NCBI GenBank assembly: GCA_903922465.1
Contig: CAIXTV010000021.1
Location: 91 to 64,090 of the forward strand
DNA length: 64,000 bases
Direction of reading: 5' to 3'
Source: an uncultured bacterium
Lineage (GTDB): Bacteria; Bacteroidota; Bacteroidia; Bacteroidales; CAIXTV01
Shown: in pieces, positions 1-64,000 of the stretch
How the letters are laid out: every line of letters begins with the position of its first letter
How positions within the stretch are numbered: position 1 is the first letter of the stretch
Made by a program: the position numbers and the translations under genes
The notes under the pieces: generated by a model
What the model was told of the DNA's origin: nothing
The model's input: the letters and a program-made list of their open reading frames with translations, nothing else
Databases searched by the model: none

Positions 1-374
1 TTTAAAAGACCTGTGATGAGGGGATATTTTTGTTTATCTAAGAGTTGAATGAAGAGAACCAGCTCGCGGATAGTCTCGTAACTCAGTTTTAAATCGAATA
101 GAGTGTCCTGATCAATCCAACTTCCGATGGGGTTTATTTGTGAAAGGGCATCGGTGCAGTCGATTATTTGGAGGGAAGGGAGGTTTTTATCGAACAATAA
201 CAATAAGCGGAACTCATTGGTGAGATCGAGCTTCTGCTGAATGAGAGGTAGCTCGCTGAGGAAGTGCAAAGCATCGACATGCCTCTTGCCGGGCTCGCTC
301 ATACACTTGAGTTTAAGGATGGCACGGATTTGAGAGAAACCGATTTTGTCTTCGAAATGGAGAGGATAGATCAA
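1..374 (-). CDS. mutS2: Endonuclease MutS2, N-terminal part (gene runs off the left window edge)
   Basis: Not in the ORF track because it is open at the edge. The minus-strand frame starts at a TTG (372-374) and reads IYPLHFEDKIGFSQIRAILKLKCMSEPGKRHVDALHF...DTLFDLKLSYETIRELVLFIQLL. This matches the conserved MutS2 N-terminus (MIYPxxFExKIGFdxIR) as I recall it. It starts 6 nt after the stop of the upstream gene. Confidence 0.55.
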   Translation of the reverse strand, partial: MIYPLHFEDKIGFSQIRAILKLKCMSEPGKRHVDALHFLSELPLIQQKLDLTNEFRLLLLFDKNLPSLQIIDCTDALSQINPIGSWIDQDTLFDLKLSYETIRELVLFIQLLDKQKYPLITGLL

Positions 375-380
375 GGTGTG

Positions 381-953
381 CTATATATATTGTTGATAGT
401 TGCCAAGGTTGAAAATATGCCAGATGAGTATGCCCGCACTGACGGAAATATTGACGGAATGTTTTGTGCCATACTGCGGAATTTCGATAGCTACGTCGGC
501 AAGTGGGAGTAGATGCTCTTCAACGCCATGAATTTCGTTGCCGAAGACAAGGGCAATCTTCCCTCCTTCTGTTGGAATGAAATCGTGCAACAGAACGGCT
601 TGATCGGTTTGTTCGATGATGGCGATTGTGTAACCCCGGGTCTTTAAATCAGAAAGGAGCTTAAAAGTATCCTCGTGATGAGACCAGTCAACAGATTCGG
701 TTGCCCCGAGTGCGGTCTTCTGTATCTCTCTGTGAGGAGGTGTGGCAGTGATTCCGCAAAGGTAGACATGCCCCATGCGGAAGGCATCGGAGGTACGAAA
801 GACAGAGCCAATATTATTCAAACTGCGGATATTATCGAGCACCACCACAATATCGGTCTTCTTCACAGATTGGTATTGTTCGGAGCTAAAGCGTCCTAAT
901 TCGTCGTTGGATATTTTGCGCATGGGTTGATTTGAGGGGACAAAAATACTCAA
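381..953 (-). CDS. TrmH/SpoU-family RNA 2-prime-O-methyltransferase
   Basis: 190 aa with three SpoU motifs in order: LNNIGSVFRTSDAF, ALVFGNEIHGV, IPQYGTKHSVNISVSAGILIW. Confidence 0.85.
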   Translation of the reverse strand: MSIFVPSNQPMRKISNDELGRFSSEQYQSVKKTDIVVVLDNIRSLNNIGSVFRTSDAFRMGHVYLCGITATPPHREIQKTALGATESVDWSHHEDTFKLLSDLKTRGYTIAIIEQTDQAVLLHDFIPTEGGKIALVFGNEIHGVEEHLLPLADVAIEIPQYGTKHSVNISVSAGILIWHIFNLGNYQQYI

Positions 954-1000
954 AGTTTAAGATGCGATGAATTATATTATGCAAAATTAAGAATAAGACG

Positions 1001-1008
1001 TATTTTTG
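1001..1008 (+). promoter_or_regulatory. Bacteroidota-type -7 promoter box (TAnnTTTG) upstream of mutS
   Basis: tatttttg at 1001-1008, 16 nt before the mutS ATG. It fits the TAnnTTTG consensus described for Bacteroidetes sigma-A promoters. Confidence 0.4.
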
Positions 1009-1023
1009 TAACCAGAACAAATT

Positions 1024-3648
1024 ATGGCAAAAAGCTCAAATACAACTCCAACAGAAACCCCTTTGATGCGGCAACATGCCTCAATTAAAGCGAAATACCC
1101 TGATGCATTACTGCTTTTCAGGGTGGGCGATTTTTATGAAACATTTGGAGAAGACGCTGTAAAAACCTCTGCAATTTTAGGAATAGTGCTAACAAGGCGT
1201 GCAAATGGGGCAGCTACTTTTATCGAATTAGCCGGTTTCCCACATCATGCCATCGACACTTATTTGCCTAAGCTTGTAAAGGCAGGATTAAGGGTGGCAA
1301 TTTGCGATCAACTGGAAGATCCTAAACTCACCAAAACCATTGTAAAAAGAGGAGTTACAGAATTGGTAACTCCAGGTGTATCATATAACGATAAGATACT
1401 AACACATAAGGAAAACAACTTTCTGGCGGCCATTCATTTACAGCCTAAATACACAGGCATTGCTTTTTTAGATATCTCAACAGGAGAATTTTATACTTCA
1501 CAGGGAAGTACTGAATATATTGATAAACTTTTGCAAAGCTTTCGCCCAAGCGAGGTAATTGTTCAGAAAAATAAGCTGAAGGAATTCACAGAAATATTTG
1601 GACAGAGTTATTATGTGAACACCTTTGATGATTGGGTGTTTACGTTTGAGTTTGGAAACGAGACATTACTGAAACATTTCAAAACCATATCCTTAAAAGG
1701 CTTTGGAATAGATGAACTTGAGAATGGCATTATTGCTTGCGGCGCTGCCATGCATTATCTTTCGGAAACCAATCATGATAGAACCATGCACATTAAGAAG
1801 ATTGTGCGCATTCAAGAGGATTTATATGTTTGGTTAGACAGGTTTACGATTCGTAATCTGGAACTTTTGTCTCCAATAAGTGAAAAAGGGAAATGTTTGA
1901 TTGATATCATTGATAGAACTTCCACACCAATGGGCTCACGCCTGCTGAAAAGATGGATAGTACTTCCTTTAAGAGAAAAATCATTGATAGAAGAGCGGCA
2001 TGATATTGTGGATTACTTTTCACAACAACATGAATTGCTGAAAAAACTATCGGAACAGATTCATTTAATTGGAGATATTGAAAGACTTATTTCAAAAGTT
2101 GCTGTTGGGAAGGTAAATCCCCGCGAAGTATTGCAATTGGCAAAGGCCCTTCGCTCAATAGGAGAAGTTAAGGAACTAATTTCAGCAAGCCCTGTGGGTG
2201 CTTTGAAGAAAATTAGTGAACAATTGAATAGTTGTGCTACCATTAACAAAAGGATACAAGAAGAGTTGAATCCCGATGCGCCACTTCTCATTTCAAAAGG
2301 CTATGTAATTGCCGATGGAATTTCAGAACCCCTTGATGATTTACGAAAGCTGGTGTTTTCAGGGAAAGATTACCTCTTGCAAATACAACAAAGAGAAATT
2401 GAGAACACTGGTATCTCCTCTTTGAGAATATCATATAACAATGTGTTCGGTTATTACCTTGAAGTTACCAATACGCACAAAAACAAGGTTCCTGCTGAGT
2501 GGATACGCAAGCAGACATTGGTGAGTTCAGAGCGATATATAACCGAAGAACTGAAAGAATATGAACAAAAGATATTAGGAGGAGAAGAAAAGATCCTGGA
2601 AATCGAACAACAGCTATTCAATTCCTTAGTTATTAGTCTGCTTGACTATATTGATCCGATTCAACTAAATTCTTCTCTTATAGCACGGCTTGATTTACTA
2701 TTATCTTTTGCCGTTATTTCGAAAGAAAACAATTACGTAAAGCCTGCGATGAATGACAGTTTCTCACTTGATATTGTTGATGGTCGCCATCCTGTAATAG
2801 AAAAGAACCTACCTATTGGAGAAGAATATATCACCAATTCAATTTTGTTGAATGACGAGGAACAGCAGATTATCATCTTAACTGGTCCTAATATGTCAGG
2901 GAAGTCTGCCTTATTGCGCCAAACTGCTTTGATTGTGTTGATGGCACAAATGGGTTGTTTTGTTCCTGCAGCAAAGGCAAACATTGGAATTGTGGACAAA
3001 ATTTTCACCCGCGTGGGTGCATCTGATAATATTTCTTCAGGTGAATCTACTTTTATGGTGGAAATGAATGAAACTGCCAGTATCCTAAACAATATATCGA
3101 GCAGAAGTTTGATTTTATTGGATGAAATTGGAAGAGGAACCAGTACTTACGATGGCATTTCGATAGCATGGTCAATTGCTGAGTATATTCATAACCATCC
3201 CCTGTTTCGCCCAAAAGTACTCTTTGCAACACATTATCATGAATTGAATGAAATGACTAAGACTCTCCACAGGATTAAAAACTTTCATGTAACAGTGAAA
3301 GAACTGGGGAACAAGGTGTTGTTTATGCGAAAGATTGCGGAAGGAGGAAGCGAACATAGCTTTGGAATTCATGTTGCAAGAATGGCCGGAATGCCTCAAT
3401 CTGTTCTTGAAAGAGCAGAAGATTTACTTAAAAAACTAGAACAATCGCATAGTAGCGACCAAATTTCTAAAACTGTAAGAAAAGAAATTAAAGATAATTA
3501 TCAACTTAGTTTTATTCAATTGAACGACCCTTTATTGGAAGAAATTCGCGATGATATCCTTCATACTGACATAGATACGCTCACCCCTGTTGAAGCCTTA
3601 ATGAAGTTAAACGAAATAAAAAGGATGCTTAATAAGAATAAAAAATAA
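1024..3648 (+). CDS. mutS: DNA mismatch repair protein MutS
   Basis: 874 aa. The N-terminal mismatch-binding motif is [32 protein letters not shown]. Walker A is GPNMSGKS and Walker B is [16 protein letters not shown]. Confidence 0.97.
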
Positions 3649-3677
3649 TTTTTTTTTGCAGATATAAAAAATCATAA

Positions 3678-3685
3678 TATATTTG
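3678..3685 (+). promoter_or_regulatory. Bacteroidota-type -7 promoter box (TAnnTTTG) upstream of the tRNA pair
   Basis: tatatttg at 3678-3685, 13 nt before the first nucleotide of tRNA-Gly. Confidence 0.4.
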
Positions 3686-3698
3686 CACTCTAATTAAT

Positions 3699-3771
3699 GC
3701 GGAAGTAGCTCAGTTGGTAGAGCATGACCTTGCCAAGGTCAGGGTCGCGAGTTCGAGTCTCGTCTTCCGCT
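3699..3771 (+). tRNA. tRNA-Gly (anticodon GCC)
   Basis: GCGGAAG...CTTCCGC acceptor stem. D-loop is AGCTCAGTTGGTAGAGC. The anticodon stem-loop TGACC-TTGCCAA-GGTCA gives anticodon GCC. T-arm is GCGAGTTCGAGTCTCGT. Confidence 0.9.
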
Positions 3772-3810
3772 CAAAATTAAACTCTCTTAGGAGAAGTTTT
3801 TTTTCGGTTT

Positions 3811-3895
3811 GCCCTGGTGGTGGAACTGGTAGACACGCAGGACTTAAAATCCTGTTGCCATTGCGGCAGTGCGGGTTCAAGTCCCGCCCGGGGTA
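3811..3895 (+). tRNA. tRNA-Leu (anticodon TAA), class II with long variable arm; CCA is encoded at 3896-3898
   Basis: The anticodon stem-loop GCAGGA-CTTAAAA-TCCTGT gives anticodon TAA. Variable arm is TGCCATTGCGGCAG. T-arm is GCGGG-TTCAAGT-CCCGC. The acceptor GCCCTGG/CCGGGGT has two G-U pairs. Confidence 0.88.
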
Positions 3896-3896
3896 C
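3837..3896 (+). repeat. attL core: 60-bp direct repeat (3-prime part of tRNA-Leu), identical to 57968-58027
   Basis: gcaggacttaaaatcctgttgccattgcggcagtgcgggttcaagtcccgcccggggtac occurs at both positions. I compared them base by base by eye. The flanks diverge immediately outside. Confidence 0.9.
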
Positions 3897-3897
3897 C

Positions 3898-3939
3898 ATC
3901 CCGAAGTAACTGACACACAGGCACTTCGGGATTTTTTTA
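3898..3939 (+). terminator. Rho-independent terminator after tRNA-Leu (island-encoded)
   Basis: A 10-bp stem atcccgaagt / acttcgggat is followed by a T7 run. Confidence 0.7.
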
Positions 3940-3990
3940 TGCTCAAATTTAAGCTTTGAATTTCCTTTTGTACAACTGGATTTTTAATTA

Positions 3991-4012
3991 AAGTGGGGAA
4001 TAAAGCGGGGAA
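3991..4012 (+). promoter_or_regulatory. Candidate integrase arm-type sites (GYGGGGAA x2) at the left island end
   Basis: aaGTGGGGAAtaaaGCGGGGAA. The same motif pair is seen at 57868-57910 at the other island end. Confidence 0.35.
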
Positions 4013-4031
4013 TTTTATATTTTCTTTCATT

Positions 4032-5447
4032 TTACACCTCCAAATCTTTTTCTAGGTTATTACCTTTTGTTGAAGTACGAACTTCTTTTAAATCATCTAC
4101 CCTCCCAGATTCATTTGAAAACATGCTAAATCTTCTAGCAACTGCCTTTGCAATTTCTTTATCATCGGTATAACTATCATCAATCACCCTATTATCGGAG
4201 TGTCCTGTAATTGATTTTATATTTCCATCTCCCATATATATTTTTAGGTAGGTGATGTATGTTTTTCTTAAGCATTTTAAAGTAAGTTTCCTTCCTGTAC
4301 CTAATTGATCGTAGAAATGGGAGAAGCCACGGCTAAGATTATCTGACATAAACCTTTTCCTTTTTATTTTTATTTCAGGAGCCAATATATAATTATCGGT
4401 ATTCTCGTATTTTTCATAACCCAATTCTTTTAATAATCTCAAAAGTGATTCTGTGACAGGGATATAGATAAATTTCTTCTCATCTTCAGTATTTCGTCTT
4501 TGTATATGATTTACTTTGAAATCCTCTACCTTAATAAATTTATCCCCTTCGCTTTCTATAATTTTATTCCACTTAAGATTTATCAACTCTTCCCTTCTAC
4601 GTCCAGTTTCAAGTGCAAGCCTAATACCATCTTTAAGCCACGGACGATATAAATTTCTTGTTGGCTTTACTCCATTTTCGTATTTCTTTATTCCATTCTC
4701 AGGAGTAATTTGTTTGAGTAAGGCTTCATATTCTGTTTTGGTAATTGCTTCGGGTTTTGGATTTAATTTTTTCCTCTCTACTTCTTCAAACCAATTTATT
4801 ATTGGCACTCTATATTCTTCCCCATACCATTTTAAAATTGAAGAATAAAACCCAAAGATTTTATTAAAGGTTCTATTCGCGTATTCCTTATCTTCTAAAT
4901 AGGTATATATTTCCCCTACTATATCATCATTAAGATCATTGATTGATAATGTCGAAAGATTATGTCCATTACTTTTGAAACACTGAGCTAAAATCTTGCA
5001 TGCTCTTTCAACATCCTTAATGTGTTCTTCGCTTCTAACTTTTATTTTGTGTGCTGGAACCCCTTCGTTCCTTAGCCAGCCAACATACCTTGCTAGTACT
5101 TGTATTAATAATTGTGGCTGATTATTTCCTTTTGTATTTTCAGTAGAATTTGTTTTTTGGTACCTTCCCTCCTTAACCTCTTTTTTAAATTCCAATGCTT
5201 GCTTAATTGCTTCATCAAGGTTCCTCGTTTCTAAATTCTTTGTCCTTCTTTCATTCCTGGTACCTGGGATATGAACTATTACTTTGTAAACATGCTTTTC
5301 TCCATTGGGGCATAACTTTAATGATTTGCCTGTTAGTTTACATGTATCAACCATGTCTCTATTGCACTTATAACAATATACTACCAATCCTTTTATCCTT
5401 TTAGTCGGTGAAATATATAATGGCTTATTTTCCATGGTCTGTATCAT
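4032..5447 (-). CDS. Tyrosine-type site-specific integrase of the island
   Basis: 471 aa. Catalytic-domain motifs are ETGRRREELINLKW (Arg), LRKTYITYL (HxxR-like position) and ITGHSDNRVIDDSYTD (His...Tyr). It lies adjacent to the tRNA attL. Confidence 0.85.
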   Translation of the reverse strand: MIQTMENKPLYISPTKRIKGLVVYCYKCNRDMVDTCKLTGKSLKLCPNGEKHVYKVIVHIPGTRNERRTKNLETRNLDEAIKQALEFKKEVKEGRYQKTNSTENTKGNNQPQLLIQVLARYVGWLRNEGVPAHKIKVRSEEHIKDVERACKILAQCFKSNGHNLSTLSINDLNDDIVGEIYTYLEDKEYANRTFNKIFGFYSSILKWYGEEYRVPIINWFEEVERKKLNPKPEAITKTEYEALLKQITPENGIKKYENGVKPTRNLYRPWLKDGIRLALETGRRREELINLKWNKIIESEGDKFIKVEDFKVNHIQRRNTEDEKKFIYIPVTESLLRLLKELGYEKYENTDNYILAPEIKIKRKRFMSDNLSRGFSHFYDQLGTGRKLTLKCLRKTYITYLKIYMGDGNIKSITGHSDNRVIDDSYTDDKEIAKAVARRFSMFSNESGRVDDLKEVRTSTKGNNLEKDLEV

Positions 5448-5455
5448 AACCCCAT

Positions 5456-5755
5456 TTATGTATTTTGCAAGTAGTTTAAAAATTTCATTTCGTAATCTCC
5501 TTTAGGGGTATAGGAAGTATTTTTATTTGAATTAAATATTTCCTGTATATTGTTTTTACCATATTTCTTTTTGATATATTTTTGTGCTTGTTTCATTTTT
5601 ACATATAAAAACTCTTCCTTAATAACATAACGTCTATTTGTCCCAATATCTGAGAACACTCCAACTCCATTTTTTTCGCACCAATTTACAATAGTTTTGC
5701 TCTTCTTATAATCGAGTTCCTTAAGCAAGTCCTTTATGTATAATCGTTCGTTCAT
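5456..5755 (-). CDS. Small DNA-binding protein, possible excisionase / recombination directionality factor
   Basis: 99 aa, immediately upstream of the integrase on the same strand. It has an HTH-like stretch KSKTIVNWCEKNGVGVF...NRRYVIKEEF. The call rests on position and size only. Confidence 0.35.
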   Translation of the reverse strand: MNERLYIKDLLKELDYKKSKTIVNWCEKNGVGVFSDIGTNRRYVIKEEFLYVKMKQAQKYIKKKYGKNNIQEIFNSNKNTSYTPKGDYEMKFLNYLQNT

Positions 5756-6013
5756 TTTTACTTAATTATAGTTTTGGTCCTGATTATTTGTGAGTTTATA
5801 TCTTTCAAAGGATTTTCTTTCTCATTTGTAAAACACTCCCTCATTAATTTATTTAAGGATAAATGCCTTTTATCACTTACCCTGTTAAATCTTATAATGT
5901 AATCTGAGTTTTCCATGTCTTTAAATTTTGTGGTAAAATTACAACCATTTCATTTTATATTTATTACGCTTTACTTTACGTAAGTTTAACGTCAATCAAA
6001 CATCAACCTTCCG

Positions 6014-6523
6014 TTAAGCTTTTATTTTATTTAGTTCTGCAATTATGTTTTCGATTACTTTGATGCTTTTATTATTTCTTACTTCATTTAATAATGTCCT
6101 CAAGGTAGCATTATTGAGGTTTTTCCCACGCATATCGATAAAGTGTTCTTTTAATAATTGATGTGGCTTAGTGTTTTCCGGAATAAAATGATTCTCCATC
6201 AACTGATTGAAAAAATATACCAATTTAATTGTGTGTGTTTGCCATCTCACATTCTCTGTTTTCACTATACTACCATAAAAGTGGCTTTTAAATAATTCAT
6301 ATTCGCATGATATGTATCCGTGAGTACTTAAGAGTTCGAATAATTTCAATAATTGTGGTTCTCCCTTTAACCAACCTATCTTACTTGGTATATAAGATTC
6401 AAATGGTAGTTTTTGATCTACCTTATCCTTATTAATAGGAAGTTCACTAAGTAGCAAATTAAATTCATCACGCACTATTTGCCTGATGATTTCATTTAAT
6501 TGTAATACTAACTTTGTTTCCAT
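6014..6523 (-). CDS. Hypothetical protein
   Basis: 169-aa ORF with no recognisable catalytic motif. Confidence 0.5.
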   Translation of the reverse strand: METKLVLQLNEIIRQIVRDEFNLLLSELPINKDKVDQKLPFESYIPSKIGWLKGEPQLLKLFELLSTHGYISCEYELFKSHFYGSIVKTENVRWQTHTIKLVYFFNQLMENHFIPENTKPHQLLKEHFIDMRGKNLNNATLRTLLNEVRNNKSIKVIENIIAELNKIKA

Positions 6524-6605
6524 TTTGGTACATATTATTAATGTACCTCTTGAAACTCACATGATCTTGGAGGTAAATGATAGCAAGATACTTGACATTT
6601 ACAAG

Positions 6606-6915
6606 TATTCTATGCTAAACTTGATTTGCCTTTGGAATACCGTGAATATTCTCGAGGTCCAGAGTTTTATTATAACTTTGGTCAAGCCCCTCTTTGGCGA
6701 GAGGGGCTTTTTTTATAATGTGAACTCTTTACATTGTTTATAAGAACTATTGTGTTTAATGAATGTTTCTCATTTTAAGTATTTTTGTTAGTAATTTCAT
6801 ACCGTCATTTTTTATGTCAAATCCGTCAAAACTTCCACTTAATGACGATTATTCAATATATTTGAATGATATTAAGCTATTAATCCCTGAAAAGTTATTA
6901 AAATATATTCATCCC
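6606..6915 (+). repeat. Diverged direct repeat, copy A (leader plus 5-prime end of a TPR-type gene)
   Basis: It aligns by eye to 13049-13345. Example: ctatgctaaac...ggaata.cgtga.tattct..a.gtccagagtt.tattataa.ttt.gtcaagccc ... tttgtttaatgaatgt.tctc ... tttttatgtcaaatc.gtcaaa ... attcaatatatttgaatgat. Identity is roughly three quarters and was not computed. Confidence 0.75.
6684..6715 (+). terminator. Strong intrinsic terminator-like hairpin inside repeat copy A
   Basis: aagcccctct / agaggggctt is a 10-bp stem followed by T8. No plus-strand ORF lies upstream of it. Confidence 0.55.
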
Positions 6916-7053
6916 CATTTGAGTGAATCATATTTTACGAAAAGTCACAAAATCAACTACATTACTTATTTTTTTTATGGATTTCCAATTTCTGACGATC
7001 GAGCAATTATAATTTGTTCATCAAATAATCCTTTTTCTCCTTGTTTTTTATAA
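6814..7053 (+). pseudogene. Truncated paralogue of the N-terminus of the TPR protein at 13245-14399
   Basis: MSNPSKLPLNDDYSIYLNDIKLLIPEKLLKYIHPHL compares with MSNLSKHPFKDEYSIYLNDNKLFIPEKLLRYIHTQL. It diverges and stops after about 79 aa. Confidence 0.55.
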
Positions 7054-7310
7054 TTTTGTGAGGTCATCTTTTTTTTGCATTTGTTAATATACAAATATAG
7101 GCGCAATTATTTATATATCAAATTATTAAATTAAAGATCTCCCCAGAATATTTTTGTTTGACGTTGATTTTTTTTGAAAGAATGATACAATTGTGATAAA
7201 AGTAATCGCTGGGAAATGATTAATGATATAAAGAAAACGTGAAACACAAAGTGATTGAAAGCAGAAAGTTAATTTTACCAATTAAATAAATAAGAAAGGA
7301 ACTATTTTTT

Positions 7311-7886
7311 ATGATTTATTTTGTCAGACATGGTCAAACAGATTGGAATGTGGAACAGAAGACACAAGGGCATACAGATATCCCATTAAACGCCGACGGG
7401 ATATCACAAGCCGAAACCATTGCAAAAAGTATTTTAAATTTAAATATAAATAGAATTATTTCTTCAGATTTGTTGCGTGCCCGCGAAACAGCTGAAATTA
7501 TAAACCAATCAATAGGAGTTGATATCTCATTTGATCAACGATTACGAGAAATTAATTACGGTGATTTAGAGGGAATTCCAAGGACAGAACTTACTCCAAA
7601 TATTTGGGATGTTTTTAATGATACTCCAGAAAAACTAAATGCTGAACCGATGTCAAGTGTTTTTGAAAGAATAAAGAGTTTTTTTGATGAGTTAAATCAA
7701 CACCAAGATAATATTTTAATTGTTACTCATGGTGGTGCATTACGTATTATTATGCATTATGCAGAAAGTCGTGACTCTTATGATAAAGAAAAATATTCAA
7801 ATTCTCATCAAAATTCTAAAATAAATAATGCCTCAATATTTCAGTGGAATAAAGAGCAAACAGCAATACAACCTGTTTTTTTGTGA
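7311..7886 (+). CDS. Histidine phosphatase family protein (phosphoglycerate-mutase-like)
   Basis: IYFVRHGQTDWN (RHG motif) and IVTHGGALR (second catalytic His). Confidence 0.85.
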   Translation: MIYFVRHGQTDWNVEQKTQGHTDIPLNADGISQAETIAKSILNLNINRIISSDLLRARETAEIINQSIGVDISFDQRLREINYGDLEGIPRTELTPNIWDVFNDTPEKLNAEPMSSVFERIKSFFDELNQHQDNILIVTHGGALRIIMHYAESRDSYDKEKYSNSHQNSKINNASIFQWNKEQTAIQPVFL

Positions 7887-7968
7887 TTTAATTAGTTAGT
7901 CAGTCATGTAAATATTTGAATGAGCATTGCATTGAGTATAAAATAGATAAAGCATTTTAAGGAATAAT

Positions 7969-9420
7969 ATGACTGAAATAACACCTAATATATTATTAAT
8001 AGGATGCGGAGCCCACGCAAAACGAGTTTATTTGCCAGGGCTAAAAGCAACTGAGAGTAAGTTTGGAACATTACTGAAGGCAGTTGTTGAATTAGCGGAA
8101 AAAGAATCAGATACCAATGCATTTCTTTCTAATTTTTATCCTTCTTTTCGAGGAATATATATTGTTCCTTTTTATCAGCAATATTCCCACTCCCTTCCTT
8201 TATACGTAGAACAGCTATTAAATAAAACTGTTATAGAGCTAAATATCAACAGTGTTATAATAGCTACAGATCCTCTTAATCATATGCAATATGCTTTATG
8301 GGCGCAAAAAATGAGTTTGCATATTTTGATGGACAAACCGATTTCAACGTATGAAAATATTTCAAACTCCATTGAACAAACCAAGCAACTTAAAAGTGAT
8401 TTTGGACAACTCATGGAAAAATACTCTACAGAAAAAGCTTTTATTATCAATGTCCAAAGAAGATTTTTACCGCAATTTGAAATTATTCAATCTAAAGTGA
8501 ATGAAATTGCTAAGAAATATGGTATTCCCGTAACTTCAATGCAAAGCACACATAGTGATGGACAATGGCGTTTACCGAAAGAAGGGTTGGAGATTAAATA
8601 TCACTCTAATCTCGGCTGGGGGAAAATTTCTCATAGTGGGTATCATTTTATTGATATGGCAGGTAAGATAGTTAAAGACTCTTTTAAAGAATCTGGGAAA
8701 ATAATTGACGAATTATCAGTTTATGCCCAATTTATACGACAACAAGGTATTTTGAAACAACAATCGCGACAAGATATGATACGTATATTTGGACAAGAAT
8801 ATCAAGAATTGGTTTCACAAAGTGACAGAGAGCTAGCTCATTTGTATAAGATACATAATGAGGCTGAGGTTGATGCAACAGCTATAATTAATCTTTCGCA
8901 TGAAGGGATTCCGGTTACAAATATCACATTGAATTTAATGCATAATGGTTTTTCGCGGCGTGCTTGGATGTTGCCAAATAATGATTTATATAAAGGAAAT
9001 GGTCGGATTAGGCACGAACATCATAATATTCAACAAGGCCCCCTTCAAAACATTCAAATTCATTCCTATCAATCAAATGATAATCATGATTTCAACACTG
9101 AATCTGATTTTTCAGTTGGAGGAAACAATCATTATGATATTCATATATATAAAAATGTAGGTATTATAGGTGGTACACTTCTAGAAATTATTACAGCGAA
9201 AGATGTTGCAGATCAATACGGTCTTGATAAAACGAAAGTAATGAATGAATTGGCACGTCATGCGGCAATTAATGAATTTTTAGAGGTTATTATTGGGATA
9301 AGAAAAGGAAATAATACAAAGGCAAATTTAGCTGATCACGCTTTATCGGTACAGCTGATGTCAATGATTTATGAGGCTGGAATTACTAATTCAAATGTAA
9401 TTCAACCAGTTAAAATTTAA
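7969..9420 (+). CDS. Gfo/Idh/MocA-like NAD(P)-binding oxidoreductase with a long divergent C-terminal domain
   Basis: N-terminal Rossmann motif ILLIGCGAHAKRVYLPGL. VIIATDPLNHMQYALWAQKMSLHILMDKPIS matches the family pattern V.I.TP...H...a..al.aGkhVl.EKP. Confidence 0.6.
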   Translation: MTEITPNILLIGCGAHAKRVYLPGLKATESKFGTLLKAVVELAEKESDTNAFLSNFYPSFRGIYIVPFYQQYSHSLPLYVEQLLNKTVIELNINSVIIATDPLNHMQYALWAQKMSLHILMDKPISTYENISNSIEQTKQLKSDFGQLMEKYSTEKAFIINVQRRFLPQFEIIQSKVNEIAKKYGIPVTSMQSTHSDGQWRLPKEGLEIKYHSNLGWGKISHSGYHFIDMAGKIVKDSFKESGKIIDELSVYAQFIRQQGILKQQSRQDMIRIFGQEYQELVSQSDRELAHLYKIHNEAEVDATAIINLSHEGIPVTNITLNLMHNGFSRRAWMLPNNDLYKGNGRIRHEHHNIQQGPLQNIQIHSYQSNDNHDFNTESDFSVGGNNHYDIHIYKNVGIIGGTLLEIITAKDVADQYGLDKTKVMNELARHAAINEFLEVIIGIRKGNNTKANLADHALSVQLMSMIYEAGITNSNVIQPVKI

Positions 9421-9430
9421 GGAATAGAAT

Positions 9431-10285
9431 ATGGAAAATTCAAATAAACCAAATTCTTATCAAATCGAAGACCCTATAAACAAGGGAGAAGTTATTGTAA
9501 CTTGGATTATGACCCATGCATGTCAAGAAAATTGTGGCTATTGTATTAGTCCAACTAAAACTGATGAACTTTCAACAGAAATTGAGCATTTTACTATTCA
9601 AAATAAACTTATCAAAGATGGACTGACAAAAATGAGATACATTGGAGGAGAACCACTCATAATCAAACATTTTCCAAAATTAATAGCAAGTGCTTATGAT
9701 AGCGGTGTTAATACACGATTGAGCACGAATGGTATTCTTCTTGTGGCTAATAAATTTGATAAGATTAAACCATTTATCAATTCTATTGCTTTGCCATTTG
9801 AATCTCTAAATGATGAGATTAATACACAAATAAGAGGTAATAGATTACATCGACGCATTATATCATCACGAATTGATATGATACAAGACGCTGGAAATAT
9901 TGGTATATTAATTAACACTTGTGTCCATAAAGAAAATATTGATGAACTTGAGGCATTAGGTGGATTTCTTAGTGAAAAAAAAGTAAATCATTGGAAATTA
10001 AGACGATTTAATTCTTCAAGCGGTCGTGGTGCTATACCTAATAAAGATAGATTTGATATTACAGATGAAGCATTTTTTCAAAAAGTAGATTTATTAAAAA
10101 GGACTTATCCTGATTTGAAAATCGATGGAAGATTGCCATCAAAGTTAGAAACACGATTGATGGTTTCTCCACAAGGATTGCTATATAGAATGGTTGGATC
10201 TGACGAAGAAAACGTTCATTATGGAAAAGTAACAGATCGAAAAATAAATGTAGGGATTATATCTGTAAGAGATCGTTGTGATTAA
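9431..10285 (+). CDS. Radical SAM enzyme, viperin/MoaA-like (single 4Fe-4S cluster)
   Basis: The CX3CX2C motif is THACQENCGYC. It is followed by MRYIGGEPLI, TRLSTNGILL, SIALPFESLNDEINTQIRGN, ILINTCVHKENIDE and VNHWKLRRFN. Viperin blocks as I recall them occur in the same order: CNYKCGFC, INFSGGEPFL, VSIVSNGSLI, LAISCDSFDEEVNVLIGRG, FKINSVINRFNVEED, PVRWKVFQCL. There is no C-terminal Cys cluster. Confidence 0.65.
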   Translation: MENSNKPNSYQIEDPINKGEVIVTWIMTHACQENCGYCISPTKTDELSTEIEHFTIQNKLIKDGLTKMRYIGGEPLIIKHFPKLIASAYDSGVNTRLSTNGILLVANKFDKIKPFINSIALPFESLNDEINTQIRGNRLHRRIISSRIDMIQDAGNIGILINTCVHKENIDELEALGGFLSEKKVNHWKLRRFNSSSGRGAIPNKDRFDITDEAFFQKVDLLKRTYPDLKIDGRLPSKLETRLMVSPQGLLYRMVGSDEENVHYGKVTDRKINVGIISVRDRCD

Positions 10286-10993
10286 GTGCAAAATAAAATG
10301 GATATTAAAAATTCTAATACATGTAAGTATTATCTCCACATTGAAGGAATGGATTTAGCTGGGAAATCAACAGTATCTAAAACATTTGCTCAAACAAGTG
10401 AAATAAAATGGATTATCAATGATAAAAGATTAACGCAAGACAATCCGATTTATGATTTTGCTATAGGGCTTTCAAAAAAAGGCGGATTCGACAGTGAAAC
10501 TTTAGGGTACATGTATCTAGCTGCGTTGACACAAGATATAATCAACTTTAAATTAGATGCTAACATTATTCAAGATTCGACTCTTTTATTACGTTCTCTT
10601 AATTATTATAAAAATGTGAATCTAAACAATGAATTAGCTCAAGCCTTTTCTAAACTTATACAGCAACACCCAACACCAAATAAATCTTTCTATCTAACGG
10701 CTGATATTTGTTCGCGACGCCAACGCTTAGCACAAAGAATAGAAATAGAACCTGAAAAATTAACCTCAATGGATCTATTAATTCAGAATGATCCTAACAG
10801 ATTTATGCAGATTGATGAATCTCTTCAAAATATTTCTGTTAATATTTTTAATTCAGAGGTCATTGATACATCAAAAATGAGTATTATGGAAGTAGTTAAA
10901 TGTATACAATTGGGTTGTTCTGCTTCGATACAAAGAATTGTATTAGGCCAAGGTATTACGAACCGGAGGGGTGATGCAAATGGAAGAAAGTAA
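10286..10993 (+). CDS. Thymidylate-kinase / deoxynucleoside-kinase-like P-loop nucleotide kinase
   Basis: The P-loop HIEGMDLAGKST resembles Tmk IEGxxGxGK(S/T)T. A GTG start abuts the rSAM stop, with an alternative ATG at 10298. The 3-prime end overlaps the next gene by 23 nt. Confidence 0.6.
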   Translation: MQNKMDIKNSNTCKYYLHIEGMDLAGKSTVSKTFAQTSEIKWIINDKRLTQDNPIYDFAIGLSKKGGFDSETLGYMYLAALTQDIINFKLDANIIQDSTLLLRSLNYYKNVNLNNELAQAFSKLIQQHPTPNKSFYLTADICSRRQRLAQRIEIEPEKLTSMDLLIQNDPNRFMQIDESLQNISVNIFNSEVIDTSKMSIMEVVKCIQLGCSASIQRIVLGQGITNRRGDANGRK

Positions 10994-11639
10994 TTGGAAT
11001 GAATTATATGCTAAATACATACAAGCTGAATTTAAAAGCTGGGATGAGTATTTTTCTATAAAAATGAAATTAAAAAAAAGATTTCTCAATTTGATTGTTA
11101 AGCACTCAACACCTAATAAGCCCGTATTAGAATGTGGGGCTGGAACTGGTAAATTTTCTGTATATCTTGCTTCGCTAGGTTTCAATACTTACGCTATAGA
11201 TTTAGAACGTGAAATGGTTGAACAAGCAAAACAATTATCAGACCTAGTTTGCCACCAAAACCCGGTAAAAGTTTTACAAGGGGATATTAGCTCTATTCCA
11301 TTTCATAATAAATTTTTTGCAGTATCCCATAGCAGTGGAGTTTTAGAACATTTCAGTGATTCAAAAATCATAGAACTTATTAATGAGCAGTTGCGTGTAT
11401 CGGACACGATTGTATTTAGTGTCCCTTCGCGTTATTTTGATAAAAGAATGCAAGGTAATGAACGTTTTTTGACAAAACAAGAATGGAGAAATATCATTTC
11501 AAACAGTAATGCCAAAATCATCAATGAAACGGGATATCATTATAAAACGCTAAAATATCGAATGTATGATACAATTAAAAATCCAAAACAAATTTTTAAA
11601 CCTATCGCACTGTTTGCGTTTGTTTTAAAGGAGAAATAA
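10971..11639 (+). CDS. Class I SAM-dependent methyltransferase
   Basis: Motif I is VLECGAGTGKFSVYLA. Post-I acidic residue is in AIDLEREMV. GVLEHFSD is typical of the Methyltransf_11/25 type. Confidence 0.8.
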   Translation: MMQMEESNWNELYAKYIQAEFKSWDEYFSIKMKLKKRFLNLIVKHSTPNKPVLECGAGTGKFSVYLASLGFNTYAIDLEREMVEQAKQLSDLVCHQNPVKVLQGDISSIPFHNKFFAVSHSSGVLEHFSDSKIIELINEQLRVSDTIVFSVPSRYFDKRMQGNERFLTKQEWRNIISNSNAKIINETGYHYKTLKYRMYDTIKNPKQIFKPIALFAFVLKEK

Positions 11640-11640
11640 T

Positions 11641-12189
11641 ATGATATATCTAGTACGTCATGGACAAACCGATTGGAATTCAGAAGGAAAGAATCAAGGT
11701 CAAACCGATATTGAGCTTAATCCAGAAGGGATTATACAGGCTGAAATCCTTAAAAAAGAGCTTAAAGATATCGATTTTGATATCGTTTTTTCCAGTCCTT
11801 TAAAACGCGCTTTAAAAACCGCACAAATTATTCATCAGGGCTCTATTATTACTGATAATCGTTTAATGGAAAGATGTAATGGAGAATTAGAAGGTAAATA
11901 TAAAGAGTATCAAGTAGTAGATTTTACAGATCCTAAGGAGACTAGGTTTAATATTGAAGCACTACCTATTTTTAGAAAAAGAATAGTAGATTTTTGGGAT
12001 GATGTATTAAAAAATCATGGTGATAAAAATGTATTAGTTGTTACTCATGCGGGTGTAGGGATATATAGCCAATGTTATTTTAAGGGTGAGCCTCAAAATG
12101 GTGATTATAAACAATATGTGATGAAAAATTGCGATATCATTAAGATAGATACCAGCAGGATTGTATCTTGCTGTAGAACAGGAAAATAA
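11641..12189 (+). CDS. Histidine phosphatase family protein (second copy)
   Basis: IYLVRHGQTDWN and VVTHAGVG. It starts 1 nt after the methyltransferase stop. Confidence 0.85.
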   Translation: MIYLVRHGQTDWNSEGKNQGQTDIELNPEGIIQAEILKKELKDIDFDIVFSSPLKRALKTAQIIHQGSIITDNRLMERCNGELEGKYKEYQVVDFTDPKETRFNIEALPIFRKRIVDFWDDVLKNHGDKNVLVVTHAGVGIYSQCYFKGEPQNGDYKQYVMKNCDIIKIDTSRIVSCCRTGK

Positions 12190-12223
12190 GATGGGGCTCT
12201 TTTTTTAAAATCTGAATAAACGA

Positions 12224-12772
12224 TTAAGATCTATCTTTCTGTATAGTTAATATATGTTCAATATGGGGTTGTAATATCTTTAATTTTTCTTTAATAAAGG
12301 TTGGATATGCTTCGTATTCTTGTAATTTATCAATGGGAAGCCATTCTAATACTTCTTTAATTCCATGTGTATAACTATCGCTGTTAAGTTGCTGTGTTCC
12401 GCGTGATTTCATTAAAAAATAAAAAGTAATTTCATGGCATGATAAACCCTTTAGTAGGCCATCTTCTCGTTTAAAAAAGTTCTCTTGTATAAAAGCAAGG
12501 CGATCTATTTCATAAGCGGTACCTGTTTCCTCTAACACTTCACGCAACACGGCTTGCTCAGCTGTCTCGCCTAAATGAATCCCCCCTCCAATTGAATAAT
12601 AATAATTTTCAGATTCATTTGTTGCAAACAGTATGCAATCATTTTCTATAATGATACCTGCTGCTCTTAATCTAAAACGGTTATTATCTTTGTCTTGGAA
12701 ACAACAATCAGGCGTATGCATGATAATTTCATTAGTTAGTTTCATTATAAAATGATAGGTAATTTTATTCAC
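12224..12772 (-). CDS. Nudix hydrolase
   Basis: Complete Nudix box GGGIHLGETAEQAVLREVLEETG. It is convergent with the rSAM operon. Confidence 0.85.
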   Translation of the reverse strand: MNKITYHFIMKLTNEIIMHTPDCCFQDKDNNRFRLRAAGIIIENDCILFATNESENYYYSIGGGIHLGETAEQAVLREVLEETGTAYEIDRLAFIQENFFKREDGLLKGLSCHEITFYFLMKSRGTQQLNSDSYTHGIKEVLEWLPIDKLQEYEAYPTFIKEKLKILQPHIEHILTIQKDRS

Positions 12773-13048
12773 AAATGTACAAAAATATCTTCAGTTGGCA
12801 CACATACGCATAAAAATCCATCCAATTAAAATAAACCCGAACCAATAGCGATCAAAGCAAAATATTTAATTACAAATTTTATATATCACTAACCCTCTGC
12901 TGTTTATATGCCATAAAACCTCAGTGCTTCTTAACTCACCGTTTCAGGTACAGCCAAACTTTTCGTCAAGCACTTTGACAGGAGCAGAGTAACCGAAATG
13001 ATCCTTTGGGAGTGAAATGCTTAAAATAGATTACTTAATATTTTTATG

Positions 13049-13345
13049 TATACTATGCTAAACTTTATTTACACTTGGAATAGCGTGATTATTCTTGATG
13101 TCCAGAGTTATATTATAATTTTAGTCAAGCCCTTATCGTCAAATAGGAACTTTTTTTATAAGAGACCTCTTTACTTTTTTTTAAAGATCTGTTTTGTTTA
13201 ATGAATGTATCTCTTTTTTAGTATTTTTGTTATGCAATTTTTTTATGTCAAATCTGTCAAAGCACCCATTTAAAGACGAATATTCAATATATTTGAATGA
13301 TAATAAACTTTTTATACCAGAAAAGTTATTAAGATATATTCATAC
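13049..13345 (+). repeat. Diverged direct repeat, copy B (leader plus 5-prime end of the intact TPR gene)
   Basis: See copy A (6606-6915). Confidence 0.75.
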
Positions 13346-14399
13346 ACAATTGAAGTTTATTCTTATTGAAAAATCAAATAAGAAATCATGGGATGCAATC
13401 AGTAATTACCTTACAGGTTATTTTAATAAGGATTTTAAAGAAAATCATTTTGACGTCTTTCAAATTTTGTTTTCTTCTGGCATTGGCATAAGTGCAGCTA
13501 ATATTGAAAGAGCTATAAGAGGCAAAAAAGGAGTTCAGAAAGTAAAAGTAAAATACGAATTAATAGATTTCTTGTGCTATGTTACTTGGGGTAAATCATT
13601 GATAGATAAATTATTTGATAGTAAAGAAAATTGGAATACTAAAATAATTCATGATGTTATTATTCCAGATTATGCATTAGATGAATTGAATAAGGTTAAA
13701 TATAAGGCACAGGACTTTTATAAAAACAGGTTAGAGGTTAATCCAAATAAATCTACCTTACATAATAATTACGCAAAATTACTTTATTCAAAATTTAATG
13801 ATATTAAAGAAGCTGAAAAACATTTTAATTTAGCAATTGAATTAAACCCTCAAAACTATGCGGCTCATTATAACTATGCGGTTTTCTTAAAAAATAAGAT
13901 GGCTGATTATGATGGAGCTAAGAAACACTACGAAATGGCTTTAGAAATTAATCCGTATAATGCGAGTATACATAATAACTATGCAAGTCTTCTCATAGAT
14001 TTTTTCAACGATGTGGATAAGGCTAAGATACATTACGAAAAAGCCTTAGCCAGCAATCCGTTATACTTTTTATATAATTTAAATTATGCTATCTTGCTTT
14101 CAGATTATCTTAATGAAAAGAAATTGGCAATTGTTTATTTTAAAAAGACCTTAGATATTGATCCTGAAAATTGTAATGCCCATCATCATTATGCAAATTT
14201 TCTTGCAAATAAACTAAACGATATGGGGGAAGCTAATAAACATTATAAAAGGGCTTTAGACATTAATCCTGAAAATATTACGGTTCACAAGAATTATGCG
14301 ATTTTTCTTACTGACAAACTGAATGATCCTAAGGAAGCGGATTTCCACAACAAGGAAGCACTCAGATTAATCAAAAACAGAATTAAGAAAACATCTTGA
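13245..14399 (+). CDS. TPR-repeat protein with a unique ~190-aa N-terminal domain
   Basis: About seven 34-aa repeats of the form NP.N...H.NYA.FL......D..A..HY..AL.INP. The ORF track starts at a TTG at 13194. ATG 13245 (MSNLSKHPF) is the likelier start. Confidence 0.8.
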   Translation: MSNLSKHPFKDEYSIYLNDNKLFIPEKLLRYIHTQLKFILIEKSNKKSWDAISNYLTGYFNKDFKENHFDVFQILFSSGIGISAANIERAIRGKKGVQKVKVKYELIDFLCYVTWGKSLIDKLFDSKENWNTKIIHDVIIPDYALDELNKVKYKAQDFYKNRLEVNPNKSTLHNNYAKLLYSKFNDIKEAEKHFNLAIELNPQNYAAHYNYAVFLKNKMADYDGAKKHYEMALEINPYNASIHNNYASLLIDFFNDVDKAKIHYEKALASNPLYFLYNLNYAILLSDYLNEKKLAIVYFKKTLDIDPENCNAHHHYANFLANKLNDMGEANKHYKRALDINPENITVHKNYAIFLTDKLNDPKEADFHNKEALRLIKNRIKKTS

Positions 14400-14470
14400 C
14401 TTATTTTTTTTAATGAATAATATAGTTTTTACGGGGAATAGAAATTCTATATTGAATTCTATTTCAAAAG

Positions 14471-14505
14471 CCCGCTTGGAATACCAAATTCCGGCGGGTT
14501 TTATT
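14471..14505 (+). terminator. Rho-independent terminator after the TPR gene
   Basis: The interrupted stem cccgc-tt-ggaat / attcc-g-gcggg is followed by TTTTATT. Confidence 0.55.
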
Positions 14506-14750
14506 ATTATAGGAAATTCTTTCTATAGAAACATTTATTCCTAATATACAATTGAAATAATATTTTGATTTTTTTAATTCCAAATCCGATTCAGTCATAT
14601 ATTAAATAATTCATTACTTTTGGAGGATGTTAAAGTAATACAATATATGCATAAGCGAAATTTTTTATTTGGATAAGGAAAACTGAGTTTTTCTAAAATA
14701 TTTATCGATTCTACCCATTATTTTTGACTTGAATTTTAAATCCTTAAACC

Positions 14751-16130
14751 ATGAAACTATTTGATCTTTTATATGAAAAGGGATTTCCTAAACTCACATT
14801 CAAAATTCTCTTAAAATTAAAAGTTGGAGATTATTTCGTAATTGCTCCACCCAATTCACATTCGTTCATAATCAAAAATAATGGTTTTGTTTTTAAAAAA
14901 CAATTTCGTTCAGATGAATTCTTTTTTTTATCTTCATTTGATTTACATGAAATTGAAATGATGCACTTCATTACAGTTGCAACAATAAACAGTCAGGCTT
15001 ATATTTTATCAGAAAACTATTTTATTAAAGAATCTATTTCAACCTATCTCGATATCGCGACAAACCCAACTAAATATCAAGACACTTTTAAAGTGTTTGA
15101 TACTTATTCCCTTCCACATGTTATTGAAAGTATTGGATACCTTAATCAAAATTATGCATACGGAAAATTAAATTCAATCAGAGAATTTCTTTCTGCAAAG
15201 AGCAATGACTATTCTCTTATAGACTTCATTTGGCAAAATATTTTCACTACCAACATCACAGATTATGATGCTGCTGAAATTCTTATGCAGAATCATAAAT
15301 TCAATATTCCAAATTCTGTAAGCATTATTATTCCATGCTTTGAATCTAACGACACAATTTCTAATACAGTTGAATCGGCCTTATTAGCATTATCCCTTCT
15401 TCCTCAATCATCTTTCAAAGAAATAATTGTTGTTGATGATTCAAGAACTCTCAATGTAAAATTCAAACAAAAGGAAATCAAGATAATTTCTTCTGATTTT
15501 AAGTTGCATTGTGGGGGAGCAAGAAATGTAGGAATGTCGGTAGCAAAAGGTGAAAATATTTTTTTAATTGACTCTGACACCTATATTGCCCAAAATTATT
15601 TGATAAATCATATCCTCCGACATAACTTTTTCCCAAACTTTATTTCGGTATCTATGCGAGAACAAATAAAAAATATCTCTATCCCAAAAGTAGAGCCTAA
15701 AATTAATTCAGACTCAAGGGTTGAAAAAACGTACAGCACAGAATGGAAAACATTGAACAGTATTTCTGAATCAACAACTGTTATGCCATTAAGTGAAACT
15801 AATAAATTCAAACACTTTGGTTTTGGGAAAAAACTTGGACCAACTGATTTACCTTTTATGGTTAAAGGAAATAATGCTTCATTTTCACGAAAGTCAATTG
15901 GTAATCTTTCATTCTGCAATAAATATGAAGGGTGGGGACCCGAAGATGTTTCTTTTGCAGCAAATCTTATTTCAAAAGGCTTTTTTGTATTACCGATTTT
16001 GTCAACAGGTGTATTTCATGTTGAACATTCGCCTCGTTCAGGAAGTTATGAACAAAAGGAAAAAGAATTGAAATTTAACTTAAATGTTCATGATTCAATT
16101 CTAAATAGTCACCCATACGAAACATGGTAA
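14751..16130 (+). CDS. Family 2 glycosyltransferase with an unknown ~190-aa N-terminal extension
   Basis: GT-A motifs VSIIIPCFESNDTISNTVESAL, EIIVVDDSR, GGARNVGM and IFLIDSDT (DxD). Confidence 0.75.
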   Translation: MKLFDLLYEKGFPKLTFKILLKLKVGDYFVIAPPNSHSFIIKNNGFVFKKQFRSDEFFFLSSFDLHEIEMMHFITVATINSQAYILSENYFIKESISTYLDIATNPTKYQDTFKVFDTYSLPHVIESIGYLNQNYAYGKLNSIREFLSAKSNDYSLIDFIWQNIFTTNITDYDAAEILMQNHKFNIPNSVSIIIPCFESNDTISNTVESALLALSLLPQSSFKEIIVVDDSRTLNVKFKQKEIKIISSDFKLHCGGARNVGMSVAKGENIFLIDSDTYIAQNYLINHILRHNFFPNFISVSMREQIKNISIPKVEPKINSDSRVEKTYSTEWKTLNSISESTTVMPLSETNKFKHFGFGKKLGPTDLPFMVKGNNASFSRKSIGNLSFCNKYEGWGPEDVSFAANLISKGFFVLPILSTGVFHVEHSPRSGSYEQKEKELKFNLNVHDSILNSHPYETW

Positions 16131-17257
16131 TGCAAACAAAAAATATTGACTTTGCATTTACTGACGGTTGGCATCCAACGGTTAATCCTTCCTCTCGAAT
16201 GCCTATTTATTATTTACGGCACAAGCAATTATTTCCGGGACACCCAATAATTCTAAATGAATTTCCAAGAACTAAAGGAGGTTCAACGTTTAGGTTTATA
16301 AGATTTCAAGAACCAACCTCACTTCAAAACATTATTGTAAAAGCTCAAAATACATTATTCGAGTTTATGCCTTGGTGGTTACCTTCCACATTATCAGATA
16401 GTTTTCTTTTTAAAATTTACGATAATATTCTAAAAAGTGATTCTGGAATAACATCATCTGAAAGACTTTGCATTGATGAATTTTACAGTGAATTAAAGGT
16501 AAAAGTATCTTCTGAATTATCAATTGGAGAATTGTTGAACTCAATAAATTTTGACAGATATAAAATCATTTTACCTAATTTGCCTGAAATCAATTGTATA
16601 AGTTTTTCAAAAAGTGTTTTCAAAAATATTTTTCAAGACATACTATCAATTAATCAAGAGAAGTTTTTTTATATTTTAAATCAACTTTGCAAAAGGCAAG
16701 AAATCACCTATTTGACGAAAGTTGCATTTTGCAACGACACTGATTATAATATATACAGAATTAGTTGGGTAGTGCCTGAAAGGCATTTTCACAAAATTAA
16801 GATTGATGTAAAGACGGGTGTAAATATTGGTAGTAGAGAAACCTATTCTTATGAAAGTTTTATCTCTGACATTGAATATGGACGTATTGTTTTAAGTTCA
16901 AAAATTTCATGCATAGCTGAATCACTTGCCTCACTAAGTGGTAAATTCTTTTTCCATTTTGGTAATACATATAATCATTTTGCAGAAATAGCAGCAATTT
17001 TTTCAGATAGCAGAGATTATAATTCACAAACAAAGTTTGTAAATTATTTTAATGATTATGAAGACACATGGAATTATGCTTACTTAAGATTTTCTGATGA
17101 TTATCCAATTCATTTATTTGACCTATTACCGTTGAATGACAACACAGTATTTCAGAAAATATATTCAATTGTGAATAATAGCTTTGAAACCAAATCTCCG
17201 TTTTGCATCCCAGCTACAATTAACTTGGCAGAATCAATCAACGCAGTAAATATCTAA
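16124..17257 (+). CDS. Hypothetical protein (no recognisable motif)
   Basis: 377-aa ORF. It overlaps the GT2 gene by 7 nt and abuts the next gene, so it is part of the operon. Confidence 0.55.
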   Translation: MVMQTKNIDFAFTDGWHPTVNPSSRMPIYYLRHKQLFPGHPIILNEFPRTKGGSTFRFIRFQEPTSLQNIIVKAQNTLFEFMPWWLPSTLSDSFLFKIYDNILKSDSGITSSERLCIDEFYSELKVKVSSELSIGELLNSINFDRYKIILPNLPEINCISFSKSVFKNIFQDILSINQEKFFYILNQLCKRQEITYLTKVAFCNDTDYNIYRISWVVPERHFHKIKIDVKTGVNIGSRETYSYESFISDIEYGRIVLSSKISCIAESLASLSGKFFFHFGNTYNHFAEIAAIFSDSRDYNSQTKFVNYFNDYEDTWNYAYLRFSDDYPIHLFDLLPLNDNTVFQKIYSIVNNSFETKSPFCIPATINLAESINAVNI

Positions 17258-17914
17258 ATGATACAGCAGAAACGACCATATTTGATTGAAGGATTAGATT
17301 GCTCTGGCAAAAAATCTGTTGCTCAACTTGTAAAAGCACAACTTGAAAATGAGTTTCATGTGCCAGTTAAATTAGTTGTTGGCTCATTTGTAAAATCTCC
17401 AATAAAGACTTTTGACAGAATTATTTCAAATCCAAGTAGGTTTTCAAAAAACAGTAGAATAGTTAAAAATCTAAAACAAATTATTTATACAATTGCACCA
17501 GTTATTGATTTCTATTTCTACATACCAAGTAAAAATAAAATTACAATCAAAATCAGTTCACATTTACGTGCTGAAGCCAAAGCTCTAATAGACAAAGATT
17601 TATTTATGATAAAATACTTTAAGAAGTTCAGAAATGTTTCAGTTAAATATCAGGGAGCAGTACTTCTTACATCATCTTTTGAAACAAGAATTTTAAGACA
17701 CAGGGCTGATGTAGGTTCAGATAAAACTAAAAAGGATGAAACAAAAAGATTTTATCAAAACAATCAGCAATTATTTCAAGAGTGGAACAATGCTTTGACA
17801 GATTTAATGAAACATGAAATTAGTTCTGTGAAAATTATCGAGAATGATAATATAAATTTAGAATATATTGCGGATGAAATAATAAACCACATTAAAAGTG
17901 TATACGGACAATGA
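17258..17914 (+). CDS. Thymidylate-kinase-like P-loop kinase (second copy in the island)
   Basis: P-loop YLIEGLDCSGKKS. It has similar size and layout to 10286-10993. Confidence 0.5.
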   Translation: MIQQKRPYLIEGLDCSGKKSVAQLVKAQLENEFHVPVKLVVGSFVKSPIKTFDRIISNPSRFSKNSRIVKNLKQIIYTIAPVIDFYFYIPSKNKITIKISSHLRAEAKALIDKDLFMIKYFKKFRNVSVKYQGAVLLTSSFETRILRHRADVGSDKTKKDETKRFYQNNQQLFQEWNNALTDLMKHEISSVKIIENDNINLEYIADEIINHIKSVYGQ

Positions 17915-18990
17915 AAAAATTTATTTGGCATTTCTACTATTCAAAAAGATTCAGTTTCTATCCGCCGGATTATTATACTATTGGCTTAGGTGGTAGTGAA
18001 TCTGTACTTGTTCTCCTCACTAAATACCTTGCTTCACTTAACCAAGAAGTTCACGTGTTTAATGCTTGTTTTAAACCTGGTATTTATGATAATGTTCATT
18101 GGCATTTACTAACTGATATTAATACGTCGCAAATTCCTGATATTTTTGTTGCAGTTAGATTTGAAGATTCGGTTTTAAAGAATTGTAATGCTAAAGTTAA
18201 CTTATTTTGGATGCTTGATAACAGAGTTGCGGGAGCGTTGAAATTTAAGAGTCTCAATTTGCCAAATTCAAAAATTATTGTTGCATCTGATGCAATGACA
18301 TCATTACTACTTCAAGAAAATATCCCAAGTGATTATCTTATAAAATTGTTTCATCCGATTGAAAACAATATTAAACAATATCAAACACAAACAAATCGAA
18401 AATTAATTTGTCTTTATTCATCAATGCCAACAAGAGGGCTAGATGTAGCATTGGATTGCTGGGTATCTATCCAAAGAGTAGTAAAAGATGCTGAATTATG
18501 GATTACAAACGGTTATGTTCCTTGGGGATTTACAACTGAAGAAGCTGAAGATAAATATAGCCCTTATTTAATTCGTATATCTAAAATGCAAACTGAAGGA
18601 CTATCAATAAAATATTTGGGAGTACTCGCAAGAAGTGACTTCGAAAATTTACTTAGTGAAATTGCAATTCTATTTTATCCTTCCCGTTTTCCTGAAATGT
18701 TTTGTCTCATAGCTGCTGAATGTTCAATGTATGGAATTCCAATTATCACAAGCGACATATTCGCAATGCAAGAGAGAGTTGTAAATAATAAAACTGGATA
18801 TTTAATCAAAGGGGATATTGATCATCTGGAAACTCAAAATGAATTTATTTATAAAACGATTTCCCTTCTTCGTAACATTGACCTACGTGAAAATATGGGT
18901 AATAATTCGAAAGACTTAGCTAAAAATTTAGCAGGCAAAATCATTGCATCAAAATGGATAGACTTTGCAAAAAAAATAATATACAATTAA
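17911..18990 (+). CDS. GT-B fold glycosyltransferase (family 4/1-like)
   Basis: The C-terminal donor-binding region is PSRFPEMFCLIAAECSMYGIPIITSDIFAMQERVVNNKTGYLI (E-x7-E type). An ATGA overlap links it to the upstream gene. Confidence 0.7.
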   Translation: MKKFIWHFYYSKRFSFYPPDYYTIGLGGSESVLVLLTKYLASLNQEVHVFNACFKPGIYDNVHWHLLTDINTSQIPDIFVAVRFEDSVLKNCNAKVNLFWMLDNRVAGALKFKSLNLPNSKIIVASDAMTSLLLQENIPSDYLIKLFHPIENNIKQYQTQTNRKLICLYSSMPTRGLDVALDCWVSIQRVVKDAELWITNGYVPWGFTTEEAEDKYSPYLIRISKMQTEGLSIKYLGVLARSDFENLLSEIAILFYPSRFPEMFCLIAAECSMYGIPIITSDIFAMQERVVNNKTGYLIKGDIDHLETQNEFIYKTISLLRNIDLRENMGNNSKDLAKNLAGKIIASKWIDFAKKIIYN

Positions 18991-19001
18991 ATTTAATATT
19001 T

Positions 19002-19496
19002 ATGAAAACAGAAAAAAAAATTGTTTTTACTTCAAAACCTCATGGAATAAGAGCCGTAGGTTTAGTATTTATTGATGACCAAATTCTTCTAATGCGGAGA
19101 GAAAGTTCAACTAAAAAGTATTTTACCTTTCCAGGTGGTGGTGTCGAACCTAATGAGACGGTGGAAGAAGCCGTTGTTCGTGAAATAAAAGAAGAATGTA
19201 ATTTTAATGTAAGAGTAATTCGTCTTCTATATCACCATGATTTAATAAACGATAGTGATCATTATTTTTATTTATGTGAATATATAAATGGCAACCTCCA
19301 ATTAGGTGGTGAGGAGCTTGAAGAAAATAAAAGAGGTGATATTCATGAACCACTTTTGTTTCCTGTGGCCAAACTTAAAGAAATTACGCTATACCCTTTA
19401 GAAGTTCGCGATTGGGTCATTGCTGATTTCCCTAATCACTTTCATAATGAGGTAAGAAGATTAAATATCCCTGTTTCTGAATTGAGAAATGTATAA
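19002..19496 (+). CDS. Nudix hydrolase (second copy)
   Basis: The Nudix box is GGGVEPNETVEEAVVREIKEECNF, with the final G replaced by N. The ORF track starts at 18954. The internal ATG at 19002 avoids overlap with the GT4 gene. Confidence 0.75.
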   Translation: MKTEKKIVFTSKPHGIRAVGLVFIDDQILLMRRESSTKKYFTFPGGGVEPNETVEEAVVREIKEECNFNVRVIRLLYHHDLINDSDHYFYLCEYINGNLQLGGEELEENKRGDIHEPLLFPVAKLKEITLYPLEVRDWVIADFPNHFHNEVRRLNIPVSELRNV

Positions 19497-20152
19497 TGAA
19501 TTATATGAATGATGTTCATTTAGGTATCCTTTTGAAACCTGATGCAGTTTCTGAAAGCACCCTCTTTTCTTGGGAGCAATTTTATGACTGTCTAGTATCT
19601 CTTAATTCCATTTTATCATCCGATCATTCTACTTCAAATAAATTTCTTCTCCCAAACTCATTGAATGCATACAATGGTTCTTTACGGCAAATTTCAGAAA
19701 GGGGCATATCGGAAATTTCTTTTTCATTTCCTATTTTAAACAAATTACAAATTATTAACACTATTTCGAAGACTATTATCGAGGTTAAAAATTCTAATAC
19801 TACATATTATATTTCAGAAATTATCCAGCGACTTATTTCTCTATTCACTTTTCGTATAGAGCATTATCATGATTTTGTCTTTGACGAAAATGATTGTATT
19901 ACTATTTACTCAACAATTCGCCAAAACGATATTCAGTTATTTAAATCAATTCAATTATATTTGGAAAATAATAAATGTAAAATATATTTTCTTTCAGGAG
20001 ATCAAAACATTACTGCAATTGAATATATAAAGACAATTGTGCGTTATTTTTTTAAATATAAAAATGGGGAAAAGCATCGTCTTGAAAATTATATTCATTC
20101 ATTAGACGAAGTTGAAACTAAATATTTTTTGAAAAAATTACTATCAAATTAA
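19496..20152 (+). CDS. Hypothetical protein, possibly a divergent nucleoside-diphosphate-kinase-like fold
   Basis: N-terminal LGILLKPDAV resembles NDK IIKPDAV. C-terminal ENYIHSLDEVETKYF resembles the NDK active-site region N..HGSDS.E.A..EI..FF. The middle is not alignable by eye. Confidence 0.3.
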   Translation: MNYMNDVHLGILLKPDAVSESTLFSWEQFYDCLVSLNSILSSDHSTSNKFLLPNSLNAYNGSLRQISERGISEISFSFPILNKLQIINTISKTIIEVKNSNTTYYISEIIQRLISLFTFRIEHYHDFVFDENDCITIYSTIRQNDIQLFKSIQLYLENNKCKIYFLSGDQNITAIEYIKTIVRYFFKYKNGEKHRLENYIHSLDEVETKYFLKKLLSN

Positions 20153-20995
20153 TTCAACTAAATATTGTAACAAATGGTTAAATACTGTGCCACAGTTATA
20201 TGCAGCAACATAACCTTGAGTATAAAAACTTGGCTCAAAATCCATTTTGTATTTCCCCAATCTATTTGTAATTCCATTTATAAAAAGAAATTCTTTATTA
20301 GTTACCAATCTTACTAATCCATGTGTTGTATCTAAAGATAATTCTTCCAGATTCTTATTATATTCATTAAATACATTTATTGCATCAAAATCAGCCCATG
20401 AATAGTCATCAAAGTTTATAATATTTATTACACTTAATCCGACAATACTTTTACTAACCTTAAAACATTTTCTTTTACCACCAACATTTGGGCATTGCAA
20501 TATATTATTTAATATCAATTCACATTTTTCATCGTCTATTTTCAACCTTTCTATAGTGCTTGATTTAATGATGTTTATACAATCATCATTTAGTATTAAG
20601 TTATTTTTTGACTTATTCTTATAAGGATTATATATACAAGTATGTCCACCTATTAATACTGAGCCATTGCATATATCCGAATAATTTGAAGTTCCAGTTC
20701 CTATTGAGATCGTTAGATCAAAATCATTCTTGAATATTTTATTTAATACTTTGAATTTTTGTTTTGAATTTGTTTCAAAATAATCCTTTTTTATATAGTC
20801 CTGTAAACAAAACATTTCTATTTTCACATCAATATATTTCATATTTATGCAAATTGTTTCTCTATTGAGTGTTTTATTTTTTACATTTTTATTTTTCAAC
20901 CTACTATCTTGGTTTATGATAGAAGAATTCAAAGCATCTGTAAAAGCACCAAACTCCCATTCTTTGTTGCAAATTATTGCAATTGTTTTATGCAT
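20144..20995 (-). CDS. Hypothetical protein, possibly nucleoside phosphorylase / nucleosidase (PNP_UDP_1) fold
   Basis: Block order resembles MTA/SAH nucleosidase. KTIAIICNKEWEF compares with KIGIIGAMEEEV. DLTISIGTGTSN compares with DVIINTGSAGGL. FLFINGITNRLG compares with FVVVRAISDVAD. This is a weak by-eye comparison. Confidence 0.3.
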   Translation of the reverse strand: MHKTIAIICNKEWEFGAFTDALNSSIINQDSRLKNKNVKNKTLNRETICINMKYIDVKIEMFCLQDYIKKDYFETNSKQKFKVLNKIFKNDFDLTISIGTGTSNYSDICNGSVLIGGHTCIYNPYKNKSKNNLILNDDCINIIKSSTIERLKIDDEKCELILNNILQCPNVGGKRKCFKVSKSIVGLSVINIINFDDYSWADFDAINVFNEYNKNLEELSLDTTHGLVRLVTNKEFLFINGITNRLGKYKMDFEPSFYTQGYVAAYNCGTVFNHLLQYLVELI

Positions 20996-21154
20996 TTAGG
21001 ATTTAATTAATATGTTAAAGAAGAAATTTAAAATGCGAAATTATACTTTTGTTTTATTTATCCTAACTAAAATAGACTTTTACCATTTACGCATTCTTTT
21101 ATATCAATTATTCGACTGAGCACTTAAATTCTTAAATCTTGTTAATTGTGAATT

Positions 21155-21457
21155 TTACTTCATTTTTAAATATTTTGTTTTTAATGCGATATAAAGCTGA
21201 GTCCAAAAAGCATAAGGAACATTCGTGTTAAATTCCTGTCGAAATGGACTGTAAATTCCTGTAAGATAAATCTTTTTGTATTTTTCAATATCATTATATT
21301 TTAGAATGGTTGTACAACCTTCATTTCTTTCAATAGACTGTTTTTTAATCATTAGTTCGTCAAATCCTCCTGCTTCTTTTAGTTCGCATGCAAAAAATTT
21401 AAGTTGAACGGAAGTAAAGTTATAATTATCTTCTTTTGTGTTTTTTCTATTAAGCAT
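21155..21457 (-). CDS. Hypothetical protein
   Basis: 100-aa ORF, co-directional with the RepO-like gene. Confidence 0.4.
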   Translation of the reverse strand: MLNRKNTKEDNYNFTSVQLKFFACELKEAGGFDELMIKKQSIERNEGCTTILKYNDIEKYKKIYLTGIYSPFRQEFNTNVPYAFWTQLYIALKTKYLKMK

Positions 21458-21479
21458 TTTCTTAGAATATTACTTATAA

Positions 21480-21842
21480 TCAATCCCTATTGAGATTCTC
21501 CCAATCATATTGGAATATTTTATTTACTCCTGCTACCTTCCGAAGTTCTTTTTCTGTGCCTCTTAATTTTGCATCAAAATATGCCGACCCATAAATAAAT
21601 TTAACCGAATCATAATAGGAAAATTTTATTTGTTTTAATCTGACATTTGGGTTTATGATACGGAGAACACCCCTAGTAATTCTTTTTACTGTTTGATTGA
21701 CCTTTTCTGGATTCTTATTCAGTGTATCCAATAATACAGAGTTTTCTTTTCTCCTTTTTAAAATATAAATTGCAAGTTCTTGGAGTGGTATTATAAGCTT
21801 TACTTTTATTGTTATTTTTATTTCCTTAGAAATATTGTTCAT
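21480..21842 (-). CDS. Hypothetical protein
   Basis: 120-aa ORF, co-directional with the RepO-like gene. Confidence 0.4.
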   Translation of the reverse strand: MNNISKEIKITIKVKLIIPLQELAIYILKRRKENSVLLDTLNKNPEKVNQTVKRITRGVLRIINPNVRLKQIKFSYYDSVKFIYGSAYFDAKLRGTEKELRKVAGVNKIFQYDWENLNRD

Positions 21843-21878
21843 AATTGATTATTAGAGCTATTAATAATTTTGTTAGAG

Positions 21879-22361
21879 TTAGTTTTGTATAGTTTCTTTT
21901 GTAATACGCATATTTTGCGCAAGTTCGCTTACTTTTATGCGTAAGTCCTTGGCGATATTTGCGTTAGCCGAATTATAAATAATACCTTTTTCAATACATT
22001 TCCCCTCCTTATCCACTAAAGTAAACATTGCACCAGATATTCGAAAGAAAAGCTTTTGCTGACCCCTTCGCTTTTCAGGGGTATCAAGCAGATCACCTTT
22101 CTGAGACAAGACCTCAATTAGTTTTTTTTCCATCAATGTATGAATAGCTTCATTTATGGCTCTTCTTGAAGTACCTGTTTTCAAAACTAACTGACTACTA
22201 GAAATCCAGTCTAATTCTTTTCTTTCTGATTTTGTTTTAATGTCTTTCCAACCAAGAGTCTGCCGAATTATTATCAACAGCACCTTAAGTTCTGCCATCT
22301 TTAGCTCTTTCATATATACATCAAACAAAATGTTTGGAACCGGTGTCGTATTGAAATTCAT
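21879..22361 (-). CDS. Replication protein O-like winged-helix protein (phage/plasmid replication initiator N-domain)
   Basis: FNTTPVPNILFDVYMKELKMAELKVLLIIIRQTLGWKD...WISSSQLVLKTGTSRRAINEAIHTLMEKKLI matches the Phage_rep_O pattern (F..iPN.l.......L...ElrVll.iiRkTyGf.k....is.sql...tG.s...v..a...L....i). Confidence 0.6.
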   Translation of the reverse strand: MNFNTTPVPNILFDVYMKELKMAELKVLLIIIRQTLGWKDIKTKSERKELDWISSSQLVLKTGTSRRAINEAIHTLMEKKLIEVLSQKGDLLDTPEKRRGQQKLFFRISGAMFTLVDKEGKCIEKGIIYNSANANIAKDLRIKVSELAQNMRITKETIQN

Positions 22362-22405
22362 AATTTTTCTAATTTGGAATTTATAAGGAATCTACTTTGT
22401 GAATT

Positions 22406-22600
22406 TTATTTATCGTAATTAATCACAGGTGCAATAGGTTCTCTTTCCATGATGTAATAATCTACATCAGGAATATGAAAAAGCCTTAAATACATATTTC
22501 CTTTTTCAGTTATTTTCATAGCCCCTGCTTTATAAGAGATTATTTTATTTTCTCCATCTTTCTCGTAAACCTTTTTTGTGTAAACATCAAATATTTGCAT
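22406..22600 (-). CDS. Hypothetical small protein
   Basis: 64-aa ORF. Confidence 0.35.
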   Translation of the reverse strand: MQIFDVYTKKVYEKDGENKIISYKAGAMKITEKGNMYLRLFHIPDVDYYIMEREPIAPVINYDK

Positions 22601-23083
22601 GATTATTTTTAAAGTTTATTAATAATGACGACCGCTGAAACTATCCTGCTTTTTATTAAGCAAGTTTTATTCACAGCGTCCTAAGGAGTTGTGGCTATCT
22701 TTTTTTGAAAGGTTAGACTGATTTTACAATGTCGTCTCTTATTTATCATTAGATAAATAATCCCTTTTCAGGCAGAGAAAATCAAATTCATTTTATTTGT
22801 AAATTTGTCTCCACTCACAACTCCATAGATCGCTATGCATAAAGCTTTAACATCTGATACTACATGTTATTTAAACCTTATAATTCAGTACTTCATATAA
22901 CCAATATTGTGCGACATGGTATTTCCTTTAAATAAAGATTTAAAGCCTCTTTCCCCTGTCTATGGTTTAATATAAAAAATATGAATACAGTAAAGTGCGT
23001 ATAAATAACAGATACTTCAGAAAGCGTTTTGAATGAACTATTACTCTTAAAGCGTATCAAATACATAAAATTTATGCAAGTGC

Positions 23084-23962
23084 TTATACTGGGCTAAAAT
23101 ACGCCTTTGCACTCCTCTCAAAGTCCATATCTGAGTATTGCTCATAAATAAAGGTTGATATAGGGTTTAAATGCCCTAATCCCTTTTGAATAAATGACAA
23201 AGGAGCATTTTGATCTCTTCTCTTATGAGCCCATCCATGTCGGAAACTATGAGGAGTAATTTTCTCAATTATTCCTGCCCTTTTTGCATAATGTTTGACC
23301 ATTCTTTCAACACTTCTTGTCGTCAATCTTGTATTCCAACTTCTATTGAAATTTTGTCCTACAAATAAAGCTGAAGCTTTATTGTGGTTGAATAATTCAA
23401 CTCTAATGGGCAAATATCTTAACAAGAGTTGATGTGTTTCTTCTGACCACAATATTGTTCTCATGTTAGCAGTTTTTTTTGTTGCAATAACTGCTCGACG
23501 ATTATTTGTATCGATTTGCGAAATATCTAAATCGCAAAGTTCAGATACTCGAACACCTGTATCCCAAAGCATTCGTGTTATTACTTTATCCCTAAGAAAG
23601 TGAAATTCATTTTCAGGAATAATAGAGATTATTTTTTCAAACTCTTCTTCTTTGATAGCCCTATGCGATTTTGCCATTCCCCTTTTCCTTCTTATAAGAG
23701 ATGGTGGTAAACAGTTATAATTTTGATCTCTATAAAACTGAAAAAAGTTTTTTATAATTACAGTTGCATATTGCAAACTGTAAGGACTATAACGTGCTTT
23801 TATCCAGTTCTGATAATGCACAATATCTGTAATTGTGTAATCTTCTAATGGTTTATCACCACATATCTCAATTAGGCGCTTAAGCCAAATTTTATATGTA
23901 ATGCTTGCTTTCGGGGAATGAATTCCCTTCCAGTCTAAATACTCATGTATTTTTGTCTCCAT
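23084..23962 (-). CDS. XerC/XerD-like tyrosine recombinase (second recombinase in the island)
   Basis: 292 aa. Motifs are LWDTGVRVSELCDLDI (Arg), HSFRHGWA (HxxR) and GLGHLNPISTFIYEQY (His...Tyr). Confidence 0.85.
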   Translation of the reverse strand: METKIHEYLDWKGIHSPKASITYKIWLKRLIEICGDKPLEDYTITDIVHYQNWIKARYSPYSLQYATVIIKNFFQFYRDQNYNCLPPSLIRRKRGMAKSHRAIKEEEFEKIISIIPENEFHFLRDKVITRMLWDTGVRVSELCDLDISQIDTNNRRAVIATKKTANMRTILWSEETHQLLLRYLPIRVELFNHNKASALFVGQNFNRSWNTRLTTRSVERMVKHYAKRAGIIEKITPHSFRHGWAHKRRDQNAPLSFIQKGLGHLNPISTFIYEQYSDMDFERSAKAYFSPV

Positions 23963-24309
23963 AAATATACAAGACCCGCCAGAGACGAATCAAGCGAGCC
24001 TTGTATATGCACATAAACTAACACTTTTTTCCTTTGAAGTAAAGAAATTAGCTATCTGCACAATGCTTCGTTGTTCGTCTCTGTTCCGGTTTTCCCGGAA
24101 AGACCCTTTAAGGGCAACGGTTCTTTATTAAATTGTTAAATCACTAATAATGTTCGACTTTCTAATCGTATCATAGGTATATTTTTCTTGTCAAGTCTTC
24201 AAATATTACAAAAATGGTTATCCCCTTTTTTATATGATTGAGATATGGACATTTCAAATCTTTCAATTATACTGTCTTTCGATAAAGTTCATTGATAAAT
24301 ACATAGCAT

Positions 24310-24801
24310 ATGATTAAAAAAAATAATCTAAAAAATCAGTTGAAAGATTTTGAAACAAGTTTGGAGTTAGCAGAAATAAAAGTTTCTTACAAGAGTAAGC
24401 AAAGGGAAAAAGTAAAGGTAGCTAGTTCACGTGATGCATTTGATATTCTCTACCATATTTATAATATGGATACTATTGAATATCAGGAACAATTCTTTAT
24501 GCTTTTATTAAACAGAGTGAATCATGTTTTAGGATGGGTTAAAATTAGCATGGGAGGAACAGCAGGAACCGTTGTTGATCCAAAGATTGTATTTTCTTTG
24601 GCTTTACAGACTAATGCTCATGGCATCATTCTTTCTCATAATCATCCTTCTGGAAATTTAAGACCAAGTGATAATGACATTAATTTGACCAAAAAATTAA
24701 GCGCATCAGCTTCTTTACTTGAAATTAAATTACTTGATCATATTATTGTTGCTCCTGAAGGTGCTTATTATAGCTTTGCAGATGAAGGAAATTTGTTTTA
24801 A
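24310..24801 (+). CDS. radC: RadC-like JAB/MPN domain protein
   Basis: JAMM motif ILSHNHPSGNLRPSDNDINLTKKL. Confidence 0.85.
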   Translation: MIKKNNLKNQLKDFETSLELAEIKVSYKSKQREKVKVASSRDAFDILYHIYNMDTIEYQEQFFMLLLNRVNHVLGWVKISMGGTAGTVVDPKIVFSLALQTNAHGIILSHNHPSGNLRPSDNDINLTKKLSASASLLEIKLLDHIIVAPEGAYYSFADEGNLF

Positions 24802-24825
24802 ATTCGAAACTACAACTGAAAAAAT

Positions 24826-24858
24826 AGCTCGGGTATGATAATATCCGGGCTTTTATTT
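24826..24858. terminator. Bidirectional terminator between convergent radC-like and 24869-25792 genes
   Basis: An 11-bp stem agctcgggtat / atatccgggct (two G-U pairs) is flanked by an A-run upstream and a T-run downstream. Confidence 0.55.
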
Positions 24859-24868
24859 TATCCTAAAT

Positions 24869-25792
24869 TTAGGTTTTAGATGATAGTTTTCTTGTTGGGG
24901 TATATATTTTTTGATTTAAGTATTCTACAAACCAGTTATCATATTCACCTTCATCTAATTTATTCAAAATTTGTTCCCAACTTAACTTGGTGAAATTTCC
25001 ATTTTCTGAATTTAACGATTTTTCAAAATGCAATAACTTATCCGCGTTTTTATCAGTGAACAATTTTTTAAGTCCCAAATTAATAAGTTTATATTTTTTC
25101 TCTCCACATAATTTTGAAGCAAAAACCCAATTTCTAAATAGTTCATAATGGCCACTCTCAAACAATTTTGCATTATCTAAATTTGGAATTAAATACTTAT
25201 TAAACTTGGATTTGTCCTCAAATACTTCATTTGCACTCAAATATTTTACTTCTATAAATATGAGTTGTTTACTTAATTTTAATATCACATCAGGTTCTGT
25301 CCGTCTTGAGGGATCCTCATTAAATGAATCCGATATTTGAATGAACTTATTATGAAAATTATCATCGATTGCAGTGGAGCATATATTCGTACCCCATAAA
25401 TATATATCATATTTAAGGTCTTCACTATCGATTTCTAATAATTTGAGTAAATCTTTTAATTTATTTTTGAAAACGAAATATTTAAAAAAACTCCAAGTTA
25501 ATGCATCTTCTGAAGTTGAAAAAGCAAATTTGTTTTTTTTACTTATACGATTTATTGAATTGATTGAGTTATTCAAGACATTATCTAATCCTGGTCTAAG
25601 TAACATCGGGACATTATCACTGTATTTATGATAAATCAAAGTAGGATTTTTACTTGCATTTGAATATCTTATCATGCATTTTTTGCATTCTCTTAAACAG
25701 TCTTGATAAGAGGATGCTGGTTTAACCTCACCTACTCGAGCAATTAAGTATTCACCACAAAAAGGACATTTTATTTTTTCTAAGCTTCCCAT
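24869..25792 (-). CDS. Zn-ribbon plus PD-(D/E)xK nuclease-like protein
   Basis: The N-terminus has CPFCGE...CLRECKKC (four Cys). The C-terminal half has SEDALTW ... EPDVILKL...LIFIEVKY (E ... D ... ExK arrangement). Confidence 0.5.
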   Translation of the reverse strand: MGSLEKIKCPFCGEYLIARVGEVKPASSYQDCLRECKKCMIRYSNASKNPTLIYHKYSDNVPMLLRPGLDNVLNNSINSINRISKKNKFAFSTSEDALTWSFFKYFVFKNKLKDLLKLLEIDSEDLKYDIYLWGTNICSTAIDDNFHNKFIQISDSFNEDPSRRTEPDVILKLSKQLIFIEVKYLSANEVFEDKSKFNKYLIPNLDNAKLFESGHYELFRNWVFASKLCGEKKYKLINLGLKKLFTDKNADKLLHFEKSLNSENGNFTKLSWEQILNKLDEGEYDNWFVEYLNQKIYTPTRKLSSKT

Positions 25793-25886
25793 AGTATTTT
25801 GGTTTAAATTTATCTTGTTTACTATTATGAATAGTGATTTAATGAAGTTAAAAAAAGAAGAGATTAGCAGTACACTTTTTAACCGA

Positions 25887-26615
25887 CTAGCACTTCCCTT
25901 TTTTAGAAATTACATTCAAGTTACTTGTGATGTTTCCTAATACTTTTGTCGTTATTCGTTTTTCTATTAGTGTCGCAATGATATTCATTTCGCTGTCTGA
26001 AAGTAATACAGGAATCTTCCCTTTTATATTATCTGCTATTTTCTTCAAAAGGTGGTTTGGAAATTTGTCAAACGGAATTGAAACTCTTTCATTGCATTCG
26101 TTTAAGGGAAGAAATGAATAGTCAGTTTTATTTTCCCTCCATTGGTCTGCTTCGTATGTATGAGATACTGTATCATGAACACCATGAAATGGAAATCTAT
26201 AATGGCGTCTCCATAAAATTGAATTATTTTTCCGAAAATGTTTTTGATATTTTACTGGAAGTTGTAAAGTTGGCTTGTTGTTCCAAGGTTGAACACCTCC
26301 AATAAGAAAAACTGTATCAATGGTTAGCTGCCCATTATTTGCTTGTTGTCCACTTACAAAAATGATTTTTGAACCCACTTGTAAAAAGTTGTTGTCTTGT
26401 CGAATATTTCTTCTAAGCTGAGTAGCATGGCAATACGAATAAAGCCAAGGATCATTAAAAACAAATGGGTCTTCGTTACCAATTCCAATTTTGTCAACAT
26501 AAATGTTTCCACTCCAATTTTTTAATAATTGTCCTTGAAATAATACTGTCGCTTCAACAGTTGTTTGTTGTCGTGCATGGTCAGGGTGAAAAATTATGTA
26601 ATGAGCTTCGTTCAT
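25887..26615 (-). CDS. Hypothetical protein
   Basis: 242-aa ORF, 5 nt downstream of 26621-27037. No motif recognised. Confidence 0.5.
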   Translation of the reverse strand: MNEAHYIIFHPDHARQQTTVEATVLFQGQLLKNWSGNIYVDKIGIGNEDPFVFNDPWLYSYCHATQLRRNIRQDNNFLQVGSKIIFVSGQQANNGQLTIDTVFLIGGVQPWNNKPTLQLPVKYQKHFRKNNSILWRRHYRFPFHGVHDTVSHTYEADQWRENKTDYSFLPLNECNERVSIPFDKFPNHLLKKIADNIKGKIPVLLSDSEMNIIATLIEKRITTKVLGNITSNLNVISKKGKC

Positions 26616-26620
26616 TAAGT

Positions 26621-27037
26621 TTATATATCTTTTGGTCTAAATATTTTTCTTTTTATGGAAGTAATTTGAGAAATGCGTATTTTTATTTGCTCTATTTGCA
26701 AATTATTTTCTTCTAAAATCTTTGCATCCCATTTGTGGGGATTTGCCCAAGCTTCACCTTTGTTTTGTAGCCATGTTCCTAAATGTTCATTAGGCAAATA
26801 TTTAATTATTGAAACTCCTGCCTTTCTCCACGCTTCAGCAACGGCTAAGTTTTGGGTTATATGTCGTGAACCGTCTTTGCGTTTCCCAAAAACTCCTTCG
26901 GTTATTGAAACAGCAACACTTACATTCTCAATAATCTCATTTTTTTCTGATTCTGTCAACATAAATGTAGATTGCAACCTTTCAAATAGATCCGCAACAT
27001 CGTTTAGAAGTCCTATGCTTAATTGTCCATCTGCCAT
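26621..27037 (-). CDS. Hypothetical protein
   Basis: 138-aa ORF, first gene of a three-gene minus-strand unit. Confidence 0.45.
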   Translation of the reverse strand: MADGQLSIGLLNDVADLFERLQSTFMLTESEKNEIIENVSVAVSITEGVFGKRKDGSRHITQNLAVAEAWRKAGVSIIKYLPNEHLGTWLQNKGEAWANPHKWDAKILEENNLQIEQIKIRISQITSIKRKIFRPKDI

Positions 27038-27152
27038 AGTTTATTTTTTATCAAATAAGTAAAATGTTTATAGTTGCGATGTCTGTTGTGCAATATAATG
27101 AAGTTGCAGTTAGTTATCAGACTATTGCCACTTTGTGTTATTGCTCAGCTTC

Positions 27153-27911
27153 CTATATTAGTTCTTTATTCGTTAAATACTGTTCAATCTTCTCTAAATC
27201 TGAATGTGTGTTTAAATTCAGCAATATATCATCAAGAAATTTAACTTCAATAAATGTATTGTCTTGTTCAATTAATCTTTTTAATAAATATATCCAACCA
27301 GTATTGAACTTTTCCAAGCTAACAAATTCATTAGTTGTAGTACCTAGATTTTTAGTGAATGAATCTGTTAGTGAATGAATTAATTTCCTATCAAGAATAA
27401 TCATAAACTTCTCATAAACAGTTTGTGTATCGCTAATTTCAATATCAATTAGGCGATTATTTTCATTGATATTCCAAACCCATTTTTTATGCCCTTCCGT
27501 TTTGTATTTTTTCAGAAAGACACAAACATCAGATTTTGAATTTTCAAAATAATCTATTGAATAATTAAAAGTTTTCTCTTCAATATAAAGGTCGGAACTT
27601 AGACATATTACCTTTTCATTTTTGGCTCCTTGTATTGCTTGAATAAATGAATAATACATATTTTCATATTCCAACGATTCAATTAAATTAACTTTAGATG
27701 AAAATGGAACAGTATAGAATTGATCTTTTAAATAAGATATTGTGATATTAATATCGTCGACAAAAGAAATAGAGGACAAGGGTTCAACTAAATAATTAAT
27801 TATTGGCTTACCTGAAATTTTTACAAGTGGCTTTGGAATACTTAATGTAATAGGTCTCAATCTTGTTCCTTCTCCACCAGCTAAAATGATAGCAGAATAA
27901 TGAGAGTTCAT
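27153..27911 (-). CDS. Sugar-phosphate nucleotidyltransferase (NTP_transferase family)
   Basis: N-terminal signature AIILAGGEGTRLRPITLSIPKPLVKISGKPIINY. Confidence 0.8.
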   Translation of the reverse strand: MNSHYSAIILAGGEGTRLRPITLSIPKPLVKISGKPIINYLVEPLSSISFVDDINITISYLKDQFYTVPFSSKVNLIESLEYENMYYSFIQAIQGAKNEKVICLSSDLYIEEKTFNYSIDYFENSKSDVCVFLKKYKTEGHKKWVWNINENNRLIDIEISDTQTVYEKFMIILDRKLIHSLTDSFTKNLGTTTNEFVSLEKFNTGWIYLLKRLIEQDNTFIEVKFLDDILLNLNTHSDLEKIEQYLTNKELI

Positions 27912-28621
27912 AATATTGAAATTGTTTCTGAAAATTCTAATATTTTGACTTGTATTTTATTCAGATTTTCTATTTTATTTTTTAATTCTTCAAACCTTTT
28001 AGAAAAATCATATGGATTAATTCTAATTCTATCTTTTGGACTGTCATAATGCATTGGGATTACAAATTTTGGTTCAATCTGAGAAGTAAAAACAATACTA
28101 TCATCAAGCCCCATCACAACACCTCTATTGCTTATAGGAACGGCCAAAACATTAGTGTTTTTAACTAATTCATGGTCAAAATAACAGCTTTCCATAAATC
28201 TTGTATCACTTGTATGATAGAAAGATGTTCCATCAGTTTGAATAAAGAGTCCAAAGTTTATAACCGACTCACATTTTGCAAAATGGTCTGTTGCGATGAA
28301 ATAAATCTTAAAATCTTTAATTTCTATTTTTTCTCCAACTTTTTGAATTTGATATTTTAATTTTTTTGGTTCTTCACGATTACCAATTTCATGATTAGTT
28401 ATTACGAAAGGGTTCCATAAATTAATAATTTCTTTTTCAGCAACGATGTCGTGATGATCTTCGTGCTTATGAGAAATCACTAATACGTCAATCCTTCCAA
28501 AATCTTTTGGGGTAAAACCATTTTCGTAATTGTACTTTCCAGGATCAATTAGTAACCTGTTCCCTACACTGTTTTCCACTAAGAAAGTTGACTGTGCATA
28601 CTTTGTTATTTTCATATTCAA
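27908..28621 (-). CDS. MBL-fold metallo-hydrolase
   Basis: HxHxDH motif VLVISHKHEDHHD, plus later His/Asp residues (TDHF, HTSDT, PMHYD). Confidence 0.8.
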   Translation of the reverse strand: MNMKITKYAQSTFLVENSVGNRLLIDPGKYNYENGFTPKDFGRIDVLVISHKHEDHHDIVAEKEIINLWNPFVITNHEIGNREEPKKLKYQIQKVGEKIEIKDFKIYFIATDHFAKCESVINFGLFIQTDGTSFYHTSDTRFMESCYFDHELVKNTNVLAVPISNRGVVMGLDDSIVFTSQIEPKFVIPMHYDSPKDRIRINPYDFSKRFEELKNKIENLNKIQVKILEFSETISIL

Positions 28622-29276
28622 TGTTATTTAGAATGTTTATAATTTCTGTTAATTTATTTGTGATAGCTGCGAAAGATAAGTTCGGATTAAGATTGTTTTC
28701 CTTTTCATTTTTGTTAAAGTAAATAATATCTATCCCCATTATTTTAGCACCTAAAACATCGGTTGTTATTTTATCTCCAATAATTATTACTTCATTTTCT
28801 GATAAATTTAGATTTTGTAGAATCTGTTGAAATATCCTTGGATCAGGTTTTAAATATCCAACTTCACACGAAAGTACAATATTATCAACATAACTATGAA
28901 GTTTAAAATTATCAATTATATTATATGATATTTCAGATGAATTTGATAGTATCCCAATTTTATAACCTCTTTTTTTAAGTAATTTTAAAATTTCTTGTGC
29001 CCCATCAATCCAGTAACATTCTTTATAATAATTGTCATATAGTTTATCAAAGAAAATCTTGTCCTTCTCTTCAAATATTATTGAATTAGCTTGACAAATC
29101 ATTTTAATATAATAATACTTGTCCGACTTGTCTTTTGCAAGAGAAGAAAGTCGTATCCATTCATAAACAGAATCGTATGGCAAAGAATAGTACTCTGCAA
29201 TAGCGGTCGTTAAATTCTTGCCTTTTTTGAATATTAGTGTATTCCATAAGTCAAATATGACTGCTTTTTTTTTCAT
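28545..29276 (-). CDS. HAD-superfamily hydrolase (phosphatase-like)
   Basis: Motif I is AVIFDLWNTLI and motif IV is IIIGDKITTDVLGA. The start was chosen at the internal ATG 29276, which forms a TAATG overlap with the upstream stop. Confidence 0.7.
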   Translation of the reverse strand: MKKKAVIFDLWNTLIFKKGKNLTTAIAEYYSLPYDSVYEWIRLSSLAKDKSDKYYYIKMICQANSIIFEEKDKIFFDKLYDNYYKECYWIDGAQEILKLLKKRGYKIGILSNSSEISYNIIDNFKLHSYVDNIVLSCEVGYLKPDPRIFQQILQNLNLSENEVIIIGDKITTDVLGAKIMGIDIIYFNKNEKENNLNPNLSFAAITNKLTEIINILNNIEYENNKVCTVNFLSGKQCREQVTN

Positions 29277-30439
29277 TAATATATTTTTTTCATTAAACGA
29301 AATGCTGCATCTCTGAGCAAAACTTTTGCGTTGCAAATATAATCATCTAATTTGAATGATTCACTGGTCAATGTTTCCACGTAATCTACACCGCCCCGAA
29401 TGATAATATTAGTGCAATTTGTTTTGACTGCTCCAGCAATTAAACCAACTTTTTTATTGAATTTCTTCGAGAATAATGCAAGTGAAATAGGAGCTTTGCC
29501 TTTTAAAGAAGAATTGTCAACAAGTCCCTCTCCTGTAATAATAAAGTCTGCCCATTTAATTTTTTCTTCAATTCCAATGGCAGGAAATATGACTTCAAAA
29601 CTGTAACATAACTTGGCATTACAATAACCATAAAGAGAAGAACCTAATCCACCACCTGCACCAGTCCCAGGTATAAGAGATATGTCTTTACCAGTTTGTT
29701 GCTCTACAATTTTAAGAAATCTATCTCGAACCATTTCAAGTTTTCTAATTTCATCATCATTTGCTCCCTTCTGTTTTGCATAAACTTTTGTATTTGATTC
29801 TTTACCACCAACAATACTACTAAGATTACAGCATACAAGTACCTTGCATTGAGTTTTAAGATATTCAATATATTTTGATTTTGAAAAGTCCAATTCTTCA
29901 ATCTTCAAGAAATCATCAGGTTTGTTAAAAGGGATTTCTTTTTTGTTCTTATCAATAAAGCGAACACCCAAAGCAAATAAAAAACCTAAACCAAAATCGT
30001 TTATTGCAGTATCTCCACAACCAATAAGAATTTGCGTTGGTTTGTAAACTTCAATTGCATCTATAAATTGTAATCCTACGCCAAATGAAGTAGTATGAAT
30101 AGGGTTTTGTTCCTCTTTAGAAAGTTTGGCAAGACCACAAGTTTCAGCAACTTCAATATAAACAGTTTTTTGGTCGGGAGAAACTCCATAGATTGCATCA
30201 ATATTTCTGTTCAGTGGGTCTTTTGCTTTTGCCGAGTGTTTGAAACCTTTAACTGCATCTGCTAAGATTGAAGCAAAACCAGTTCCGCCGTCACAAATTT
30301 CTGTTTTTTGAATTTCTATTGTTTCGCAAGGGCTTACAAACATTGTCTTAAATAATAAGATACCTTGCTCAATTGCTTCATTAATTTCTGAAGCTGTCGC
30401 ACATTCTTTAAAAGAGTTACTTGCTAAAAGAATCTTCAT
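29276..30439 (-). CDS. Glycerate kinase family protein
   Basis: MKILLASNSFKECATASEINEAIEQGI matches the GlxK/GarK N-terminus (MKIviApDSFKeSlsA.ev..aI..G). C-terminal ITGEGLVDNSSLKGKAP resembles ITGEG.lD.Qt..GK.P. The start was chosen at the internal ATG 30439. Confidence 0.75.
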   Translation of the reverse strand: MKILLASNSFKECATASEINEAIEQGILLFKTMFVSPCETIEIQKTEICDGGTGFASILADAVKGFKHSAKAKDPLNRNIDAIYGVSPDQKTVYIEVAETCGLAKLSKEEQNPIHTTSFGVGLQFIDAIEVYKPTQILIGCGDTAINDFGLGFLFALGVRFIDKNKKEIPFNKPDDFLKIEELDFSKSKYIEYLKTQCKVLVCCNLSSIVGGKESNTKVYAKQKGANDDEIRKLEMVRDRFLKIVEQQTGKDISLIPGTGAGGGLGSSLYGYCNAKLCYSFEVIFPAIGIEEKIKWADFIITGEGLVDNSSLKGKAPISLALFSKKFNKKVGLIAGAVKTNCTNIIIRGGVDYVETLTSESFKLDDYICNAKVLLRDAAFRLMKKIY

Positions 30440-30489
30440 CTTTTTTTCACTTGTCGTTTCATGTTTGAACTGTACTTTTAAAATTGCTG

Positions 30490-32328
30490 TTAACTCCAAA
30501 TATGTGTCATCATGTCATAAAGAAGTTTGTGACGTTCTTCTAGTTCTACCTGGCCAAACTCATTCATTGGTCTGAAGTTCAGTTTGTATTCATTAATCAT
30601 TTCAGTAAAGTCTAATTTTGATTTATAGCTGTCTTCTCTTAACGTTTCATTCCAATAAAGAGTATTAGCGTATGACTTTAATTTTTTCTTGTAAGTTTCA
30701 TTGTTACTTGAAATATTGTCCCTCCCTTTCAATAATAATAGGCCACCAAGCCGATTTCGTTCACTTTTAAATTTATCTTCATCGCCACCAAATATTTGAA
30801 GATTGTCATCATTGTCAGCAAGTATATGTTCAATATGGAATCCATTTACTGAACCAGTATTTTGCACTAGATCATAAAGTGAATGTTTTACATTTAGTTT
30901 AGTATTATCAGCAATAAACTTTTCAATTCTTGCAAAAAAGTAACGTTTAAAACGTTTGTCTAATTCAATTCCAGTTTCTTTAAAGAAACCATATGATAGT
31001 GGTAGTATTGCCGGAACTCCTCTTGCTTCAGTAAGTAATTCAAGTAATGTATTGTCAAAAGCAGGTCTTATTGCAGAAATGTCCTTGCCCCTAATGGACG
31101 CGCTAAGTTTGTAAATTGCAACAGTAAATGCATTACTTCCATAACTCCTTTGAAGTTGTAGTAAACAAAACAATCTATCCACCTCATAAGCAATTGTTTT
31201 TATTTTATCGTTTTCCTGTGGATCATTAAGTACACAAGAGGAAAGCATAAGAAGAAATTGCATATTCATTTCAGTTAAATTGTTGAAATAAACATGAGAA
31301 AAACCGTTGTTTAGTGAATCATCGTTGTAATATCCAAGTATTTTAGAATATAGATTAGTAAAATATTTGAAATCGTTTTGAAGAAATCGTTTTACCTCCT
31401 GTGGGTTGTGATCAAGATTTAATTTGTTTTCTGAAAATATTGCTCGGTGATAATCCTTATCATATCGTCTACCTTCTCCTATTGTGTCAGAAAATTTTGC
31501 TTTCAAAAAGTAAATAAAAAATTTGTCAATTTCGTCTTCATCATATGAGTTAATTGATGATACTTGTTTCTCCCAAAGTTCATTTAGTTTGAGTCCCTCT
31601 AATTCTTCTTTGGATATTTGTCCTAAAAGTTTTCCTTTTAATATTTCGTATGGTTTTAGTTTTACGCCTCTATCGTTTATCACTTCAAAAACCATTGGAA
31701 CGTCAGTCTGTTCAACGTTTAAATTAATTAAAACAAGTCTATGCATGAAGTAAAAAATAAAACTCTCCAACCTGTGCAAATCTGCGAGTTCATTTTCAAG
31801 TCTAGAAGAAACTACAACATAATTACTAACCAAATTCTCAGCAGTAAGTCCTGTGTTTGTTTCTATTTGGTCTATTGGTATACCATCGAATAAACCTTGC
31901 ATAGATGCTTTATGAACTTCATGATTCATCCAAAAATCAGTCTTGTAGCCCGATAGTCCGACTATTTTTTGTGAAATCCATCCTTCAAGTTGACAATTGA
32001 AATGATTTGCAAGGTGTTTAAGTTTTATTAGAATAAGTGTCAGAGTCGTCAATCGTTGTTGTCCATCAACTACATACAATTTACCATCTACAAAGTTTGT
32101 AACATATGTATTAAGGTAATACCATGAATACTTACTGATTACTTGATCTAATGGCAATCCCAAGTCTTTATACTTCTTAAATTCCTCATTAAATTTGTAA
32201 AACACATCATCAAGCAATCGCTTAACAGGTTCGTCTGTCCATTTATATTGTCTTTGGTAAAAATCAATATAGTAAGTTGTATTAGAGAATAGTTTGTCAA
32301 TGTTTTGTTTGTCTGGCTGAACATCCAT
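30490..32328 (-). CDS. GmrSD-family type IV (modification-dependent) restriction enzyme: DUF262 plus DUF1524
   Basis: The N-terminal DUF262 has FYQRQYKWTDEPVKRLLDD and DGQQRLTTLTLIL. The C-terminal His-Me finger has HIEHILA...RNRLGGLLLLKGRDNISSNN. Confidence 0.85.
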   Translation of the reverse strand: MDVQPDKQNIDKLFSNTTYYIDFYQRQYKWTDEPVKRLLDDVFYKFNEEFKKYKDLGLPLDQVISKYSWYYLNTYVTNFVDGKLYVVDGQQRLTTLTLILIKLKHLANHFNCQLEGWISQKIVGLSGYKTDFWMNHEVHKASMQGLFDGIPIDQIETNTGLTAENLVSNYVVVSSRLENELADLHRLESFIFYFMHRLVLINLNVEQTDVPMVFEVINDRGVKLKPYEILKGKLLGQISKEELEGLKLNELWEKQVSSINSYDEDEIDKFFIYFLKAKFSDTIGEGRRYDKDYHRAIFSENKLNLDHNPQEVKRFLQNDFKYFTNLYSKILGYYNDDSLNNGFSHVYFNNLTEMNMQFLLMLSSCVLNDPQENDKIKTIAYEVDRLFCLLQLQRSYGSNAFTVAIYKLSASIRGKDISAIRPAFDNTLLELLTEARGVPAILPLSYGFFKETGIELDKRFKRYFFARIEKFIADNTKLNVKHSLYDLVQNTGSVNGFHIEHILADNDDNLQIFGGDEDKFKSERNRLGGLLLLKGRDNISSNNETYKKKLKSYANTLYWNETLREDSYKSKLDFTEMINEYKLNFRPMNEFGQVELEERHKLLYDMMTHIWS

Positions 32329-32432
32329 AGTGTTTTTTTTAATAGTTTATGTTATTTAATTACCTCAATTATTAACCTTTCGAAATTCAGTGTATTATCC
32401 TTGGATTTGTTTTCTTTTATTTGAATAATTCT

Positions 32433-34466
32433 TTAATCGTAATTTAGCCAATCTTTTTGAATTAATGCATTGTAATCATCCTCATTAATATCTCCTCTCC
32501 ATTCTTCGACTAAATGTATATTTGGAATTCCTTTCCAAGTTTCTTTCGGAGCATGTTCTAATATTATAATTTGTGTTTGAAAATTTGTTTTCTCCATAAA
32601 ATAAGAACAAGTTTTAAAAATTTGAGTTGTATTTTTAATATCTTCAGAGATTTTTTCCTTCTTTTCAGGATTGGTGGTATAATCCTCATTAAAATTTTCA
32701 GGAAAATATACCTGGCTTGGCTGATCTAATACTAAAAAAGATGAAATGTAATTTTTCTTACCCTCTTCCGGTAATTTTAAAAAATATTCATGTAATCCTA
32801 ATAAAGTGGCCAGATGGTAACACATATGATTTGCCCCGCTACCTAATTTTGATAAAAAAGTAATGTTATGTGATTTTGTATCTTCTATCTTTATCCCAAC
32901 ACTATTTTCTGGATCCAGTTTTACTTTTCTATATTCTTTTTGCTCAATAGGTAGTAATTTTATATAATTAGATATGGTATTTGTAACCTTAGTAAGCGAA
33001 GATTCTTTATCAAATTTTTCTTTTAGTTTTTTTAAACTATTTCGTTTTCTTATAAGATTTGCTAGTAATTCTTCTAGTTTTATCAGTAAATCGCTTGTTG
33101 GTGATATTTTATCAAGGTTTTCCAATACATGTTCTATTTTTCCAACAAATTCAAAGATACCTTGATACTTTTTATAATAATCTTTATTTTCTGATATTAA
33201 AATATTCATATTAGAATCTAAAATTGCTATGCTTTTTTCAATTTCAACTATTTTATTTTTCAGATTATACTTTTCTTTCTCAAAACTAAATTCACTTGAT
33301 ATTGATTCTTCAATAATAAACAGATTTTTATCTTTTTCAATTTTAAGGGATAAGAGCTCATTAATTGCTTTATCGGACTTTGAATCGCAAAAGGGACATA
33401 CATCAATACCATTTTGTTCTAAAAACCAATCTATTGGCTTTAATCTATTATCAAGTTCTTTTACTACTGAAGATATATATATATCCTTTGATCTATCAAA
33501 TTGTTCAATCTTAGATAAATCAATTTTTAATTCATCTAATTCTCTTGATTTCAATACTCTTTGTTTGTCTAAATCCTCTATTTTCTCGGAAAACCTGAGA
33601 GATGAACCTTCTTTAAAAAATATATTATTTTTAACATTTACCACTATTTTACTTAATTCATTTTTAATTTGATTTACTTTTGCTGTTTCAATATTAATAT
33701 CTGAATTTGTTAATCCTAAACTTATTGCCTTTGAATAATATTCATAAATATCAGATTGCCAATTCTCATATAATGATTTTAAATCTTCATATTTTTTTCT
33801 TTTTTCTTTTTCTTCTTTTTCTAAGTTATCAATTTCTTTTTCAAGTTTTAATATTTCATACGATTTATAGCCTAAAACTAATGGAAATAATGTTTTAAGT
33901 CTTTTTAAATGTTCAAATGTATCTGTGTTATAAAATATTGTTGTTGGATTTGCAATTATATTTTGAGGTTGAAATTGAAACGCAGTTGTGTCACGAAAAC
34001 TTGCAGGTGCGTCAAATCCACTTTTTGATTCTTCGTTCTCAGAAACATTTTCAAATCCTGCAATCTCTCCAATGAATTGTTTTAATACATCTCTATTTAC
34101 TTTGAAATCATCAGCATTATTAATCCATGAATCGAAACTAAATACCATGTTGGCTTTGTCCTCATAAATATTGTAATATATATTAGTTCTGCTTAAACCT
34201 TCTGGATTATCTCTTGCAATGAAAACGTTTAAATCATTTAGAACTATGTCAATGGCGAATTTGTCTACATTCTCTCTTATTTTCCCTATTGGGATATGAC
34301 AATCACTACTTCCTAAACAATAGTCAATAATGGATATTATTGCTGACTTTCCCCGCTGACTATATCCAGTAATAACATTTACTTTTTCAGTATCAAATCG
34401 TATAACCCTGGGTTTTAATTCTTTATTGTAAGGATAAAGAATGATATTTTTTATCTTAAGTTTCAT
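32433..34466 (-). CDS. ABC-three-component system ATPase (DUF3732, SMC-like ABC ATPase with coiled coil)
   Basis: Walker A is [20 protein letters not shown]. There is a long K/E-rich coiled-coil middle. Walker B is [14 protein letters not shown]. Confidence 0.75.
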
Positions 34467-34976
34467 TTAGAACCTGATATTTAATTCAAATTGAATTTTA
34501 TTTTTATTTCTTTTTGCGAATATAGATCCAAGTTTAAAAGCTGAATCTTGAATATTCTTAACACTATTATTAGAGTTATTCATTGAAAGAAGCAAAACTA
34601 TTTTCTTTGTGTTAAATCCTTTTAAAAGTTCAATTGTTTTGTCAATATTGTTATAACCTAATATTTTTTTACTAAAAGCTAGATTCAAACCATCAAATGT
34701 TTGTTTAGTCATTTTATTTGCCCTATCTTGTAGCCCTAAAATTACAGAGCTTTCTTTTAACAAGACAGAATACAACTCATTAGAGCCCTTAAACGTTTCC
34801 ATGGACTTTTGATTGTACACAATTGGTAATATATAAAACATATACTCAAGACGTGGGAATGGTAATGTGTTTTCTCTGTGTTTAGCAACATTATAATATC
34901 CAAGAGTAAAACTGTGCAATGCTATAGTACTTATAGCCGAATTTTGCATTAATTCAAATAAACTATTTTGATTCAT
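34467..34976 (-). CDS. ABC-three-component system middle component
   Basis: A ~170-aa ORF wedged between the nuclease-domain gene and the DUF3732 ATPase with overlapping or abutting boundaries. The assignment is positional. Confidence 0.55.
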   Translation of the reverse strand: MNQNSLFELMQNSAISTIALHSFTLGYYNVAKHRENTLPFPRLEYMFYILPIVYNQKSMETFKGSNELYSVLLKESSVILGLQDRANKMTKQTFDGLNLAFSKKILGYNNIDKTIELLKGFNTKKIVLLLSMNNSNNSVKNIQDSAFKLGSIFAKRNKNKIQFELNIRF

Positions 34977-36204
34977 ATGTCTCTTTATATTTTTCTTCCC
35001 ATTCTGGATGCCAACCAACAGTAGGTATGTTTGATAGTTTTAAAAAACTTCCATTTCTAACATATTTATTATTTGGATTAAAGCAATAACCAGTTTTGAA
35101 TTTTATTTCGATTCTATTCATTATTGTATCATATATTTTTATAGCTAAAGAGTTTTTTTCTTCATCAGAATATTCGTCTATTTCTTTTGTGATTTGCTCA
35201 TCATAACATAACTGCCAAGCTTCTTGACATTGTTGTAAAAATTCGTCAAAATCAGTTTCTGTGAAATCACCCTTCGTGATAATGTAAGACAATTCTATGT
35301 CTGAATAAATAAAATCTAATATAGCTGCTTTTATTATTCTTTCTTTTGCATCTTTCTTTCTATTTATATCTTCAATTTGTCTTACAAATAAGTCTTTTCT
35401 TTTATTTAGTATTTCATTCTCGGTAATTACACCTAATGATTCTTTTGTACGAAAGACTGCATTTATTATTGAAGGATTATTAAAAACTTGAAAATGTTTT
35501 TCGTTGAAATTGTTTTTAGTAATTCTAGCTTCATAACCATTTTTCCATTTAGAATTACTATTATCTGTAATCCAACCATAGAATGAATGGAAAATAGAAT
35601 CTTTTTGAGTATCTGAATATGATTTAGTGCTTAAATGCAACTTATTAAAGAATTTTTCTTTTACATTTTCATTATCCTCAATAACAATGTTCTTTTTGAT
35701 AATTTCAAAATACGTCATCTTGGAAATCGCAAATTCAATTAGCTCAATTGTTTTTTTTATACTATTCCCTTTAGATTTATCAAGTCTGTCTTTAGTTAAT
35801 TTTTCTTTTTGATTTTTCAATAAAGTTTGTATCTCTATCATCAAATCATCAATAGGAAGGTCTTTTATTTTATGTAATAAAGAAGTTTTGGGTATTATCT
35901 TATTAGTGGAACAAATAAACATTGTACCATTATTAAATATTTTTTTTTCAAGTTTATCAATCCAGATTTGTATAGTTCGCCATAATGCAGTGCTTGTATC
36001 CTCAAAAGTAGTTCCACTGTTGCAAATACTATTTTTAGCCTGAGCTGTAATTAATACAGTGCCATTTTCTTTATGTGTCGCAATATCGTCAACATCTTCA
36101 ATAGAAATGTAGTCATCATCTTTTTCTAAATCAGATAACATCAATAATGCTTTTTCAAATTGAAATAAATATCCTGCTAAAGGACCTTTGGCGGAGTCTT
36201 TCAT
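34963..36204 (-). CDS. ABC-three-component system effector with N-terminal DUF4297 (Cap4-like PD-(D/E)xK dsDNA nuclease) domain
   Basis: GPLAGYLFQFEKALLML...ISIEDVDDIA...ITAQAKNS matches the DUF4297 pattern G..GF.YQ ... E..eDv ... QvK. Confidence 0.65.
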   Translation of the reverse strand: MKDSAKGPLAGYLFQFEKALLMLSDLEKDDDYISIEDVDDIATHKENGTVLITAQAKNSICNSGTTFEDTSTALWRTIQIWIDKLEKKIFNNGTMFICSTNKIIPKTSLLHKIKDLPIDDLMIEIQTLLKNQKEKLTKDRLDKSKGNSIKKTIELIEFAISKMTYFEIIKKNIVIEDNENVKEKFFNKLHLSTKSYSDTQKDSIFHSFYGWITDNSNSKWKNGYEARITKNNFNEKHFQVFNNPSIINAVFRTKESLGVITENEILNKRKDLFVRQIEDINRKKDAKERIIKAAILDFIYSDIELSYIITKGDFTETDFDEFLQQCQEAWQLCYDEQITKEIDEYSDEEKNSLAIKIYDTIMNRIEIKFKTGYCFNPNNKYVRNGSFLKLSNIPTVGWHPEWEEKYKETYESK

Positions 36205-36579
36205 CTGTTTTTTTATTATTTGATTCTTATTTCGATATTAAAAGCTATTTGCATTTTTTTTTGGTTAATTTATTATGGACTTCCATTTTTTGTATTCTAC
36301 GTCATTTGTGATTTTATTTTTCTTCCATTTATAATTGGCGCTAAAAGTAGTGAATTTTTCAATATTCTAAATTGAACCTGATTTTATTTTTGAAAAAATC
36401 CAATAAAAGTCTATCTGATGTGAAATTACATTTTTCTCTTTCATTTATTGGTATTTACACTCACTATAATATAAAATCTTGAATAATGATAACCGTAAAT
36501 CCAAGTTGCTGCTGTATTTTAGTTTTTACTTAACAAAGTTTACTAATTATCTGACTAAAGCTGGAAATAGCAGCAACAG

Positions 36580-36647
36580 CAAGATTGCAAGTGGACAGTC
36601 AACAATGACTTGTCCACTTGCAATCTTGTCGGGGGTAAATCCCCCGA
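36580..36647. repeat. Two adjacent perfect hairpins/palindromes in the qatD to ABC-3C intergenic region
   Basis: caagattgcaagtggaca (36580-36597) pairs with tgtccacttgcaatcttg (36611-36628), an 18-bp stem. This is followed by tcggggg-taaat-cccccga (36629-36647). Confidence 0.7.
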
Positions 36648-36733
36648 ACCCCCTAAATAAATAATTAGCATAAAAATTAGCGGATTTATTTGTTGATTAT
36701 TTTATTGTGCTTTAAAATAATCTCATGTGAATA

Positions 36734-37465
36734 CTAGGATTGATTCGTTAAACACATCTTGAAATTCTCATAAACAATATAAGCTACTTTTTCTATAGAG
36801 ATGTCGTAGATTCGTGCTAACTCGAATAACGTGTTTCTAGTTAATAAAGGGGAGGATATTTGATTTCCTATTCGTGTAAATGGTCCATCTGACTCAATTA
36901 GCAGTCTTTGTAGTGGAATGTTTCTAATAATTTGAACTCCTTTATTAGATTTAGTCATTGAATAATTTACTGAAAAATAATATCCATTATTAATAGCCCT
37001 TTTTAATTGAAGGGTACTTCCAGAATACCAATGCAAAACAATAGTGCCTGGAAAATTGTCTCCAATTATATCGATAACATCTTTTTCAGATCTCCTAGAA
37101 TGAATAGTTGCTATTTTACCCCCTGAATCAAAACACTCTTTTATAATTGAAATAAATATTTTTTTTTGTAAGCCTTTGTCAATTTTACATGCATAGTCTA
37201 AACCTATCTCTCCAATATATCTTGTCAGTATGAGATATTCTTTAAATAATGCCAAGTCATTTGGTCGGTCATTTAAAACTTCAGGATGATACCCTAATGC
37301 TGGTCGAATATATTTTAATCCTTGAGTTAATTGATAAGTAAGTTTAAAAACTGAAGGCGCGTTTGTTACAGCTATTGTGTAAACTTTTTTTTCTTCAATA
37401 AGCTTAATAATTTCTTTAGGATTATCCCATAAATCTAAATGAAAATGAGTGTCAATCAAGTTCAT
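36734..37465 (-). CDS. qatD: QatD, TatD-family metal-dependent hydrolase
   Basis: MNLIDTHFHLD start typical of TatD. It is the last gene of a KAP / QatB / QueC-like / TatD four-gene unit. Confidence 0.85.
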   Translation of the reverse strand: MNLIDTHFHLDLWDNPKEIIKLIEEKKVYTIAVTNAPSVFKLTYQLTQGLKYIRPALGYHPEVLNDRPNDLALFKEYLILTRYIGEIGLDYACKIDKGLQKKIFISIIKECFDSGGKIATIHSRRSEKDVIDIIGDNFPGTIVLHWYSGSTLQLKRAINNGYYFSVNYSMTKSNKGVQIIRNIPLQRLLIESDGPFTRIGNQISSPLLTRNTLFELARIYDISIEKVAYIVYENFKMCLTNQS

Positions 37466-37467
37466 TA

Positions 37468-38808
37468 CTAAACTGTTTTTAATAAAAAATCACTAACCTC
37501 CTTCATTCCTCTTTTGTAAACATCAATGTATTTCGATAATTCTTCTGCATTTGAAGGAATAGAGCCTGACTTTAATAAATCAAAAATTAAAGGCTTTTTA
37601 TTTGAGGATAATCTTGAAAGTGCAATTTTAAAAGCGATTATGTCTCTTGATGATTTTTCATAAGAAATGAATCCTCCTGATAATACATCTCTAACATAAT
37701 TTCCATTAAAACAATCAATTGCAGCTTTTTTCATTGCGGCTCTTCTTATTATACAAGGAGTACAATGCCCACAATGTTTTTCTTTTTTATGAAACCGTTG
37801 AACATATAATCCGGCTTTAGAACAAGAAATTGTTTTAAGTGCATGTTTTTTGATAAAATCAATATTATTTGACTCGATAATCATTTCACCTTTTGTGCAG
37901 AATCGATATGGATTAATTAACTTATTATTTATTCCTAAAATTTCAAATAGAGCATTTATTTGTTCAATAAAGAATGGATGTGTTGTCTTTGTACTATGAC
38001 TACCATTTCTAGTTTTTGTTAAAGGAATATTCAAAGAGATTAATCCATTCTCGGGGATTATGATAGGAATCTCATTACTGTATGAATTTGCTACAGCTAA
38101 ACCTAAAGCGATAAATATTATAGACCTTGCTCTTTGTGAAGTTTCACCCAAACTATCTTTTTCTTTTAGCGCTTGTACATAAAAATAATTAGGGCTTATA
38201 GTGCTATCTGGATATTCCGTTTTCAATAAATCTATTAATTCTTTTTGCGAAGATAAATCTCCGCTATTTCCTCCTTTGTGATGACTTACAAATGCAATAC
38301 TATTTGTCCCATTTTGCAATAAATCAACTGCACCAATAAAAGAATCTAATCCACCTGACAATAAACAAACTTTTTCAATGTTATTTTCTATTCTATTAAA
38401 ATCATCATAGATAAATTCTCTTTTTCTAAAATATAATTCCCATTTATCACCACTTAGAAATGAAAGAAAGTTTTCAATATGAGTTTTTGATTTATTCCAT
38501 TTTTCAATATCTGCTACTGGTAAGTAAACCTTAAAATACCTGTTCCAGCTAAAATATCCAAAATATTCTCTTGATACCATCTGGTCAAAAACATATATCC
38601 CTAAACTTAGATTAATAAAATCAATAGCATTTTCAGAAGGAGACAATTTTTCTTTTGTAAGTTCAGACAATATGGAATAACTTACATATTTTTCCTCATG
38701 AAGGTTGTAGTTTCTATAAGACGAAAGGTAATGTACTTTATTTTTACTATTCTCCTCAATAGAAAAACTATCGTCTTTGTTTTCTTTTATAATTATGTTA
38801 AAAATCAT
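37468..38808 (-). CDS. qatC: QatC, QueC-like PP-loop ATPase
   Basis: PP-loop CLLSGGLDSFIGA and C-terminal Cys cluster CGHCTPCIIRR. Confidence 0.85.
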   Translation of the reverse strand: MIFNIIIKENKDDSFSIEENSKNKVHYLSSYRNYNLHEEKYVSYSILSELTKEKLSPSENAIDFINLSLGIYVFDQMVSREYFGYFSWNRYFKVYLPVADIEKWNKSKTHIENFLSFLSGDKWELYFRKREFIYDDFNRIENNIEKVCLLSGGLDSFIGAVDLLQNGTNSIAFVSHHKGGNSGDLSSQKELIDLLKTEYPDSTISPNYFYVQALKEKDSLGETSQRARSIIFIALGLAVANSYSNEIPIIIPENGLISLNIPLTKTRNGSHSTKTTHPFFIEQINALFEILGINNKLINPYRFCTKGEMIIESNNIDFIKKHALKTISCSKAGLYVQRFHKKEKHCGHCTPCIIRRAAMKKAAIDCFNGNYVRDVLSGGFISYEKSSRDIIAFKIALSRLSSNKKPLIFDLLKSGSIPSNAEELSKYIDVYKRGMKEVSDFLLKTV

Positions 38809-39641
38809 AATGCTTCAATTAGTGAGTATGCTTGAATAAAAATTTCATCCATTATTGCTTTGCCTGTATCAGAGCGATAATCAAAAGTTGTCAGGTTGTA
38901 ATCATCAAATTTTAGATTTACCGAAGATTGAATAAAATCGAAGGCATTCTTTTCTGCCTTTACAACATCAGCCGGGTTTATGTCCTTTTCCTCGATTTTA
39001 ATTCCTAATTCCTGTAGCCATCGTTCGTAGATATATGAAGTCAGGTAATACTCCAAGTAGGTTTCTGTTTGCTCCTCAGTTAAATTATCAAGAGCTTCGA
39101 TGGAGTTATTTTCAACGTCAAAATCTTCATAAATTTTTGCTAAAGCTTCAACAACTGCGTTTCTGGCAATAGTTTCTTCATCTGTTCCACCTCCAGATGA
39201 TAATACTTCGGCCAAATTATTGAAAATATGCTCAACACTATCCCCAGAGATCTTTCCAAAACCAAACTTTTCATATGTTTTATTAAGACCGTCATTTCTT
39301 ATATCATTTAAGAATGATATAAATTGGCCAGCAACAATTTTACCATGTCTTGCACTATTTGCAATGTTTCTTGCACCTCCTGATGCTTTTACATAAGCTT
39401 TAACAGCACGTTTAAAATTTACTTTAGATGGATTATTAGAAAAATTACCTAATGACCTTTTTGCACCAGACCAAGTACCTGTTAACGGAATTACGGTATT
39501 TTGATTGTCCTGATTTTGGTTTTCTGTATTATTATTTCCATCATTTGGATTAACAGAATTGTCATCCTTTTCATTGTCAATCCAATCTGGCAAAAGAGGT
39601 GTATTCCCTTTTGGTCCAGCATTTGAAGAAGAAGTTCCCAT
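38805..39641 (-). CDS. qatB: QatB
   Basis: A 278-aa protein with a low-complexity N/D/Q-rich N-terminus, between the KAP ATPase and the QueC-like gene. Assignment is by position in the conserved qatABCD order. Confidence 0.65.
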   Translation of the reverse strand: MGTSSSNAGPKGNTPLLPDWIDNEKDDNSVNPNDGNNNTENQNQDNQNTVIPLTGTWSGAKRSLGNFSNNPSKVNFKRAVKAYVKASGGARNIANSARHGKIVAGQFISFLNDIRNDGLNKTYEKFGFGKISGDSVEHIFNNLAEVLSSGGGTDEETIARNAVVEALAKIYEDFDVENNSIEALDNLTEEQTETYLEYYLTSYIYERWLQELGIKIEEKDINPADVVKAEKNAFDFIQSSVNLKFDDYNLTTFDYRSDTGKAIMDEIFIQAYSLIEAL

Positions 39642-39644
39642 ATA

Positions 39645-41525
39645 TTATATATTCTTTTTAGCAATAGCAGCAAGCATTTTATTTTCTGATTTTGACCATT
39701 TCGTAATAAGACTTTTTGTCGTTTCTGCGTATGTTGATTCTTTCGTTGCTTTAATTATTTCGGGTATGACAGCCGGCCCTATAACGATTGAAGACATGTT
39801 ATCTAAAAATGCAAGAAGTTCGGATAATAATTCCTTTTTATCCTCGGTCATTTGAATCAATGTTTTTAAATATGCATTGATTTTGGTTTCATTATCTTCT
39901 TGCTTAATTTTAGAACAAAGAGAGGAAAATATTGAAGCTGAATCGGCATTTGAAATTCCTTTAATCTCTTTCAAAGCCTTTCTAACGAAAGCAACACTTT
40001 CACTAACTAAGTTTTGATAAATTTCCTGTGCCTGCGAACTCATTCGAGAAGTTTCAGAGGTAATAACACCTAGAACATCTCTGGAAAAATAGAAATATGG
40101 TCTTAGATCAATGTCACTTAATTTAGGCTCTATTTCAAACCATTTATTAAACCATTTTTCAGCGATTAATAATTTCACATCCAATTTTGAATCTTTACTT
40201 GCTTTTGCCGATTTATCTTTAATAAGGGTTTCGGCATATTTAATTTCTTTTGGACAGCCTTCTTGCTCTGCTTGAATACCCGAAAGCGTTCTAAATGTTT
40301 CCGGTTTAAAGTACTCTAGCAGCATTAATTTTGCCAATACTTTTTTCTGTATCTCCACTCCTTTGCTTTTTGCCATTTGCAATCTTAGCAAAAGCATGTT
40401 TAAAAAACGCTTACATTGTCTAGGATTTCCGTTTAATCCTACTGTTAAAAGATGTGTTATCTGTCCTGATAAAATTAAATCTTCTTTGAGTTTTTCTGGT
40501 ACTGATTCGTCTTTAATAAATTTAGAAATAGTATCGCTATTTATTACAGAGGAAAAAAGTTCTTTCCTTTTATTTTTCATTACCTGACTCCGTAGGCTTT
40601 CAAATTCTTCTGAATCGATACTCAGTTTGCAAAATAAAAGATTAATGTATGTTTCCATTTCAAGATTATCCATAGGTGGTATCCGTATTGGATATTGAAT
40701 TAATTTTTCAAGATAATCCCTGCCAACTTCAGCATTTGCTCCTTGAATTTCAGGAAACCGTTTCCTTACAGCATACTTGATAAGCCTATCATCCGCACAT
40801 ATCACAAAAGTTGATTTTGGCACAAACAAAAAAAGTTTTATCGCTTCTAAAGTTGAGATAACAGTATCAGGTGTACAACGGTCTAGGTCATCAATAAAAA
40901 CAATCAATCTGTTTATTTTAGTTTCGCTTAATAAACTTTCAAAGTTTTGATGAAATTCGCGTATACCTGTTTGAAAAGTATTATTAGTATTTTCTGATTT
41001 TTTAATGCAATCTATCAGTTTGTCATACTCTCCATCACTAAAATTATCAGCCAATTCAGCAATATTGCCTTTAATTGTATCTTTATCAACATTAAGCAAA
41101 TCTTTTATCCCTAAAGCAATGTTCCCTATGCCACCTGTGAGTAAATATGCTGCTCCATGAGTTGCGGCTGATTTAGCAATCTTCATCCAGTCTATCTGCT
41201 TATAAAGTTTAATTGCAATTTTCTTTGCCTTTGCTGAAAAAGTTTTTTTCTTTATTATTTCTTCTAAAATTGTTCTGATTAGAACAGACTTTGCATCATC
41301 ATAACCTTCAAAAAGCCAACCATTAAATTTAATTGTAAGAACATCAGTTTTATCTTTGTAACTTTCTTCAATCATTCTTAATAGACTTGATTTTCCACTT
41401 CCCCAATCACCATAAAAACCAATAGTGCATGGAACCAGATTATCATTATTTATAATACTAATTGTAGTATCAACCAAATGAGAAAAATCTATCAAATCGA
41501 TATTTGTATCGTTATCGTTCCACAT
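39645..41525 (-). CDS. qatA: QatA, KAP-family P-loop NTPase
   Basis: Walker A is GFYGDWGSGKSS. The KAP-type Walker B is LIVFIDDLDRC. Confidence 0.85.
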   Translation of the reverse strand: MWNDNDTNIDLIDFSHLVDTTISIINNDNLVPCTIGFYGDWGSGKSSLLRMIEESYKDKTDVLTIKFNGWLFEGYDDAKSVLIRTILEEIIKKKTFSAKAKKIAIKLYKQIDWMKIAKSAATHGAAYLLTGGIGNIALGIKDLLNVDKDTIKGNIAELADNFSDGEYDKLIDCIKKSENTNNTFQTGIREFHQNFESLLSETKINRLIVFIDDLDRCTPDTVISTLEAIKLFLFVPKSTFVICADDRLIKYAVRKRFPEIQGANAEVGRDYLEKLIQYPIRIPPMDNLEMETYINLLFCKLSIDSEEFESLRSQVMKNKRKELFSSVINSDTISKFIKDESVPEKLKEDLILSGQITHLLTVGLNGNPRQCKRFLNMLLLRLQMAKSKGVEIQKKVLAKLMLLEYFKPETFRTLSGIQAEQEGCPKEIKYAETLIKDKSAKASKDSKLDVKLLIAEKWFNKWFEIEPKLSDIDLRPYFYFSRDVLGVITSETSRMSSQAQEIYQNLVSESVAFVRKALKEIKGISNADSASIFSSLCSKIKQEDNETKINAYLKTLIQMTEDKKELLSELLAFLDNMSSIVIGPAVIPEIIKATKESTYAETTKSLITKWSKSENKMLAAIAKKNI

Positions 41526-41748
41526 AGTTTTAAAATTTCAAATTTATATTGTATATATTATAAGGTAATTGATATTGTTTTTTTGTATAAAAGGACCATA
41601 TTGAAGTTGCTGATTCTTTATGGGCTTGTTGCATTGAAAATTTTCCACAAATTTATAAAATTTATTTTAGTTGAGCCATATAATTTTATCCTTTTTTTCG
41701 AGGTCAAAAAACCAAATAAAAAATGGCATATGCATATCAAATAAGGAA

Positions 41749-44436
41749 TTATATAATGTTAAGTTTTTCTCCTCTTTTTTCGAATGCTTCTTTTCCACCT
41801 TCAAGTTTCAATAATTCTTCTCTATTTGTAGTATCCTCAATTGTCGTTTCGATTAATTCAGTTTGTCCAGATTCATTTTTTAATATAAAAATTTTCTCTG
41901 CATCACCATTTATTACAAAATTAGCGTTGTGTGTAGCAAATATAATTTGACGATCTGACTTTTTCTCTTTAAGTAAAGGCACAAGATAATTTGCAATCAA
42001 TGAGCTATCAAGATGTGCTTCGGGTTCGTCTATAATAAGCGGATAATTGCCAAACAAAAGCAAAATGACAACAACTGCAGTGCATCTTTGTCCAAAAGAG
42101 GCTTGCTCAACATCTTTGTTGTCGTATTTGACCCGAATTATTTTGTTTGTTTTTACATCAAACAAATGCTTATCCCTGATTACCTGAAATATCATAAAAT
42201 TCTTTTCGTCTTTGAATACTTCATCGAAAAACCTGATGTATTTTTTATCGCCTTTTTGTGAATTCTGTAAAAGCTGTGATATATCAACAAATGAATTTTT
42301 TGCAAAAGTTTGCTCGTTTTCGATTATAAAGTCACAAACTTCTTTGCTTCTTTCTGAATCACCATATTTTTCTTTAAATTTGTTGTAAAATTCATTTGCT
42401 AATGCGATCCAAGCATTTTTTTTGTCAAACGAATATTCCAAAGAAATTTGCTTAATATCTTTACCTCTGTTGTCATCAAACTGTTTTTTTAGTAAATTTT
42501 GCAGAGGCATTAATATTTCAGTTATTTTATCTTCATAATTCTGTTTATCCGTATTTAGTTCATTAACAACACTATTATGCGTTGCCATTATTTTCCTTTT
42601 TGATTCTATTTGACCAATTATATTTTTTATTTCACCATCTAAATTCGTAATTTTTTGTGGTGCAGATTTAATTTGTTCAACACTCTCAGGTGTATACCCA
42701 GCTTTTTGAACCAATATCATAGCCTCATTTTCTAGATCGTTTAAGGCTTTTTGGATTGTTGCTTCTTTTTCGGTTTCCTTAATGAATTTTTCTTCCTTCA
42801 ATAACTCAATGGCTTCTCCAATCTTAATTACAGCAAGGTTATAAGCTTTTTCGTATTCTGTTTTTTCATTTTTATCAGTAAGGTCATCCGATTCAGATTC
42901 TGGAAGCAACTTTGATAATAAATCTTTCAGTTTAGAAATATTGTCTTTCCAATCTAATAATTTTTGTAATTCTTTCGATTTATCAGTAATACCAGAAATT
43001 GTTTCATTGTACTCTTTACTTGATAAAACTTTGACACTACTTTCAAGGGTTCTTTTTTCTTTTTCTTTTGTTTCCTTTGTGTATTCAAGTGTTTTTAAAT
43101 CTGAAACAGCTAGAATAATTTGATTAAGCTTCTCTTTTAATGTTTCAATTACATCTTCATATTCTTTCAAAATATTACCAGCATGAGCGTTAGCTCTATT
43201 GTAAATTGCCTGTGTAAATTTTGATTTGTCTTTTGCAAAGGTCTCTATTTCACTTTGCGCCAAGAACTCAAATATTTCCGTTCCTGAGAAAGAAAAGACA
43301 TTTTTATCATTTAGATCAAAAGATGGAGCTAAATCCTTCCAGAATTTTTTCGGTGAATCAGGATTACTAGAGGATAAACCTAAAAAATTTAAAATTGTAC
43401 TTTTCCCCGAACCTCTTCCACCAATAAAGCAATTGAAATATGGACTTAAATCGTAAGATTTATTATTGCCAGCAAAACAAAATTTGTCTAAACCAACTTT
43501 TGCGTCAGCTGGTATTTTTAAATTAATCGCATTAATCGTATTTATTGGTTTTTTAGGTTTTTCTTCACCAATATAAATTCTCGTTTCAGGTTCGTAAACA
43601 ATTTGTTTCAAACCCTCAAATGTAGGTTCAGCTTTGATCCAACAATATTTTTCAATCGGGTTAGAATCTTTATCCTTGAGTTTTCCGAGAGGATACTCTT
43701 GAGAATGTGAATCACTTCCTTTTATACAAACCTTTTTTCGTAAAAACCATTTCTTGAAGTCATCATGAGTAAATTTGGGTGTTCCGTCAGATTTTAAATC
43801 TGATTTCCATAAGAAAAAATCAATTTGTTTTTGTCTGGATGAACCAAGAATATCTGCCATTTTAATAAAATTACTTTTAATCCATCCATCTGAAATAGGA
43901 TCAATTTCATCAATGCCACCATATTCATCATAAGGAAGCCACAATAAATATTTTTCCTTAAATTTTACGTCTTTTAGCTCATTTAGTAGAAATTCAAGAG
44001 ATATTTTTTTATCTTTCAGTTTGGTTTTATCGTCATAGTCTGTACTAATTATAGTCCCATTGCTTTTAAGCCCTTTTATAAGATTTTCAATGTCTGCAAT
44101 ATTAATTTCATTATCAAATATTATATGAAAATTGAAATGTATTGCACTATTTGTTTTTGTATTTTTATTCTGTACACTTTCAGTCATTCGAAATTCAACA
44201 ACAGGCAGTATTTTTTTATCCCCAATATTCAGTTCCCCTCTTTCAATTTTTTCTTTGATTTGTTTATAGCCTGCAACTGTAAAATAATCATTTATTCCGA
44301 TAACATCACAATTAGCATCTTTTAGTTGTGTTTCAAATTGTTCAAAAGTACCAGAAAAGCCATCAGATGCAGGGCTATGAATATGCAAATCCCATTTTCT
44401 CCATTCTGATCCTCTTGAATATTTTATGTTATTCAT
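41749..44436 (-). CDS. PHP-domain phosphoesterase fused to a Rad50/SMC-like ABC ATPase with a long coiled-coil insert
   Basis: N-terminal PHP motifs are WRKWDLHIHSPASD and IKGSDSH. Walker A is FIGGRGSGKST (about aa 339). A ~300-aa K/E-rich coiled coil follows. The signature-like motif is ASFGQRC, Walker B is LIIDEPEAHLD, and the H-loop is FATHNAN. Confidence 0.75.
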   Translation of the reverse strand: MNNIKYSRGSEWRKWDLHIHSPASDGFSGTFEQFETQLKDANCDVIGINDYFTVAGYKQIKEKIERGELNIGDKKILPVVEFRMTESVQNKNTKTNSAIHFNFHIIFDNEINIADIENLIKGLKSNGTIISTDYDDKTKLKDKKISLEFLLNELKDVKFKEKYLLWLPYDEYGGIDEIDPISDGWIKSNFIKMADILGSSRQKQIDFFLWKSDLKSDGTPKFTHDDFKKWFLRKKVCIKGSDSHSQEYPLGKLKDKDSNPIEKYCWIKAEPTFEGLKQIVYEPETRIYIGEEKPKKPINTINAINLKIPADAKVGLDKFCFAGNNKSYDLSPYFNCFIGGRGSGKSTILNFLGLSSSNPDSPKKFWKDLAPSFDLNDKNVFSFSGTEIFEFLAQSEIETFAKDKSKFTQAIYNRANAHAGNILKEYEDVIETLKEKLNQIILAVSDLKTLEYTKETKEKEKRTLESSVKVLSSKEYNETISGITDKSKELQKLLDWKDNISKLKDLLSKLLPESESDDLTDKNEKTEYEKAYNLAVIKIGEAIELLKEEKFIKETEKEATIQKALNDLENEAMILVQKAGYTPESVEQIKSAPQKITNLDGEIKNIIGQIESKRKIMATHNSVVNELNTDKQNYEDKITEILMPLQNLLKKQFDDNRGKDIKQISLEYSFDKKNAWIALANEFYNKFKEKYGDSERSKEVCDFIIENEQTFAKNSFVDISQLLQNSQKGDKKYIRFFDEVFKDEKNFMIFQVIRDKHLFDVKTNKIIRVKYDNKDVEQASFGQRCTAVVVILLLFGNYPLIIDEPEAHLDSSLIANYLVPLLKEKKSDRQIIFATHNANFVINGDAEKIFILKNESGQTELIETTIEDTTNREELLKLEGGKEAFEKRGEKLNII

Positions 44437-44446
44437 AATTTTATCT

Positions 44447-45640
44447 TTATAATTCTAATTTAGTCTGAATATCATTTTTTTCAATAATATTCAACTCCCC
44501 TTTAAATGCCCTTTGGCTTAAACTACCAAACAAATTTTCCAATTCCTGTAAACTGTTTTTGTATGAGTCTTTAAGTGTTTCATTTTTTATTACAATAGTG
44601 GCAAATTGATTCTGAAGTTCAACAGGTGGTAGTTTAATTTTTATCTTTTTAATTATTGTTAAGTTTAGTCCATCCATTATTGCACCTTTCACCTTATTGC
44701 TCATTTGTCTGATAATTAAAGGATGGCTATGGAATGCATAAGCGATAAAATATGGATTTGCGATTTTCTTGTCTAATGTAATGGCAGCTAAATGCTTTGA
44801 ATTTATACAAATAGGAATATTGTCTGGTACAACTGCAGTTCTCCCAAGCGTTGCCATTATCGAGATTAAAACATCATTTGGGTAAACTTGGTATCTTTTA
44901 AGTTCTTGAAATTTTTCAAATGTTATACATCTACTTCTTTTCCAATCAAACTTATTTGTAACAACATTGTCAATTCCTAAAACCTTTACATCACCTGATT
45001 CTGTAAATTCACTATGAAGTAAACTACTCCCAAATGGACCAGTTCTCATACTTCCTTTTTTCTTATCTGCAAATTCTTCGAATTTTACCTCATCCCATTT
45101 AATAGTTTCTGGATTTGAATAAAACATTTCCAAAAAAGTACTTTTCAAAAATTGATCAAGCATAGAAATGCCTTGTCTGCGTAATTCGATAAGTATTTCG
45201 GCTTTGCTTAAAATATTAGCTATTTTGATTTGATCTATAAAAGGGACTGATGGAATTTCTAATTGTTCCAAAGATTTTCTATTAATATGCTGAATGGTTG
45301 CACCTGTGGATTTTCTTTTCAGGAATACGGATTTTGTTTGTAGAAATTTATAGATAAAAAAAGGCGAAAACTCTTTCGGGTTTTTCACCCTTACCCGAAC
45401 AATCGTGCTCCCAACATATCCTTTTTTCCCAAAGCCCATTTGTCCAACAGAACCGTCCCAAACAACGAGTATGTCATTTTCATTTGTTAAAACTCCTTCA
45501 GTATCCAAAGTGTATTGTGGCTTGTTCTCATTCCTAAAATCGTTTGCTTGAAATACTCGAGTAGCACCTTCCTTAAATTCATCAAGTAAGTCATACCCTT
45601 TTCCTTTCTCTATTGATACAATATCTTTTAAAATAGTCAT
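44447..45640 (-). CDS. hsdS: Type I restriction-modification specificity subunit HsdS
   Basis: 397 aa with two target-recognition halves separated by conserved helices (ILSKAEILIELRRQ... and LQELENLFGSLSQRAFKGEL). It overlaps hsdM by 4 nt. Confidence 0.85.
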   Translation of the reverse strand: MTILKDIVSIEKGKGYDLLDEFKEGATRVFQANDFRNENKPQYTLDTEGVLTNENDILVVWDGSVGQMGFGKKGYVGSTIVRVRVKNPKEFSPFFIYKFLQTKSVFLKRKSTGATIQHINRKSLEQLEIPSVPFIDQIKIANILSKAEILIELRRQGISMLDQFLKSTFLEMFYSNPETIKWDEVKFEEFADKKKGSMRTGPFGSSLLHSEFTESGDVKVLGIDNVVTNKFDWKRSRCITFEKFQELKRYQVYPNDVLISIMATLGRTAVVPDNIPICINSKHLAAITLDKKIANPYFIAYAFHSHPLIIRQMSNKVKGAIMDGLNLTIIKKIKIKLPPVELQNQFATIVIKNETLKDSYKNSLQELENLFGSLSQRAFKGELNIIEKNDIQTKLEL

Positions 45641-47205
45641 TGGATCAAAGGTTTTATTTCTTCTAAAGCAGACTGGATACTACCTTCAATCTTTACTAAT
45701 TTCCCGAAAATCTCTTTTGGTTTTTCGTAAATTACTTCTTCATATTCTTCTACTTTATATGTACTTAAATTCAAATCATAATCATTTTCTACAATTTCCT
45801 TTTTACCAACAAAGAAATATTTGTTTTTTCTATCAGTATCTGTTTTATCGTTTCTTATTTTATATTTCTGAACAATATCAGGCAAATCACTTTCGTTAAT
45901 TTTACTTCGTTTATCATCTAAAGTATATCCGTCAGCTTTCATGTCGTAAAACCAGACATTAGTTGTTTCACCACCTTTTGTAAAAATCAAAATAGCAGTG
46001 CTTACACCTGCATAAGGTTTAAAAACTCCACTTGGCATTGCTATAACTGCTTTTAATTCTGACTTTTCAACTAATAATTTCCTTAATGCTTCAAATGCTT
46101 TACCGGAATTTTGAATTACGCCTGAAGGTACAATAACTGCAGAAGTTCCACCTACTTTTAGCATATTAAAAATACGTTCTACAAAAAGCAATTCTGTTTT
46201 TGTAGTTGGTAATTTTAACCCTTCGTTTATATCGCCTTTGTCAATATTACCAGTGAATGGAGGATTTGCCATTATAATATCGTACAGATTATCCTCATTG
46301 AAACTTTTACTGAGTGTGTCTTTATAATCAATTCGAGGTTCATCAATACCGTGCATCATTAGGTTCATCAAACCTAAGCGGACCATTGTAGTGTCAATGT
46401 CAAAACCAAACATGCTTTGCTCTAACATTTTCTTTACCTTATCTGTAAGTATCGCACTCATGGTTGCACGTTCAAAACCATCTTCGTCTTTTATTAATTT
46501 TGATGGGTCGGTTTTACGCACCAAATCAGTTAGAATATATTGATAATATCCTAAAATAAAACCACCCGTGCCACTACTGGGATCTGCCATTCGCTGACCT
46601 AATTGTGGTGCAACCAATTCAGACATAAGTTTAATTATATGTCTTGGAGTTCTGAATTGCCCGTTCTTTCCTGCTGTTGCGATTGCACCTAAGAGCATTT
46701 CATAAACATCACCTTGAATATCTTGGAATGCTTGACCTCCTTCAGTTGCATCTTTTTCAATTTCAGTAAATAATTGCTCAATTATATTTATTGCTTCTAC
46801 CAATAAAGAAGCTTTAGGCATAATGAAAACTGCATTTGCCATATGTTTAGTAAATGGGGAAGTGTCCCCGTTCAATTCTTTTAGAAATGGAAAGACTTTG
46901 GTTTGCACGTGTAATAACATTTCATCGGCAGGTCTACGTTTAAAATTACTCCAACGCAATTCATTTTTATCCACTTCTTCATTACTTCCGGGTGTTTTAA
47001 ATTTACCGCTAAATCGTGATGTGTATTTTTCACCAGTGAATTCAGCATCTCGCTCACGTTTGGTTTCTAAATCATCCAAACGTTTCATGAAAATTAAATA
47101 AGTTATTTGTTCAATTGCTGTAAGTGGATTTGCAATTCCCCCACTCCAAAAATTGTTCCAGAGCTTTTCTATAAGAGATTTTATTTTTGAGTTATTTTGT
47201 AGCAT
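45637..47205 (-). CDS. hsdM: Type I restriction-modification N6-adenine DNA methyltransferase HsdM
   Basis: Motif I is ADPSSGTGGF. The catalytic motif is IIMANPPFTG. Confidence 0.92.
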   Translation of the reverse strand: MLQNNSKIKSLIEKLWNNFWSGGIANPLTAIEQITYLIFMKRLDDLETKRERDAEFTGEKYTSRFSGKFKTPGSNEEVDKNELRWSNFKRRPADEMLLHVQTKVFPFLKELNGDTSPFTKHMANAVFIMPKASLLVEAINIIEQLFTEIEKDATEGGQAFQDIQGDVYEMLLGAIATAGKNGQFRTPRHIIKLMSELVAPQLGQRMADPSSGTGGFILGYYQYILTDLVRKTDPSKLIKDEDGFERATMSAILTDKVKKMLEQSMFGFDIDTTMVRLGLMNLMMHGIDEPRIDYKDTLSKSFNEDNLYDIIMANPPFTGNIDKGDINEGLKLPTTKTELLFVERIFNMLKVGGTSAVIVPSGVIQNSGKAFEALRKLLVEKSELKAVIAMPSGVFKPYAGVSTAILIFTKGGETTNVWFYDMKADGYTLDDKRSKINESDLPDIVQKYKIRNDKTDTDRKNKYFFVGKKEIVENDYDLNLSTYKVEEYEEVIYEKPKEIFGKLVKIEGSIQSALEEIKPLIQ

Positions 47206-47208
47206 TAT

Positions 47209-48030
47209 TTATTTTAATTTCTTCACATTAGTATTTGATAATAAAGAGTTCATTTGAGTTATAGCCATTTGATTCAATTGTATCAATCTTTGGCTTTGTG
47301 GTAAATTCTGATGTATCAGCATTGCATTTATACTTTCTAAGTTTGAAAGCACTACCAATTGTTCAATTGTAGCATAATCTCTAATATTTCCTTGTAAGTC
47401 AGGATTTTCAGTTCTCCATTCAAGAGCTGTCTTTCCAAACAAAGCCATATTTAGCATATCAGCTTCGTTTGCATATAAAAAATTAATTTGAGATTTGTTT
47501 AATTCAGGCGGAATTAGTTTTTCTTTAATTGCATCAGTATGAATTTTGTAATTTACTTTTGCAAGTGTACGTTGAAAGCTCCAACCTAATTTTAATCTAT
47601 CATTTTCATCTTCCTTAAGCCTTTGGAATTCTTTTATCAGATACATTTTAAATCCGGGACTTAACCAACTACCAAATTCAAAAGCAATATCTTTATCCGC
47701 AAAAGTACCGCTGTTATATCTTCCTGCTTTGGCTATAATTCCTATAGCATGCGTTTTTTCAATCCATTTCTTAACTGATAGTGTAAAACGATTAAGACCC
47801 GCTTCATTTTTAATTCCCTCGAATTCGGGGTAATTAAAATTGGGATTATTTATCTCTTCCCATATGCCAATAAATTCAATGGTATTTTTGTTGCGCAACC
47901 ATTTCTCAATCAAAGAATGCCCATCTTCAAAACCTTTAACCATGTCAGTTAAAGATATAAAATCAGAATTTTTGTGTTCAATGATGGTTATTTCTGACCC
48001 TTTTACAATTATTGTTTTCTTCTTTGCCAT
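47209..48030 (-). CDS. KilA-N domain protein inserted between hsdR and hsdM
   Basis: GSEITIIEHKNSDFISLTDMVKGFEDGHSLIEKWLRNKNTIEFIGIWEEINNPNF is the typical KilA-N/ORF6N N-terminal region as I recall it. Confidence 0.65.
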   Translation of the reverse strand: MAKKKTIIVKGSEITIIEHKNSDFISLTDMVKGFEDGHSLIEKWLRNKNTIEFIGIWEEINNPNFNYPEFEGIKNEAGLNRFTLSVKKWIEKTHAIGIIAKAGRYNSGTFADKDIAFEFGSWLSPGFKMYLIKEFQRLKEDENDRLKLGWSFQRTLAKVNYKIHTDAIKEKLIPPELNKSQINFLYANEADMLNMALFGKTALEWRTENPDLQGNIRDYATIEQLVVLSNLESINAMLIHQNLPQSQRLIQLNQMAITQMNSLLSNTNVKKLK

Positions 48031-48031
48031 A

Positions 48032-50829
48032 TTATGCAGCGATTATTAATTCTGTGAATTTTAATATTTCTTCAATCTCATTAGGATTAAATATTCCTCT
48101 TATTCCTTCGGGATGAAGTAAAGTAAATGGTGATTCAATGAGGTTCCTTTTTGTTAGTTTTTCGTTTTCAATAATGTACTTACGCAGTAAATCTAAGAAT
48201 TGTAATTGCCGACTGGTAAGGTATGAATGTGCTGTAATAAAAGTATCAAAGGCTTTGGAAACAGTTTCAGGAAATGATTCTAATATTTCAATTCCAAGGA
48301 TATGTTTGATGAATTGCACCAACTCCGCCTTACGATGATTATATACTCTTCTCAGTAATTCTATTGTAATGTGTGGATGTTCATTATGCAATGCTTCAGC
48401 TAATTGTTCCGCTTCATTGTGTGAAATCTCTTTTCCTTCTTTTATCCTTTGTAGAATAGAGTTTTCCATAACCATTTCATTAACTTTCTGCTCAACTAAT
48501 TCCCTATATTTTGCAACGCTTAACGCTTCATGTTGTGGTCCAAATTCAACATATTCTTTCTCACTCACAATATCTTTAAAATTGAATTTTGCGGGTCCAA
48601 GTGGAATGACTGATTCTCGATATTTCATGAGTGGGGAAATTTTTTGAATCAGTTCATCAAATTTCTCTTCACTAATAGTTGCCCAATAATGATTCGTCTG
48701 TGCTTTTTTAATTAGTTCTTCTTCTTTAGCAACAACATTGATACTTAAAGGAAGTTCCCCAATCTCTTCAATAATACTATCTTTAATTGTTTCAAATTTT
48801 TCCTTCTCCTCTGATAAATGAGCCAAAGAAACTTCCACAATATCTTTTTCAAATCGCATTGCTTTAAAATCAGTATCAGAAATTGTTCTGAAAAGTGGTT
48901 TAATAACTGTTCGAAGAAACTCTATTTTTTCCACGGACAAATTATTCCAAAAGTTCCCATCTTCCAATCTTTGCATCTCATGTTTTGCCTCCATTATTAC
49001 GATGGAATTCTGAGGAAGGCTATTTATTTGTGCTCTAAGCTTTTGAATTTCTTTTTCAGTTATTTCATTGCAGTTTAATTCAATCGCTTTTTCTATTTTT
49101 TCTAAGCGAACACCAAACAACCTCACAGGTAATGGGATTTGTGGTTTTAGTTCTTTCCCTCTTGGATTAATTTTAAAATATTCAAAATTATCCCAACAAT
49201 CAAGAATTAAGAATTCATCTTTTTTTGTGCACCATGGTTTTATTTTTTCAGTTTCAAGTAGTCTGGTTCCTCTACCTATCATTTGCCAAAACTTGGTATA
49301 TGAATATACAGGTTTTGCAAATACTAGATTTGTTAATTCCCTGACATCTATTCCTGTATCGAGCATATCTACACTTATTGCAACACGTGGCATATCATTA
49401 GAAACAAATTGATCAAGCAAGCCACCTTTACCATATACTCTAGGGTCTTCGCTAACAATTACTTTTGCTAATTCTCCTTTGTATTCAGGATAAAGAGAAT
49501 CAAATATTTCTTCCACTCTTCTTGCATGAGCTTTACTAATGCAAAAGAAAATTGTTTTTCCTGGCAATACACCATTGCTATCTTTGATAGACTCTTCCAT
49601 GAATTCCCGAACTATCAATGCATTTGTTCCCCTGTTAATTACTTTCTTCTCAATTTCAGTCCCCTCGTAATTAATTTCTTCGATCTCTTTTCCTTCAAGT
49701 ATCAATCTTTGTTGGTCTTCTAAGGAAATTGTTCTTTTACTAATTCCTTCATCCTGAAACTTCGTTTTAATTTTCATTACCTGAAAATTACAGAGATAAG
49801 GAGGAATATTATTTACTGCTTCATCATAAGAATATGCAAATGTTGGAACTCCATCTTCACATTCAAACAAATTGAATGTATTATGGTCAATAACATCTGT
49901 TGGAGTTGCAGTCATACCAAGAGTAATGGTGTTGAAATAGTCTAATATTTCCTGATAAGTATTATAAATACTTCGATGACTTTCATCTACAACCACCAAA
50001 TCAAAGAAATGAGGACTTAAAGGTTTATTCTCATCTCGAATTATGTTTAGCATGGTAGGATAAGTAGTAACATAAATCCTTCTATCAGTTGTAATATCCT
50101 TTTCACCTTGCTTTGGCCATCTTGGTTCATTAGGTAAATATTCTTTAAACACATCAAGAGTTTGTTCTTTTAAAGAAATTCTATCCACTAAAAACAATAC
50201 TCTTTCTGCCCAACCTGCTCTCATAAGTGAATCAACAAGGGCTACACAGGTTCGTGTTTTCCCAGTTCCAGTTGCCATCACTAATAAAAACTTTCTTTTT
50301 CGTTTCTCAATGGCTTCCATTACAGCACGGATACAGCGTATTTGATAATCCCTTCCAGCAACCTTAGTGTTTATTAATTCCCCGGCTAGACTTTTACGTG
50401 CTTTTCGAATATATATGAATATCGTTCAAGATCATCTCGAGTTGGAAAACCGTAAACTTTTTTAGGTGGATAGTTTTCTAAATCCCAAAAATGTATTTCA
50501 TATCCATTGGTATAAAAGCAAAAAGGAAGTTCCCCTCCATGTTTTTTTTGGATGTTATAACAATATTGCTTTGCCTGTTCACGTCCAATTGCAGCATCAA
50601 CAGATGTCTTTTTTGCTTCAACCACAGCAATTGGTTTTCCATCTTTTCCAAGTAATACATAGTCACTGAACTGATGACCAGAATATGGATTTATTGCTTC
50701 CTGAACTTTTTGAGAATCAACAATAATATCAAATTCTTCCACTACTTGGGTTTTATCAGAAACATTCCAATTAGCTTGTTTAAGCCTTTTATCGATTATT
50801 TCTTGCCTTGTAAGTTTTTCAGTTTTCAA
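48032..50829 (-). pseudogene. hsdR: Type I restriction enzyme R subunit HsdR, split by a frameshift near 50389-50410
   Basis: ORF 50386-50829 is the HsdR N-terminal nuclease-type domain (TRQEIIDKRLKQANWNV). ORF 48032-50320 is the SF2 helicase part (LVMATGTGKTRT, VVVDESHR). The helicase frame stays open upstream to about 50405 as ARKSLAGELINTKVAGRDYQIRCIRAV, one frame off the N-terminal ORF. Confidence 0.8.
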
Positions 50830-50979
50830 CTTAATTTTTGTTACTTTAGTAAATGGGATAATGTTTTATAGGTTTATTGTATCTTTTTTATTGGTTTATG
50901 TCAACGAATATGCAAATATATTAATTTATATTCACTCACTTTAAATAAACTCTCCCCTTTACTTATCAGATCAACAATT

Positions 50980-51981
50980 TCAAGTAAGTTGTTTTCCTTT
51001 TGTCATATTATCTTTTTGTAATCTAAGCATTTGTAATTCTTCACATCTTTCCTTTTCACTGTATGTTAATGGAATTTCAGCTTCTTTATTTTCATCAGAT
51101 ATGTCCAATTCTTTACTTTCCTGATTTATATTTAGAATATAATCAGTGGCTTTTTGAGCTTGAGCACTGGCATGAACAATAAACTTTTTGTCGTTTTTCA
51201 ATCTTCCAAGCCATGATTGAATATATGAAGCATTGTTTTCAAGTTGCTCTATTGGTATTCCGGCATAAGACTTAAGATACGAAGCTCCCATCTCTGCTGT
51301 TAATTCCTCTTTTGCATAATCTTCTGTTCCAAATCCTTTACTTTCCAATAACTCTCTTCTGCATAATCTTTCATTATGTCCTGTGCTGTGAACTAATTCA
51401 TGGAATAAAGCACCATAATAATCTTCACTTTTATCAAAAGTTTCTATCTTTGGAATATTCACATAATCATTCGTTTTACTGTAATATGCTCTATGTTCTT
51501 TACTTACTATATTCGGTCGCTTCGGCATTTCTTCAATAATTCTCTCACATGTTTCTAAGGGATTATTTTTTCTTAATTCAACCTGAGGTAATTTTTCTTT
51601 TGGTATTCCTTCACATTGATCAATGTTGAAAACGTTGTAATATCGAAGCATTGGAATTCTTTCTATTTCTTTTGTATTTTTATCTTCCTTTTCAAGCCAT
51701 TTCCAAAAAATTACTTCTTGTGATTTTTCTCCACGTTTTACTGTTCCTCCTAATTCTTTGGCTTGTTTAAATGTCAGGAAATAGTTTTGAGAGTAATTAA
51801 GGGTCGACAACAACCAAACATTAATTCCCCTGTAGTTTTTTCCTGTAATTAAATTTTTTGGCAATCCTGCTTTTGTCCATGTTTGATGCCATGGTACAAC
51901 ACCTTTTTCAAGATGTTCTATAATACGATTATTTACTATTGAATAAACGTCAATTGGTGAGGTTTTAATATTGTTTTTCAT
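50980..51981 (-). CDS. ardC: ArdC-like antirestriction / ssDNA-binding protein (DUF1738 plus zincin metalloprotease domain)
   Basis: VPWHQTW, GINVWLL, FLTFKQAKELGGTVKRGEK, and the HExxH-type site FHELVHSTGH. Confidence 0.8.
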   Translation of the reverse strand: MKNNIKTSPIDVYSIVNNRIIEHLEKGVVPWHQTWTKAGLPKNLITGKNYRGINVWLLSTLNYSQNYFLTFKQAKELGGTVKRGEKSQEVIFWKWLEKEDKNTKEIERIPMLRYYNVFNIDQCEGIPKEKLPQVELRKNNPLETCERIIEEMPKRPNIVSKEHRAYYSKTNDYVNIPKIETFDKSEDYYGALFHELVHSTGHNERLCRRELLESKGFGTEDYAKEELTAEMGASYLKSYAGIPIEQLENNASYIQSWLGRLKNDKKFIVHASAQAQKATDYILNINQESKELDISDENKEAEIPLTYSEKERCEELQMLRLQKDNMTKGKQLT

Positions 51982-51993
51982 GCTAGAAAAAAG

Positions 51994-52845
51994 TTATTTG
52001 AAACGTCTGATAATTTTCTCTTTCGTTCTTAGTTGACTATCACTTATTTCTTTTTGCCTTATTAAAGTCCTATTCAATTCTTCTAACCTTTCATCTGTAA
52101 AGCCCAATCGGTTTAGCCGGAATTTACGTTCACAATAAATTATGCCCGAAATTCTACCACCTCTGATATATGTTGAAAGTCCGCATTCTTTTAACTTGTT
52201 ATAAAAATCATTCTTTGATACTGCATTTTTATATGCTGTTTTAAGCATTCCAATTACTAACTCCTTGTCTGTTGCCCTCCCTGTCCTTTGCCGATGTTGA
52301 TATTCTTTCTCAGAAGGGAGGGCAAAATCTTTTTTTGGTGTCCCGTGATTTACAATAGATTTGGTTAACTTTGGGTATTTATCGATTTGATACTGTTGAA
52401 TTGTTTGTTTTAATTCCTGCATCTCTTGTTTTGCTAATCGCATTGTTTTTCCAGTTCGATATTCTATTCCGGATGCACAAATATGTACGTGATAATGTTC
52501 TTTATCAAAATGAGGAACTGCAACATACATTCCATTTGGGTTTCTCTTTTGAATGTATTCTCTTGCTATATCTTCTAATTTATCTAAGGTAATTTCTTTT
52601 GCATCATCTTTATGCCAGGAAAGAATTTCATGAGTCATCATCACACTATTGATTCGTTTATGTTTTCTAAACTGCTCATTAATTTTATATTGGTTATCCC
52701 ATTCCTTAACAGTTGAATCTTTCAAGTTGTGGGTAATGATAAAGCTATGTCCACTATTATCAAACAGACGATCTTTGTCATGAATCATATAGTTTAACAA
52801 CTTTGAAAAGGTAGGATTTTTATGTGATTTTATTTTTACAATCAT
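51994..52845 (-). CDS. Relaxase / mobilisation nuclease (MobA/VirD2 family)
   Basis: Histidine triad region VAVPHFDKEHYHVHICAS. Confidence 0.8.
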   Translation of the reverse strand: MIVKIKSHKNPTFSKLLNYMIHDKDRLFDNSGHSFIITHNLKDSTVKEWDNQYKINEQFRKHKRINSVMMTHEILSWHKDDAKEITLDKLEDIAREYIQKRNPNGMYVAVPHFDKEHYHVHICASGIEYRTGKTMRLAKQEMQELKQTIQQYQIDKYPKLTKSIVNHGTPKKDFALPSEKEYQHRQRTGRATDKELVIGMLKTAYKNAVSKNDFYNKLKECGLSTYIRGGRISGIIYCERKFRLNRLGFTDERLEELNRTLIRQKEISDSQLRTKEKIIRRFK

Positions 52846-53401
52846 TTTGCAATGAAGATATTATGGTAATAAGTCGACCTTTAAGTTCTGGTTTTTTATT
52901 AATTTCCTTTATTATTAATTCTTCTAAGGTACAGGGTGCCTCAATTACTTCCCTAATATCTATTTCTAAATTCTCAATTTGCTTTTCAATGTTTTTAATC
53001 TTTTGGTCTTTCTCCCAAAAGAATTTATCCTTCTTTTGGGCTATTCGTTGTATTTCATTCAAACATTGAGAAAGTAATTGTTCTAGTTTTGCAATTTGAA
53101 ATCGGTCAGGGACAACATAAGTTTTATTGATGTAGGCAAGAGTTGCCAAGCGAATAAATGAAGATATTGATAACTTATGATGTTTAGCAGATGATAATAT
53201 GGTGGAATATTCACCATTGTCTTTAATAAGACTAATGGTAAATTCAGGCTTTGTGGCCCTTTTGTTTCTTTTATAATTCAGTAAGTATTGTTTACGATAA
53301 GCTTGTTTAGCGGATTTAATTTCCTCCTCTGTTCCCTTTTCGAGTACTCCCAAGGCATCTAAATATGCCCACATTCCGCTATTTTTGGCTTTTCTAGGCA
53401 T
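52820..53401 (-). CDS. Putative relaxosome accessory (MobC-like) protein
   Basis: A small basic protein between the coupling protein and the relaxase genes. Assignment is positional. The start was chosen at ATG 53401. Confidence 0.4.
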   Translation of the reverse strand: MPRKAKNSGMWAYLDALGVLEKGTEEEIKSAKQAYRKQYLLNYKRNKRATKPEFTISLIKDNGEYSTILSSAKHHKLSISSFIRLATLAYINKTYVVPDRFQIAKLEQLLSQCLNEIQRIAQKKDKFFWEKDQKIKNIEKQIENLEIDIREVIEAPCTLEELIIKEINKKPELKGRLITIISSLQNDCKNKIT

Positions 53402-54839
53402 CTTCAGATGCTTTCTTGTTAATTGGAGGCAATACAGCAACACTCTCTGGAATTTCGCTATTTTCGGCTTCTGGAACTGGAATATTGCTATAATTAAGGT
53501 ACATTCTGTTTTTATAATACGGTCTTAGTTTTGCTTTAATCGGAGGGTGATGCCCACAGATAAGCAATGCCCTTTTAATATCCATCGTTCGGATTTCATC
53601 ATTGGTCATTAAGGGACGAACCACTGTTCTGTTTTTCCCATCCTCAAATTGATATTTTCCTAAAGTTTGCTCAAGTTCTTTTGCAGTTTCAAATGAAGTC
53701 CCTGTAAAATACATTTTGGCAAAACAATTGGATTTTATTCCATCTGCATCATACTTTCCATAGTGATGAACAAGTTGATTGAAGTCCTGAACCAAAAGCA
53801 TGATACCTGAACGATGTTTTCTAACGTTAGCCACTGCTAACGGTAAAGTTGGAAGGTTTAAGGATGAAGCCTCATCAATGAGAAGGAAAATATCTTTCTC
53901 TCCTTTTTGGGGGAAACGACCAAGTAGAAATGAAAAGAATTGTTCAAAGAAGATAGAGGTAAGCACAGAATAATACCTTTGATCAGCAACGGAGTTTTGA
54001 ATAAATAATGCAGTTGGTTTATTTCGGAAATCAAGGAAATCAATATTATCAAAAGAGGTTACTTTTGCTACTGCACCATCATTAAATATTTGAAGTGCTG
54101 CTTTGCAGGTAGCAATTACCCCTGACACTACTTTTTCATCGTAGGATATAAATGATTTATACTCTTCAAAAATTATATCGTCAGCAAATTTACTAAATAG
54201 ATTATCAACTGATTGTGGATTGCCTCCAAGTCGGTTAAGTAATTGTCGGATATTGAATAAGTTTTGATACTCATCATCCTGCTTTTTTAGTATATCAATT
54301 AACATTGCCAACAATGAAGTTGCTTGAATATTCCAAAAAGGATCTTTTGACTTTCCACCTAAAGCATTCTCAACAAGCATGGAAGCGATTTTTTGTATAT
54401 CTGAAGAACTTTGAGCTCTGACAAGTGGGTTATATCCTGCTGAATTTTCTGGATTAGCGAAATTCAGTACTTTTATTTCATAACCTTTTTGTTTCAAATA
54501 GCCTGCACTTTTCATTAACAATTCCCCTGATGGGTCATGGATAATTAAACTGCCACGCATAGAAAAAATAGAAGGAAACAGAACAACACTTGATTTCCCT
54601 GTACCAGTTCCTCCTATTATTAATGCATTTTGAAATGAATCCTTACAGGTTAATCTTTTGGTCCCTGTAAGACAAAAGCCATGATTAAATCTTGATAGGA
54701 TTGTACCTTGTGAAGCAAACTCGGCACTATATTCTTTTTTCTTTTGTGAAAATACAATTCCTAATCCCTCAAAGATAAAATTAAGTATTCCGGCAAGTAA
54801 TTCGAATATCATTGAAAAAAGTTGGGTGATAAATTTCAT
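53394..54839 (-). CDS. Type IV coupling protein (TraG/TraD/VirD4 family)
   Basis: It has an N-terminal hydrophobic segment. Walker A is IIGGTGTGKSS and Walker B is FLLIDEASSL. Confidence 0.85.
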   Translation of the reverse strand: MKFITQLFSMIFELLAGILNFIFEGLGIVFSQKKKEYSAEFASQGTILSRFNHGFCLTGTKRLTCKDSFQNALIIGGTGTGKSSVVLFPSIFSMRGSLIIHDPSGELLMKSAGYLKQKGYEIKVLNFANPENSAGYNPLVRAQSSSDIQKIASMLVENALGGKSKDPFWNIQATSLLAMLIDILKKQDDEYQNLFNIRQLLNRLGGNPQSVDNLFSKFADDIIFEEYKSFISYDEKVVSGVIATCKAALQIFNDGAVAKVTSFDNIDFLDFRNKPTALFIQNSVADQRYYSVLTSIFFEQFFSFLLGRFPQKGEKDIFLLIDEASSLNLPTLPLAVANVRKHRSGIMLLVQDFNQLVHHYGKYDADGIKSNCFAKMYFTGTSFETAKELEQTLGKYQFEDGKNRTVVRPLMTNDEIRTMDIKRALLICGHHPPIKAKLRPYYKNRMYLNYSNIPVPEAENSEIPESVAVLPPINKKASEDA

Positions 54840-54855
54840 TTTGGTTTTATTTTAA

Positions 54856-55005
54856 TTAGCTGATAATTTTTTTGAGATACGTATTTAGATGATGCACTAT
54901 TACTTCCAAGATACTCAAGGCACCCCAAAGCAGGACAGTAAATAACTTCAATGCAAGTTTTATTATCCACTTAATAAAGTCCCAAATGATTTTTCTAACC
55001 TTCAT
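54856..55005 (-). CDS. Small hydrophobic protein (49 aa), below the ORF-track cutoff
   Basis: I read it on the minus strand as MKVRKIIWDFIKWIIKLALKLFTVLLWGALSILEVIVHHLNTYLKKIIS. It lies directly upstream of the coupling-protein gene. Confidence 0.3.
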   Translation of the reverse strand: MKVRKIIWDFIKWIIKLALKLFTVLLWGALSILEVIVHHLNTYLKKIIS

Positions 55006-55024
55006 TTCTTTAACTTTTAAATTT

Positions 55025-55735
55025 TCAATTTACATTTACTGCAATTTCGACTTGAGCATTTTTACTTTCCAAGAGACTTTTGTAAAATCCCGATACAATT
55101 TTAAATTGCTCATTTTCTTTTATTCCATTAGCCTGGAAAAGAATGTAGATTTTAATTCCCGTTAAATCTCCTAAAGGTACTTGAGATTCAAAATATTTTC
55201 TCACTGATTCAGGCTTTGTTTTAAGTAAATCAAGCTTCTTCTTTTCATAAAAGGACATTTCCTTGGTGTTTTCCATTAGGTTGCTGTAGATTAAGAGGAT
55301 TTTTTTATCTGATGAATTCTTATACAGTCTATTCAGTTCCCTTGCTATTGGGGTATAAATTACTGAATTATCCAACCCTATTGTTTCTGTCGCTTTTTCG
55401 GAAAATATTTTGGAAACTTCTGTATTGAAATTCTTTATTTTCTTTTGTCTTTCAAACTCATTTCCCATCCATTGGTTTTCAGCATCGATACTTGTTTCGA
55501 AAGTTCGACTATAGCTCACATTGGTAATATCCACATAGCGGAATTTTGCCCCATCCCATTGAGTATTTTTCAAATTAAACAATGGGAGTATGTCTGTGGA
55601 ATTAGGTTGGGTAATCTGGGTATCTGTTATGTCTCGAATAACAACAACTTCTGTTGTTGAAGTAGTACCGGAATTAAAAGCAACTATTATTGCTACTCCG
55701 ACAATTAAGAAAATTATTATTATGGTTGTTTTCAT
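55025..55735 (-). CDS. Hypothetical protein with N-terminal signal/anchor helix
   Basis: MKTTIIIIFLIVGVAIIVAF hydrophobic N-terminus. No catalytic motif. Confidence 0.5.
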   Translation of the reverse strand: MKTTIIIIFLIVGVAIIVAFNSGTTSTTEVVVIRDITDTQITQPNSTDILPLFNLKNTQWDGAKFRYVDITNVSYSRTFETSIDAENQWMGNEFERQKKIKNFNTEVSKIFSEKATETIGLDNSVIYTPIARELNRLYKNSSDKKILLIYSNLMENTKEMSFYEKKKLDLLKTKPESVRKYFESQVPLGDLTGIKIYILFQANGIKENEQFKIVSGFYKSLLESKNAQVEIAVNVN

Positions 55736-55740
55736 GGTGA

Positions 55741-56817
55741 TTAATTTTCAGCGATTAAATAAGTAAATTGAAAATCGGCAATATCTGGAGCGTTAAGTAT
55801 CTCCCGATAACAATCAGGGACAATTCCATCATTGCGATAAGTTAAGTTTGTCGTTTTGAATATTTCCAATGATTCCCAATACATTTTCCTAATTATGTCA
55901 GCCGCATAATTTGAGTAATTAGCAATACGAATTCGAATTTTTGTTCTTTCAAGTATTGTTTCCTTTATTTTTTCTCTTTCGGCTTTTAATAATTTGATTT
56001 CCTTTTTCCTTTTCTTGATAGCAAGTAAGGTTTTAAGCCGTAAAGCATTCTCCTTTACTTCTGGCCATGTTGGCAACACAAAGAAGGATAGTAATGAAGA
56101 TACAAGGAAAAAGAAAAGATTAATAATTACAAAGTAGAAAGGGTTTATATGAACATCATGAGTTTCAAGATAGCTAGACCTAAAAATTGCCAGGGCTGTG
56201 AAAAGTCCTGTAATAAGAAGGAGTGAACCTACGACAACTGATATCCTTTGTATTTTATTCTTTGCCCCTTTAAATAACATTGGAGCGATATGAGAAAATA
56301 CAAATACAGCAAATGAAATACAAATAGAAAGTAATAGTGCGAAGAACAGGCTTTCACCAGTAATTTGAAAGGCTTTAGTATTGAAGACGATCTCTCCAAT
56401 CGTAATAATAAAGGTTGAAATCATTGCCCAACGAAATCTTGAAGGAACACTGCTTTGGTCAAATTCATTAAGTTCATATTGGTCATTGTGGTTTTGAGCT
56501 TCTTTTTCATTTATTTCCTTTTCAAGTTGCCCATCTTTTTCTCTATAATATTCAGCATCTGCTTTTGCTTCTGGGAAATGAGAAGCTGGTTGCAAACGAT
56601 GAAACACTTCAGCTCCCAACTTTTCATATCCTGTTCTTATTTCACCTGTGTAATGTGAAATACTGTCGCCCAAAGGAGCGGGTAGGTTCTTTTTAGCAAA
56701 GTGCTTTGCATTTCTACGAGCCGTTTCTTTTAGTTCGACATCGCGTTTTCTCATCATTTCTTCCAATACTGGATCGAAAATGTTACCACTTGGGATTTTT
56801 AAAATTTGATTGTTCAT
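55741..56817 (-). CDS. Hypothetical multi-pass membrane protein
   Basis: There are several hydrophobic stretches (ISTFIITIGEIVF, FFALLLSICISFAVFVF, VVVGSLLLITGLFTALAIF, FYFVIINLFFFLVSSLLSFFVL). Confidence 0.5.
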   Translation of the reverse strand: MNNQILKIPSGNIFDPVLEEMMRKRDVELKETARRNAKHFAKKNLPAPLGDSISHYTGEIRTGYEKLGAEVFHRLQPASHFPEAKADAEYYREKDGQLEKEINEKEAQNHNDQYELNEFDQSSVPSRFRWAMISTFIITIGEIVFNTKAFQITGESLFFALLLSICISFAVFVFSHIAPMLFKGAKNKIQRISVVVGSLLLITGLFTALAIFRSSYLETHDVHINPFYFVIINLFFFLVSSLLSFFVLPTWPEVKENALRLKTLLAIKKRKKEIKLLKAEREKIKETILERTKIRIRIANYSNYAADIIRKMYWESLEIFKTTNLTYRNDGIVPDCYREILNAPDIADFQFTYLIAEN

Positions 56818-56840
56818 TTGATTGATTTTTAAATTAATGA

Positions 56841-57182
56841 TTACCTGTTAATTAATCTTATTGTTGGTTTTGTAGTCCATTGACGTAAATGTTTTATTGA
56901 TAACTTTCTGTTTTCATATTCTTCTATGTAAGAAATTTCGTTTAGTTCATTAGAGTACTTTTCAAAGCTCCTTTCTATATCTGTAAAATCAGTTGTTGGA
57001 AGAAATATTTCTTCACCTTTATTATTTGTTGATATATACATACTTGAGTTGGTCTCAATATTGTAATCTAAATAAATTTTGCCTATTGGTTCTAATTTGT
57101 TATCAGGAAGGATCCTATTTACAATCACCTCCTGTGTTTCGGGGTCAGGTGAACTAAATTTTAATTTTGCTCTGTCATTCAT
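56841..57182 (-). CDS. Hypothetical protein
   Basis: 113-aa ORF. Confidence 0.4.
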   Translation of the reverse strand: MNDRAKLKFSSPDPETQEVIVNRILPDNKLEPIGKIYLDYNIETNSSMYISTNNKGEEIFLPTTDFTDIERSFEKYSNELNEISYIEEYENRKLSIKHLRQWTTKPTIRLINR

Positions 57183-57193
57183 GGCTTAGGTTT

Positions 57194-57772
57194 TTATAAG
57201 TCTCTGTCCATATCCTGTTCTCTATCATCATTTTGATCCCTGATTTCTTCCAGTTCACTTTCTCTGGTTGAGATTTCATTTTCAATTGGCTCCTCTTTAA
57301 TATCATTATTTTGAGGTGCCACTTCCTTATTGTCAGATGCATTCTTTATATCCTGTTCAACTTCCTTTCGGATAAGGTCAGTCTTATTAACTTCCTGCTT
57401 CTTTTCTTTATCGGGTTTTTTATCCCTGATGTTTTTTACCTCCTTATTCCTCACATTAGTTCTTAATTGAGCGAAGCCTGCTTTTTGCCAGTTTTGCTTC
57501 TGTACATTAGGAATTGTTTGAGCCATTGTTTTTCCATATTCAATGAAATTTTGTTTTAATTCAGTAAGTCCTTTGGCATCCTTAAAGATTGGGTTGCCGG
57601 CAAAGTCGGTAGCATAATAATGTGATTTCTTGTTTTCTTTATCATATTCGCGATAGACTCGCCCAATGATAATTCGTTTGTGGTCTTGTGTTTGAACCAC
57701 GGTCATAAAGTGTTGTCCTTTTGTATAAGAACTGTACTCTATGAAAACTGTTTTGCTTGTTTGTGTTTCCAT
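57194..57772 (-). CDS. Hypothetical protein with highly charged C-terminal tail
   Basis: 192-aa ORF with a K/E/D-rich C-terminus. It is the first gene inside the right island end. Confidence 0.45.
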   Translation of the reverse strand: METQTSKTVFIEYSSYTKGQHFMTVVQTQDHKRIIIGRVYREYDKENKKSHYYATDFAGNPIFKDAKGLTELKQNFIEYGKTMAQTIPNVQKQNWQKAGFAQLRTNVRNKEVKNIRDKKPDKEKKQEVNKTDLIRKEVEQDIKNASDNKEVAPQNNDIKEEPIENEISTRESELEEIRDQNDDREQDMDRDL

Positions 57773-57867
57773 GTTGTGAAATTTTTAGTTGATAGTATAT
57801 ATAATTGATATTTAGCACACAATGCCAATTTGCTTTGTATGCTTAGATATTTCTTTAGGAAAATTTT

Positions 57868-57910
57868 AAGCGGGGAAAAAGTGGGGAAATAAAGCGGGGA
57901 AATGTTGGGT
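57868..57910 (+). promoter_or_regulatory. Candidate integrase arm-type sites (GYGGGGAA x3) at the right island end
   Basis: aaGCGGGGAAaaaGTGGGGAAataaaGCGGGGAAatgttgggt. Confidence 0.35.
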
Positions 57911-57967
57911 TTTGCATGTAAATGCAATCTTGAAATGCCTGATTCTATTGATATTTCGAGTGTGTTT

Positions 57968-58027
57968 GCAGGACTTAAAATCCTGTTGCCATTGCGGCAG
58001 TGCGGGTTCAAGTCCCGCCCGGGGTAC
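57968..58027 (+). repeat. attR core: 60-bp copy of the 3-prime part of tRNA-Leu (not a functional tRNA)
   Basis: It is identical to 3837-3896. The 5-prime acceptor and D arms are missing. Confidence 0.9.
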
Positions 58028-58040
58028 AGTTTACAATATC

Positions 58041-58067
58041 AAAGCCCAGTATTTACTGGGCTTTTTT
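58041..58067 (+). terminator. Presumed original chromosomal tRNA-Leu terminator, displaced to the right junction
   Basis: aaagcccagt / actgggcttt stem with a 4-nt loop, followed by a T-run. It lies 14 nt after the attR core. Confidence 0.65.
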
Positions 58068-58114
58068 ATTTCTGAATCCCCAGTTGAGTACCCAGAATCT
58101 ATTTTTGACCCTGT

Positions 58115-58912
58115 TTGATTTTTTTGGCACCATACTTGAATATAAATTCTAATAAAAAAAATCCCGATAATTATTATTTGTTATTATCAATGAAACTTTC
58201 AGTTCTATTAGAAAATGAAAAACAAGCTAAAGCAACTGAGCGGCTTAGTCAGATAAAAGTAAGTGTCCAAAAAGTTCCTAAAAACAAAATTACAGCCGCT
58301 AAAGATTATAATCCAAAATTAATTTCAAAAGAAAAACAGGAATTATTCTCCTAAAAAGAAGAAGCAGACGACAAAAATCAATTAATTGAACGCTTCTTTG
58401 CTGAGATAAATACATTTAAGGGCTCCCCTTTCAATTTCGAAGAAAGATTCGAAAAAACAAAAAACAATTTACTTGATATCTATAAGAATCACAACTATTT
58501 ACCTATGATTGAATCTTTCCTCAATCAAAGAGATGAAGCCATTGTTGTAAAACTAGCTCATTTTCTAGCTTATATTCAAATCCAGGAGTTATTCTCTTTA
58601 AATCTGGATAAGTTCTCTAAGGAACTTAAAAAGAAAACCCCAATAGTATTAAGTGGACTAAATATGCCAGAGGATATTGCTTCTAGATACAGAGATTTAT
58701 TTTTATCGGACCTTAAATCTAATCATGCCGAAAGTGTAATCAAGGAAAAACTTTTTGATGCTGAAGGCACATGGATAGGATGCAAAGGTAAATTCCAAGA
58801 AGTTCCAGCGCTTCTTGAAGCACTTAAACTAAACCTCTATATCCATTATTTAACTTTAACTAGTGCAGTATCTATTTTCTGTGAAAAATACGGACTGGAA
58901 ATTTCAAAATGA
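58115..58912 (+). pseudogene. Hypothetical gene interrupted by a single in-frame TAA (58352-58354)
   Basis: ORFs 58115-58354 and 58505-58912 are in the same frame. The frame is open from the codon after the TAA through 58912 (KEEADDKNQLIERFFAEINTFKGSPFNFEERFEK...MIESFL). Confidence 0.3.
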
Positions 58913-59234
58913 ACCATTAATACAAAAGGAAAATCTCATGAAACTGCCTACACCTATTTTCAGGGAATTTTTAAAGCTAATTTAGGAGATGCTAATAATA
59001 ACCTTGCTGATTACTTGCGCAGCAATAAAAAAAACATTTAACAGCAATTTAGCATTCAAATCATAACACCTTTATTCTTCGAGGATTTATTTTTACTTTA
59101 GCCTAATCTTGCTAATTTTAGCATTTTGCCGAATAATTTACTTAGGCATACCCATATAATTCATATTTTTCTTGTAGATAAATTAATATTATCATGAAAA
59201 AAATCATAGTAACGGATGAAGAATCTATAAAAAA

Positions 59235-59498
59235 ATGATCAGAGAGGTACTAGCTGAACCCATAGTTATATCCTCTTGTTCAATTTGCAACAATAAGGTT
59301 GCGCAGGAGGATCAATTGACTAGTCTCGATGACATTGCAAAACTATTCAATTACAGTCTACCCACAGCCCAAAAAATTAAAAACAGCATACCTAAAGACT
59401 CCTACCGACAATGTAAAAACACATTTGCTATAAAAAGAAGTGTATTATTAGGCGCTAATGAAAAACTGAATAAGACAAAGTATTCAGGAATTAAATAA
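59235..59498 (+). CDS. Hypothetical small protein, possible HTH
   Basis: 87-aa ORF. LDDIAKLFNYSLPTAQKIKNSI is a possible helix-turn-helix. Confidence 0.3.
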   Translation: MIREVLAEPIVISSCSICNNKVAQEDQLTSLDDIAKLFNYSLPTAQKIKNSIPKDSYRQCKNTFAIKRSVLLGANEKLNKTKYSGIK

Positions 59499-59861
59499 AA
59501 CCTAGAACACATATTAAAATGAATACGACAGGAATAAGAATAGATGTAACTAATGAGACCATTTATTATTAAGTAAAGAACAATTAAAAAGGAAAACTAA
59601 TACAGGAAAATCAACTCCTTTATCTATAATTGTATTTGAATATTTCACTTTAGGTCTTCAAGCAAAATTTGCTGAAAAACATTCAAGTCAGCAAGAGAGC
59701 AACGATGCAATTCCTTCAAGGATTTCCGCAATTGAAGTTCAGCAAAAAACATTAGAACTATCCCAAAGAGAGCTACAACTTGAAGCCAAAGAAAAAAACT
59801 TTTTTTATTTGAAAAAGATATAAACACTAAAGATAATAGTTTTCGAGAGCGGGAAAAATAT

Positions 59862-60290
59862 TTGATTAATCAATTTGATGAACTATACGAGAACAAGGAT
59901 ATATTAACTAATGAAAAGGAAAAATTTACACTTAAAATTGTCGATAATAGCATCGATAAAATTAAACTTGAATTTCTAAACAAAGAACTCAATCAAAAGG
60001 AAGAGGAAAAAAATCAATTGAAAAAGGTAATTCTATTTTACAAAGAGGAAATATTGGATAGGCTTGAAGAGAAGCCTGATTCAAATATGTTGCAACAATG
60101 GAAAGTCCCACTACTCCCCTCGATTCTAATAATCCTTTTTGAATTTGTGAAAAGCAAAAGTGGCAAATCAGAAAATGACCTAAAATCTTTAATTAGCAAA
60201 TTAGAAGAATTACTCAAAGGGATAGACCTAAATAAAAGGGAAGAGATAATTGATATCATTACCTCTATGTTCCAAAATAATAAAAAATAA
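59862..60290 (+). CDS. Hypothetical coiled-coil protein
   Basis: 142-aa K/E-rich ORF. The upstream plus-strand frame (59650-59830) is also coiled-coil-like, so the gene may be frameshifted. Confidence 0.3.
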   Translation: MINQFDELYENKDILTNEKEKFTLKIVDNSIDKIKLEFLNKELNQKEEEKNQLKKVILFYKEEILDRLEEKPDSNMLQQWKVPLLPSILIILFEFVKSKSGKSENDLKSLISKLEELLKGIDLNKREEIIDIITSMFQNNKK

Positions 60291-60507
60291 GAACAGCTCA
60301 TGATTGACTTAATTTACTGTATTGATGCTTCATCCTTGTCCTGCAAGTTAATAAATACGTAAAACATGGATTTGTTACTTGCAATTACCAAAATATCCTA
60401 GAACTGTTATAAGAAGTGGGCCTCCTACCCTACTTCACAGGAAAACCTAATCTCTTTCTTTTCAAGTACCATTATCCTAAAAAAATCATCGGCATGAATT
60501 TTAAAGT

Positions 60508-61494
60508 TTATTGTTTGGTCATCCGTTTTAATCGAGTTAGATAAGCTTGCCAATAATTTTGCTTTGTACTTTCATTAAGAAATGATGCTGCTATCAATTT
60601 TTCGACCTTCTCTGAACCTGATATTAATAGGCTAATGGTATCTTTTGTCTGCTTTTCACTCAATCCAACCTGCTGAGCAAGAGTGAAAAATTGTTGAGAA
60701 ACGGTACCTTGTGTCAGATTCCATGGTAATAGTCCATCTTCCAAGGCAAAGTCTTTATCTTCTATATGAATTCTACTATTTAATAAGTCATAAGAAGGGC
60801 TTAGACGATAATCCCCCATTGGAGTTTCTATTATAGAGAAATTTTTCAAATGGGCATCACCATTTGAAAACAGATAATTAAACATCAATATCCTAAACAA
60901 CTTAGAAGCTTCTATCCTATATGCAGGCAGGTGCTTTTGCATGAGCTGAAAAAGTTCCATGTAATTACCCAGGTATTTATAATGTTCCCCATGAGTTTGA
61001 GGGGTTCTTCCAGCTAGGGAGGCAAAATCTTCCTGTCCCCATTTACCCCCATCATCCTTAACATCAAATCGTTTGGTAATATAAGCAGGTGAACCATCCT
61101 TGAAAAAGATGAGTGCATTCTCTGCCGTTTCTATACCATAAATCTGACGAGCTATTTGCATGGTTAAATGCTCATTAGCTGGCATCTGATCAACTCTTCT
61201 CCCTATCCCTGGAATAGGTTTAAGAATGTAGGTTCCTTTCTCGTCTTCATTTATCAGTCTGATTTTGTTTTTATCAAGCAAAACAGAAAATTTTTCCTGT
61301 ACTCCTGAAATAGAAATGTATTTTCTATTCTGATCAAATAATTCAGCTGTTTCTTGATTGGTTGAAGGTGAATCATAAGATAGCACATGATAAACTTTTT
61401 TGCCATTGAAAACTCTATTCAAACAAGTTCTACTGTATGTATTAAAACCTATAGCCAATGTTCCTGGACAATTTTTGATTTCTGACATTTTCAT
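60508..61494 (-). CDS. hipT: HipT-like Ser/Thr kinase toxin (HipA kinase core lacking N-subdomain 1)
   Basis: Gly-rich loop YISISGVQEKFSV and catalytic motif SNGDAHLKNFS. Confidence 0.8.
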   Translation of the reverse strand: MKMSEIKNCPGTLAIGFNTYSRTCLNRVFNGKKVYHVLSYDSPSTNQETAELFDQNRKYISISGVQEKFSVLLDKNKIRLINEDEKGTYILKPIPGIGRRVDQMPANEHLTMQIARQIYGIETAENALIFFKDGSPAYITKRFDVKDDGGKWGQEDFASLAGRTPQTHGEHYKYLGNYMELFQLMQKHLPAYRIEASKLFRILMFNYLFSNGDAHLKNFSIIETPMGDYRLSPSYDLLNSRIHIEDKDFALEDGLLPWNLTQGTVSQQFFTLAQQVGLSEKQTKDTISLLISGSEKVEKLIAASFLNESTKQNYWQAYLTRLKRMTKQ

Positions 61495-61496
61495 TG

Positions 61497-61823
61497 CTAT
61501 TGTTCTAATTTAATCACCCTAATGGCTCCAATAATATCAGTTTTTGCAATCGTCATTAATAGTCCAAAATAATCATCCTGATCAATTCGCATGTGCTTAC
61601 AAACCGTTTGCTTATTTGACCCTTCTGGCAACATATTATAGAAAAATGGAAAAAAGTATTTAGAATGATATTCTTGCTGCGTTTTGGGCAAAGTAAGGCT
61701 TATGCTTGATTTACTGCTATCAATAATCCAGTTATTATGATATCGGAAAGAAAATGTTCCATCATCATGTTGAGTCAGAATACCTGCTTCCTCCTCATTG
61801 AATAATATTTTCGCTTTTCTCAT
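61497..61823 (-). CDS. hipS: HipS-like protein (stand-alone HipA N-terminal subdomain)
   Basis: A 108-aa ORF between the HTH and kinase genes. GILTQHDDGTFSFRY is typical of the HipA N-terminal domain. It overlaps the HTH gene by 4 nt. Confidence 0.65.
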   Translation of the reverse strand: MRKAKILFNEEEAGILTQHDDGTFSFRYHNNWIIDSSKSSISLTLPKTQQEYHSKYFFPFFYNMLPEGSNKQTVCKHMRIDQDDYFGLLMTIAKTDIIGAIRVIKLEQ

Positions 61824-62041
61824 TTATTATATTCCGTTTTCTTTACTCTCAAACAAACCTCCAAGCCTAATACATCTGCCAGTTTCTGTATGGTTTTGAG
61901 AGTAGGGTTTCCTTTTCCACTTTCGAATTGCTTTAAAGTTCGCAATCCCACACTGGAAAGTTCCGCAAGTGTTTCTTGCGTGACCTGCATCATTTCTCTA
62001 CGTTCTTTAATTGTCTGAATAATTTCCACAAAGTGCATCAT
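61820..62041 (-). CDS. hipB: HipB-like XRE-family HTH protein
   Basis: 73 aa. QETLAELSSVGLRTLKQFESGKGNPTLKTIQKLADVLGLEV is an XRE/Cro HTH. Confidence 0.8.
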   Translation of the reverse strand: MMHFVEIIQTIKERREMMQVTQETLAELSSVGLRTLKQFESGKGNPTLKTIQKLADVLGLEVCLRVKKTEYNK

Positions 62042-62544
62042 AAAGCTCTTTTTGGTGCAAAATTAATCATTATTTCACGAAAAGCAACAAAAAGAGCAAT
62101 AAAAAGCACTTACCTGCTCAAGTAAAACCCCGTCTTTCATCAAATCCCAATTTTAACATGATATATCTGTCCTTTAACTTAAATTTATGCATTAATGAAT
62201 GATAACTCGTGCAAGGGTGTTTTTAATAAACACTTTTGATGTTAAATGCCTCTAGTTGGGTTTTAAGATTGGTAACAAAAGCATCAACATCATGAATCTT
62301 CACAGACTCATAACCCAAGCCATGCAATTGCTTAATTAAATTCAAGCTTCTTATTGATGACTCATTGTTATCTCTCAAATATTTCTTTAAAAATCTCTTC
62401 TATTTCTTTTACTTCTTGTTCATTTAATATTTTAAACTCCTTTTCTCTTCCTCTTTTCGAAAACACCCCATTATTCTGATGTAAAAACCGAACTAGATTT
62501 GCGATTAATTTATCCGGCATTTCAAAATGATTATCCATATACTT

Positions 62545-63285
62545 TTAATATTCATCATATTTAATCAAATAGTTTACTTCTTCAGGAATTACTCTTTTAA
62601 TAGTGTCTTCTACACTATCGTATAAAAATTCAGCTTGTTTGCTAGCATCATAATATTTATAATAATCGATTGTGTCATTTAAAACTTCTATGTTATGATC
62701 TTTGGTCTCTTTACATTTTATATAGTCCAAAACAGGATATGAATATGCTTCCACGACCTTACGGTAAGTATCTATATGGTCAAGTATAGATGCTGAAATT
62801 GGGAAGATGACACCTTGTTGTGTGATTTTTTTCTTTGCAAGTATATTATGAATGAAATAACGATGTAATCTGTCGTTGCCATCTTCAAAAGGATGAATAA
62901 ATACAAAACCGATTGCAACAATTGCTGCTGCTAATACAGCATCAAAATCTTGACTTAATAATTCGTTGGTTTTTAATAATCCGTTTATGAGTTGTTCGAT
63001 ATCTTGCCATTTGGCAGAAATATGTTCGGGTATCGGCTCGCCATTTGTTCTGTCATGCTCTCCTACAAAGCCACCTCTCTTCCGGAAACCCAATTCAATG
63101 AATCTCCCGTTTTCAATAACCATTTGTTGCAGGCGATTGAGTTCGTCTATGCTTAATGGTTTTACTCCCGCCTGACCAATTGCTTTGCCCCAACGAACTG
63201 CTCTCGCGTTTGGTGGATTTTCTCCTTCTATTGAAAACGATGCTACTGAATCCTTTAATATCAAAAAGGATGAAGCCCTTTGCAA
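62545..63285 (-). pseudogene. Fic-domain protein, probably N-terminally truncated
   Basis: The Fic motif is IHPFEDGNDRLHRYFIH (HPFxxGNGR with G to D). The frame stays open upstream of the TTG start back to a TGA at about 63385, with no ATG and no recognisable N-terminal Fic helix bundle. Confidence 0.6.
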
Positions 63286-63740
63286 TACATCTTTATGTAA
63301 TAAGCCTAATATCTTTAAGGCAATAATAGCGCAATTGGACCAAAATGCGGCATATCGAGACCGACTAGCGGCAGTTTGGTCTTTTTGCCCTAATCATCTA
63401 TCTATACCAAAAAAAAAGCTTCGAAAAATCAATGAATTAAGAAAAAGATGCTTCGAATATTCATTCAAAACATAAGCAGTAGAATATTATTTTCTGGACA
63501 CTAGCCTGAAATTGAGAAGTTAATGTGAAAAGGTGTTGAGATTGCTTCGTCACAGCCTGATTAGCATCAGGCTGTTTCCCCGCAATGACGGTAGTTTATT
63601 AGGATTTGGGGGAAGCGTTGCGGGAGGACGCTATGCTAAAAAAAGAATTATACTCAAAGTGATTAAGTCAGGAATTTGGAACATTAATTTAAATCATAAA
63701 AAAATACTTTCCCCGTCAATACTGAGGATGGATGCCATCT

Positions 63741-63874
63741 GCATCTGCGAATCGCTCCCAGAAAAAGTTTTTGCCCAATATGCATCTGCGAATCGCTCCC
63801 AAAAAAAGTTTTTGCCCAATATGCATCTGCGAATCGCTTCCAAAATAATTATTTGCCCGATATGCATCTGCAAA
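63741..63874. repeat. 41-bp tandem repeat, 3 full units plus a partial unit
   Basis: gcatctgcgaatcgctcccagaaaaagtttttgcccaatat occurs at 63741-63781. It occurs again at 63782-63822 with 1 mismatch. A more diverged unit lies at 63823-63863. A partial unit gcatctgcaaa follows at 63864-63874. Confidence 0.85.
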
Positions 63875-64000
63875 TAAGGTAAAACACAATAAATCGTTAA
63901 GAATGAAAATTAAGGTCAAAAACAAAATATTGAATTTGATTCTAGTTGATTTATAAGCCGAATTTAGCGAAAGGAAATCACAAAACAATCCAAGTCTTTT

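Follow-up and report, generated by a model that had tools for sequence, protein, structure and literature searches.

Viperins (pVip/RSAD2) are radical SAM enzymes that convert nucleoside triphosphates (NTPs) to 3'-deoxy-3',4'-didehydro-NTPs, and to our knowledge no viperin locus has been described that contains a methyltransferase, a histidine phosphatase and a Gfo/Idh/MocA dehydrogenase. The linkage of viperins with kinases is documented, an adjacent Tmk/CMPK2-type kinase being present at 12% of the bacterial viperins (10.1101/2023.09.13.557418). The puromycin, A201A and 3'-amino-3'-deoxyguanosine (ADG) clusters combine an NTP dehydrogenase with a Nudix hydrolase, a monophosphatase and a methyltransferase, i.e., the NAD-dependent ATP 3'-dehydrogenase Pur10, the Nudix hydrolase Pur7, the monophosphatase Pur3 and the methyltransferase Pur5 (PMC11641026; PMC9239236).

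The window analysed here, i.e., the whole stretch of 64,000 nucleotides, contains a conserved, real and previously undescribed cluster around a radical SAM enzyme. pVip loci consist of one or two genes whereas this cluster is multigenic, so that its earlier description as more elaborate than known viperin loci is correct. As the cluster joins a distant viperin relative to a sugar-ring dehydrogenase, phosphatases and a methyltransferase, its product is probably a modified nucleotide or nucleoside.

Architecture and mobile setting of the cluster

The seven open reading frames were verified by the ORF listing and by profile searches, and the gene content, order and gaps given in the initial annotation were all borne out by the ORF coordinates (Table 1). 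The gaps between the six plus-strand genes are 82, 10, 0, -23 and 1 nt in order, so that the last four junctions can fairly be called translationally coupled, whereas for the 82-nt gap the term goes too far. In the public gene call the kinase starts at a different codon (ATG 10298). Each of the seven claimed domains was recovered by profile search, the kinase with a match below the Pfam cutoff, and catalytic motifs were read from the ORF translations and alignments. None of the enzymes reaches a curated equivalog threshold and therefore all substrate assignments are by analogy. A riboswitch, transporter or resistance gene anchoring the product class was not found at the cluster.

Table 1. Features of the cluster and of the surrounding mobile element (window coordinates).
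Feature	Position	Strand	Remarks
attL, 3' half of tRNA-Leu(taa)	3837..3896	+	integration site of the 54-kb element
Integrase	4032-5447	-	
Left direct repeat	6568..6940	+	~360 nt, brackets the cassette
HP1 histidine phosphatase	7311..7886	+	191 aa
Gfo/Idh/MocA-like dehydrogenase	7969..9420	+	483 aa
Viperin-related radical SAM enzyme	9431..10285	+	284 aa
Tmk-like P-loop kinase	10286..10993	+	235 aa, GTG start
Class I SAM methyltransferase	10971..11639	+	222 aa
HP2 histidine phosphatase	11641..12189	+	182 aa
Nudix hydrolase	12224..12772	-	182 aa, convergent
Right flanking repeat	13010..13365	+	78-85% identical, true TPR gene 5' end
TPR gene	13194-14399		
attR	57968..58027	+	perfect 60-nt repeat of tRNA-Leu 3' half, 0 matches expected in shuffles

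Flanked by direct repeats, the operon forms a cassette within a 54-kb tRNA-Leu integrative element (ICE) rich in defence genes (Type I R-M, Qat-like, ABC-3C, GmrSD, REase-ARP and AAA_21), and the window copy thus does lie on the mobile, defence-packed island that had been proposed. The left repeat duplicates, in truncated form, the region upstream of the TPR gene together with its first ~45 codons, and contains a terminator-like hairpin (6684-6709). Glycosyltransferase genes are located further downstream in the window (14751-18990). The copy at a second locus, L015, is likewise on mobile DNA.

Enzymes encoded by the cluster

The radical SAM enzyme, a core component and the signature gene of the cluster, matches Radical_SAM (2e-13) and carries intact CxxxCxxC and GGEP motifs. 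Viperins, sharing the CxxxCxxC core, are its best-scoring characterised family in every library, i.e., the top match in PADLOC is pVip (model 'pVip associated with kinases', 6.7e-30) and its profile finds mouse viperin in the PDB with 3.4e-15. Moreover, in Foldseek searches with the AF2 model (pLDDT 85) viperins, several of them CTP- or UTP-bound, rank highest among the structures matched over the full length (TM 0.73-0.82). However, the identity is only 18-19% and NCBIfam viperin_w_prok yields 86 bits against a curated cutoff of 180. The triphosphate-binding positions are partly conserved: in the alignment K67, N162 and K189 correspond to K120, N222 and K247 of mouse viperin, whereas K220, R245, N77 and H79 of viperin are replaced by L160, H187, S24 and I26. 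The C-terminal 60 residues do not align to viperins at the sequence level, and in viperins the equivalent region binds the base. Many additional invariant Arg/Lys residues occur in the family, a pattern that would be consistent with a polyphosphate substrate. By profile and fold the enzyme is viperin-related but not a viperin, and its assignment as a true viperin was rejected on the score and the only partly kept set of NTP-binding residues. A tight family of 116 clusters at 90% identity (54-100% identical) was recovered from 5.8 billion proteins. Relatives closer to it than viperin exist, none of which scores above the viperin cutoff, and outgroup radical SAM enzymes are likewise found in operons with kinase, phosphatase and methyltransferase genes.

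MoaA (GTP 3',8-cyclase), a nucleotide-acting member of the same superfamily, is the second-best characterised match (E 1e-9). The radical SAM enzyme of the cluster is 50 residues shorter and, with 53 bits, stays below the cutoff of 284. As only two further cysteines are invariant, it lacks the C-terminal auxiliary [4Fe-4S] cluster; MoaC or other molybdopterin genes were not found near it. The proposed label 'viperin/MoaA-like' therefore holds in so far as viperin is the nearest characterised family, ahead of MoaA, but the enzyme lies outside the curated viperin family. DesII and BlsE are also among the fold and sequence matches, yet these are lower and partial.

The dehydrogenase is a divergent ~480-aa NAD-type Gfo/Idh/MocA-fold protein and a core component. 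Its N-terminal GFO_IDH_MocA domain is recognised slightly over the Pfam cutoff (PF01408, 27 bits, 6e-06), the GxGxxA and DKP motifs are intact and an acidic residue ends beta-2. Usual substrates of Gfo/Idh/MocA enzymes are sugars, cyclitols and NDP-sugars. The AF2 model (pLDDT 86.6) predicts a sugar dehydrogenase fold, its best Foldseek matches being sugar-ring C3 dehydrogenases (TMt 0.70-0.75), with NAD-dependent sulfoquinovosidase, glucuronide-3-dehydrogenase, DgpA and scyllo-inositol dehydrogenase among the matches.

The class I methyltransferase (Methyltransf_25, 5.6e-14) is a core component; its orthologs (274-347 bits) occur in all complete loci, always with HP2 directly downstream. HP2 (His_Phos_1, 5.2e-41), present in 22 of 22 loci, is a core branch 1, CobC-like histidine phosphatase, and HP1 (His_Phos_1, 1.2e-46) is a CobC/GpmB-like enzyme of the same branch, accessory and present in type-A loci, with orthologs at L003-6, L015, L018 and L022. 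HP1 scores 127 bits against the NCBIfam alpha-ribazole phosphatase, under the cutoff of 163, and in both phosphatases the RHG motif and the second His are intact. The Nudix hydrolase (NUDIX, 3.4e-15; intact Nudix box GX5EX7REVxEETG) is a probable but uncertain member. A Nudix gene lies within ~2 kb of the radical SAM gene in 12 of 19 non-redundant loci (~60%), at L003 and L018 in the same convergent position, and fusions to the dehydrogenase exist; but the window copy is only weakly similar to cluster-linked Nudix genes elsewhere (E 1e-6 to 1e-11), and none was found at the other kinase-type loci, L015 and L022.

The kinase is an accessory Tmk/CMPK2-superfamily P-loop protein, restricted to three of the 22 loci (window, L015, L022), of which at least two lie on mobile DNA. 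It matches Thymidylate_kin with 22 bits (1e-04; cutoff 27 bits), its L022 ortholog with 29.6 bits, and the P-loop GxxxxGKS is intact, with a Tmk-type Arg-rich lid. In its family of 321 matches, some members are fused to Nudix or inorganic pyrophosphatase. Moreover, it co-occurs with the GFO-like gene in clusters that lack the radical SAM gene and contain an aldehyde dehydrogenase and a TPP-type protein, which hints at a sugar or acid, non-nucleotide substrate. The proposal that the kinase builds the NTP for the radical SAM enzyme is therefore too simple.

Recurrence across genomes and competing explanations

The same gene set recurs at 22 independent loci, which puts the arrangement far beyond chance. 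Their radical SAM proteins (54-68% identical) keep the same partners in shuffled gene order: the core of radical SAM enzyme, class I methyltransferase, HP2 and dehydrogenase is together in essentially all of the 22 loci, the GFO-like gene in nearly every one. Because of this conserved synteny and of fusion proteins (GFO-Nudix at L011 and L027, GFO-Nudix-methyltransferase at L026), the genes form one functional unit, as had been suggested. The hosts are uncultured gut Clostridia, Bacilli and Mollicutes-like MAGs.

The initial annotation favoured an extended viperin-type antiphage system, in which a ddhNTP-type chain terminator would be tailored by the oxidoreductase and the methyltransferase while Nudix and phosphatases curb self-toxicity. 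The PADLOC match, the adjacent Tmk/CMPK2-type kinase known from viperins and the mobile copies agree with this; the sub-cutoff score and the closer non-viperin relatives do not. Homologous clusters had been expected outside housekeeping contexts, but most have housekeeping genes as neighbours (acc/fab, Sua5, PolC, HelD, AckA, tmRNA), which weakens the defence reading, and one variant, with identical neighbours in 131 sample blocks, resembles a stable core locus. When 148 neighbours from 13 loci were scanned with PADLOC, the matches were mostly generic single-domain ones, and phage and plasmid records contained no member of the family. This leaves one or two mobile copies as the basis of the antiviral claim, which we regard as unlikely.

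Similarly improbable is a sugar-phosphate, NDP-sugar or cyclitol pathway without a nucleobase product, e.g., for the synthesis or breakdown of a deoxy, methylated sugar, with radical chemistry of the DesII/AprD4/BlsE type and NDP-sugar cleavage by Nudix. The dehydrogenase resembles sugar C3 and inositol dehydrogenases, its fusion to Nudix is compatible with NDP-sugar chemistry, and the clusters lacking the radical SAM gene as well as the glycosyltransferase genes of the window would fit. DesII, BlsE and AprD4 (with its reductase AprD3) also pair radical chemistry on a sugar ring with a nicotinamide-dependent redox partner. However, they are larger enzymes whose glycosyl or aminoglycoside cluster genes are absent here, and none of DesII, BlsE and MoaA matches as well as the viperins, whose match covers the full length. 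Moreover, the kinase is Tmk-like and not a sugar kinase, glycosyltransferases are linked to the cluster at no other locus, and it contains no nucleotidyltransferase.

Housekeeping salvage, repair or a cofactor-type pathway of small-genome gut Firmicutes, acting, e.g., on a damaged or diet- or host-derived nucleotide with the ICE copy being secondary, would explain the syntenic chromosomal neighbourhoods in most lineages, the retention in Mollicutes-like and RF39-like MAGs and the similarity of the phosphatases to CobC; it is very unlikely given a family so rare and taxonomically narrow, the variable gene order and accessory genes, the mobile copies and an enzyme set that fits no known cofactor pathway. 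Chance juxtaposition of unrelated genes, for which nothing speaks except that the window Nudix is weakly similar to other cluster-linked Nudix genes, is refuted by the conserved synteny and can practically be dismissed.

A proposed nucleotide-modifying pathway

We give about an even chance to a conserved small-molecule pathway in which the sugar of a nucleotide is modified and a methylated, dephosphorylated product is released. The best model, drawn by analogy, would combine viperin-type radical chemistry with puromycin-type tailoring; substrate class, order of steps and product we infer from the enzyme families. The pathway would start with the supply of a nucleotide, which the Tmk-like kinase of the mobile cluster version would phosphorylate, and the radical SAM enzyme would apply viperin-like 5'-deoxyadenosyl radical chemistry to the ribose. 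The NAD-type Gfo/Idh/MocA enzyme may then oxidise or reduce a ring carbon, comparable to Pur10 acting on C3' of ATP, Nudix would remove pyrophosphate (NTP to NMP) as Pur7 does, and the methyltransferase would methylate the intermediate. Finally, the tightly coupled HP2 would remove the last phosphate to yield a free nucleoside analogue, with HP1 as an accessory second phosphatase.

The cluster shares this nucleotide-level logic (NTP sugar oxidation, Nudix pyrophosphate removal, monophosphatase, methyltransferase) with the puromycin, A201A, cystocin and ADG genes, the dehydrogenase being likened to Pur10 by reaction logic. In contrast, the Pur4 aminotransferase is found in none of the loci, a radical SAM enzyme taking its place, the puromycin-type phosphatase has a fold unlike His_Phos_1, and those hosts are actinomycetes or Photorhabdus instead of gut Firmicutes. 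For the bacteria encoding the cluster, its product may serve as an antimetabolite or an antiviral, or it may be a physiological metabolite.

Gene content and conservation of the operon

The ORF listing of the window reproduces exactly the coordinates of the seven genes and the intergenic gaps of 82, 10, 0, -23 and 1 nt reported in the initial annotation, and every domain named therein was recovered by profile scans (see table). All seven proteins retain their catalytic motifs. For both histidine phosphatases, HP1 and HP2, the top NCBIfam match is CobC, with scores under the CobC threshold. No internal terminator is predicted in the operon, and no riboswitch was detected by Rfam in the window or in seven diverse loci. 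At 7164-7191 there is a promoter-like site that has an extended -10 element; sites of this type are not enriched compared to shuffled sequence.

Table. Features of the operon and of the integrative element, with positions in the window.
Feature	Position	Strand	Remark
Histidine phosphatase, branch 1 (HP1)	7311-7886	+	profile scan
GFO-like dehydrogenase	7969-9420	+	27 bits; recognisable only by its N-terminal Gfo/Idh/MocA Rossmann domain
Radical SAM enzyme (rSAM)	9431-10285	+	profile scan
Tmk-like P-loop protein	10286-10993	+	22 bits, below Pfam cutoff; public gene call begins at ATG 10298
Class I methyltransferase	10971-11639	+	profile scan
Histidine phosphatase, branch 1 (HP2)	11641-12189	+	profile scan
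Nudix hydrolase	12224-12772	-	profile scan
Direct repeats of ~360 nt bracketing the operon	~6568-6940, ~13010-13365		78-85% identical
Perfect 60-nt direct repeat of tRNA-Leu(taa) 3' half	3837-3896 = 57968-58027		element bounds; none expected by chance
Tyrosine integrase	4032-5447	-
Second integrase	23084-23962	-
T4SS coupling protein	53394-54839	-
REase-ARP	24869-25792		defence cargo
GmrSD	30490-32328	-	defence cargo
DUF3732 protein and ABC-3C CTD7 protein	32433-36204	-	defence cargo
QueC-like protein and KAP NTPase, Qat-like	37468-41525	-	defence cargo
AAA_21 ATPase, 895 aa	41749-44436	-	defence cargo
Type I R-M hsdS/hsdM/hsdR	44447-50320	-	defence cargo
Second gene block	14751-20152	+	GT2 glycosyltransferase, two proteins without Pfam match, GT1, Nudix (18954-19496), another unknown
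Small-molecule genes	27153-30499	-	NTP_transferase, metallo-beta-lactamase-fold protein, HAD phosphatase, glycerate kinase
Tandem copies, 41-nt period	63737-63875		86-100% identical; outside the integrated element

The rSAM family comprises 116 clusters at 90% identity, with proteins of 276-289 aa that are 54-100% identical to the window protein and a mean column identity of 73% in a 28-sequence alignment. Contig look-ups and a local homology map, together with the scanning of 185,579 species genomes, yielded 22 loci around members of this family, all in uncultured gut MAGs or gut metagenomes from human (including Hadza), rabbit and roe deer. Essentially all complete loci combine the rSAM with the methyltransferase, an HP2-type phosphatase and a GFO-like protein of ~480 aa, and HP2 lies directly downstream of the methyltransferase in all loci surveyed. 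Of the 19 non-redundant loci, 12 have a Nudix gene no more than ~2 kb away from the rSAM, and the Tmk-like kinase is limited to the window and the loci L015 and L022. The loci fall into two architectures of different gene order. In type A (labelled Clostridia), GFO-methyltransferase-HP2 is divergent from the rSAM, with a convergent Nudix and HP1 being optional; in type B (labelled Bacilli, Mollicutes and Tenericutes), the order is Nudix-methyltransferase-HP2-rSAM followed by HelD, AckA and the GFO-like gene, in some loci with a second methyltransferase after the rSAM. Moreover, the genes are joined in fusion proteins, namely a 656-aa GFO-Nudix fusion (L011, L027) and an 876-aa GFO-Nudix-methyltransferase fusion (L026). 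As the linkage is kept through rearrangement and in fusion proteins, the genes work together, and the cluster is a functional unit. Neither the cluster nor the rSAM family is covered by a curated model in NCBIfam, Pfam or PADLOC, and full-text literature searches found no published description of this gene combination.

A UvrD-like helicase and an acetate kinase were considered as recurrent components and rejected: they pass the curated HelD and AckA thresholds and are thus treated as clade synteny, AckA being slightly ambiguous. In eight type-B loci (L007, L011, L014, L021, L023, L025, L027, L029), the gene just upstream of the GFO-like gene encodes a bona fide AckA-family kinase, and another such kinase is located 1 kb from a Tmk-like gene in the unrelated locus L036; this may reflect a genuine carboxylate-kinase step or housekeeping synteny. 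In L007 (5015-7924), the type-B cluster is immediately preceded by a 543-aa protein with a CFNNCSFC motif and no Pfam match, which adjoins a NADAR-DHH fusion protein, with a Q_salvage (DUF2419) gene nearby.

Relation of the radical SAM enzyme to viperin

Viperin is a radical SAM enzyme that abstracts a ribose hydrogen of an NTP and eliminates the 3'-hydroxyl group. It was the top characterised match of the rSAM in every library searched. The score against the NCBIfam model viperin_w_prok (NF038283) is 86 bits, followed by PqqE (57 bits) and MoaA (53 bits), and the PADLOC model "pVip associated with kinases" is matched at 6.7e-30. Searching the PDB with the family profile gave mouse viperin at 3.4e-15 and fungal viperin-like enzymes at 1e-13 to 1e-10, ahead of MoaA (1e-9) and of peptide maturases (at best 1e-7). 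The AF2 model (pLDDT 85) matches viperins over the full length in Foldseek (5vsl, 6q2p, 7n7h, 9dfn; TMq 0.73-0.77, TMt 0.75-0.82), several of these structures having CTP or UTP bound, whereas SkfB, SuiB, DesII and MoaA are partial matches. The viperin fold consists of a partial (beta-alpha)6 barrel and a closing C-terminal extension (Shomar et al., 10.1101/2023.09.13.557418), and both are predicted in the rSAM model. The CxxxCxxC motif for the [4Fe-4S] cluster and SAM (C31-x3-C35-x2-C38) and the SAM-binding GGEP motif (G72-G73-E74-P75) of viperin are invariant in the 28-sequence alignment.

The curated viperin models require at least 180 bits (NF038283) and at least 450 bits (TIGR04278). TIGR04278 is not among the top matches of the NCBIfam scan, and 86 bits is well under the cutoff of NF038283, so that the curated criterion does not class the rSAM as a viperin. 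In mouse viperin (6Q2P), the residues contacting the triphosphate and ribose are reportedly K120, R194, K220, N222, R245, K247, N77 and H79, a numbering that fits the mouse viperin sequence in the PDB-profile alignment. Of these, K120, N222 and K247 are kept as K67, N162 and K189, R194 has a nearby invariant counterpart in R135, and K220, R245, N77 and H79 are replaced by L160, H187, S24 and I26. Nucleobase binding in viperin involves residues of the beta-8 loop (Lys319/Cys314, Arg257 or a conserved Asn). The rSAM-viperin profile alignment stops at family position 222 of 282, the C-terminal ~60 residues not being alignable; in viperin, it is these ~60 residues that bind the base (Shomar et al., 10.1101/2023.09.13.557418). 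Further basic residues are invariant in the rSAM family (R69, R96, R191, R199, R207, R234, R242 and R253). The pattern of residues suggests that the rSAM probably still binds a polyphosphorylated substrate.

An exhaustive profile search reduced the family to one representative at 50% identity, with 25 matches at E <= 1e-30. The search also revealed a continuum of relatives of ~250-290 aa at 100-216 bits that are nearer to the family than viperin, and for all ten of those checked viperin is the top match at 62-132 bits (cutoff 180). We conclude that the rSAM represents a new family among the viperin-related members of the superfamily. The closest outgroup protein (P0242) is solitary among housekeeping genes, its neighbours giving no functional clue. 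Two other outgroup loci show the orders PfkB - Tmk-like - Peptidase_U32 - methyltransferase - rSAM (L037) and HAD - rSAM (L038), and such neighbours, i.e., kinases, phosphatases and methyltransferases, support a theme of small phosphorylated molecules in this part of the superfamily. In L037 (1622-6786) the rSAM (P0250) is the last gene, the second kinase is Tmk-like/AAA_18, and Peptidase_U32 is the family that comprises anaerobic RNA/quinone hydroxylases; this operon is another candidate nucleotide-modification set.

MoaA binds GTP by a second [4Fe-4S] cluster coordinated by three C-terminal cysteines. The rSAM reaches 53 bits against TIGR02666, the threshold of which is at least 284 bits. 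The only invariant cysteines beyond the radical SAM triad are C164 and C283, which rules out an auxiliary cluster like that of MoaA or of SPASM enzymes. SPASM/twitch maturases such as SkfB, PqqE, MftC and SuiB carry a Cys-rich C-terminal domain and are encoded next to a precursor peptide. The rSAM has 284 aa without a Cys-rich C-terminus, Foldseek aligns peptide maturases to the shared core only (TMt 0.46-0.56), and the neighbours are all enzymes, no peptide or RiPP genes being found among them in a non-exhaustive search for small precursor ORFs. A role as RiPP maturase was dropped, given that neither a SPASM domain nor peptide genes were found.

Partner enzymes and a candidate nucleotide-tailoring pathway

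The 483-aa GFO-like protein adopts the Gfo/Idh/MocA enzyme fold in its AF2 model (pLDDT 86.6). The best Foldseek matches are NAD-dependent sulfoquinovosidase, glucuronide-3-dehydrogenase, DgpA, aldose-aldose oxidoreductase and scyllo-inositol dehydrogenase, all of which oxidise a secondary hydroxyl group of a sugar or cyclitol ring. Conserved in the family are GxGxxA, an acidic residue at the end of beta-2 (E41), DKP replacing EKP, H226 and D229. With 1,209 matches, this family is ~10 times as large as that of the rSAM, and relatives at 47-53% identity occur in a different conserved cluster that lacks rSAM, methyltransferase and histidine phosphatase and contains an IOR-alpha-like TPP protein, an aldehyde dehydrogenase, Abhydrolase_11 and unknowns. 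A 205-aa gene of these clusters belongs to the family of the window's Tmk-like kinase (166-190 bits), so that oxidoreductase and kinase constitute an older two-gene module, which was joined to different partners. The rSAM-less clusters are those of L033-L036 (e.g., L035, 8001-13512), including a 460-aa unknown or the aldehyde dehydrogenase; T4SS-pilin genes are also present in L036, a weak GapS1-like match lies downstream in L035, and one member of the kinase family (P0458) is labelled Saccharimonadales.

The kinase scores 22 bits (window) and 29.6 bits (L022) against the Pfam model with its cutoff of 27, and 23 bits against TIGR00041 (cutoff 83). The P-loop and an RRxRLxxR lid are present, the DRY position reading QDS. 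Its family profile has no PDB match at E <= 1, and single-sequence searches found no substrate-informative PDB relatives for the GFO-like protein, kinase, methyltransferase, phosphatase or Nudix. Kinase family members fused to a Nudix domain (P0413) and to an inorganic pyrophosphatase (P0449) point to nucleotide or pyrophosphate chemistry. A sugar-phosphate, NDP-sugar or cyclitol pathway, which would fit the sugar and cyclitol dehydrogenases resembled by the GFO-like protein, is considered unlikely.

Both sides of the proposed chemistry have precedents. A Tmk/CMPK2-type kinase is linked to 12% of bacterial viperins (10.1101/2023.09.13.557418). The clusters for puromycin, A201A, cystocin and 3'-amino-3'-deoxyguanosine (ADG) share nucleoside-core genes, in which the RifL-like, NAD-dependent ATP 3'-dehydrogenase Pur10 oxidises the ribose of an NTP, the Nudix enzyme Pur7 strips pyrophosphate, Pur3 cleaves off the last phosphate and Pur5 acts as methyltransferase (PMC11641026, PMC9239236). 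All functions of the puromycin/ADG core have a candidate counterpart in the cluster except the aminotransferase, the place of which is taken by the rSAM; a Pur4-type aminotransferase is encoded in or beside the cluster in none of the 22 loci. Pur10 may correspond to the GFO-like protein with its NAD motifs and its fold of the sugar C3-dehydrogenase type. Pur7 would correspond to the Nudix hydrolase of the 12 loci, fused to the GFO-like protein in three, and Pur3 to the phosphatase, which is always present but, as a member of His_Phos_1, is an analogue and not a homolog. The cluster appears to combine radical chemistry of the viperin type with tailoring of the puromycin type, being a member of neither group.

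By this analogy, the ribose of a nucleotide would be remodelled by rSAM and dehydrogenase, the Nudix enzyme would act on the remodelled nucleotide, methylation would follow, and HP2 would finally release a free modified nucleoside. The data show the functional linkage of the genes, the viperin-like fold and the sugar-dehydrogenase fold; substrate, order of steps and product are what we infer, and we give such a nucleotide-tailoring pathway an even chance of being correct. Incorporation of a modified dNTP into DNA, i.e., DNA hypermodification, was dropped, no transglycosylase or polymerase-type inserting enzyme being linked.

Genomic setting and biological meaning

The initial annotation placed the operon on a mobile island packed with defence systems, and this is correct: a 54-kb element is integrated at tRNA-Leu, it is probably conjugative, and its second integrase suggests a composite nature. 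A dense defence cargo occupies 30490-50320 on the minus strand. The repeats bracketing the operon duplicate the upstream region and the first ~45 codons of a TPR gene; the left one is a truncated duplicate (pseudo-ORF 6763-7053) with a terminator-like hairpin that is degraded on the right. These repeats suggest that the operon is a cassette inserted or exchanged by recombination. Just past the TPR gene lies the second co-oriented gene block, which is linked to the rSAM cluster in no other locus. The small-molecule module among the defence genes possibly concerns a nucleotide-activated glycerate.

A viperin would be expected in defence islands or on mobile elements. Such a setting is seen for the copy in the window and for L015, where a PcfJ-like gene and a rolling-circle Rep flank a cluster of the same architecture, kinase included. 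Most other loci are chromosomal with housekeeping neighbours. In the L003-6 variant, present in 131 sample blocks with unchanged neighbours, these are acc/fab genes, Sua5 and TetR-MMPL, and elsewhere PolC, ABC-F, HelD, AckA and tmRNA. The initial annotation had itself named housekeeping surroundings of homologous clusters as an argument against its antiviral proposal, and such surroundings prevail. PADLOC on 148 neighbour proteins from 13 loci returned mostly generic single-domain matches and, in aggregate, no obviously complete system, and a viral-contig scan and tblastn found no family members on viral contigs, phage records or plasmids. The housekeeping contexts and the absence from phage and plasmid records weaken the interpretation as defence. 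A genuine antiviral system of the viperin type, for which the relationship of the rSAM and the setting of the window would speak, is unlikely, and the antiviral role is putative. Salvage or cofactor metabolism of a housekeeping kind, which would suit those neighbours, is very improbable.

No natural chain-terminating antiviral nucleotides are known other than the products of viperins, and among antiviral and anticancer drugs nucleoside analogues form a major class. More speculatively, the nucleotide-tailoring pathway could represent an "extended viperin" system, a multi-enzyme pathway of gut commensals, mobile as a cassette on integrative elements, for a new antiviral or antimicrobial nucleoside antimetabolite; we regard this as possible but doubtful. 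Here, the viperin-related rSAM and the Pur10-like dehydrogenase would jointly remodel the nucleotide ribose, and methyltransferase, Nudix and phosphatases would yield a methylated, deoxy/didehydro (or keto) nucleoside analogue. If true, gut commensals abundant in humans and animals would possess a previously unknown pathway.

Should the role be metabolic instead of antiviral, the reaction of the rSAM would still be likely new. Furthermore, uncharted small radical SAM enzymes, nearer to the family than viperin, are found in operons with kinases, phosphatases and methyltransferases. The initial observation is well founded, and the cluster is a good experimental target. Its hosts are common uncultured gut bacteria, with one variant in more than 100 sample blocks. 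As a candidate for new nucleotide chemistry, and possibly for a new bioactive gut nucleoside, the operon is concrete and testable.

Follow-up and report, generated by a model that had tools for sequence, protein, structure and literature searches.

A viperin-like radical SAM gene and its thymidylate-kinase-like neighbour lie within a conserved operon with a possible role in nucleotide-analogue synthesis

The operon and its genomic island

The radical SAM (rSAM) and kinase genes considered here belong to an operon that spans positions 7311-12189 of the window (by which we mean the whole stretch of DNA analysed, 64,000 nucleotides), together with a convergent Nudix gene ending at 12772. The operon opens with histidine phosphatase A (7311-7886, plus strand), a His_Phos_1 protein with an RHG motif (Pfam E 1e-46), followed by a Gfo/Idh/MocA-type NAD(P) oxidoreductase of 483 aa (7969-9420, plus; Pfam GFO_IDH_MocA, PF01408, 27.4 bits against a GA of 24), the viperin-like rSAM protein of 284 aa (9431-10285, plus) and a P-loop kinase of 235 aa with a predicted thymidylate-kinase (Tmk) fold (10286-10993, plus). 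Downstream are a class I SAM-dependent methyltransferase (10971-11639, plus; Pfam Methyltransf_25/11/31), whose likely start is ATG 10980 after GGAGG, and histidine phosphatase B (11641-12189, plus), again a His_Phos_1 protein with an RHG motif (Pfam E 5e-41). The Nudix hydrolase (12224-12772, minus; Pfam NUDIX E 3e-15) carries the Nudix box GGGIHLGETAEQAVLREVLEETG.

The original prediction concerned the rSAM and kinase genes, and both reading frames are present, at 9431-10285 and 10286-10993 on the plus strand. It had the rSAM stop codon abutting the kinase start; the TAA at 10283-10285 is indeed followed immediately by a GTG at 10286, but kinase homologues begin at the equivalent of ATG 10298 (MDIKN...), the likely true start; the two genes are thus probably 12 nt apart, still a tight operon junction.

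Both phosphatases find their best NCBIfam match in alpha-ribazole phosphate phosphatase, an enzyme with a nucleotide-like substrate; for phosphatase A, homologues of which occur in architectures A and B, the match is CobC at 127 bits against a cutoff of 163. A role in anaerobic benzimidazole (Bza) or cobamide synthesis, as CobC-like phosphatases might suggest, was considered and rejected, since the phosphatases fall under the cutoff and BzaF-type rSAM enzymes are ThiC-like. The oxidoreductase has a GxGxxA Rossmann start and a DKP (EKP-type) motif, with G12, G14 and D122-K123-P124 invariant along with many other residues, and a large, family-specific C-terminal half; its family profile matched only Gfo/Idh/MocA structures in the PDB, and these weakly. 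Judging by their RHG motifs, Nudix box, ExGxGxG and DKP, the accessory enzymes look catalytically competent.

A direct repeat of about 330 bp brackets the operon, with its left copy (6589-6922) containing a strong, terminator-like hairpin (6684-6709) and its right copy (13032-13353) overlapping the 5' end of a TPR-protein gene (13194-14399). The direct repeat families D2, D3 and D4 show 78-85% identity at a spacing of about 6440 bp. A promoter and terminator scan performed no better than on shuffled sequence. Further upstream, mutS (1024-3648) is followed by tRNA-Gly(GCC) (3699-3772, plus) and tRNA-Leu(TAA) (3811-3898, plus), both found by ARAGORN and Rfam; G+C drops from about 0.40 to about 0.30 past 4 kb, and a tyrosine integrase (4032-5447, minus; Pfam Phage_integrase E 5e-8) marks the island edge. 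The tRNA region at 3699-3898 is the probable attachment region of this integrase-bounded island, which carries, besides the operon, Lamassu, Qat, a Ppl-like gene, type I R-M and GmrSD.

The radical SAM protein as a putative relative of viperin

The rSAM protein carries the C31/C35/C38 cluster motif and a GGE at 72-74; these three cysteines and G72-G73-E74 do not vary among 30 family members. Its only other cysteines, of five in all, are C164 and C283, in agreement with the prediction that it lacks the second-cluster motif of MoaA. It scored 86 bits on the NCBIfam model viperin_w_prok (NF038283), compared with 57 for the next family and a curated cutoff of 180; TIGR04278 was outside the best 25 of the 53 NCBIfam families scored. 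The PADLOC pVip model gave 102 bits, the best PADLOC model being 'viperins associated with kinases'. In hhalign, the family aligned to vertebrate viperins over 200 columns at 23% identity (probability 98.4%, E 1e-14), and its profile scored 61 bits with viperins in the PDB, ahead of MoaA (40), SuiB (36), BlsE (35) and SkfB (31).

The AlphaFold model of the rSAM (pLDDT 87.5) returned SkfB as its first Foldseek match (E 9.3e-14), with viperins next at about 1e-13 and with higher TM-scores (0.75-0.83, over alignments of about 270-277 columns). A SPASM or peptide-maturase role, which the SkfB match might suggest, was discarded, there being no SPASM domain, no precursor peptide and a preference of the profiles for viperin. 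We likewise discarded a MoaA or molybdopterin role, given the missing second cluster, the low score (53 bits on TIGR02666, against a cutoff of 284) and the lack of MoaC.

Relatives clustered at 50% identity yielded one full-length representative, P0022, and two further high-scoring fragments. The 100 nearest relatives of the family all match the viperin model, only one of them near the cutoff, and an HMM built from these 100 gave the rSAM family 217-242 bits and vertebrate viperins 133-144. P0117, the nearest rSAM outside the family, is accompanied by none of the operon partner genes, so the operon partnership is specific to the clade studied here. A search of genome contigs with the single rSAM sequence returned nothing and an alignment-based search recovered relatives; none were found in viral contigs, for which reason a phage origin of the family was dropped.

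The original prediction quoted seven sequence blocks, which are all (7/7) present in the translation, and proposed that they follow the order of viperin. Six pair as proposed in the hhalign alignment: CQENCGYC with CNYKCGFC, RYIGGEPL with INFSGGEPF, TRLSTNG with VSIVSNG, IALPFES...IRG with LAISCDS...GRG, ILINTCVHKEN with FKINSVINRFN, and NHWKLRRF with VRWKVFQC. The seventh, C-terminal pair (LMVSPQGLLYRMV with SYLILDEYMRF) was aligned by neither hhalign nor hmmsearch. That the likeness is more than the generic rSAM core, as had been supposed, is indicated by the shared beta-6 motif (HWKLR in the rSAM, RWKVF in viperin) and the SG..A...RF.I..EF segment that follows it. On this sequence evidence we assign ORF 9431-10285 as a putative single-cluster rSAM enzyme distantly related to viperin, which is its closest characterised family, with a likeness exceeding the rSAM core.

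With regard to the substrate pocket, K67, N162, W188, K189 and H140 of the rSAM align by hhalign to K120, N222, W246, K247 and H201 of mouse viperin. Among the mouse residues that we take to bind the NTP (N77, H79, K120, K220, N222, R245 and K247, from the 6Q2P work), three are kept (K120 as K67, N222 as N162 and K247 as K189) and four are replaced (N77 by S/T24, H79 by I26, K220 by L160 and R245 by H187). The family has further invariant residues (R69, R96, R135, H166, R191, R199 and R207), and these extra Arg, Lys and His residues fit with an anionic substrate. The family is set apart by a KKYxIEDxEH motif conserved in its N-terminal part and by a penultimate Cys that is invariant. The C-terminal extension of viperin, made up of the beta-8 loop and the tail, closes over the triphosphate and base. 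The last 60 or so residues of the rSAM (222-284) were aligned by neither hmmsearch nor hhalign, and its tail is about 14 aa shorter than that of viperin. The catalytic Tyr302 of viperin lies, as we presume, within the C-terminal motif, and its equivalent would be R242 on the unaligned pairing of the seventh block. The replacement of residues that presumably contact CTP, the unaligned C-terminus and the failed viperin cutoff all speak against the biosynthetic pathway as we draw it below.

The kinase

The Tmk-type P-loop IEGMDLAGKST noted in the original prediction is present, and is invariant across the kinase family as HxEGMDLAGKS. Similarity to Tmk is otherwise faint at the sequence level: the protein scored 22.4 bits on Pfam Thymidylate_kin (PF02223), under the GA of 27, and 22.7 bits on TIGR00041, with a cutoff of 83; 27 of 30 family members matched Thymidylate_kin weakly, and the family profile reached Tmk in the PDB at only E 0.04. 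The AlphaFold model (pLDDT 91.7) gave thymidylate kinases as all of the best 47 Foldseek matches in the PDB, with TM-scores up to 0.76 and 14-17% identity. Single-sequence PDB searches of the kinase and the oxidoreductase returned noise only, and profiles and predicted structures were needed. Based on the model, the kinase is predicted to have a thymidylate-kinase fold with a highly divergent sequence.

Of the motifs that we take to be typical of Tmk, a DR(Y/F) after strand 3 and an Arg-rich LID, the former is replaced by an invariant Q96-D97-S98, in which the Asp is kept and the Arg is not, and a LID-like helix has an invariant R144 with R147 and R151 nearly invariant. The family also keeps nucleoside-related company, an observation in favour of nucleotide chemistry: one homologue adjoins an MTAP-like phosphorylase, a deaminase-like amidohydrolase and two rSAM enzymes.

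Conservation of gene linkage

The rSAM family was compared across about 23 distinct loci, mostly from MAGs of uncultured gut Bacilli and Clostridia; a motif-based scan of 185,579 species-representative genomes found 18 rSAM loci. In the sequence collection, the variant P0030 appears in 131 indexed blocks, and the loci displayed for it include human-gut metagenome samples. Wherever the available flank suffices, the methyltransferase and phosphatase B adjoin the rSAM cluster; phosphatase B is linked to the methyltransferase and rSAM in 23/23 loci, and an oxidoreductase of about 480 aa lies within about 7 kb of the rSAM in 22 of the 23. A Nudix gene is present in about 12/23 loci, being fused to the oxidoreductase in L005, and a second phosphatase, a second methyltransferase and HelD are also frequent. 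The literature searched for an rSAM cluster with Nudix, histidine phosphatase, MocA or methyltransferase genes contained no description of one.

The Tmk-like kinase belongs to one architecture only and is missing from most loci of the rSAM family. Adjacency of rSAM and kinase recurs in L011, L018/L039 and L037/L038, and for at least 10 kinase homologues the longest contig is equal in size to that of an rSAM homologue, which suggests, and does not prove, a shared contig. The oxidoreductase-kinase pair is also found without the rSAM, with a TPP enzyme in its place, and this oxidoreductase-TPP-kinase module sits between a divergently oriented RtcR-CARF regulator and a Mokosh-like helicase with a PLD nuclease. 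Such company, and that of the defence systems on the island in the window, is an observation in favour of a defence role. The rSAM-kinase pair is not the functional unit; both genes are parts of a conserved operon of six to seven genes. With regard to the proposed analogy with viperin and CMPK2, viperin is the nearest family and the pair recurs and is operon-coupled, with a predicted Tmk fold for the kinase, but the kinase is absent from most loci. The suggestion that the same logic is conserved was too simple, as the constant partners of the rSAM are the methyltransferase, histidine phosphatase and oxidoreductase, and the kinase's own partner is the oxidoreductase; these constant partners, with or without Nudix, have no counterpart in RSAD2-CMPK2 or in described pVip systems.

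HelD, an RNA-polymerase recycling motor (433 bits, cutoff 419), adjoins the operon in five distinct, rearranged loci, and other loci have an acetate-kinase-family neighbour, which may be a housekeeping enzyme because it passes the genuine AckA cutoff. It could be that both are housekeeping genes kept in place by synteny. In the gut MAGs, the surroundings of the operon are dnaG-rpoD, ribosomal protein genes, leuS, acc genes and polC, and not defence islands; these housekeeping neighbourhoods and the lack of relatives in viral contigs tell against a defence role. No transporter is conserved among the rSAM loci compared, making a secreted nucleoside less likely.

Discussion

We suggest that the operon encodes a multi-step nucleotide-analogue pathway built around a viperin-type radical step, a reading to which we would give a probability of roughly 0.4. 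We infer its substrate, order of steps, product and role from the homology, folds, catalytic motifs, operon structure and conserved linkage described above. The Tmk-fold kinase would raise the phosphorylation state of a nucleotide substrate, a task that an acetate-kinase-family enzyme may take over in other architectures. The 5'-deoxyadenosyl radical of the rSAM would then abstract a ribose hydrogen with elimination of the neighbouring hydroxyl, a dehydration of the viperin type, to leave a didehydro-deoxy or keto-deoxy nucleotide. The Gfo/Idh/MocA enzyme might next oxidise or reduce a sugar carbon, as does the reductase that follows AprD4, or Cns1 in cordycepin synthesis, and the methyltransferase would methylate the product. 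Finally, the Nudix enzyme and histidine phosphatases could set its phosphorylation (NTP to NMP to nucleoside), limit self-poisoning, or both. The product would most likely be a polymerase-directed nucleotide or nucleoside analogue for antiviral or antagonistic defence, and the HelD linkage is in keeping with stalling of RNA polymerase by the product. Since Gfo/Idh/MocA enzymes work at C-OH/C=O groups rather than at an enol-ether C=C such as that of a ddh-nucleotide, the steps drawn after the radical reaction are speculative.

One might suppose instead that the rSAM is an ordinary prokaryotic viperin that makes ddhNTP, with the Tmk-like kinase feeding it as CMPK2 would and the other genes unrelated neighbours. 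The best-matching family and PADLOC model, the fold of the kinase, the tight junction and the defence island in the window are all as this would have it, and a nucleotide kinase neighbours 12% of bacterial viperins (bioRxiv 10.1101/2023.09.13.557418). We nevertheless consider it unlikely: the kinase is missing from most loci and keeps to the oxidoreductase even where there is no rSAM, the methyltransferase, phosphatase and oxidoreductase are nearly always there and stay with the rSAM in rearranged loci, the score is far under the curated cutoff and pocket residues are changed. A system for RNA end-healing or modification, following Pnkp/Hen1 or RtcAB logic, appears more improbable still. In this case RNA ends would be the target of the kinase, phosphatases, methyltransferase and Nudix enzyme, and modification of a nucleoside inside the RNA would fall to the rSAM and oxidoreductase. 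RNA repair sets do resemble this combination of component types, RtcR normally controls the RNA repair genes rtcBA, and the related oxidoreductase-TPP-kinase operon, divergent from an RtcR-CARF regulator, and the linked HelD could be read in this light; against this, there is no ligase and no RNA-binding domain, the kinase is modelled as Tmk rather than Pnk and is optional, the phosphatases resemble small-molecule ones and the methyltransferase is without the Hen1 signature.

A role in the housekeeping or specialised metabolism of small-genome gut Firmicutes, with no link to immunity, is possible, though we hold it to be doubtful. The operon would then convert an NTP to a modified nucleoside, a pterin- or deazapurine-like compound or a cofactor precursor, through a radical step, Nudix pyrophosphate removal, dephosphorylation, and then redox and methylation steps; folate pterin synthesis has the same order of NTP, Nudix and phosphatase. 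The housekeeping neighbourhoods in gut MAGs, the breadth of variant P0030, the lack of any toxin, effector or sensor gene and the absence of relatives among viral contigs all argue for such a role. It sits poorly, however, with the patchy distribution (18 loci in the motif-based scan), with the repeat-bracketed position of the operon on an integrase-bounded, defence-rich island, with the HelD linkage and with a nearest characterised homologue that is antiviral, and the gene set matches no known cofactor pathway, nor any in the literature searched.

Returning to the nucleotide-analogue pathway, a more far-reaching version can be put forward, as a tentative proposal only. There might exist a new pathway family, mainly in MAGs of uncultured gut Firmicutes, in which a new modified nucleoside or nucleotide (e.g., a 3'-deoxy or methylated ddh-type chain terminator) is made by a radical dehydratase of viperin descent together with a dedicated Gfo/Idh/MocA redox enzyme, phosphatases and a methyltransferase acting on O or N. 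Tmk-like and acetate-kinase-like enzymes would be interchangeable feeders, HelD would confer self-resistance by rescuing the producer's RNA polymerase, and the oxidoreductase-kinase pair would be a portable module that also occurs with an IOR-like TPP enzyme in defence islands.

Viperin is a textbook case of immunity common to bacteria and animals, and its vertebrate form (RSAD2) pairs genomically with CMPK2. The present locus is alike in that an rSAM of apparent viperin lineage adjoins a kinase of predicted thymidylate-kinase fold that could raise substrate supply. It differs in the low identities on both sides (23% over 200 columns for the rSAM, 14-17% to Tmk structures for the kinase, with QDS for what we take to be DR(Y/F)), and in that the kinase is optional and has the oxidoreductase, not the rSAM, as its constant partner. 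Prokaryotic viperins (NCBIfam NF038283; PADLOC pVip) share with the rSAM a single-cluster architecture of about 280 aa, a partial TIM barrel, the best HMM and structural match, the K-x-(N/R)-x-x-GGEP, x-I-N-(S/T) and (R/H)-W-K motifs, an occasional kinase linkage and, here, a place in a defence island; however, methyltransferase, histidine phosphatase and oxidoreductase (22/23 loci) partners have not been described for them. MoaA (GTP 3',8-cyclase) has a related NTP-acting rSAM core and is the second-best nucleotide-acting match at 40 bits, but the rSAM lacks its C-terminal second-cluster cysteines and has no MoaC or molybdopterin context. Two further systems resemble the operon in logic only, with no demonstrated homology and with different substrates: AprD4/AprD3, in which rSAM dehydration of an aminoglycoside is followed by NAD(P)H reduction in a sugar deoxygenation, and cordycepin Cns1-Cns3, in which a kinase, phosphohydrolase and oxidoreductase act on 3'-AMP. 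The anti-jumbo-phage system Ophion (bioRxiv 10.1101/2025.09.30.679545), in which the rSAM OpnA is combined with PHP and PRTase, differs in these partners and in its Gammaproteobacteria hosts.

To our knowledge, ddh-nucleotide chain terminators have no other known source in nature than viperin-type enzymes. A viperin-like operon with tailoring by redox, methylation and dephosphorylation would, if our reading is correct, widen natural nucleotide-analogue chemistry, bring new radical SAM reactions and new scaffolds for antivirals or antibiotics, and provide a concrete function for genes encountered repeatedly in gut metagenomes, human and other. The linkage to HelD represents a testable route to producer tolerance of polymerase-directed analogues, and the exchange of the rSAM for an IOR-like TPP enzyme beside the oxidoreductase and kinase points to a modular system outside PADLOC-DB v2.0.0 (2023).

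The radical SAM enzyme and its relation to viperin

Both genes of the original prediction, which likened the pair to viperin and CMPK2, lie where it had placed them, a radical SAM (rSAM) gene at 9431-10285 (+ strand, 284 aa) and a thymidylate kinase (Tmk)-like gene at 10286-10993 (+ strand, 235 aa). The rSAM has the cluster motif C31-x3-C35-x2-C38 and a GGE motif, and as only two cysteines fall outside the cluster motif it lacks a MoaA-type second cluster, which had been correctly read from the sequence. Pfam recognized a generic Radical_SAM domain and nothing more specific. The top NCBIfam family was NF038283, "viperin family antiviral radical SAM protein" (86 bits versus a cutoff of 180), followed by PqqE at 57 bits, with MoaA at 53; on this score and the missing second-cluster cysteines a MoaA identity was rejected. 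The PADLOC pVip models scored 102 and 93 bits.

When a family profile built from 30 members was searched against the PDB, viperins ranked top, with mouse viperin at 61 bits (E 1e-15) and fungal and cnidarian viperin-like enzymes at 44-56 bits, followed by MoaA (40), SuiB (36), BlsE (35) and SkfB (31). Alignment of the family to nine vertebrate viperins by hhalign gave a probability of 98.4% (E 1e-14, 23% identity, 200 columns), spanning rSAM residues 19-221 and mouse viperin 72-283. The AlphaFold model (pLDDT 87.5) gave TM-scores of 0.75-0.83 on viperin structures; Foldseek returned a marginally better E-value for SkfB than for viperins, yet that match was limited to the core. The likeness to viperin exceeds the generic core, as it reaches the beta-6 motif (H187-W188-K189, against R245-W246-K247 of viperin) and the segment after it, while the last 60 rSAM residues have no sequence alignment to viperin. 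Six of the seven sequence blocks that had been paired with viperin by eye were reproduced by alignment; the seventh was not.

In the hhalign mapping mouse viperin K120, N222, K247, H201 and W246 are retained, and the positions of N77, H79, K220 and R245, which we take to be CTP pocket residues, carry S/T, I, L and H, respectively. R69, R96, R135, R191, R199 and R207 are invariant basic residues peculiar to the family. Viperin has no counterpart of its conserved N-terminal motif KKYxIEDxEH (residues 8-17, low pLDDT in the model, Y10 and E13 invariant), nor of its invariant C164 and penultimate C283. With a score below the cutoff, an unmatched C-terminal extension and pocket residues only partly matched, the rSAM falls outside viperin as curated.

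Approximately 115 close homologs (54-87% identity) were found, none informatively named. Clustering at 50% reduced the family to one full-length representative (491 bits), with two fragments also scoring highly; the next full-length relatives scored 218, 166 and 165 bits, and beyond these, proteins of 260-290 aa form a continuum. The viperin model matched all 100 nearest relatives tested, only one of which roughly reached the curated cutoff. An HMM built from this cloud of nearest relatives scored the rSAM family at 217-242 bits, within the cloud's own range of 200-324, and vertebrate viperins at 133-144 bits; distance summaries were consistent with these scores. Together, the HMM scores, viperin-model matches and distance summaries argue, at the level of sequence, that the rSAM is one of many diversified rSAM enzymes of prokaryotes that are related to viperin but lie outside the curated family. 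No clustering with any other named family was found. Five relatives (P0208, P0254, P0256, P0217 and P0264) are giant proteins of 900-1324 aa with three or four separate viperin-like rSAM profile stretches, and appear to be multi-rSAM-domain fusions.

The kinase and the operon

Thymidylate kinase sequence models match the kinase weakly (22 bits, under the cutoff) and also find 27 of the 30 family members, again weakly and with E 5e-7 at best. Its confident AlphaFold model (pLDDT 91.7) has thymidylate kinases as all of its best 47 PDB matches, at 14-17% identity. The P-loop HxEGMDLAGKS is Tmk-like, and at the place of the DR(Y/F) motif of Tmk the family has QDS, together with an invariant R144 and near-invariant R147 and R151. 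The rSAM stop was said to abut the kinase start, and a GTG does directly follow the TAA at 10283-10285, but kinase homologs start at the position matching ATG 10298, which makes a gap of 12 nt likely. The kinase ORF overlaps the downstream class I methyltransferase gene (10971-11639), whose start is likely ATG 10980, preceded by GGAGG.

The functional unit is an operon rather than this pair. Co-directional with the rSAM are histidine phosphatase A (7311-7886) and a 483-aa Gfo/Idh/MocA oxidoreductase (7969-9420) on one side and, past the kinase, the methyltransferase and histidine phosphatase B (11641-12189); a Nudix gene (12224-12772) is convergent. Metagenomes and species-representative genomes yielded approximately 23 distinct loci, among which three architectures were distinguished; the genome records are labeled as uncultured Clostridia, Bacilli, Mollicutes/Tenericutes and Coprobacillus. 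In architecture A (the window, L011, L018/L039 and L037/L038) the genes run phosphatase, oxidoreductase, rSAM, Tmk-like kinase, methyltransferase and phosphatase; phosphatase/oxidoreductase order varies, and phosphatase A is divergent in L011. The longest contigs of kinase and rSAM homologs agree in length in a way that suggests at least 10 further contigs with both genes. In architecture B (L001-4, L008, L009, L012-14, L016 and L032) phosphatase B, methyltransferase and oxidoreductase are divergent from the rSAM and there is no kinase; Nudix and phosphatase A follow the rSAM wherever the flank shows them. Architecture C (L005, L010, L015, L017, L019-25 and L030/31), found in several orders, has Nudix, methyltransferase, phosphatase and rSAM, with or without a second methyltransferase and, independently listed, with or without the RNA-polymerase recycling motor HelD, then an acetate-kinase homolog and the oxidoreductase. 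Of 23 rSAM loci, 22 carry the oxidoreductase, which is fused to Nudix in L005, and methyltransferase and phosphatase B adjoin in all loci with enough flank. The closest outgroup rSAM (P0117) stands alone, surrounded by housekeeping genes. The architecture A genome of L037 has an insertion directly after the operon (13039-16196) that encodes a GHMP-kinase-like protein, a Ham1p-like non-canonical NTP pyrophosphatase and a PALP enzyme; L038/L039, syntenic in other respects, lack these genes.

The acetate/propionate-kinase-family gene of architecture C (358-394 bits versus a cutoff of 293) always directly precedes the oxidoreductase, an arrangement counted at seven distinct loci and seen in L005, L010, L017, L019, L021, L023, L025 and L030, and the two stay together even where the pair has moved with respect to the rSAM. 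Either this gene genuinely belongs to the system, perhaps standing in for an NDP kinase, or it reflects conserved synteny with housekeeping ackA. HelD (433 bits versus the NCBIfam cutoff of 419) neighbors the rSAM cluster at five distinct loci that differ by rearrangement (L005, L010, L015, L021, L025, L030/L031) and may protect the producer from a product that stalls polymerase.

Distant kinase homologs (35-46% identity) occur in three-gene operons (L026-L029, L036) with a full-length oxidoreductase homolog (33-39% identity, E about 1e-100 in L026-L029) and a TPP enzyme of 460-490 aa resembling the indolepyruvate:ferredoxin oxidoreductase alpha subunit. At L028/L029 an RtcR-CARF sigma-54 activator (497 bits) is oriented divergently to this operon, and genes for a Mokosh MkoA-like helicase (322 bits) and a PLD nuclease lie after the operon; PADLOC matched none of the three operon proteins of L028. 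Unannotated 480-aa proteins occur in L026, beside a second kinase paralog, and in L036. In L034/L035 a kinase homolog (44% identity) lies within an operon of a deaminase-like amidohydrolase, an MTAP-like nucleoside phosphorylase, an rSAM (371 aa), an rSAM/SPASM protein (374 aa) and an ABC importer, which appears to be a different nucleoside-related pathway. Oxidoreductase and kinase thus form a module whose radical or FeS enzyme partner differs between operons.

Possible function

The best fit, to which we give a probability of roughly 0.4, is a multi-step nucleotide-tailoring pathway with a viperin-type radical reaction as its key step. Every partner is nucleotide-related (the Tmk fold, Nudix, and phosphatases resembling nucleotide phosphatases), one or two methyltransferases are present, the sugar-type oxidoreductase could process a dehydrated intermediate, and the HelD linkage hints at RNA polymerase as the target. 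Such a pathway would function as a viperin system to which tailoring enzymes have been added. Substrate, step order, product and biological role are all what we infer. Acetate kinases can turn NDPs into NTPs, and substrate feeding could therefore be common to both kinase types; the proposed logic of viperin plus feeding kinase survives to that extent, but the Tmk-like kinase is limited to architecture A.

A metabolic pathway with no immune role is a somewhat weaker contender; in contrast to the defense genes near the window operon, the gut-MAG loci have housekeeping-gene surroundings, and no relatives were found on viral contigs. That the system is a plain pVip with its kinase is improbable, and an RNA-repair-like system is more improbable still. 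The nearest published parallel to this putative tailoring pathway is Ophion (bioRxiv 10.1101/2025.09.30.679545), likewise multi-gene and built on a viperin-related rSAM but with different partners; the literature searched does not describe this operon's gene set.

Genomic surroundings

The window operon sits just within a low-G+C region that starts past mutS, tRNA-Gly and tRNA-Leu with a tyrosine integrase. A direct repeat of approximately 330 bp (78-85% identity) lies on both sides (6589-6922 and 13032-13353), and the operon resembles a cassette whose insertion duplicated its target region. Past a run of glycosyltransferase genes is a dense defense island (30490-50320) of GmrSD-like type IV restriction (30490-32328), Lamassu LmuB (32433-34466) and LmuA (34963-36204), QatC (37468-38808), QatA (39645-41525), a Ppl-like ATPase (41749-44436) and type I R-M HsdS/HsdM/HsdR (44447-50320). 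The glycosyltransferase run, at 14751-20152 between operon and defense systems, includes a GT2 (14751-16130) and a GT1 (17911-18990), with a second, weak Nudix-like match (30% identity) at 19047-19412. Within the direct repeat are a terminator-like hairpin, which is strong (6684-6709), and the 5' portion of the TPR-protein gene at 13194-14399. This gene has four diverged 97-nt tandem-like repeats (13717-14338, spaced by 105 or 210 nt) that are TPR units at the DNA level.

Follow-up and report, generated by a model that had tools for sequence, protein, structure and literature searches.

The window, that is, the whole 64,000-nucleotide stretch of Bacteroidales DNA analysed here, contains six plus-strand genes that face one convergent gene (Table 1), and the seven open reading frames listed by the first-pass annotation were all recovered with the same coordinates and strands. 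The junctions of -7, 0, -4 and -1 nt and the 9-nt convergent overlap were reproduced exactly. The junction of about 11 nt given for the GT1 and Nudix genes is valid if the Nudix protein starts at the ATG at 19002, whereas its first ATG (18954) produces a 37-nt overlap with the GT1 gene; the later start is probable, because the orthologue in locus L001 aligns from residue 17 of the window protein. Because long open reading frames are improbable in DNA of 29% GC, and because the block recurs in 13 other distinct loci, the six-gene arrangement is far beyond chance. The catalytic motifs (DxD, EX7E, Nudix box and P-loop) are all intact. The six plus-strand genes are therefore regarded as a self-contained, uncharacterised operon or cassette, and no published description of it was found in the literature. 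As had been proposed, no membrane protein is apparent, none of the seven window proteins having a hydrophobic 19-residue segment, and genes for Wzx, Wzy and sugar-nucleotide synthesis are absent inside the six-gene block.

Table 1. Genes of the cassette and its immediate surroundings in the window.
Feature	Position	Strand	Length	Remark
pVip operon	7311-12772			adjacent upstream of cassette
TPR gene	13194-14399			between pVip operon and cassette
GT2/GT-A gene	14751-16130	+	459 aa	
U377 (orphan) gene	16124-17257	+	377 aa	
Tmk/dNK-fold kinase gene	17258-17914	+	218 aa	
GT4/GT-B gene (GT1)	17911-18990	+	359 aa	
Nudix gene	18954-19496	+	180 aa	probable true start ATG 19002
NDK-fold gene	19496-20152	+	218 aa	
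Convergent orphan gene	20144-20995	-	283 aa	

Five of the six enzyme classes assigned from the sequence (GT2/GT-A, Tmk/dNK-fold, GT4/GT-B, Nudix and NDK-fold) withstood profile and structure searches, and only the phosphorylase fold assigned to the convergent gene did not. The GT2 protein matches Pfam PF00535 (48.9 bits; cut-off 23.3) with a catalytic domain that begins at about residue 187, behind an uncharacterised N-terminal domain of about 185 aa; the absence of any Pfam match for residues 1-185 bears out the description of this extension as novel. The protein has its DxD motif at D274/D276 and a conserved C-terminal block, GWGPED...H..H.PRSGS. A 13-sequence profile searched against PDB gave chondroitin synthase K4CP as the best match (7.7e-18), followed by GalT1 and TarP/TarS, and heparosan synthases and PglI-type enzymes are further solved relatives. 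GT1 matches Pfam PF00534 Glycos_transf_1 (40.3 bits; cut-off 26.4), with the EX7E motif at E262/E270 and a strongly conserved N-terminal (acceptor) domain. Its profile matched MshA (3c4q, 1.2e-11), then WbaZ, 7fg9/8x3q, BshA, 6kih and tetrahydrobiopterin glucosyltransferase, and several of these entries are the same as those reported as matches of phage DNA arabinosyl- and glucosyltransferases (3c4q, 3mbo, 6kih, 5zfk, 7fg9 and 8x3q; PMC13326640).

The kinase has the P-loop EGLDCSGKK, and R104, R144, R147 and H148 are among the residues that are invariant or nearly so. Pfam Thymidylate_kin matches the P-loop only and stays under the cut-off (16.4 bits against 27). An AF2 model built from 78 homologues has a pLDDT of 92.9, and its best Foldseek matches are dAK 8puu, the dTMP kinases 4rzx/4eaq/2ccg, AbmG and dCK (probability 1.0, TM 0.6-0.68), so that the assignment as a Tmk-like kinase is confirmed by a high-confidence model. 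The NDK-like window protein has no match in Pfam. A seven-sequence profile finds the nucleoside diphosphate kinase 6ay1 in PDB at 1.7e-4, with NDKs making up 17 of the 21 matches, and the L014 protein, a homologue from a distant variant, matches Pfam NDK (E 3.9e-4). Its invariant residues are K14-P15-D16, R69, E73, K179-T180, R183, N198 and H201, the last of which aligns by motif with the catalytic His of N-x-x-H, and an insertion of about 85 aa follows the first strand; the NDK-like assignment thus stands on both the profile and the invariant KPD...N-x-x-H motif. The Nudix protein matches Pfam PF00293 NUDIX (62.2 bits; cut-off 21.1), with an intact Nudix box (REIKEE), and the PADLOC candidate PDC-S07 (6.7e-15); its profile matches MutT, RppH, NUDT15 and NudI-type NTP pyrophosphohydrolases in PDB, and it belongs to clade A together with the Nudix proteins of L001, L006 and L016. 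The NDK-like protein is fused to the kinase in L002 and to the Nudix protein in L007. Joining NDK-like and Nudix domains would achieve nothing if both used one and the same nucleotide, an observation that runs against the nucleotide pathway proposed below.

U377 is the signature gene of the cassette and presumably contributes the unique catalytic step of the pathway. Its product has the invariant motifs TDGWHPT.NPSSRMP, LNE.PR..GG.T.R, PWW, HFGNTY, D.WN and YP.HL and no match in Pfam, NCBIfam, PADLOC, PHROG or PDB. Homologues are rare: word search found five clusters only among 5.8e9 proteins, and a full HMM search of 1.84e9 representatives gave 28 matches, 13 of them at E<=1e-30. The AF2 model (pLDDT 62, pTM 0.70) has no recognisable fold and no Foldseek match in PDB or BFVD. 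A search of 5.8e9 proteins found a single homologue of the convergent 283-aa protein, encoded at the corresponding place in L001 (54% identity), and the gene was not found in any other cassette. Because it is conserved in the nearest relative only, this gene is not part of the core and is an accessory of the L001/window sub-lineage. The nucleoside-phosphorylase-like fold once read from its block order finds no signal by any method used, since the protein has no match in Pfam, NCBIfam or PDB, even by profile, and hhalign against E. coli MTAN and DeoD gave nothing.

Fourteen distinct complete or near-complete cassettes were found, the window included, and all six families, the GT2 gene among them, occur in 14/14. 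The window DNA lies at the lower end of a GC span of 29% to 72%, the 13 other loci covering 33-72%, and hosts beyond the window are Actinomycetota (Nocardiopsis, Streptomyces), Verrucomicrobiota (a Verrucomicrobia MAG), Hydrogenedentota (a MAG) and unassigned low-GC metagenome contigs. The cassettes usually adjoin recombinases or transposases: serine recombinases in L006 and L008, transposases in L002, L007 and L009, and in L009 also an integrase trio. The L008 cassette is cargo of an ICE, and the Streptomyces copies are set among ordinary chromosomal genes. These neighbours tie the cassette strongly to mobile elements, and it is horizontally mobile between distant bacteria. L009 further holds duplicated U377 and NDK-like genes and an additional pyruvate-kinase-like gene. 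GTP cyclohydrolase II (GCH II) is encoded in 11 of the 14 cassettes, in many cases with translational coupling to GT1, and is catalytically intact; in an alignment of 10 sequences against E. coli RibA, the Zn cysteines, Y105 and R128 are all retained. NADAR-GCH II fusions are found in the actinobacterial versions L011 and L023, and in L024, a distant GT2-kinase-GT1 variant, the linked genes encode GTP cyclohydrolase IB, an NDK-like protein and Nudix proteins. The window, L001 and L006 copies have no GCH II, so that entry through GTP and DARP is read from the relatives, which weighs against the pathway proposed below.

In the window, the cassette and the pVip operon are cargo of a tRNA-Leu integrative island of about 54 kb, which is marked by a direct repeat and integrases and also carries GmrSD, a type I R-M system, a KAP NTPase with a QueC-like gene and the anti-restriction gene ArdC, which adjoins the cassette itself in L001. 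Direct adjacency to a defence system is found in two loci, with pVip in the window and with a short pAgo with REase-APAZ in L023; most other cassette loci have no recognisable defence neighbour, and no PADLOC model matches the cassette except the generic Nudix candidate. It had been suggested that the cassette, the radical-SAM (pVip) operon and the TPR gene form a single larger pathway, since they lie side by side and both operons have a Tmk-like kinase and a Nudix gene. The 13 other complete cassettes, among which L001 is uninformative on pVip because its upstream side is cut off, and the two distant-variant loci (L014, L024) all lack a radical-SAM gene and a TPR homologue. Recombinases are the only recurrent neighbours, and the radical-SAM protein is matched by PADLOC's 'viperins associated with kinases', a pVip model that stands alone (6.7e-30). 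A joint pathway is thus highly improbable, and the cassette is proposed to work independently of the pVip operon.

On the favoured but tentative reading, to which a probability of about 0.4 is assigned, the cassette may encode a pathway to a glycosylated, GTP-derived non-canonical nucleotide that is probably used in biological conflict. The presence of GCH II in most relatives lends weight to an earlier proposal that such a nucleotide or nucleoside with added sugar is the product, and the vicine route and the phage clusters compared below serve as published precedents. All steps and their order are drawn from homology and gene association. GCH II would open GTP to give DARP (2,5-diamino-6-ribosylamino-4(3H)-pyrimidinone 5'-phosphate), an activity presumably provided by the host RibA for the window copy, and in the actinobacterial versions the fused NADAR N-glycosidase may free the pyrimidine. 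U377 would perform a pathway-specific transformation of the mononucleotide or base, and the kinase and the NDK-fold protein, fused in one lineage, would in consecutive steps re-phosphorylate NMP to NDP and then to NTP. The MutT-type Nudix protein, as a (d)NTP pyrophosphatase, would either feed the monophosphate substrate or clear a competing or toxic triphosphate. The GT-A and GT-B enzymes would add two sugars to yield a glycosylated non-canonical nucleotide or nucleoside. Its likeliest role would be that of a nucleotide analogue directed against viruses or bacteria, since mobile elements carry the cassette as cargo and the window copy lies in a defence-laden island beside the pVip-kinase system; the defence role is suggested by the two adjacencies together with mobility. 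The nearest solved relatives of GT2 use polysaccharides or teichoic acids, which counts against this reading, as do the EPS genes beside two of the loci, the scarcity of defence neighbours elsewhere and the chromosomal setting of the Streptomyces copies; the sequence of a glycosyltransferase does not reveal its acceptor.

The same enzymes could instead serve nucleic-acid hypermodification, in which the Nudix protein would cut a canonical (d)NTP down to its monophosphate, the base would be altered by U377 and/or GCH II, the kinase and NDK-like protein would rebuild the triphosphate, and the glycosyltransferases would glycosylate the base in DNA or RNA, possibly shielding the element from restriction. 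The gene logic is like that of phage clusters in which a dCTPase and an NMP-level base modifier accompany a Tmk-like kinase and a GT-B enzyme, the last of which matches the same PDB entries as GT1 (PMC13326640). The window Nudix is of the NTP-pyrophosphatase type, an NDK-like-Nudix fusion is sensible if canonical and modified nucleotides are separate substrates, and the presence of ArdC beside the L001 cassette and in the window island and the ICE location of L008 fit protection of a mobile element. However, modification of the nucleotide pool would extend to the entire chromosome of the host, the copies that are stable on the chromosomes of several Streptomyces speak against a transfer-specific role, and the substrate of GCH II is ribo-GTP, whose purine ring it destroys. 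A ThyA-like enzyme, a DNA polymerase and a base-exchange enzyme are all absent, a search of 2.9 M viral contigs of IMG/VR found neither U377 nor the kinase, and U377 has no match in 50,697 phage and 72,556 plasmid records. Hypermodification is therefore considered unlikely.

Rather less probable still is an accessory role in surface-glycan synthesis (capsule, EPS, O-antigen or teichoic acid), in which the glycosyltransferases would act on a lipid-linked polymer and the nucleotide enzymes would only tune the supply of nucleotide sugars or guanine nucleotides. This role would suit the solved GT2 relatives (chondroitin and heparosan synthases, TarP/TarS and PglI-type enzymes), and a Nudix enzyme, GDP-mannose hydrolase, is found in the colanic-acid cluster. 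The statement that the locus is not a conventional polysaccharide locus holds for the block itself and has to be qualified for its surroundings: the cassette adjoins, without being embedded in, EPS genes in L002/L003 (EpsG, Bac_transf-GT4, Polysacc_synt_2, ManC) and L013 (GT4, EpsG, pyruvyl transferase, Wzx-type flippase), and the distant variant L014 lies near a Polysacc_synt flippase. Mobile DNA, however, often inserts into variable glycan loci; L002 is flanked by an IS66-type transposase (read from sequence) and L013 by HTH, UmuC and S24 genes. In 11 of the 14 cassettes, the window included, the neighbourhood contains neither a flippase, polymerase or initiating transferase gene nor one for export, and the cassette itself has neither membrane segments nor a sugar-nucleotide synthesis gene. 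To our knowledge, GCH II, a Tmk/dNK-fold kinase, an NDK-like protein and U377 have no role in glycan assembly.

Among known systems, the pVip and kinase pair is, like the cassette, a small mobile module in which a Tmk-like kinase stands beside an enzyme that converts nucleotides to analogues; the cassette differs in having no radical-SAM enzyme and no PADLOC pVip match, in its proposed chemistry of glycosylation with or without purine ring opening, and in that the two do not co-occur outside the window. Hexosyl-nucleoside antibiotics (blasticidin S, mildiomycin and amipurimycin type) and thuringiensin may follow a similar logic, being sugar-modified nucleoside or nucleotide toxins made through a nucleotide N-glycosidase, a free base and a glycosyltransferase, with a kinase step. 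AbmG of albomycin biosynthesis is among the Foldseek matches of the cassette kinase, although the homology is at superfamily level only and the cassette core has no CGA-synthase-type enzyme and no peptide-assembly genes.

With their NADAR-GCH II fusions and glycosyltransferases, the actinobacterial cassettes resemble the vicine/convicine route of faba bean and the RibA-COG3236 (NADAR) riboflavin overflow route, in which GCH II forms DARP, an N-glycosidase frees the aminopyrimidine and a glycosyltransferase produces a pyrimidine glycoside; for vicine, a published proposal places COG3236/NADAR hydrolysis after GCH II and before glucosylation (bioRxiv 10.1101/2020.02.26.966523). No kinase, NDK or Nudix step is known from the plant route, which also lacks U377, and the window copy has neither GCH II nor NADAR. 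We know of no bacterial pyrimidine glycoside from such a cluster. In the phage clusters for cytosine/thymidine DNA hypermodification, which make glucosyl-hmC in T4 and arabinosyl-5hoC in RB69/DLP3, a base modifier that works at the NMP level is accompanied by an NTP pyrophosphatase, a Tmk-like kinase and GT-B transferases (Lee et al., NAR 2026, PMC13326640). In contrast to them, the cassette has no thymidylate-synthase homologue, U377 being an unrelated orphan, uses a Nudix protein rather than MazG/dCTPase, adds an NDK-fold protein, a GT-A enzyme and usually GTP cyclohydrolase II, and occurs in cellular genomes and integrative elements only, with none in the viral collections searched. The enzyme roles are nevertheless the same (pyrophosphatase, mononucleotide-level modifier, Tmk-fold kinase and GT-B), and the structures nearest to the phage GT-B enzymes overlap those of GT1, namely MshA 3c4q, BshA 3mbo, 6kih, the BH4 glucosyltransferase 5zfk and 7fg9/8x3q.

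The six plus-strand genes at 14751-20152 constitute a conserved cassette whose components are inherited together, include enzyme classes with intact catalytic motifs, occur in part as gene fusions, and are frequently accompanied by GTP cyclohydrolase II (GCH II), with or without a NADAR domain. Copies gathered from contig look-ups and from scans of GTDB genomes and metagenomes, and annotated with HMMs of the components, amount to 14 distinct complete or near-complete cassettes with GC contents from 29% to 72%. The GT2-family glycosyltransferase, the orphan protein U377, the kinase, the Nudix hydrolase and the GT4-family glycosyltransferase (GT1) are encoded in all 14, and the NDK-like gene is missing only from L016, where the contig breaks off directly behind the Nudix gene. 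Among the hosts are one MAG each of Hydrogenedentota and Verrucomicrobia as well as Nocardiopsis and Streptomyces, to which the list of kinase homologues adds further Streptomyces, Kitasatospora and Streptosporangiaceae. The most abundant version (L009, 5165-13393; also L010 and L018) is indexed in >1,300 sample blocks of public assemblies; L009 has two copies each of the U377 and NDK-like genes and an additional pyruvate-kinase-like gene. This copy also neighbours genes for an adenylation-carrier protein, a phosphopantetheinyl transferase, a BtrH_N protein and an NTP_transf_5 protein; beyond it lie a Mutator transposase and three tyrosine integrases in tandem.

Coordinates of the features discussed (in the window unless another contig is named)
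Feature	Coordinates	Strand	Remark
MutS	1024-3648		host flank, with tRNA-Gly
tRNA-Leu(taa)	3811-3898
Integrase	4032-5447	-	follows tRNA-Leu
pVip operon	7311-12772		with Tmk-like kinase
Viperin	9431-10285		PADLOC 'viperins associated with kinases', 6.7e-30
TPR protein, 401 aa	13194-14399		between pVip operon and cassette; not kept beside cassette elsewhere
GT2 (GT-A) glycosyltransferase	14751-16130	+	Pfam PF00535, 48.9 bits (gathering 23.3)
U377, orphan 377-aa protein	16124-17257	+	no HMM-library or PDB match
Tmk/deoxynucleoside-kinase-fold P-loop kinase	17258-17914	+	Foldseek on AF2 model
GT1, GT4 (GT-B) glycosyltransferase	17911-18990	+	Pfam PF00534, 40.3 bits (gathering 26.4)
Nudix hydrolase	18954-19496	+	Pfam PF00293, 62.2 bits (gathering 21.1)
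NDK-fold protein, 218 aa	19496-20152	+	seven-sequence profile vs PDB
conv283, convergent 283-aa protein	20144-20995	-	single homologue found anywhere
Phage RepO-like gene, integrase, RadC, REase-ARP	21879-25792		just downstream of cassette
Second tyrosine integrase	23084-23962
RadC	24310-24801
REase-ARP	24869-25792
NTP_transferase (sugar-phosphate nucleotidylyltransferase-like), metallo-beta-lactamase-fold, glycerate kinase group	27153-30499	-	not conserved with cassette elsewhere
GmrSD	30490-32328
DUF3732 protein	32433-34466
QueC-like gene	37468-38808		beside KAP NTPase
KAP NTPase	39645-41525
AAA_21 protein, 895 aa	41749-44436
Type I R-M, HsdM	45637-47205
Type I R-M, HsdR	48032-50320
ArdC	50980-51981
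T4SS coupling protein	53394-54839
Direct repeat of tRNA-Leu 3' end	58004-58029		24/26 matches, 54 kb downstream
Distant variant, L024	6403-11921		without U377
Distant variant, L014	4341-11939		without U377

The ORF table reproduced the coordinates of the first-pass annotation exactly and gives junctions of -7, 0, -4 and -1 nt within the cassette. The junction between GT1 and the Nudix gene is a 37-nt overlap if translation begins at ATG 18954, or an 11-nt gap if it begins at ATG 19002, the position that matches the start of the L001 Nudix orthologue. The convergent gene overlaps the end of the cassette by 9 nt, the GC content of the region (29%) is that of the rest of the window, and no hydrophobic 19-mer is present in any of the seven window proteins. 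The two glycosyltransferases and the Nudix hydrolase, all named from the sequence in the first-pass annotation, are upheld by Pfam scores above the gathering thresholds. In GT2, the Pfam domain covers residues 191-291, D274 and D276 of the DxD motif are invariant, and the N-terminal ~185 residues have no Pfam match; in GT1, E262 and E270 of the EX7E motif are invariant. The closest solved relatives of GT2 in a PDB profile search are polymer-acting enzymes (chondroitin and heparosan synthases, TarP/TarS and PglI-type enzymes). Those of GT1 act on small-molecule acceptors (MshA, BshA and a tetrahydrobiopterin glucosyltransferase) or are entries that are also matched by phage DNA glycosyltransferases (PMC13326640); judged by such structural relatives, the acceptor of neither GT1 nor GT2 can be fixed. 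The Nudix hydrolase is of the MutT type by profile comparison with PDB and carries the box GX5EX7REUXEE, with G45, G46, E49, R60, E61, E64 and E65 invariant (numbered from ATG 19002). It matches the single-gene candidate PDC-S07 of PADLOC-DB v2, in which the other six window proteins have no match.

The calls of a Tmk-like and an NDK-like enzyme, the two weakest of the first-pass annotation, are correct at the level of the fold, as indicated by Foldseek and by the NDK profile search, yet both proteins diverge from the canonical Tmk and Ndk. The kinase family comprises about 78-80 clusters at 90% identity, and the P-loop EGLDCSGKK is invariant in 78 homologues and aligns with the N-terminal P-loop of Tmk (EG.D.SGK.T). 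An AF2 model built from the 78-homologue alignment (pLDDT 92.9) gave 257 Foldseek matches in PDB at E<=1e-3, the best being dAK (8puu), several dTMP kinases, AbmG and dCK, with probability 1.0 and TM 0.6-0.68. The matches to Pfam PF02223 (Thymidylate_kin; P-loop only, 16.4 bits against a cut-off of 27) and to TIGR00041 (16.2 bits against 83) are subthreshold; the protein shares the Tmk/deoxynucleoside-kinase fold but lies outside the Tmk orthologue group. With this predicted fold, the substrate may be either a nucleoside or a nucleoside monophosphate. The window NDK-like protein has no Pfam match and does not reach the gathering score of PF00334, and its L014 homologue matches Pfam NDK at E 3.9e-4, also under the gathering score. 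A seven-sequence profile searched against PDB found an NDK as the best match (6ay1, E 1.7e-4), and NDKs account for 17 of the 21 matches. K14, P15, D16, N198 and H201, the last at the position of the catalytic His in N-x-x-H, are invariant in the seven homologues, and the relatives read MIVIKPDGI...RNLIHVCED. An insertion of ~85 residues after the first strand has invariant residues of its own (R69, E73 and F76), and the protein is best described, on its alignment, as a divergent NDK-fold subfamily and not the canonical single-domain Ndk of ~150 residues.

The remaining component, U377, has no match in the HMM libraries of Pfam, NCBIfam, PADLOC and PHROGs, nor among PDB sequences. A full HMM scan of 1.84e9 representatives yielded 28 matches and nothing beyond the U377 family itself; the most distant member, P0108, is without a Pfam domain, and P0111 proved to be a low-complexity artefact. 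The AF2 model from five sequences is mediocre (pLDDT 62), and its Foldseek comparison with PDB and BFVD gave nothing better than E 0.07 and TM 0.18. The strongly conserved motifs suggest that U377 is an enzyme. Conv283 was rejected as a core component of the cassette. Its proposed resemblance to nucleoside phosphorylases found no signal in Pfam or NCBIfam (E<0.1) or in PDB, searched with the single sequence (E<=1) or with a profile (E<=10), and hhalign comparison with E. coli MTAN and DeoD was no better than with shuffled controls.

GCH II is encoded in 11 of the 14 cassettes, often overlapping the end of GT1, and is absent from the window cassette, L001 and L006, which share gene order and Nudix clade with L016, where GCH II lies upstream. 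Compared with E. coli RibA, the zinc cysteines C54, C65 and C67 as well as Y105 and R128 are kept in all ten aligned proteins. In the actinobacterial cassettes, the first gene encodes a fusion of NADAR/COG3236 with GCH II (L011, from Streptomyces, 6441-7580; L023, 6474-7577); the GCH II of L007 has a 150-residue N-terminal extension with no Pfam match. The distant variant of L014 and L024 keeps the order GT2-kinase-GT1, with the NDK-like and Nudix genes divergently transcribed, and in L024 a GTP cyclohydrolase IB (PF02649) takes the place of GCH II. Because ring-opening enzymes of both kinds accompany the cassette, opening of the GTP ring is a recurrent theme of the system, one that the window copy does not share. 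The first gene of the distant variant encodes a protein of 193-207 residues with a weak C-terminal RHH_1 match (Pfam, E 0.035, in L014), and a peptide of ~58 residues after GT1 looks membrane-spanning.

The combination of GCH II and its ring-opened mononucleotide product DARP with kinases and glycosyltransferases suggests a model in which the cassette makes a glycosylated, GTP-derived non-canonical nucleotide, probably with a role in conflict; to this tentative reading we give a probability of about 0.4. Entry would be through DARP, an unstable mononucleotide made by GCH II, with host RibA substituting where the cassette lacks the enzyme. The step from DARP to the free aminopyrimidine, carried out by NADAR/COG3236, is the first one proposed for the plant glucoside vicine (bioRxiv 10.1101/2020.02.26.966523). 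The GTP-derived mononucleotide or base would then be transformed by U377, re-phosphorylated and glycosylated twice. L002 encodes the kinase and the NDK-like protein as a single fusion, and the simplest reading is that the two are consecutive enzymes, which would perform the phosphorylations NMP->NDP->NTP; L009 would carry still more capacity for the step NDP->NTP. The fusion of the NDK-like protein to the Nudix hydrolase in L007 would be senseless unless each enzyme handled a different nucleotide. There is a parallel in the dCTPase, dNMP-kinase and NDK systems of T4 and RB69, in which pyrophosphatase and kinase act on different nucleotides (PMC13326640).

The cassette lies in an integrative island of ~54 kb that is delimited by tRNA-Leu and the repeat of its 3' end. 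The cargo comprises the pVip-kinase operon, the cassette, a RepO-like gene, a second integrase, RadC, REase-ARP, GmrSD, a QueC-like gene with a KAP NTPase, the AAA_21 protein, a type I R-M system, ArdC and a T4SS coupling protein, and the island may be composite or nested. The remainder of the island (30490-56817) is packed with defence and mobility genes, among which the QueC-like/KAP pair presumably recalls the Qat systems. The NTP_transferase of the downstream minus-strand group is the only nucleotidyltransferase near the cassette. The pVip operon is unusually expanded, with two histidine phosphatases, a GFO/IDH/MocA-like oxidoreductase, a SAM methyltransferase and a convergent Nudix gene, and may represent a version in which the ddh-nucleotide undergoes additional tailoring. 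Rfam at the gathering threshold detected only tRNAs in the window and 13 loci, with no element preceding the cassette, and a promoter and terminator scan in this AT-rich DNA was uninformative (60 sites against 59.6 expected).

All-against-all comparison of the flanks identified recombinases, together with transposases, as the only recurrent neighbours. PADLOC, applied to 20 flanking proteins (18 from other loci and two from the window), detected a defence system only on the actinobacterial contig L023, where a short Argonaute (pAgo_I, 2e-174) and REase-APAZ (4e-98) at 13142-15615 are convergent with the cassette at a distance of ~200 bp, and a weak E1-like match in L006. The Streptomyces copies lie among ordinary genes. 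Adjacency to defence genes is thus absent from most loci; the two direct adjacencies, the mobility and the patchy phyletic spread point to a role in conflict, which is the least secure part of the interpretation.

The best formal analogy for the enzyme set is hypermodification of nucleic acids, but this reading is unlikely, because the cassette is absent from viruses and has stable chromosomal copies. Searches of IMG/VR gave no relative of U377 or of the kinase, and those of INPHARED phages and PLSDB plasmids gave none of U377. The cassette encodes no ThyA-like protein, and U377 is without a match in BFVD. A more far-reaching proposal, which we consider quite unlikely, is that of a chemical conflict system of a new class, cellular and horizontally mobile, in which a guanine nucleotide opened by GCH II is remodelled by U377 as an enzyme of a novel family, rebuilt to the triphosphate by the dedicated Tmk-fold and NDK-fold kinases, and glycosylated, the product being either an analogue that poisons the polymerase of a phage or competitor or a new hypermodified base of nucleic acids.

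Decoration of a surface glycan would account for the EPS genes that adjoin the cassette in L002/L003 and in L013, but it leaves GCH II, the kinase, the NDK-like protein and U377 unexplained and is very unlikely, since 11 of the 14 loci are without glycan machinery. In none of the 14 cassettes does the conserved block contain an initiating transferase, a flippase or ABC exporter, a polymerase or sugar-nucleotide genes, and in those loci such genes are only adjacent, as expected from the original view that this is not a surface-polysaccharide locus. It had also been proposed that the cassette, the radical-SAM operon and the TPR gene form one larger pathway. Despite their proximity in the island, this is extremely improbable, and membership of the cassette in the pVip pathway and of the TPR gene in the cassette were both rejected: the radical-SAM viperin occurs only in the window among all loci examined, and neither a radical-SAM nor a TPR gene is present in any other locus. 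L011 has a divergent 455-residue neighbour with only a weak TPR_4 match. The synthesis of a glycosylated nucleotide or nucleoside, as first suggested, is therefore still the preferred idea and has a firmer basis than before, but without the phosphorylase call and the radical-SAM link, which are unsupported.

If the glycosylated-nucleotide model is correct, a conserved and so far unannotated cassette joins an orphan family, a new NDK subfamily, a Tmk-fold kinase, two glycosyltransferases and GCH II, and the chemistry of the riboflavin pathway (DARP and NADAR) gains a secondary or conflict role in bacteria. The theme of modified nucleotides known from pVip and phage hypermodification would extend to glycosylated guanine-derived chemistry on cellular mobile elements. 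Should the chemical conflict proposal hold, either of its outcomes would be the first such pathway outside viruses and the first with GCH II as its starting point. As a compact, soluble operon of six or seven genes, the cassette may be a source of nucleoside analogues and of glycosyltransferases for nucleotide or base acceptors. No model of it exists in PADLOC, Pfam or NCBIfam, and the gene combination is undescribed in the searchable literature, in which only analogies turned up. The components belong mostly to known superfamilies, and the logic of nucleotide tailoring combined with glycosylation has precedents; the U377 family, the insertion-bearing NDK subfamily and the entry through GCH II are new.
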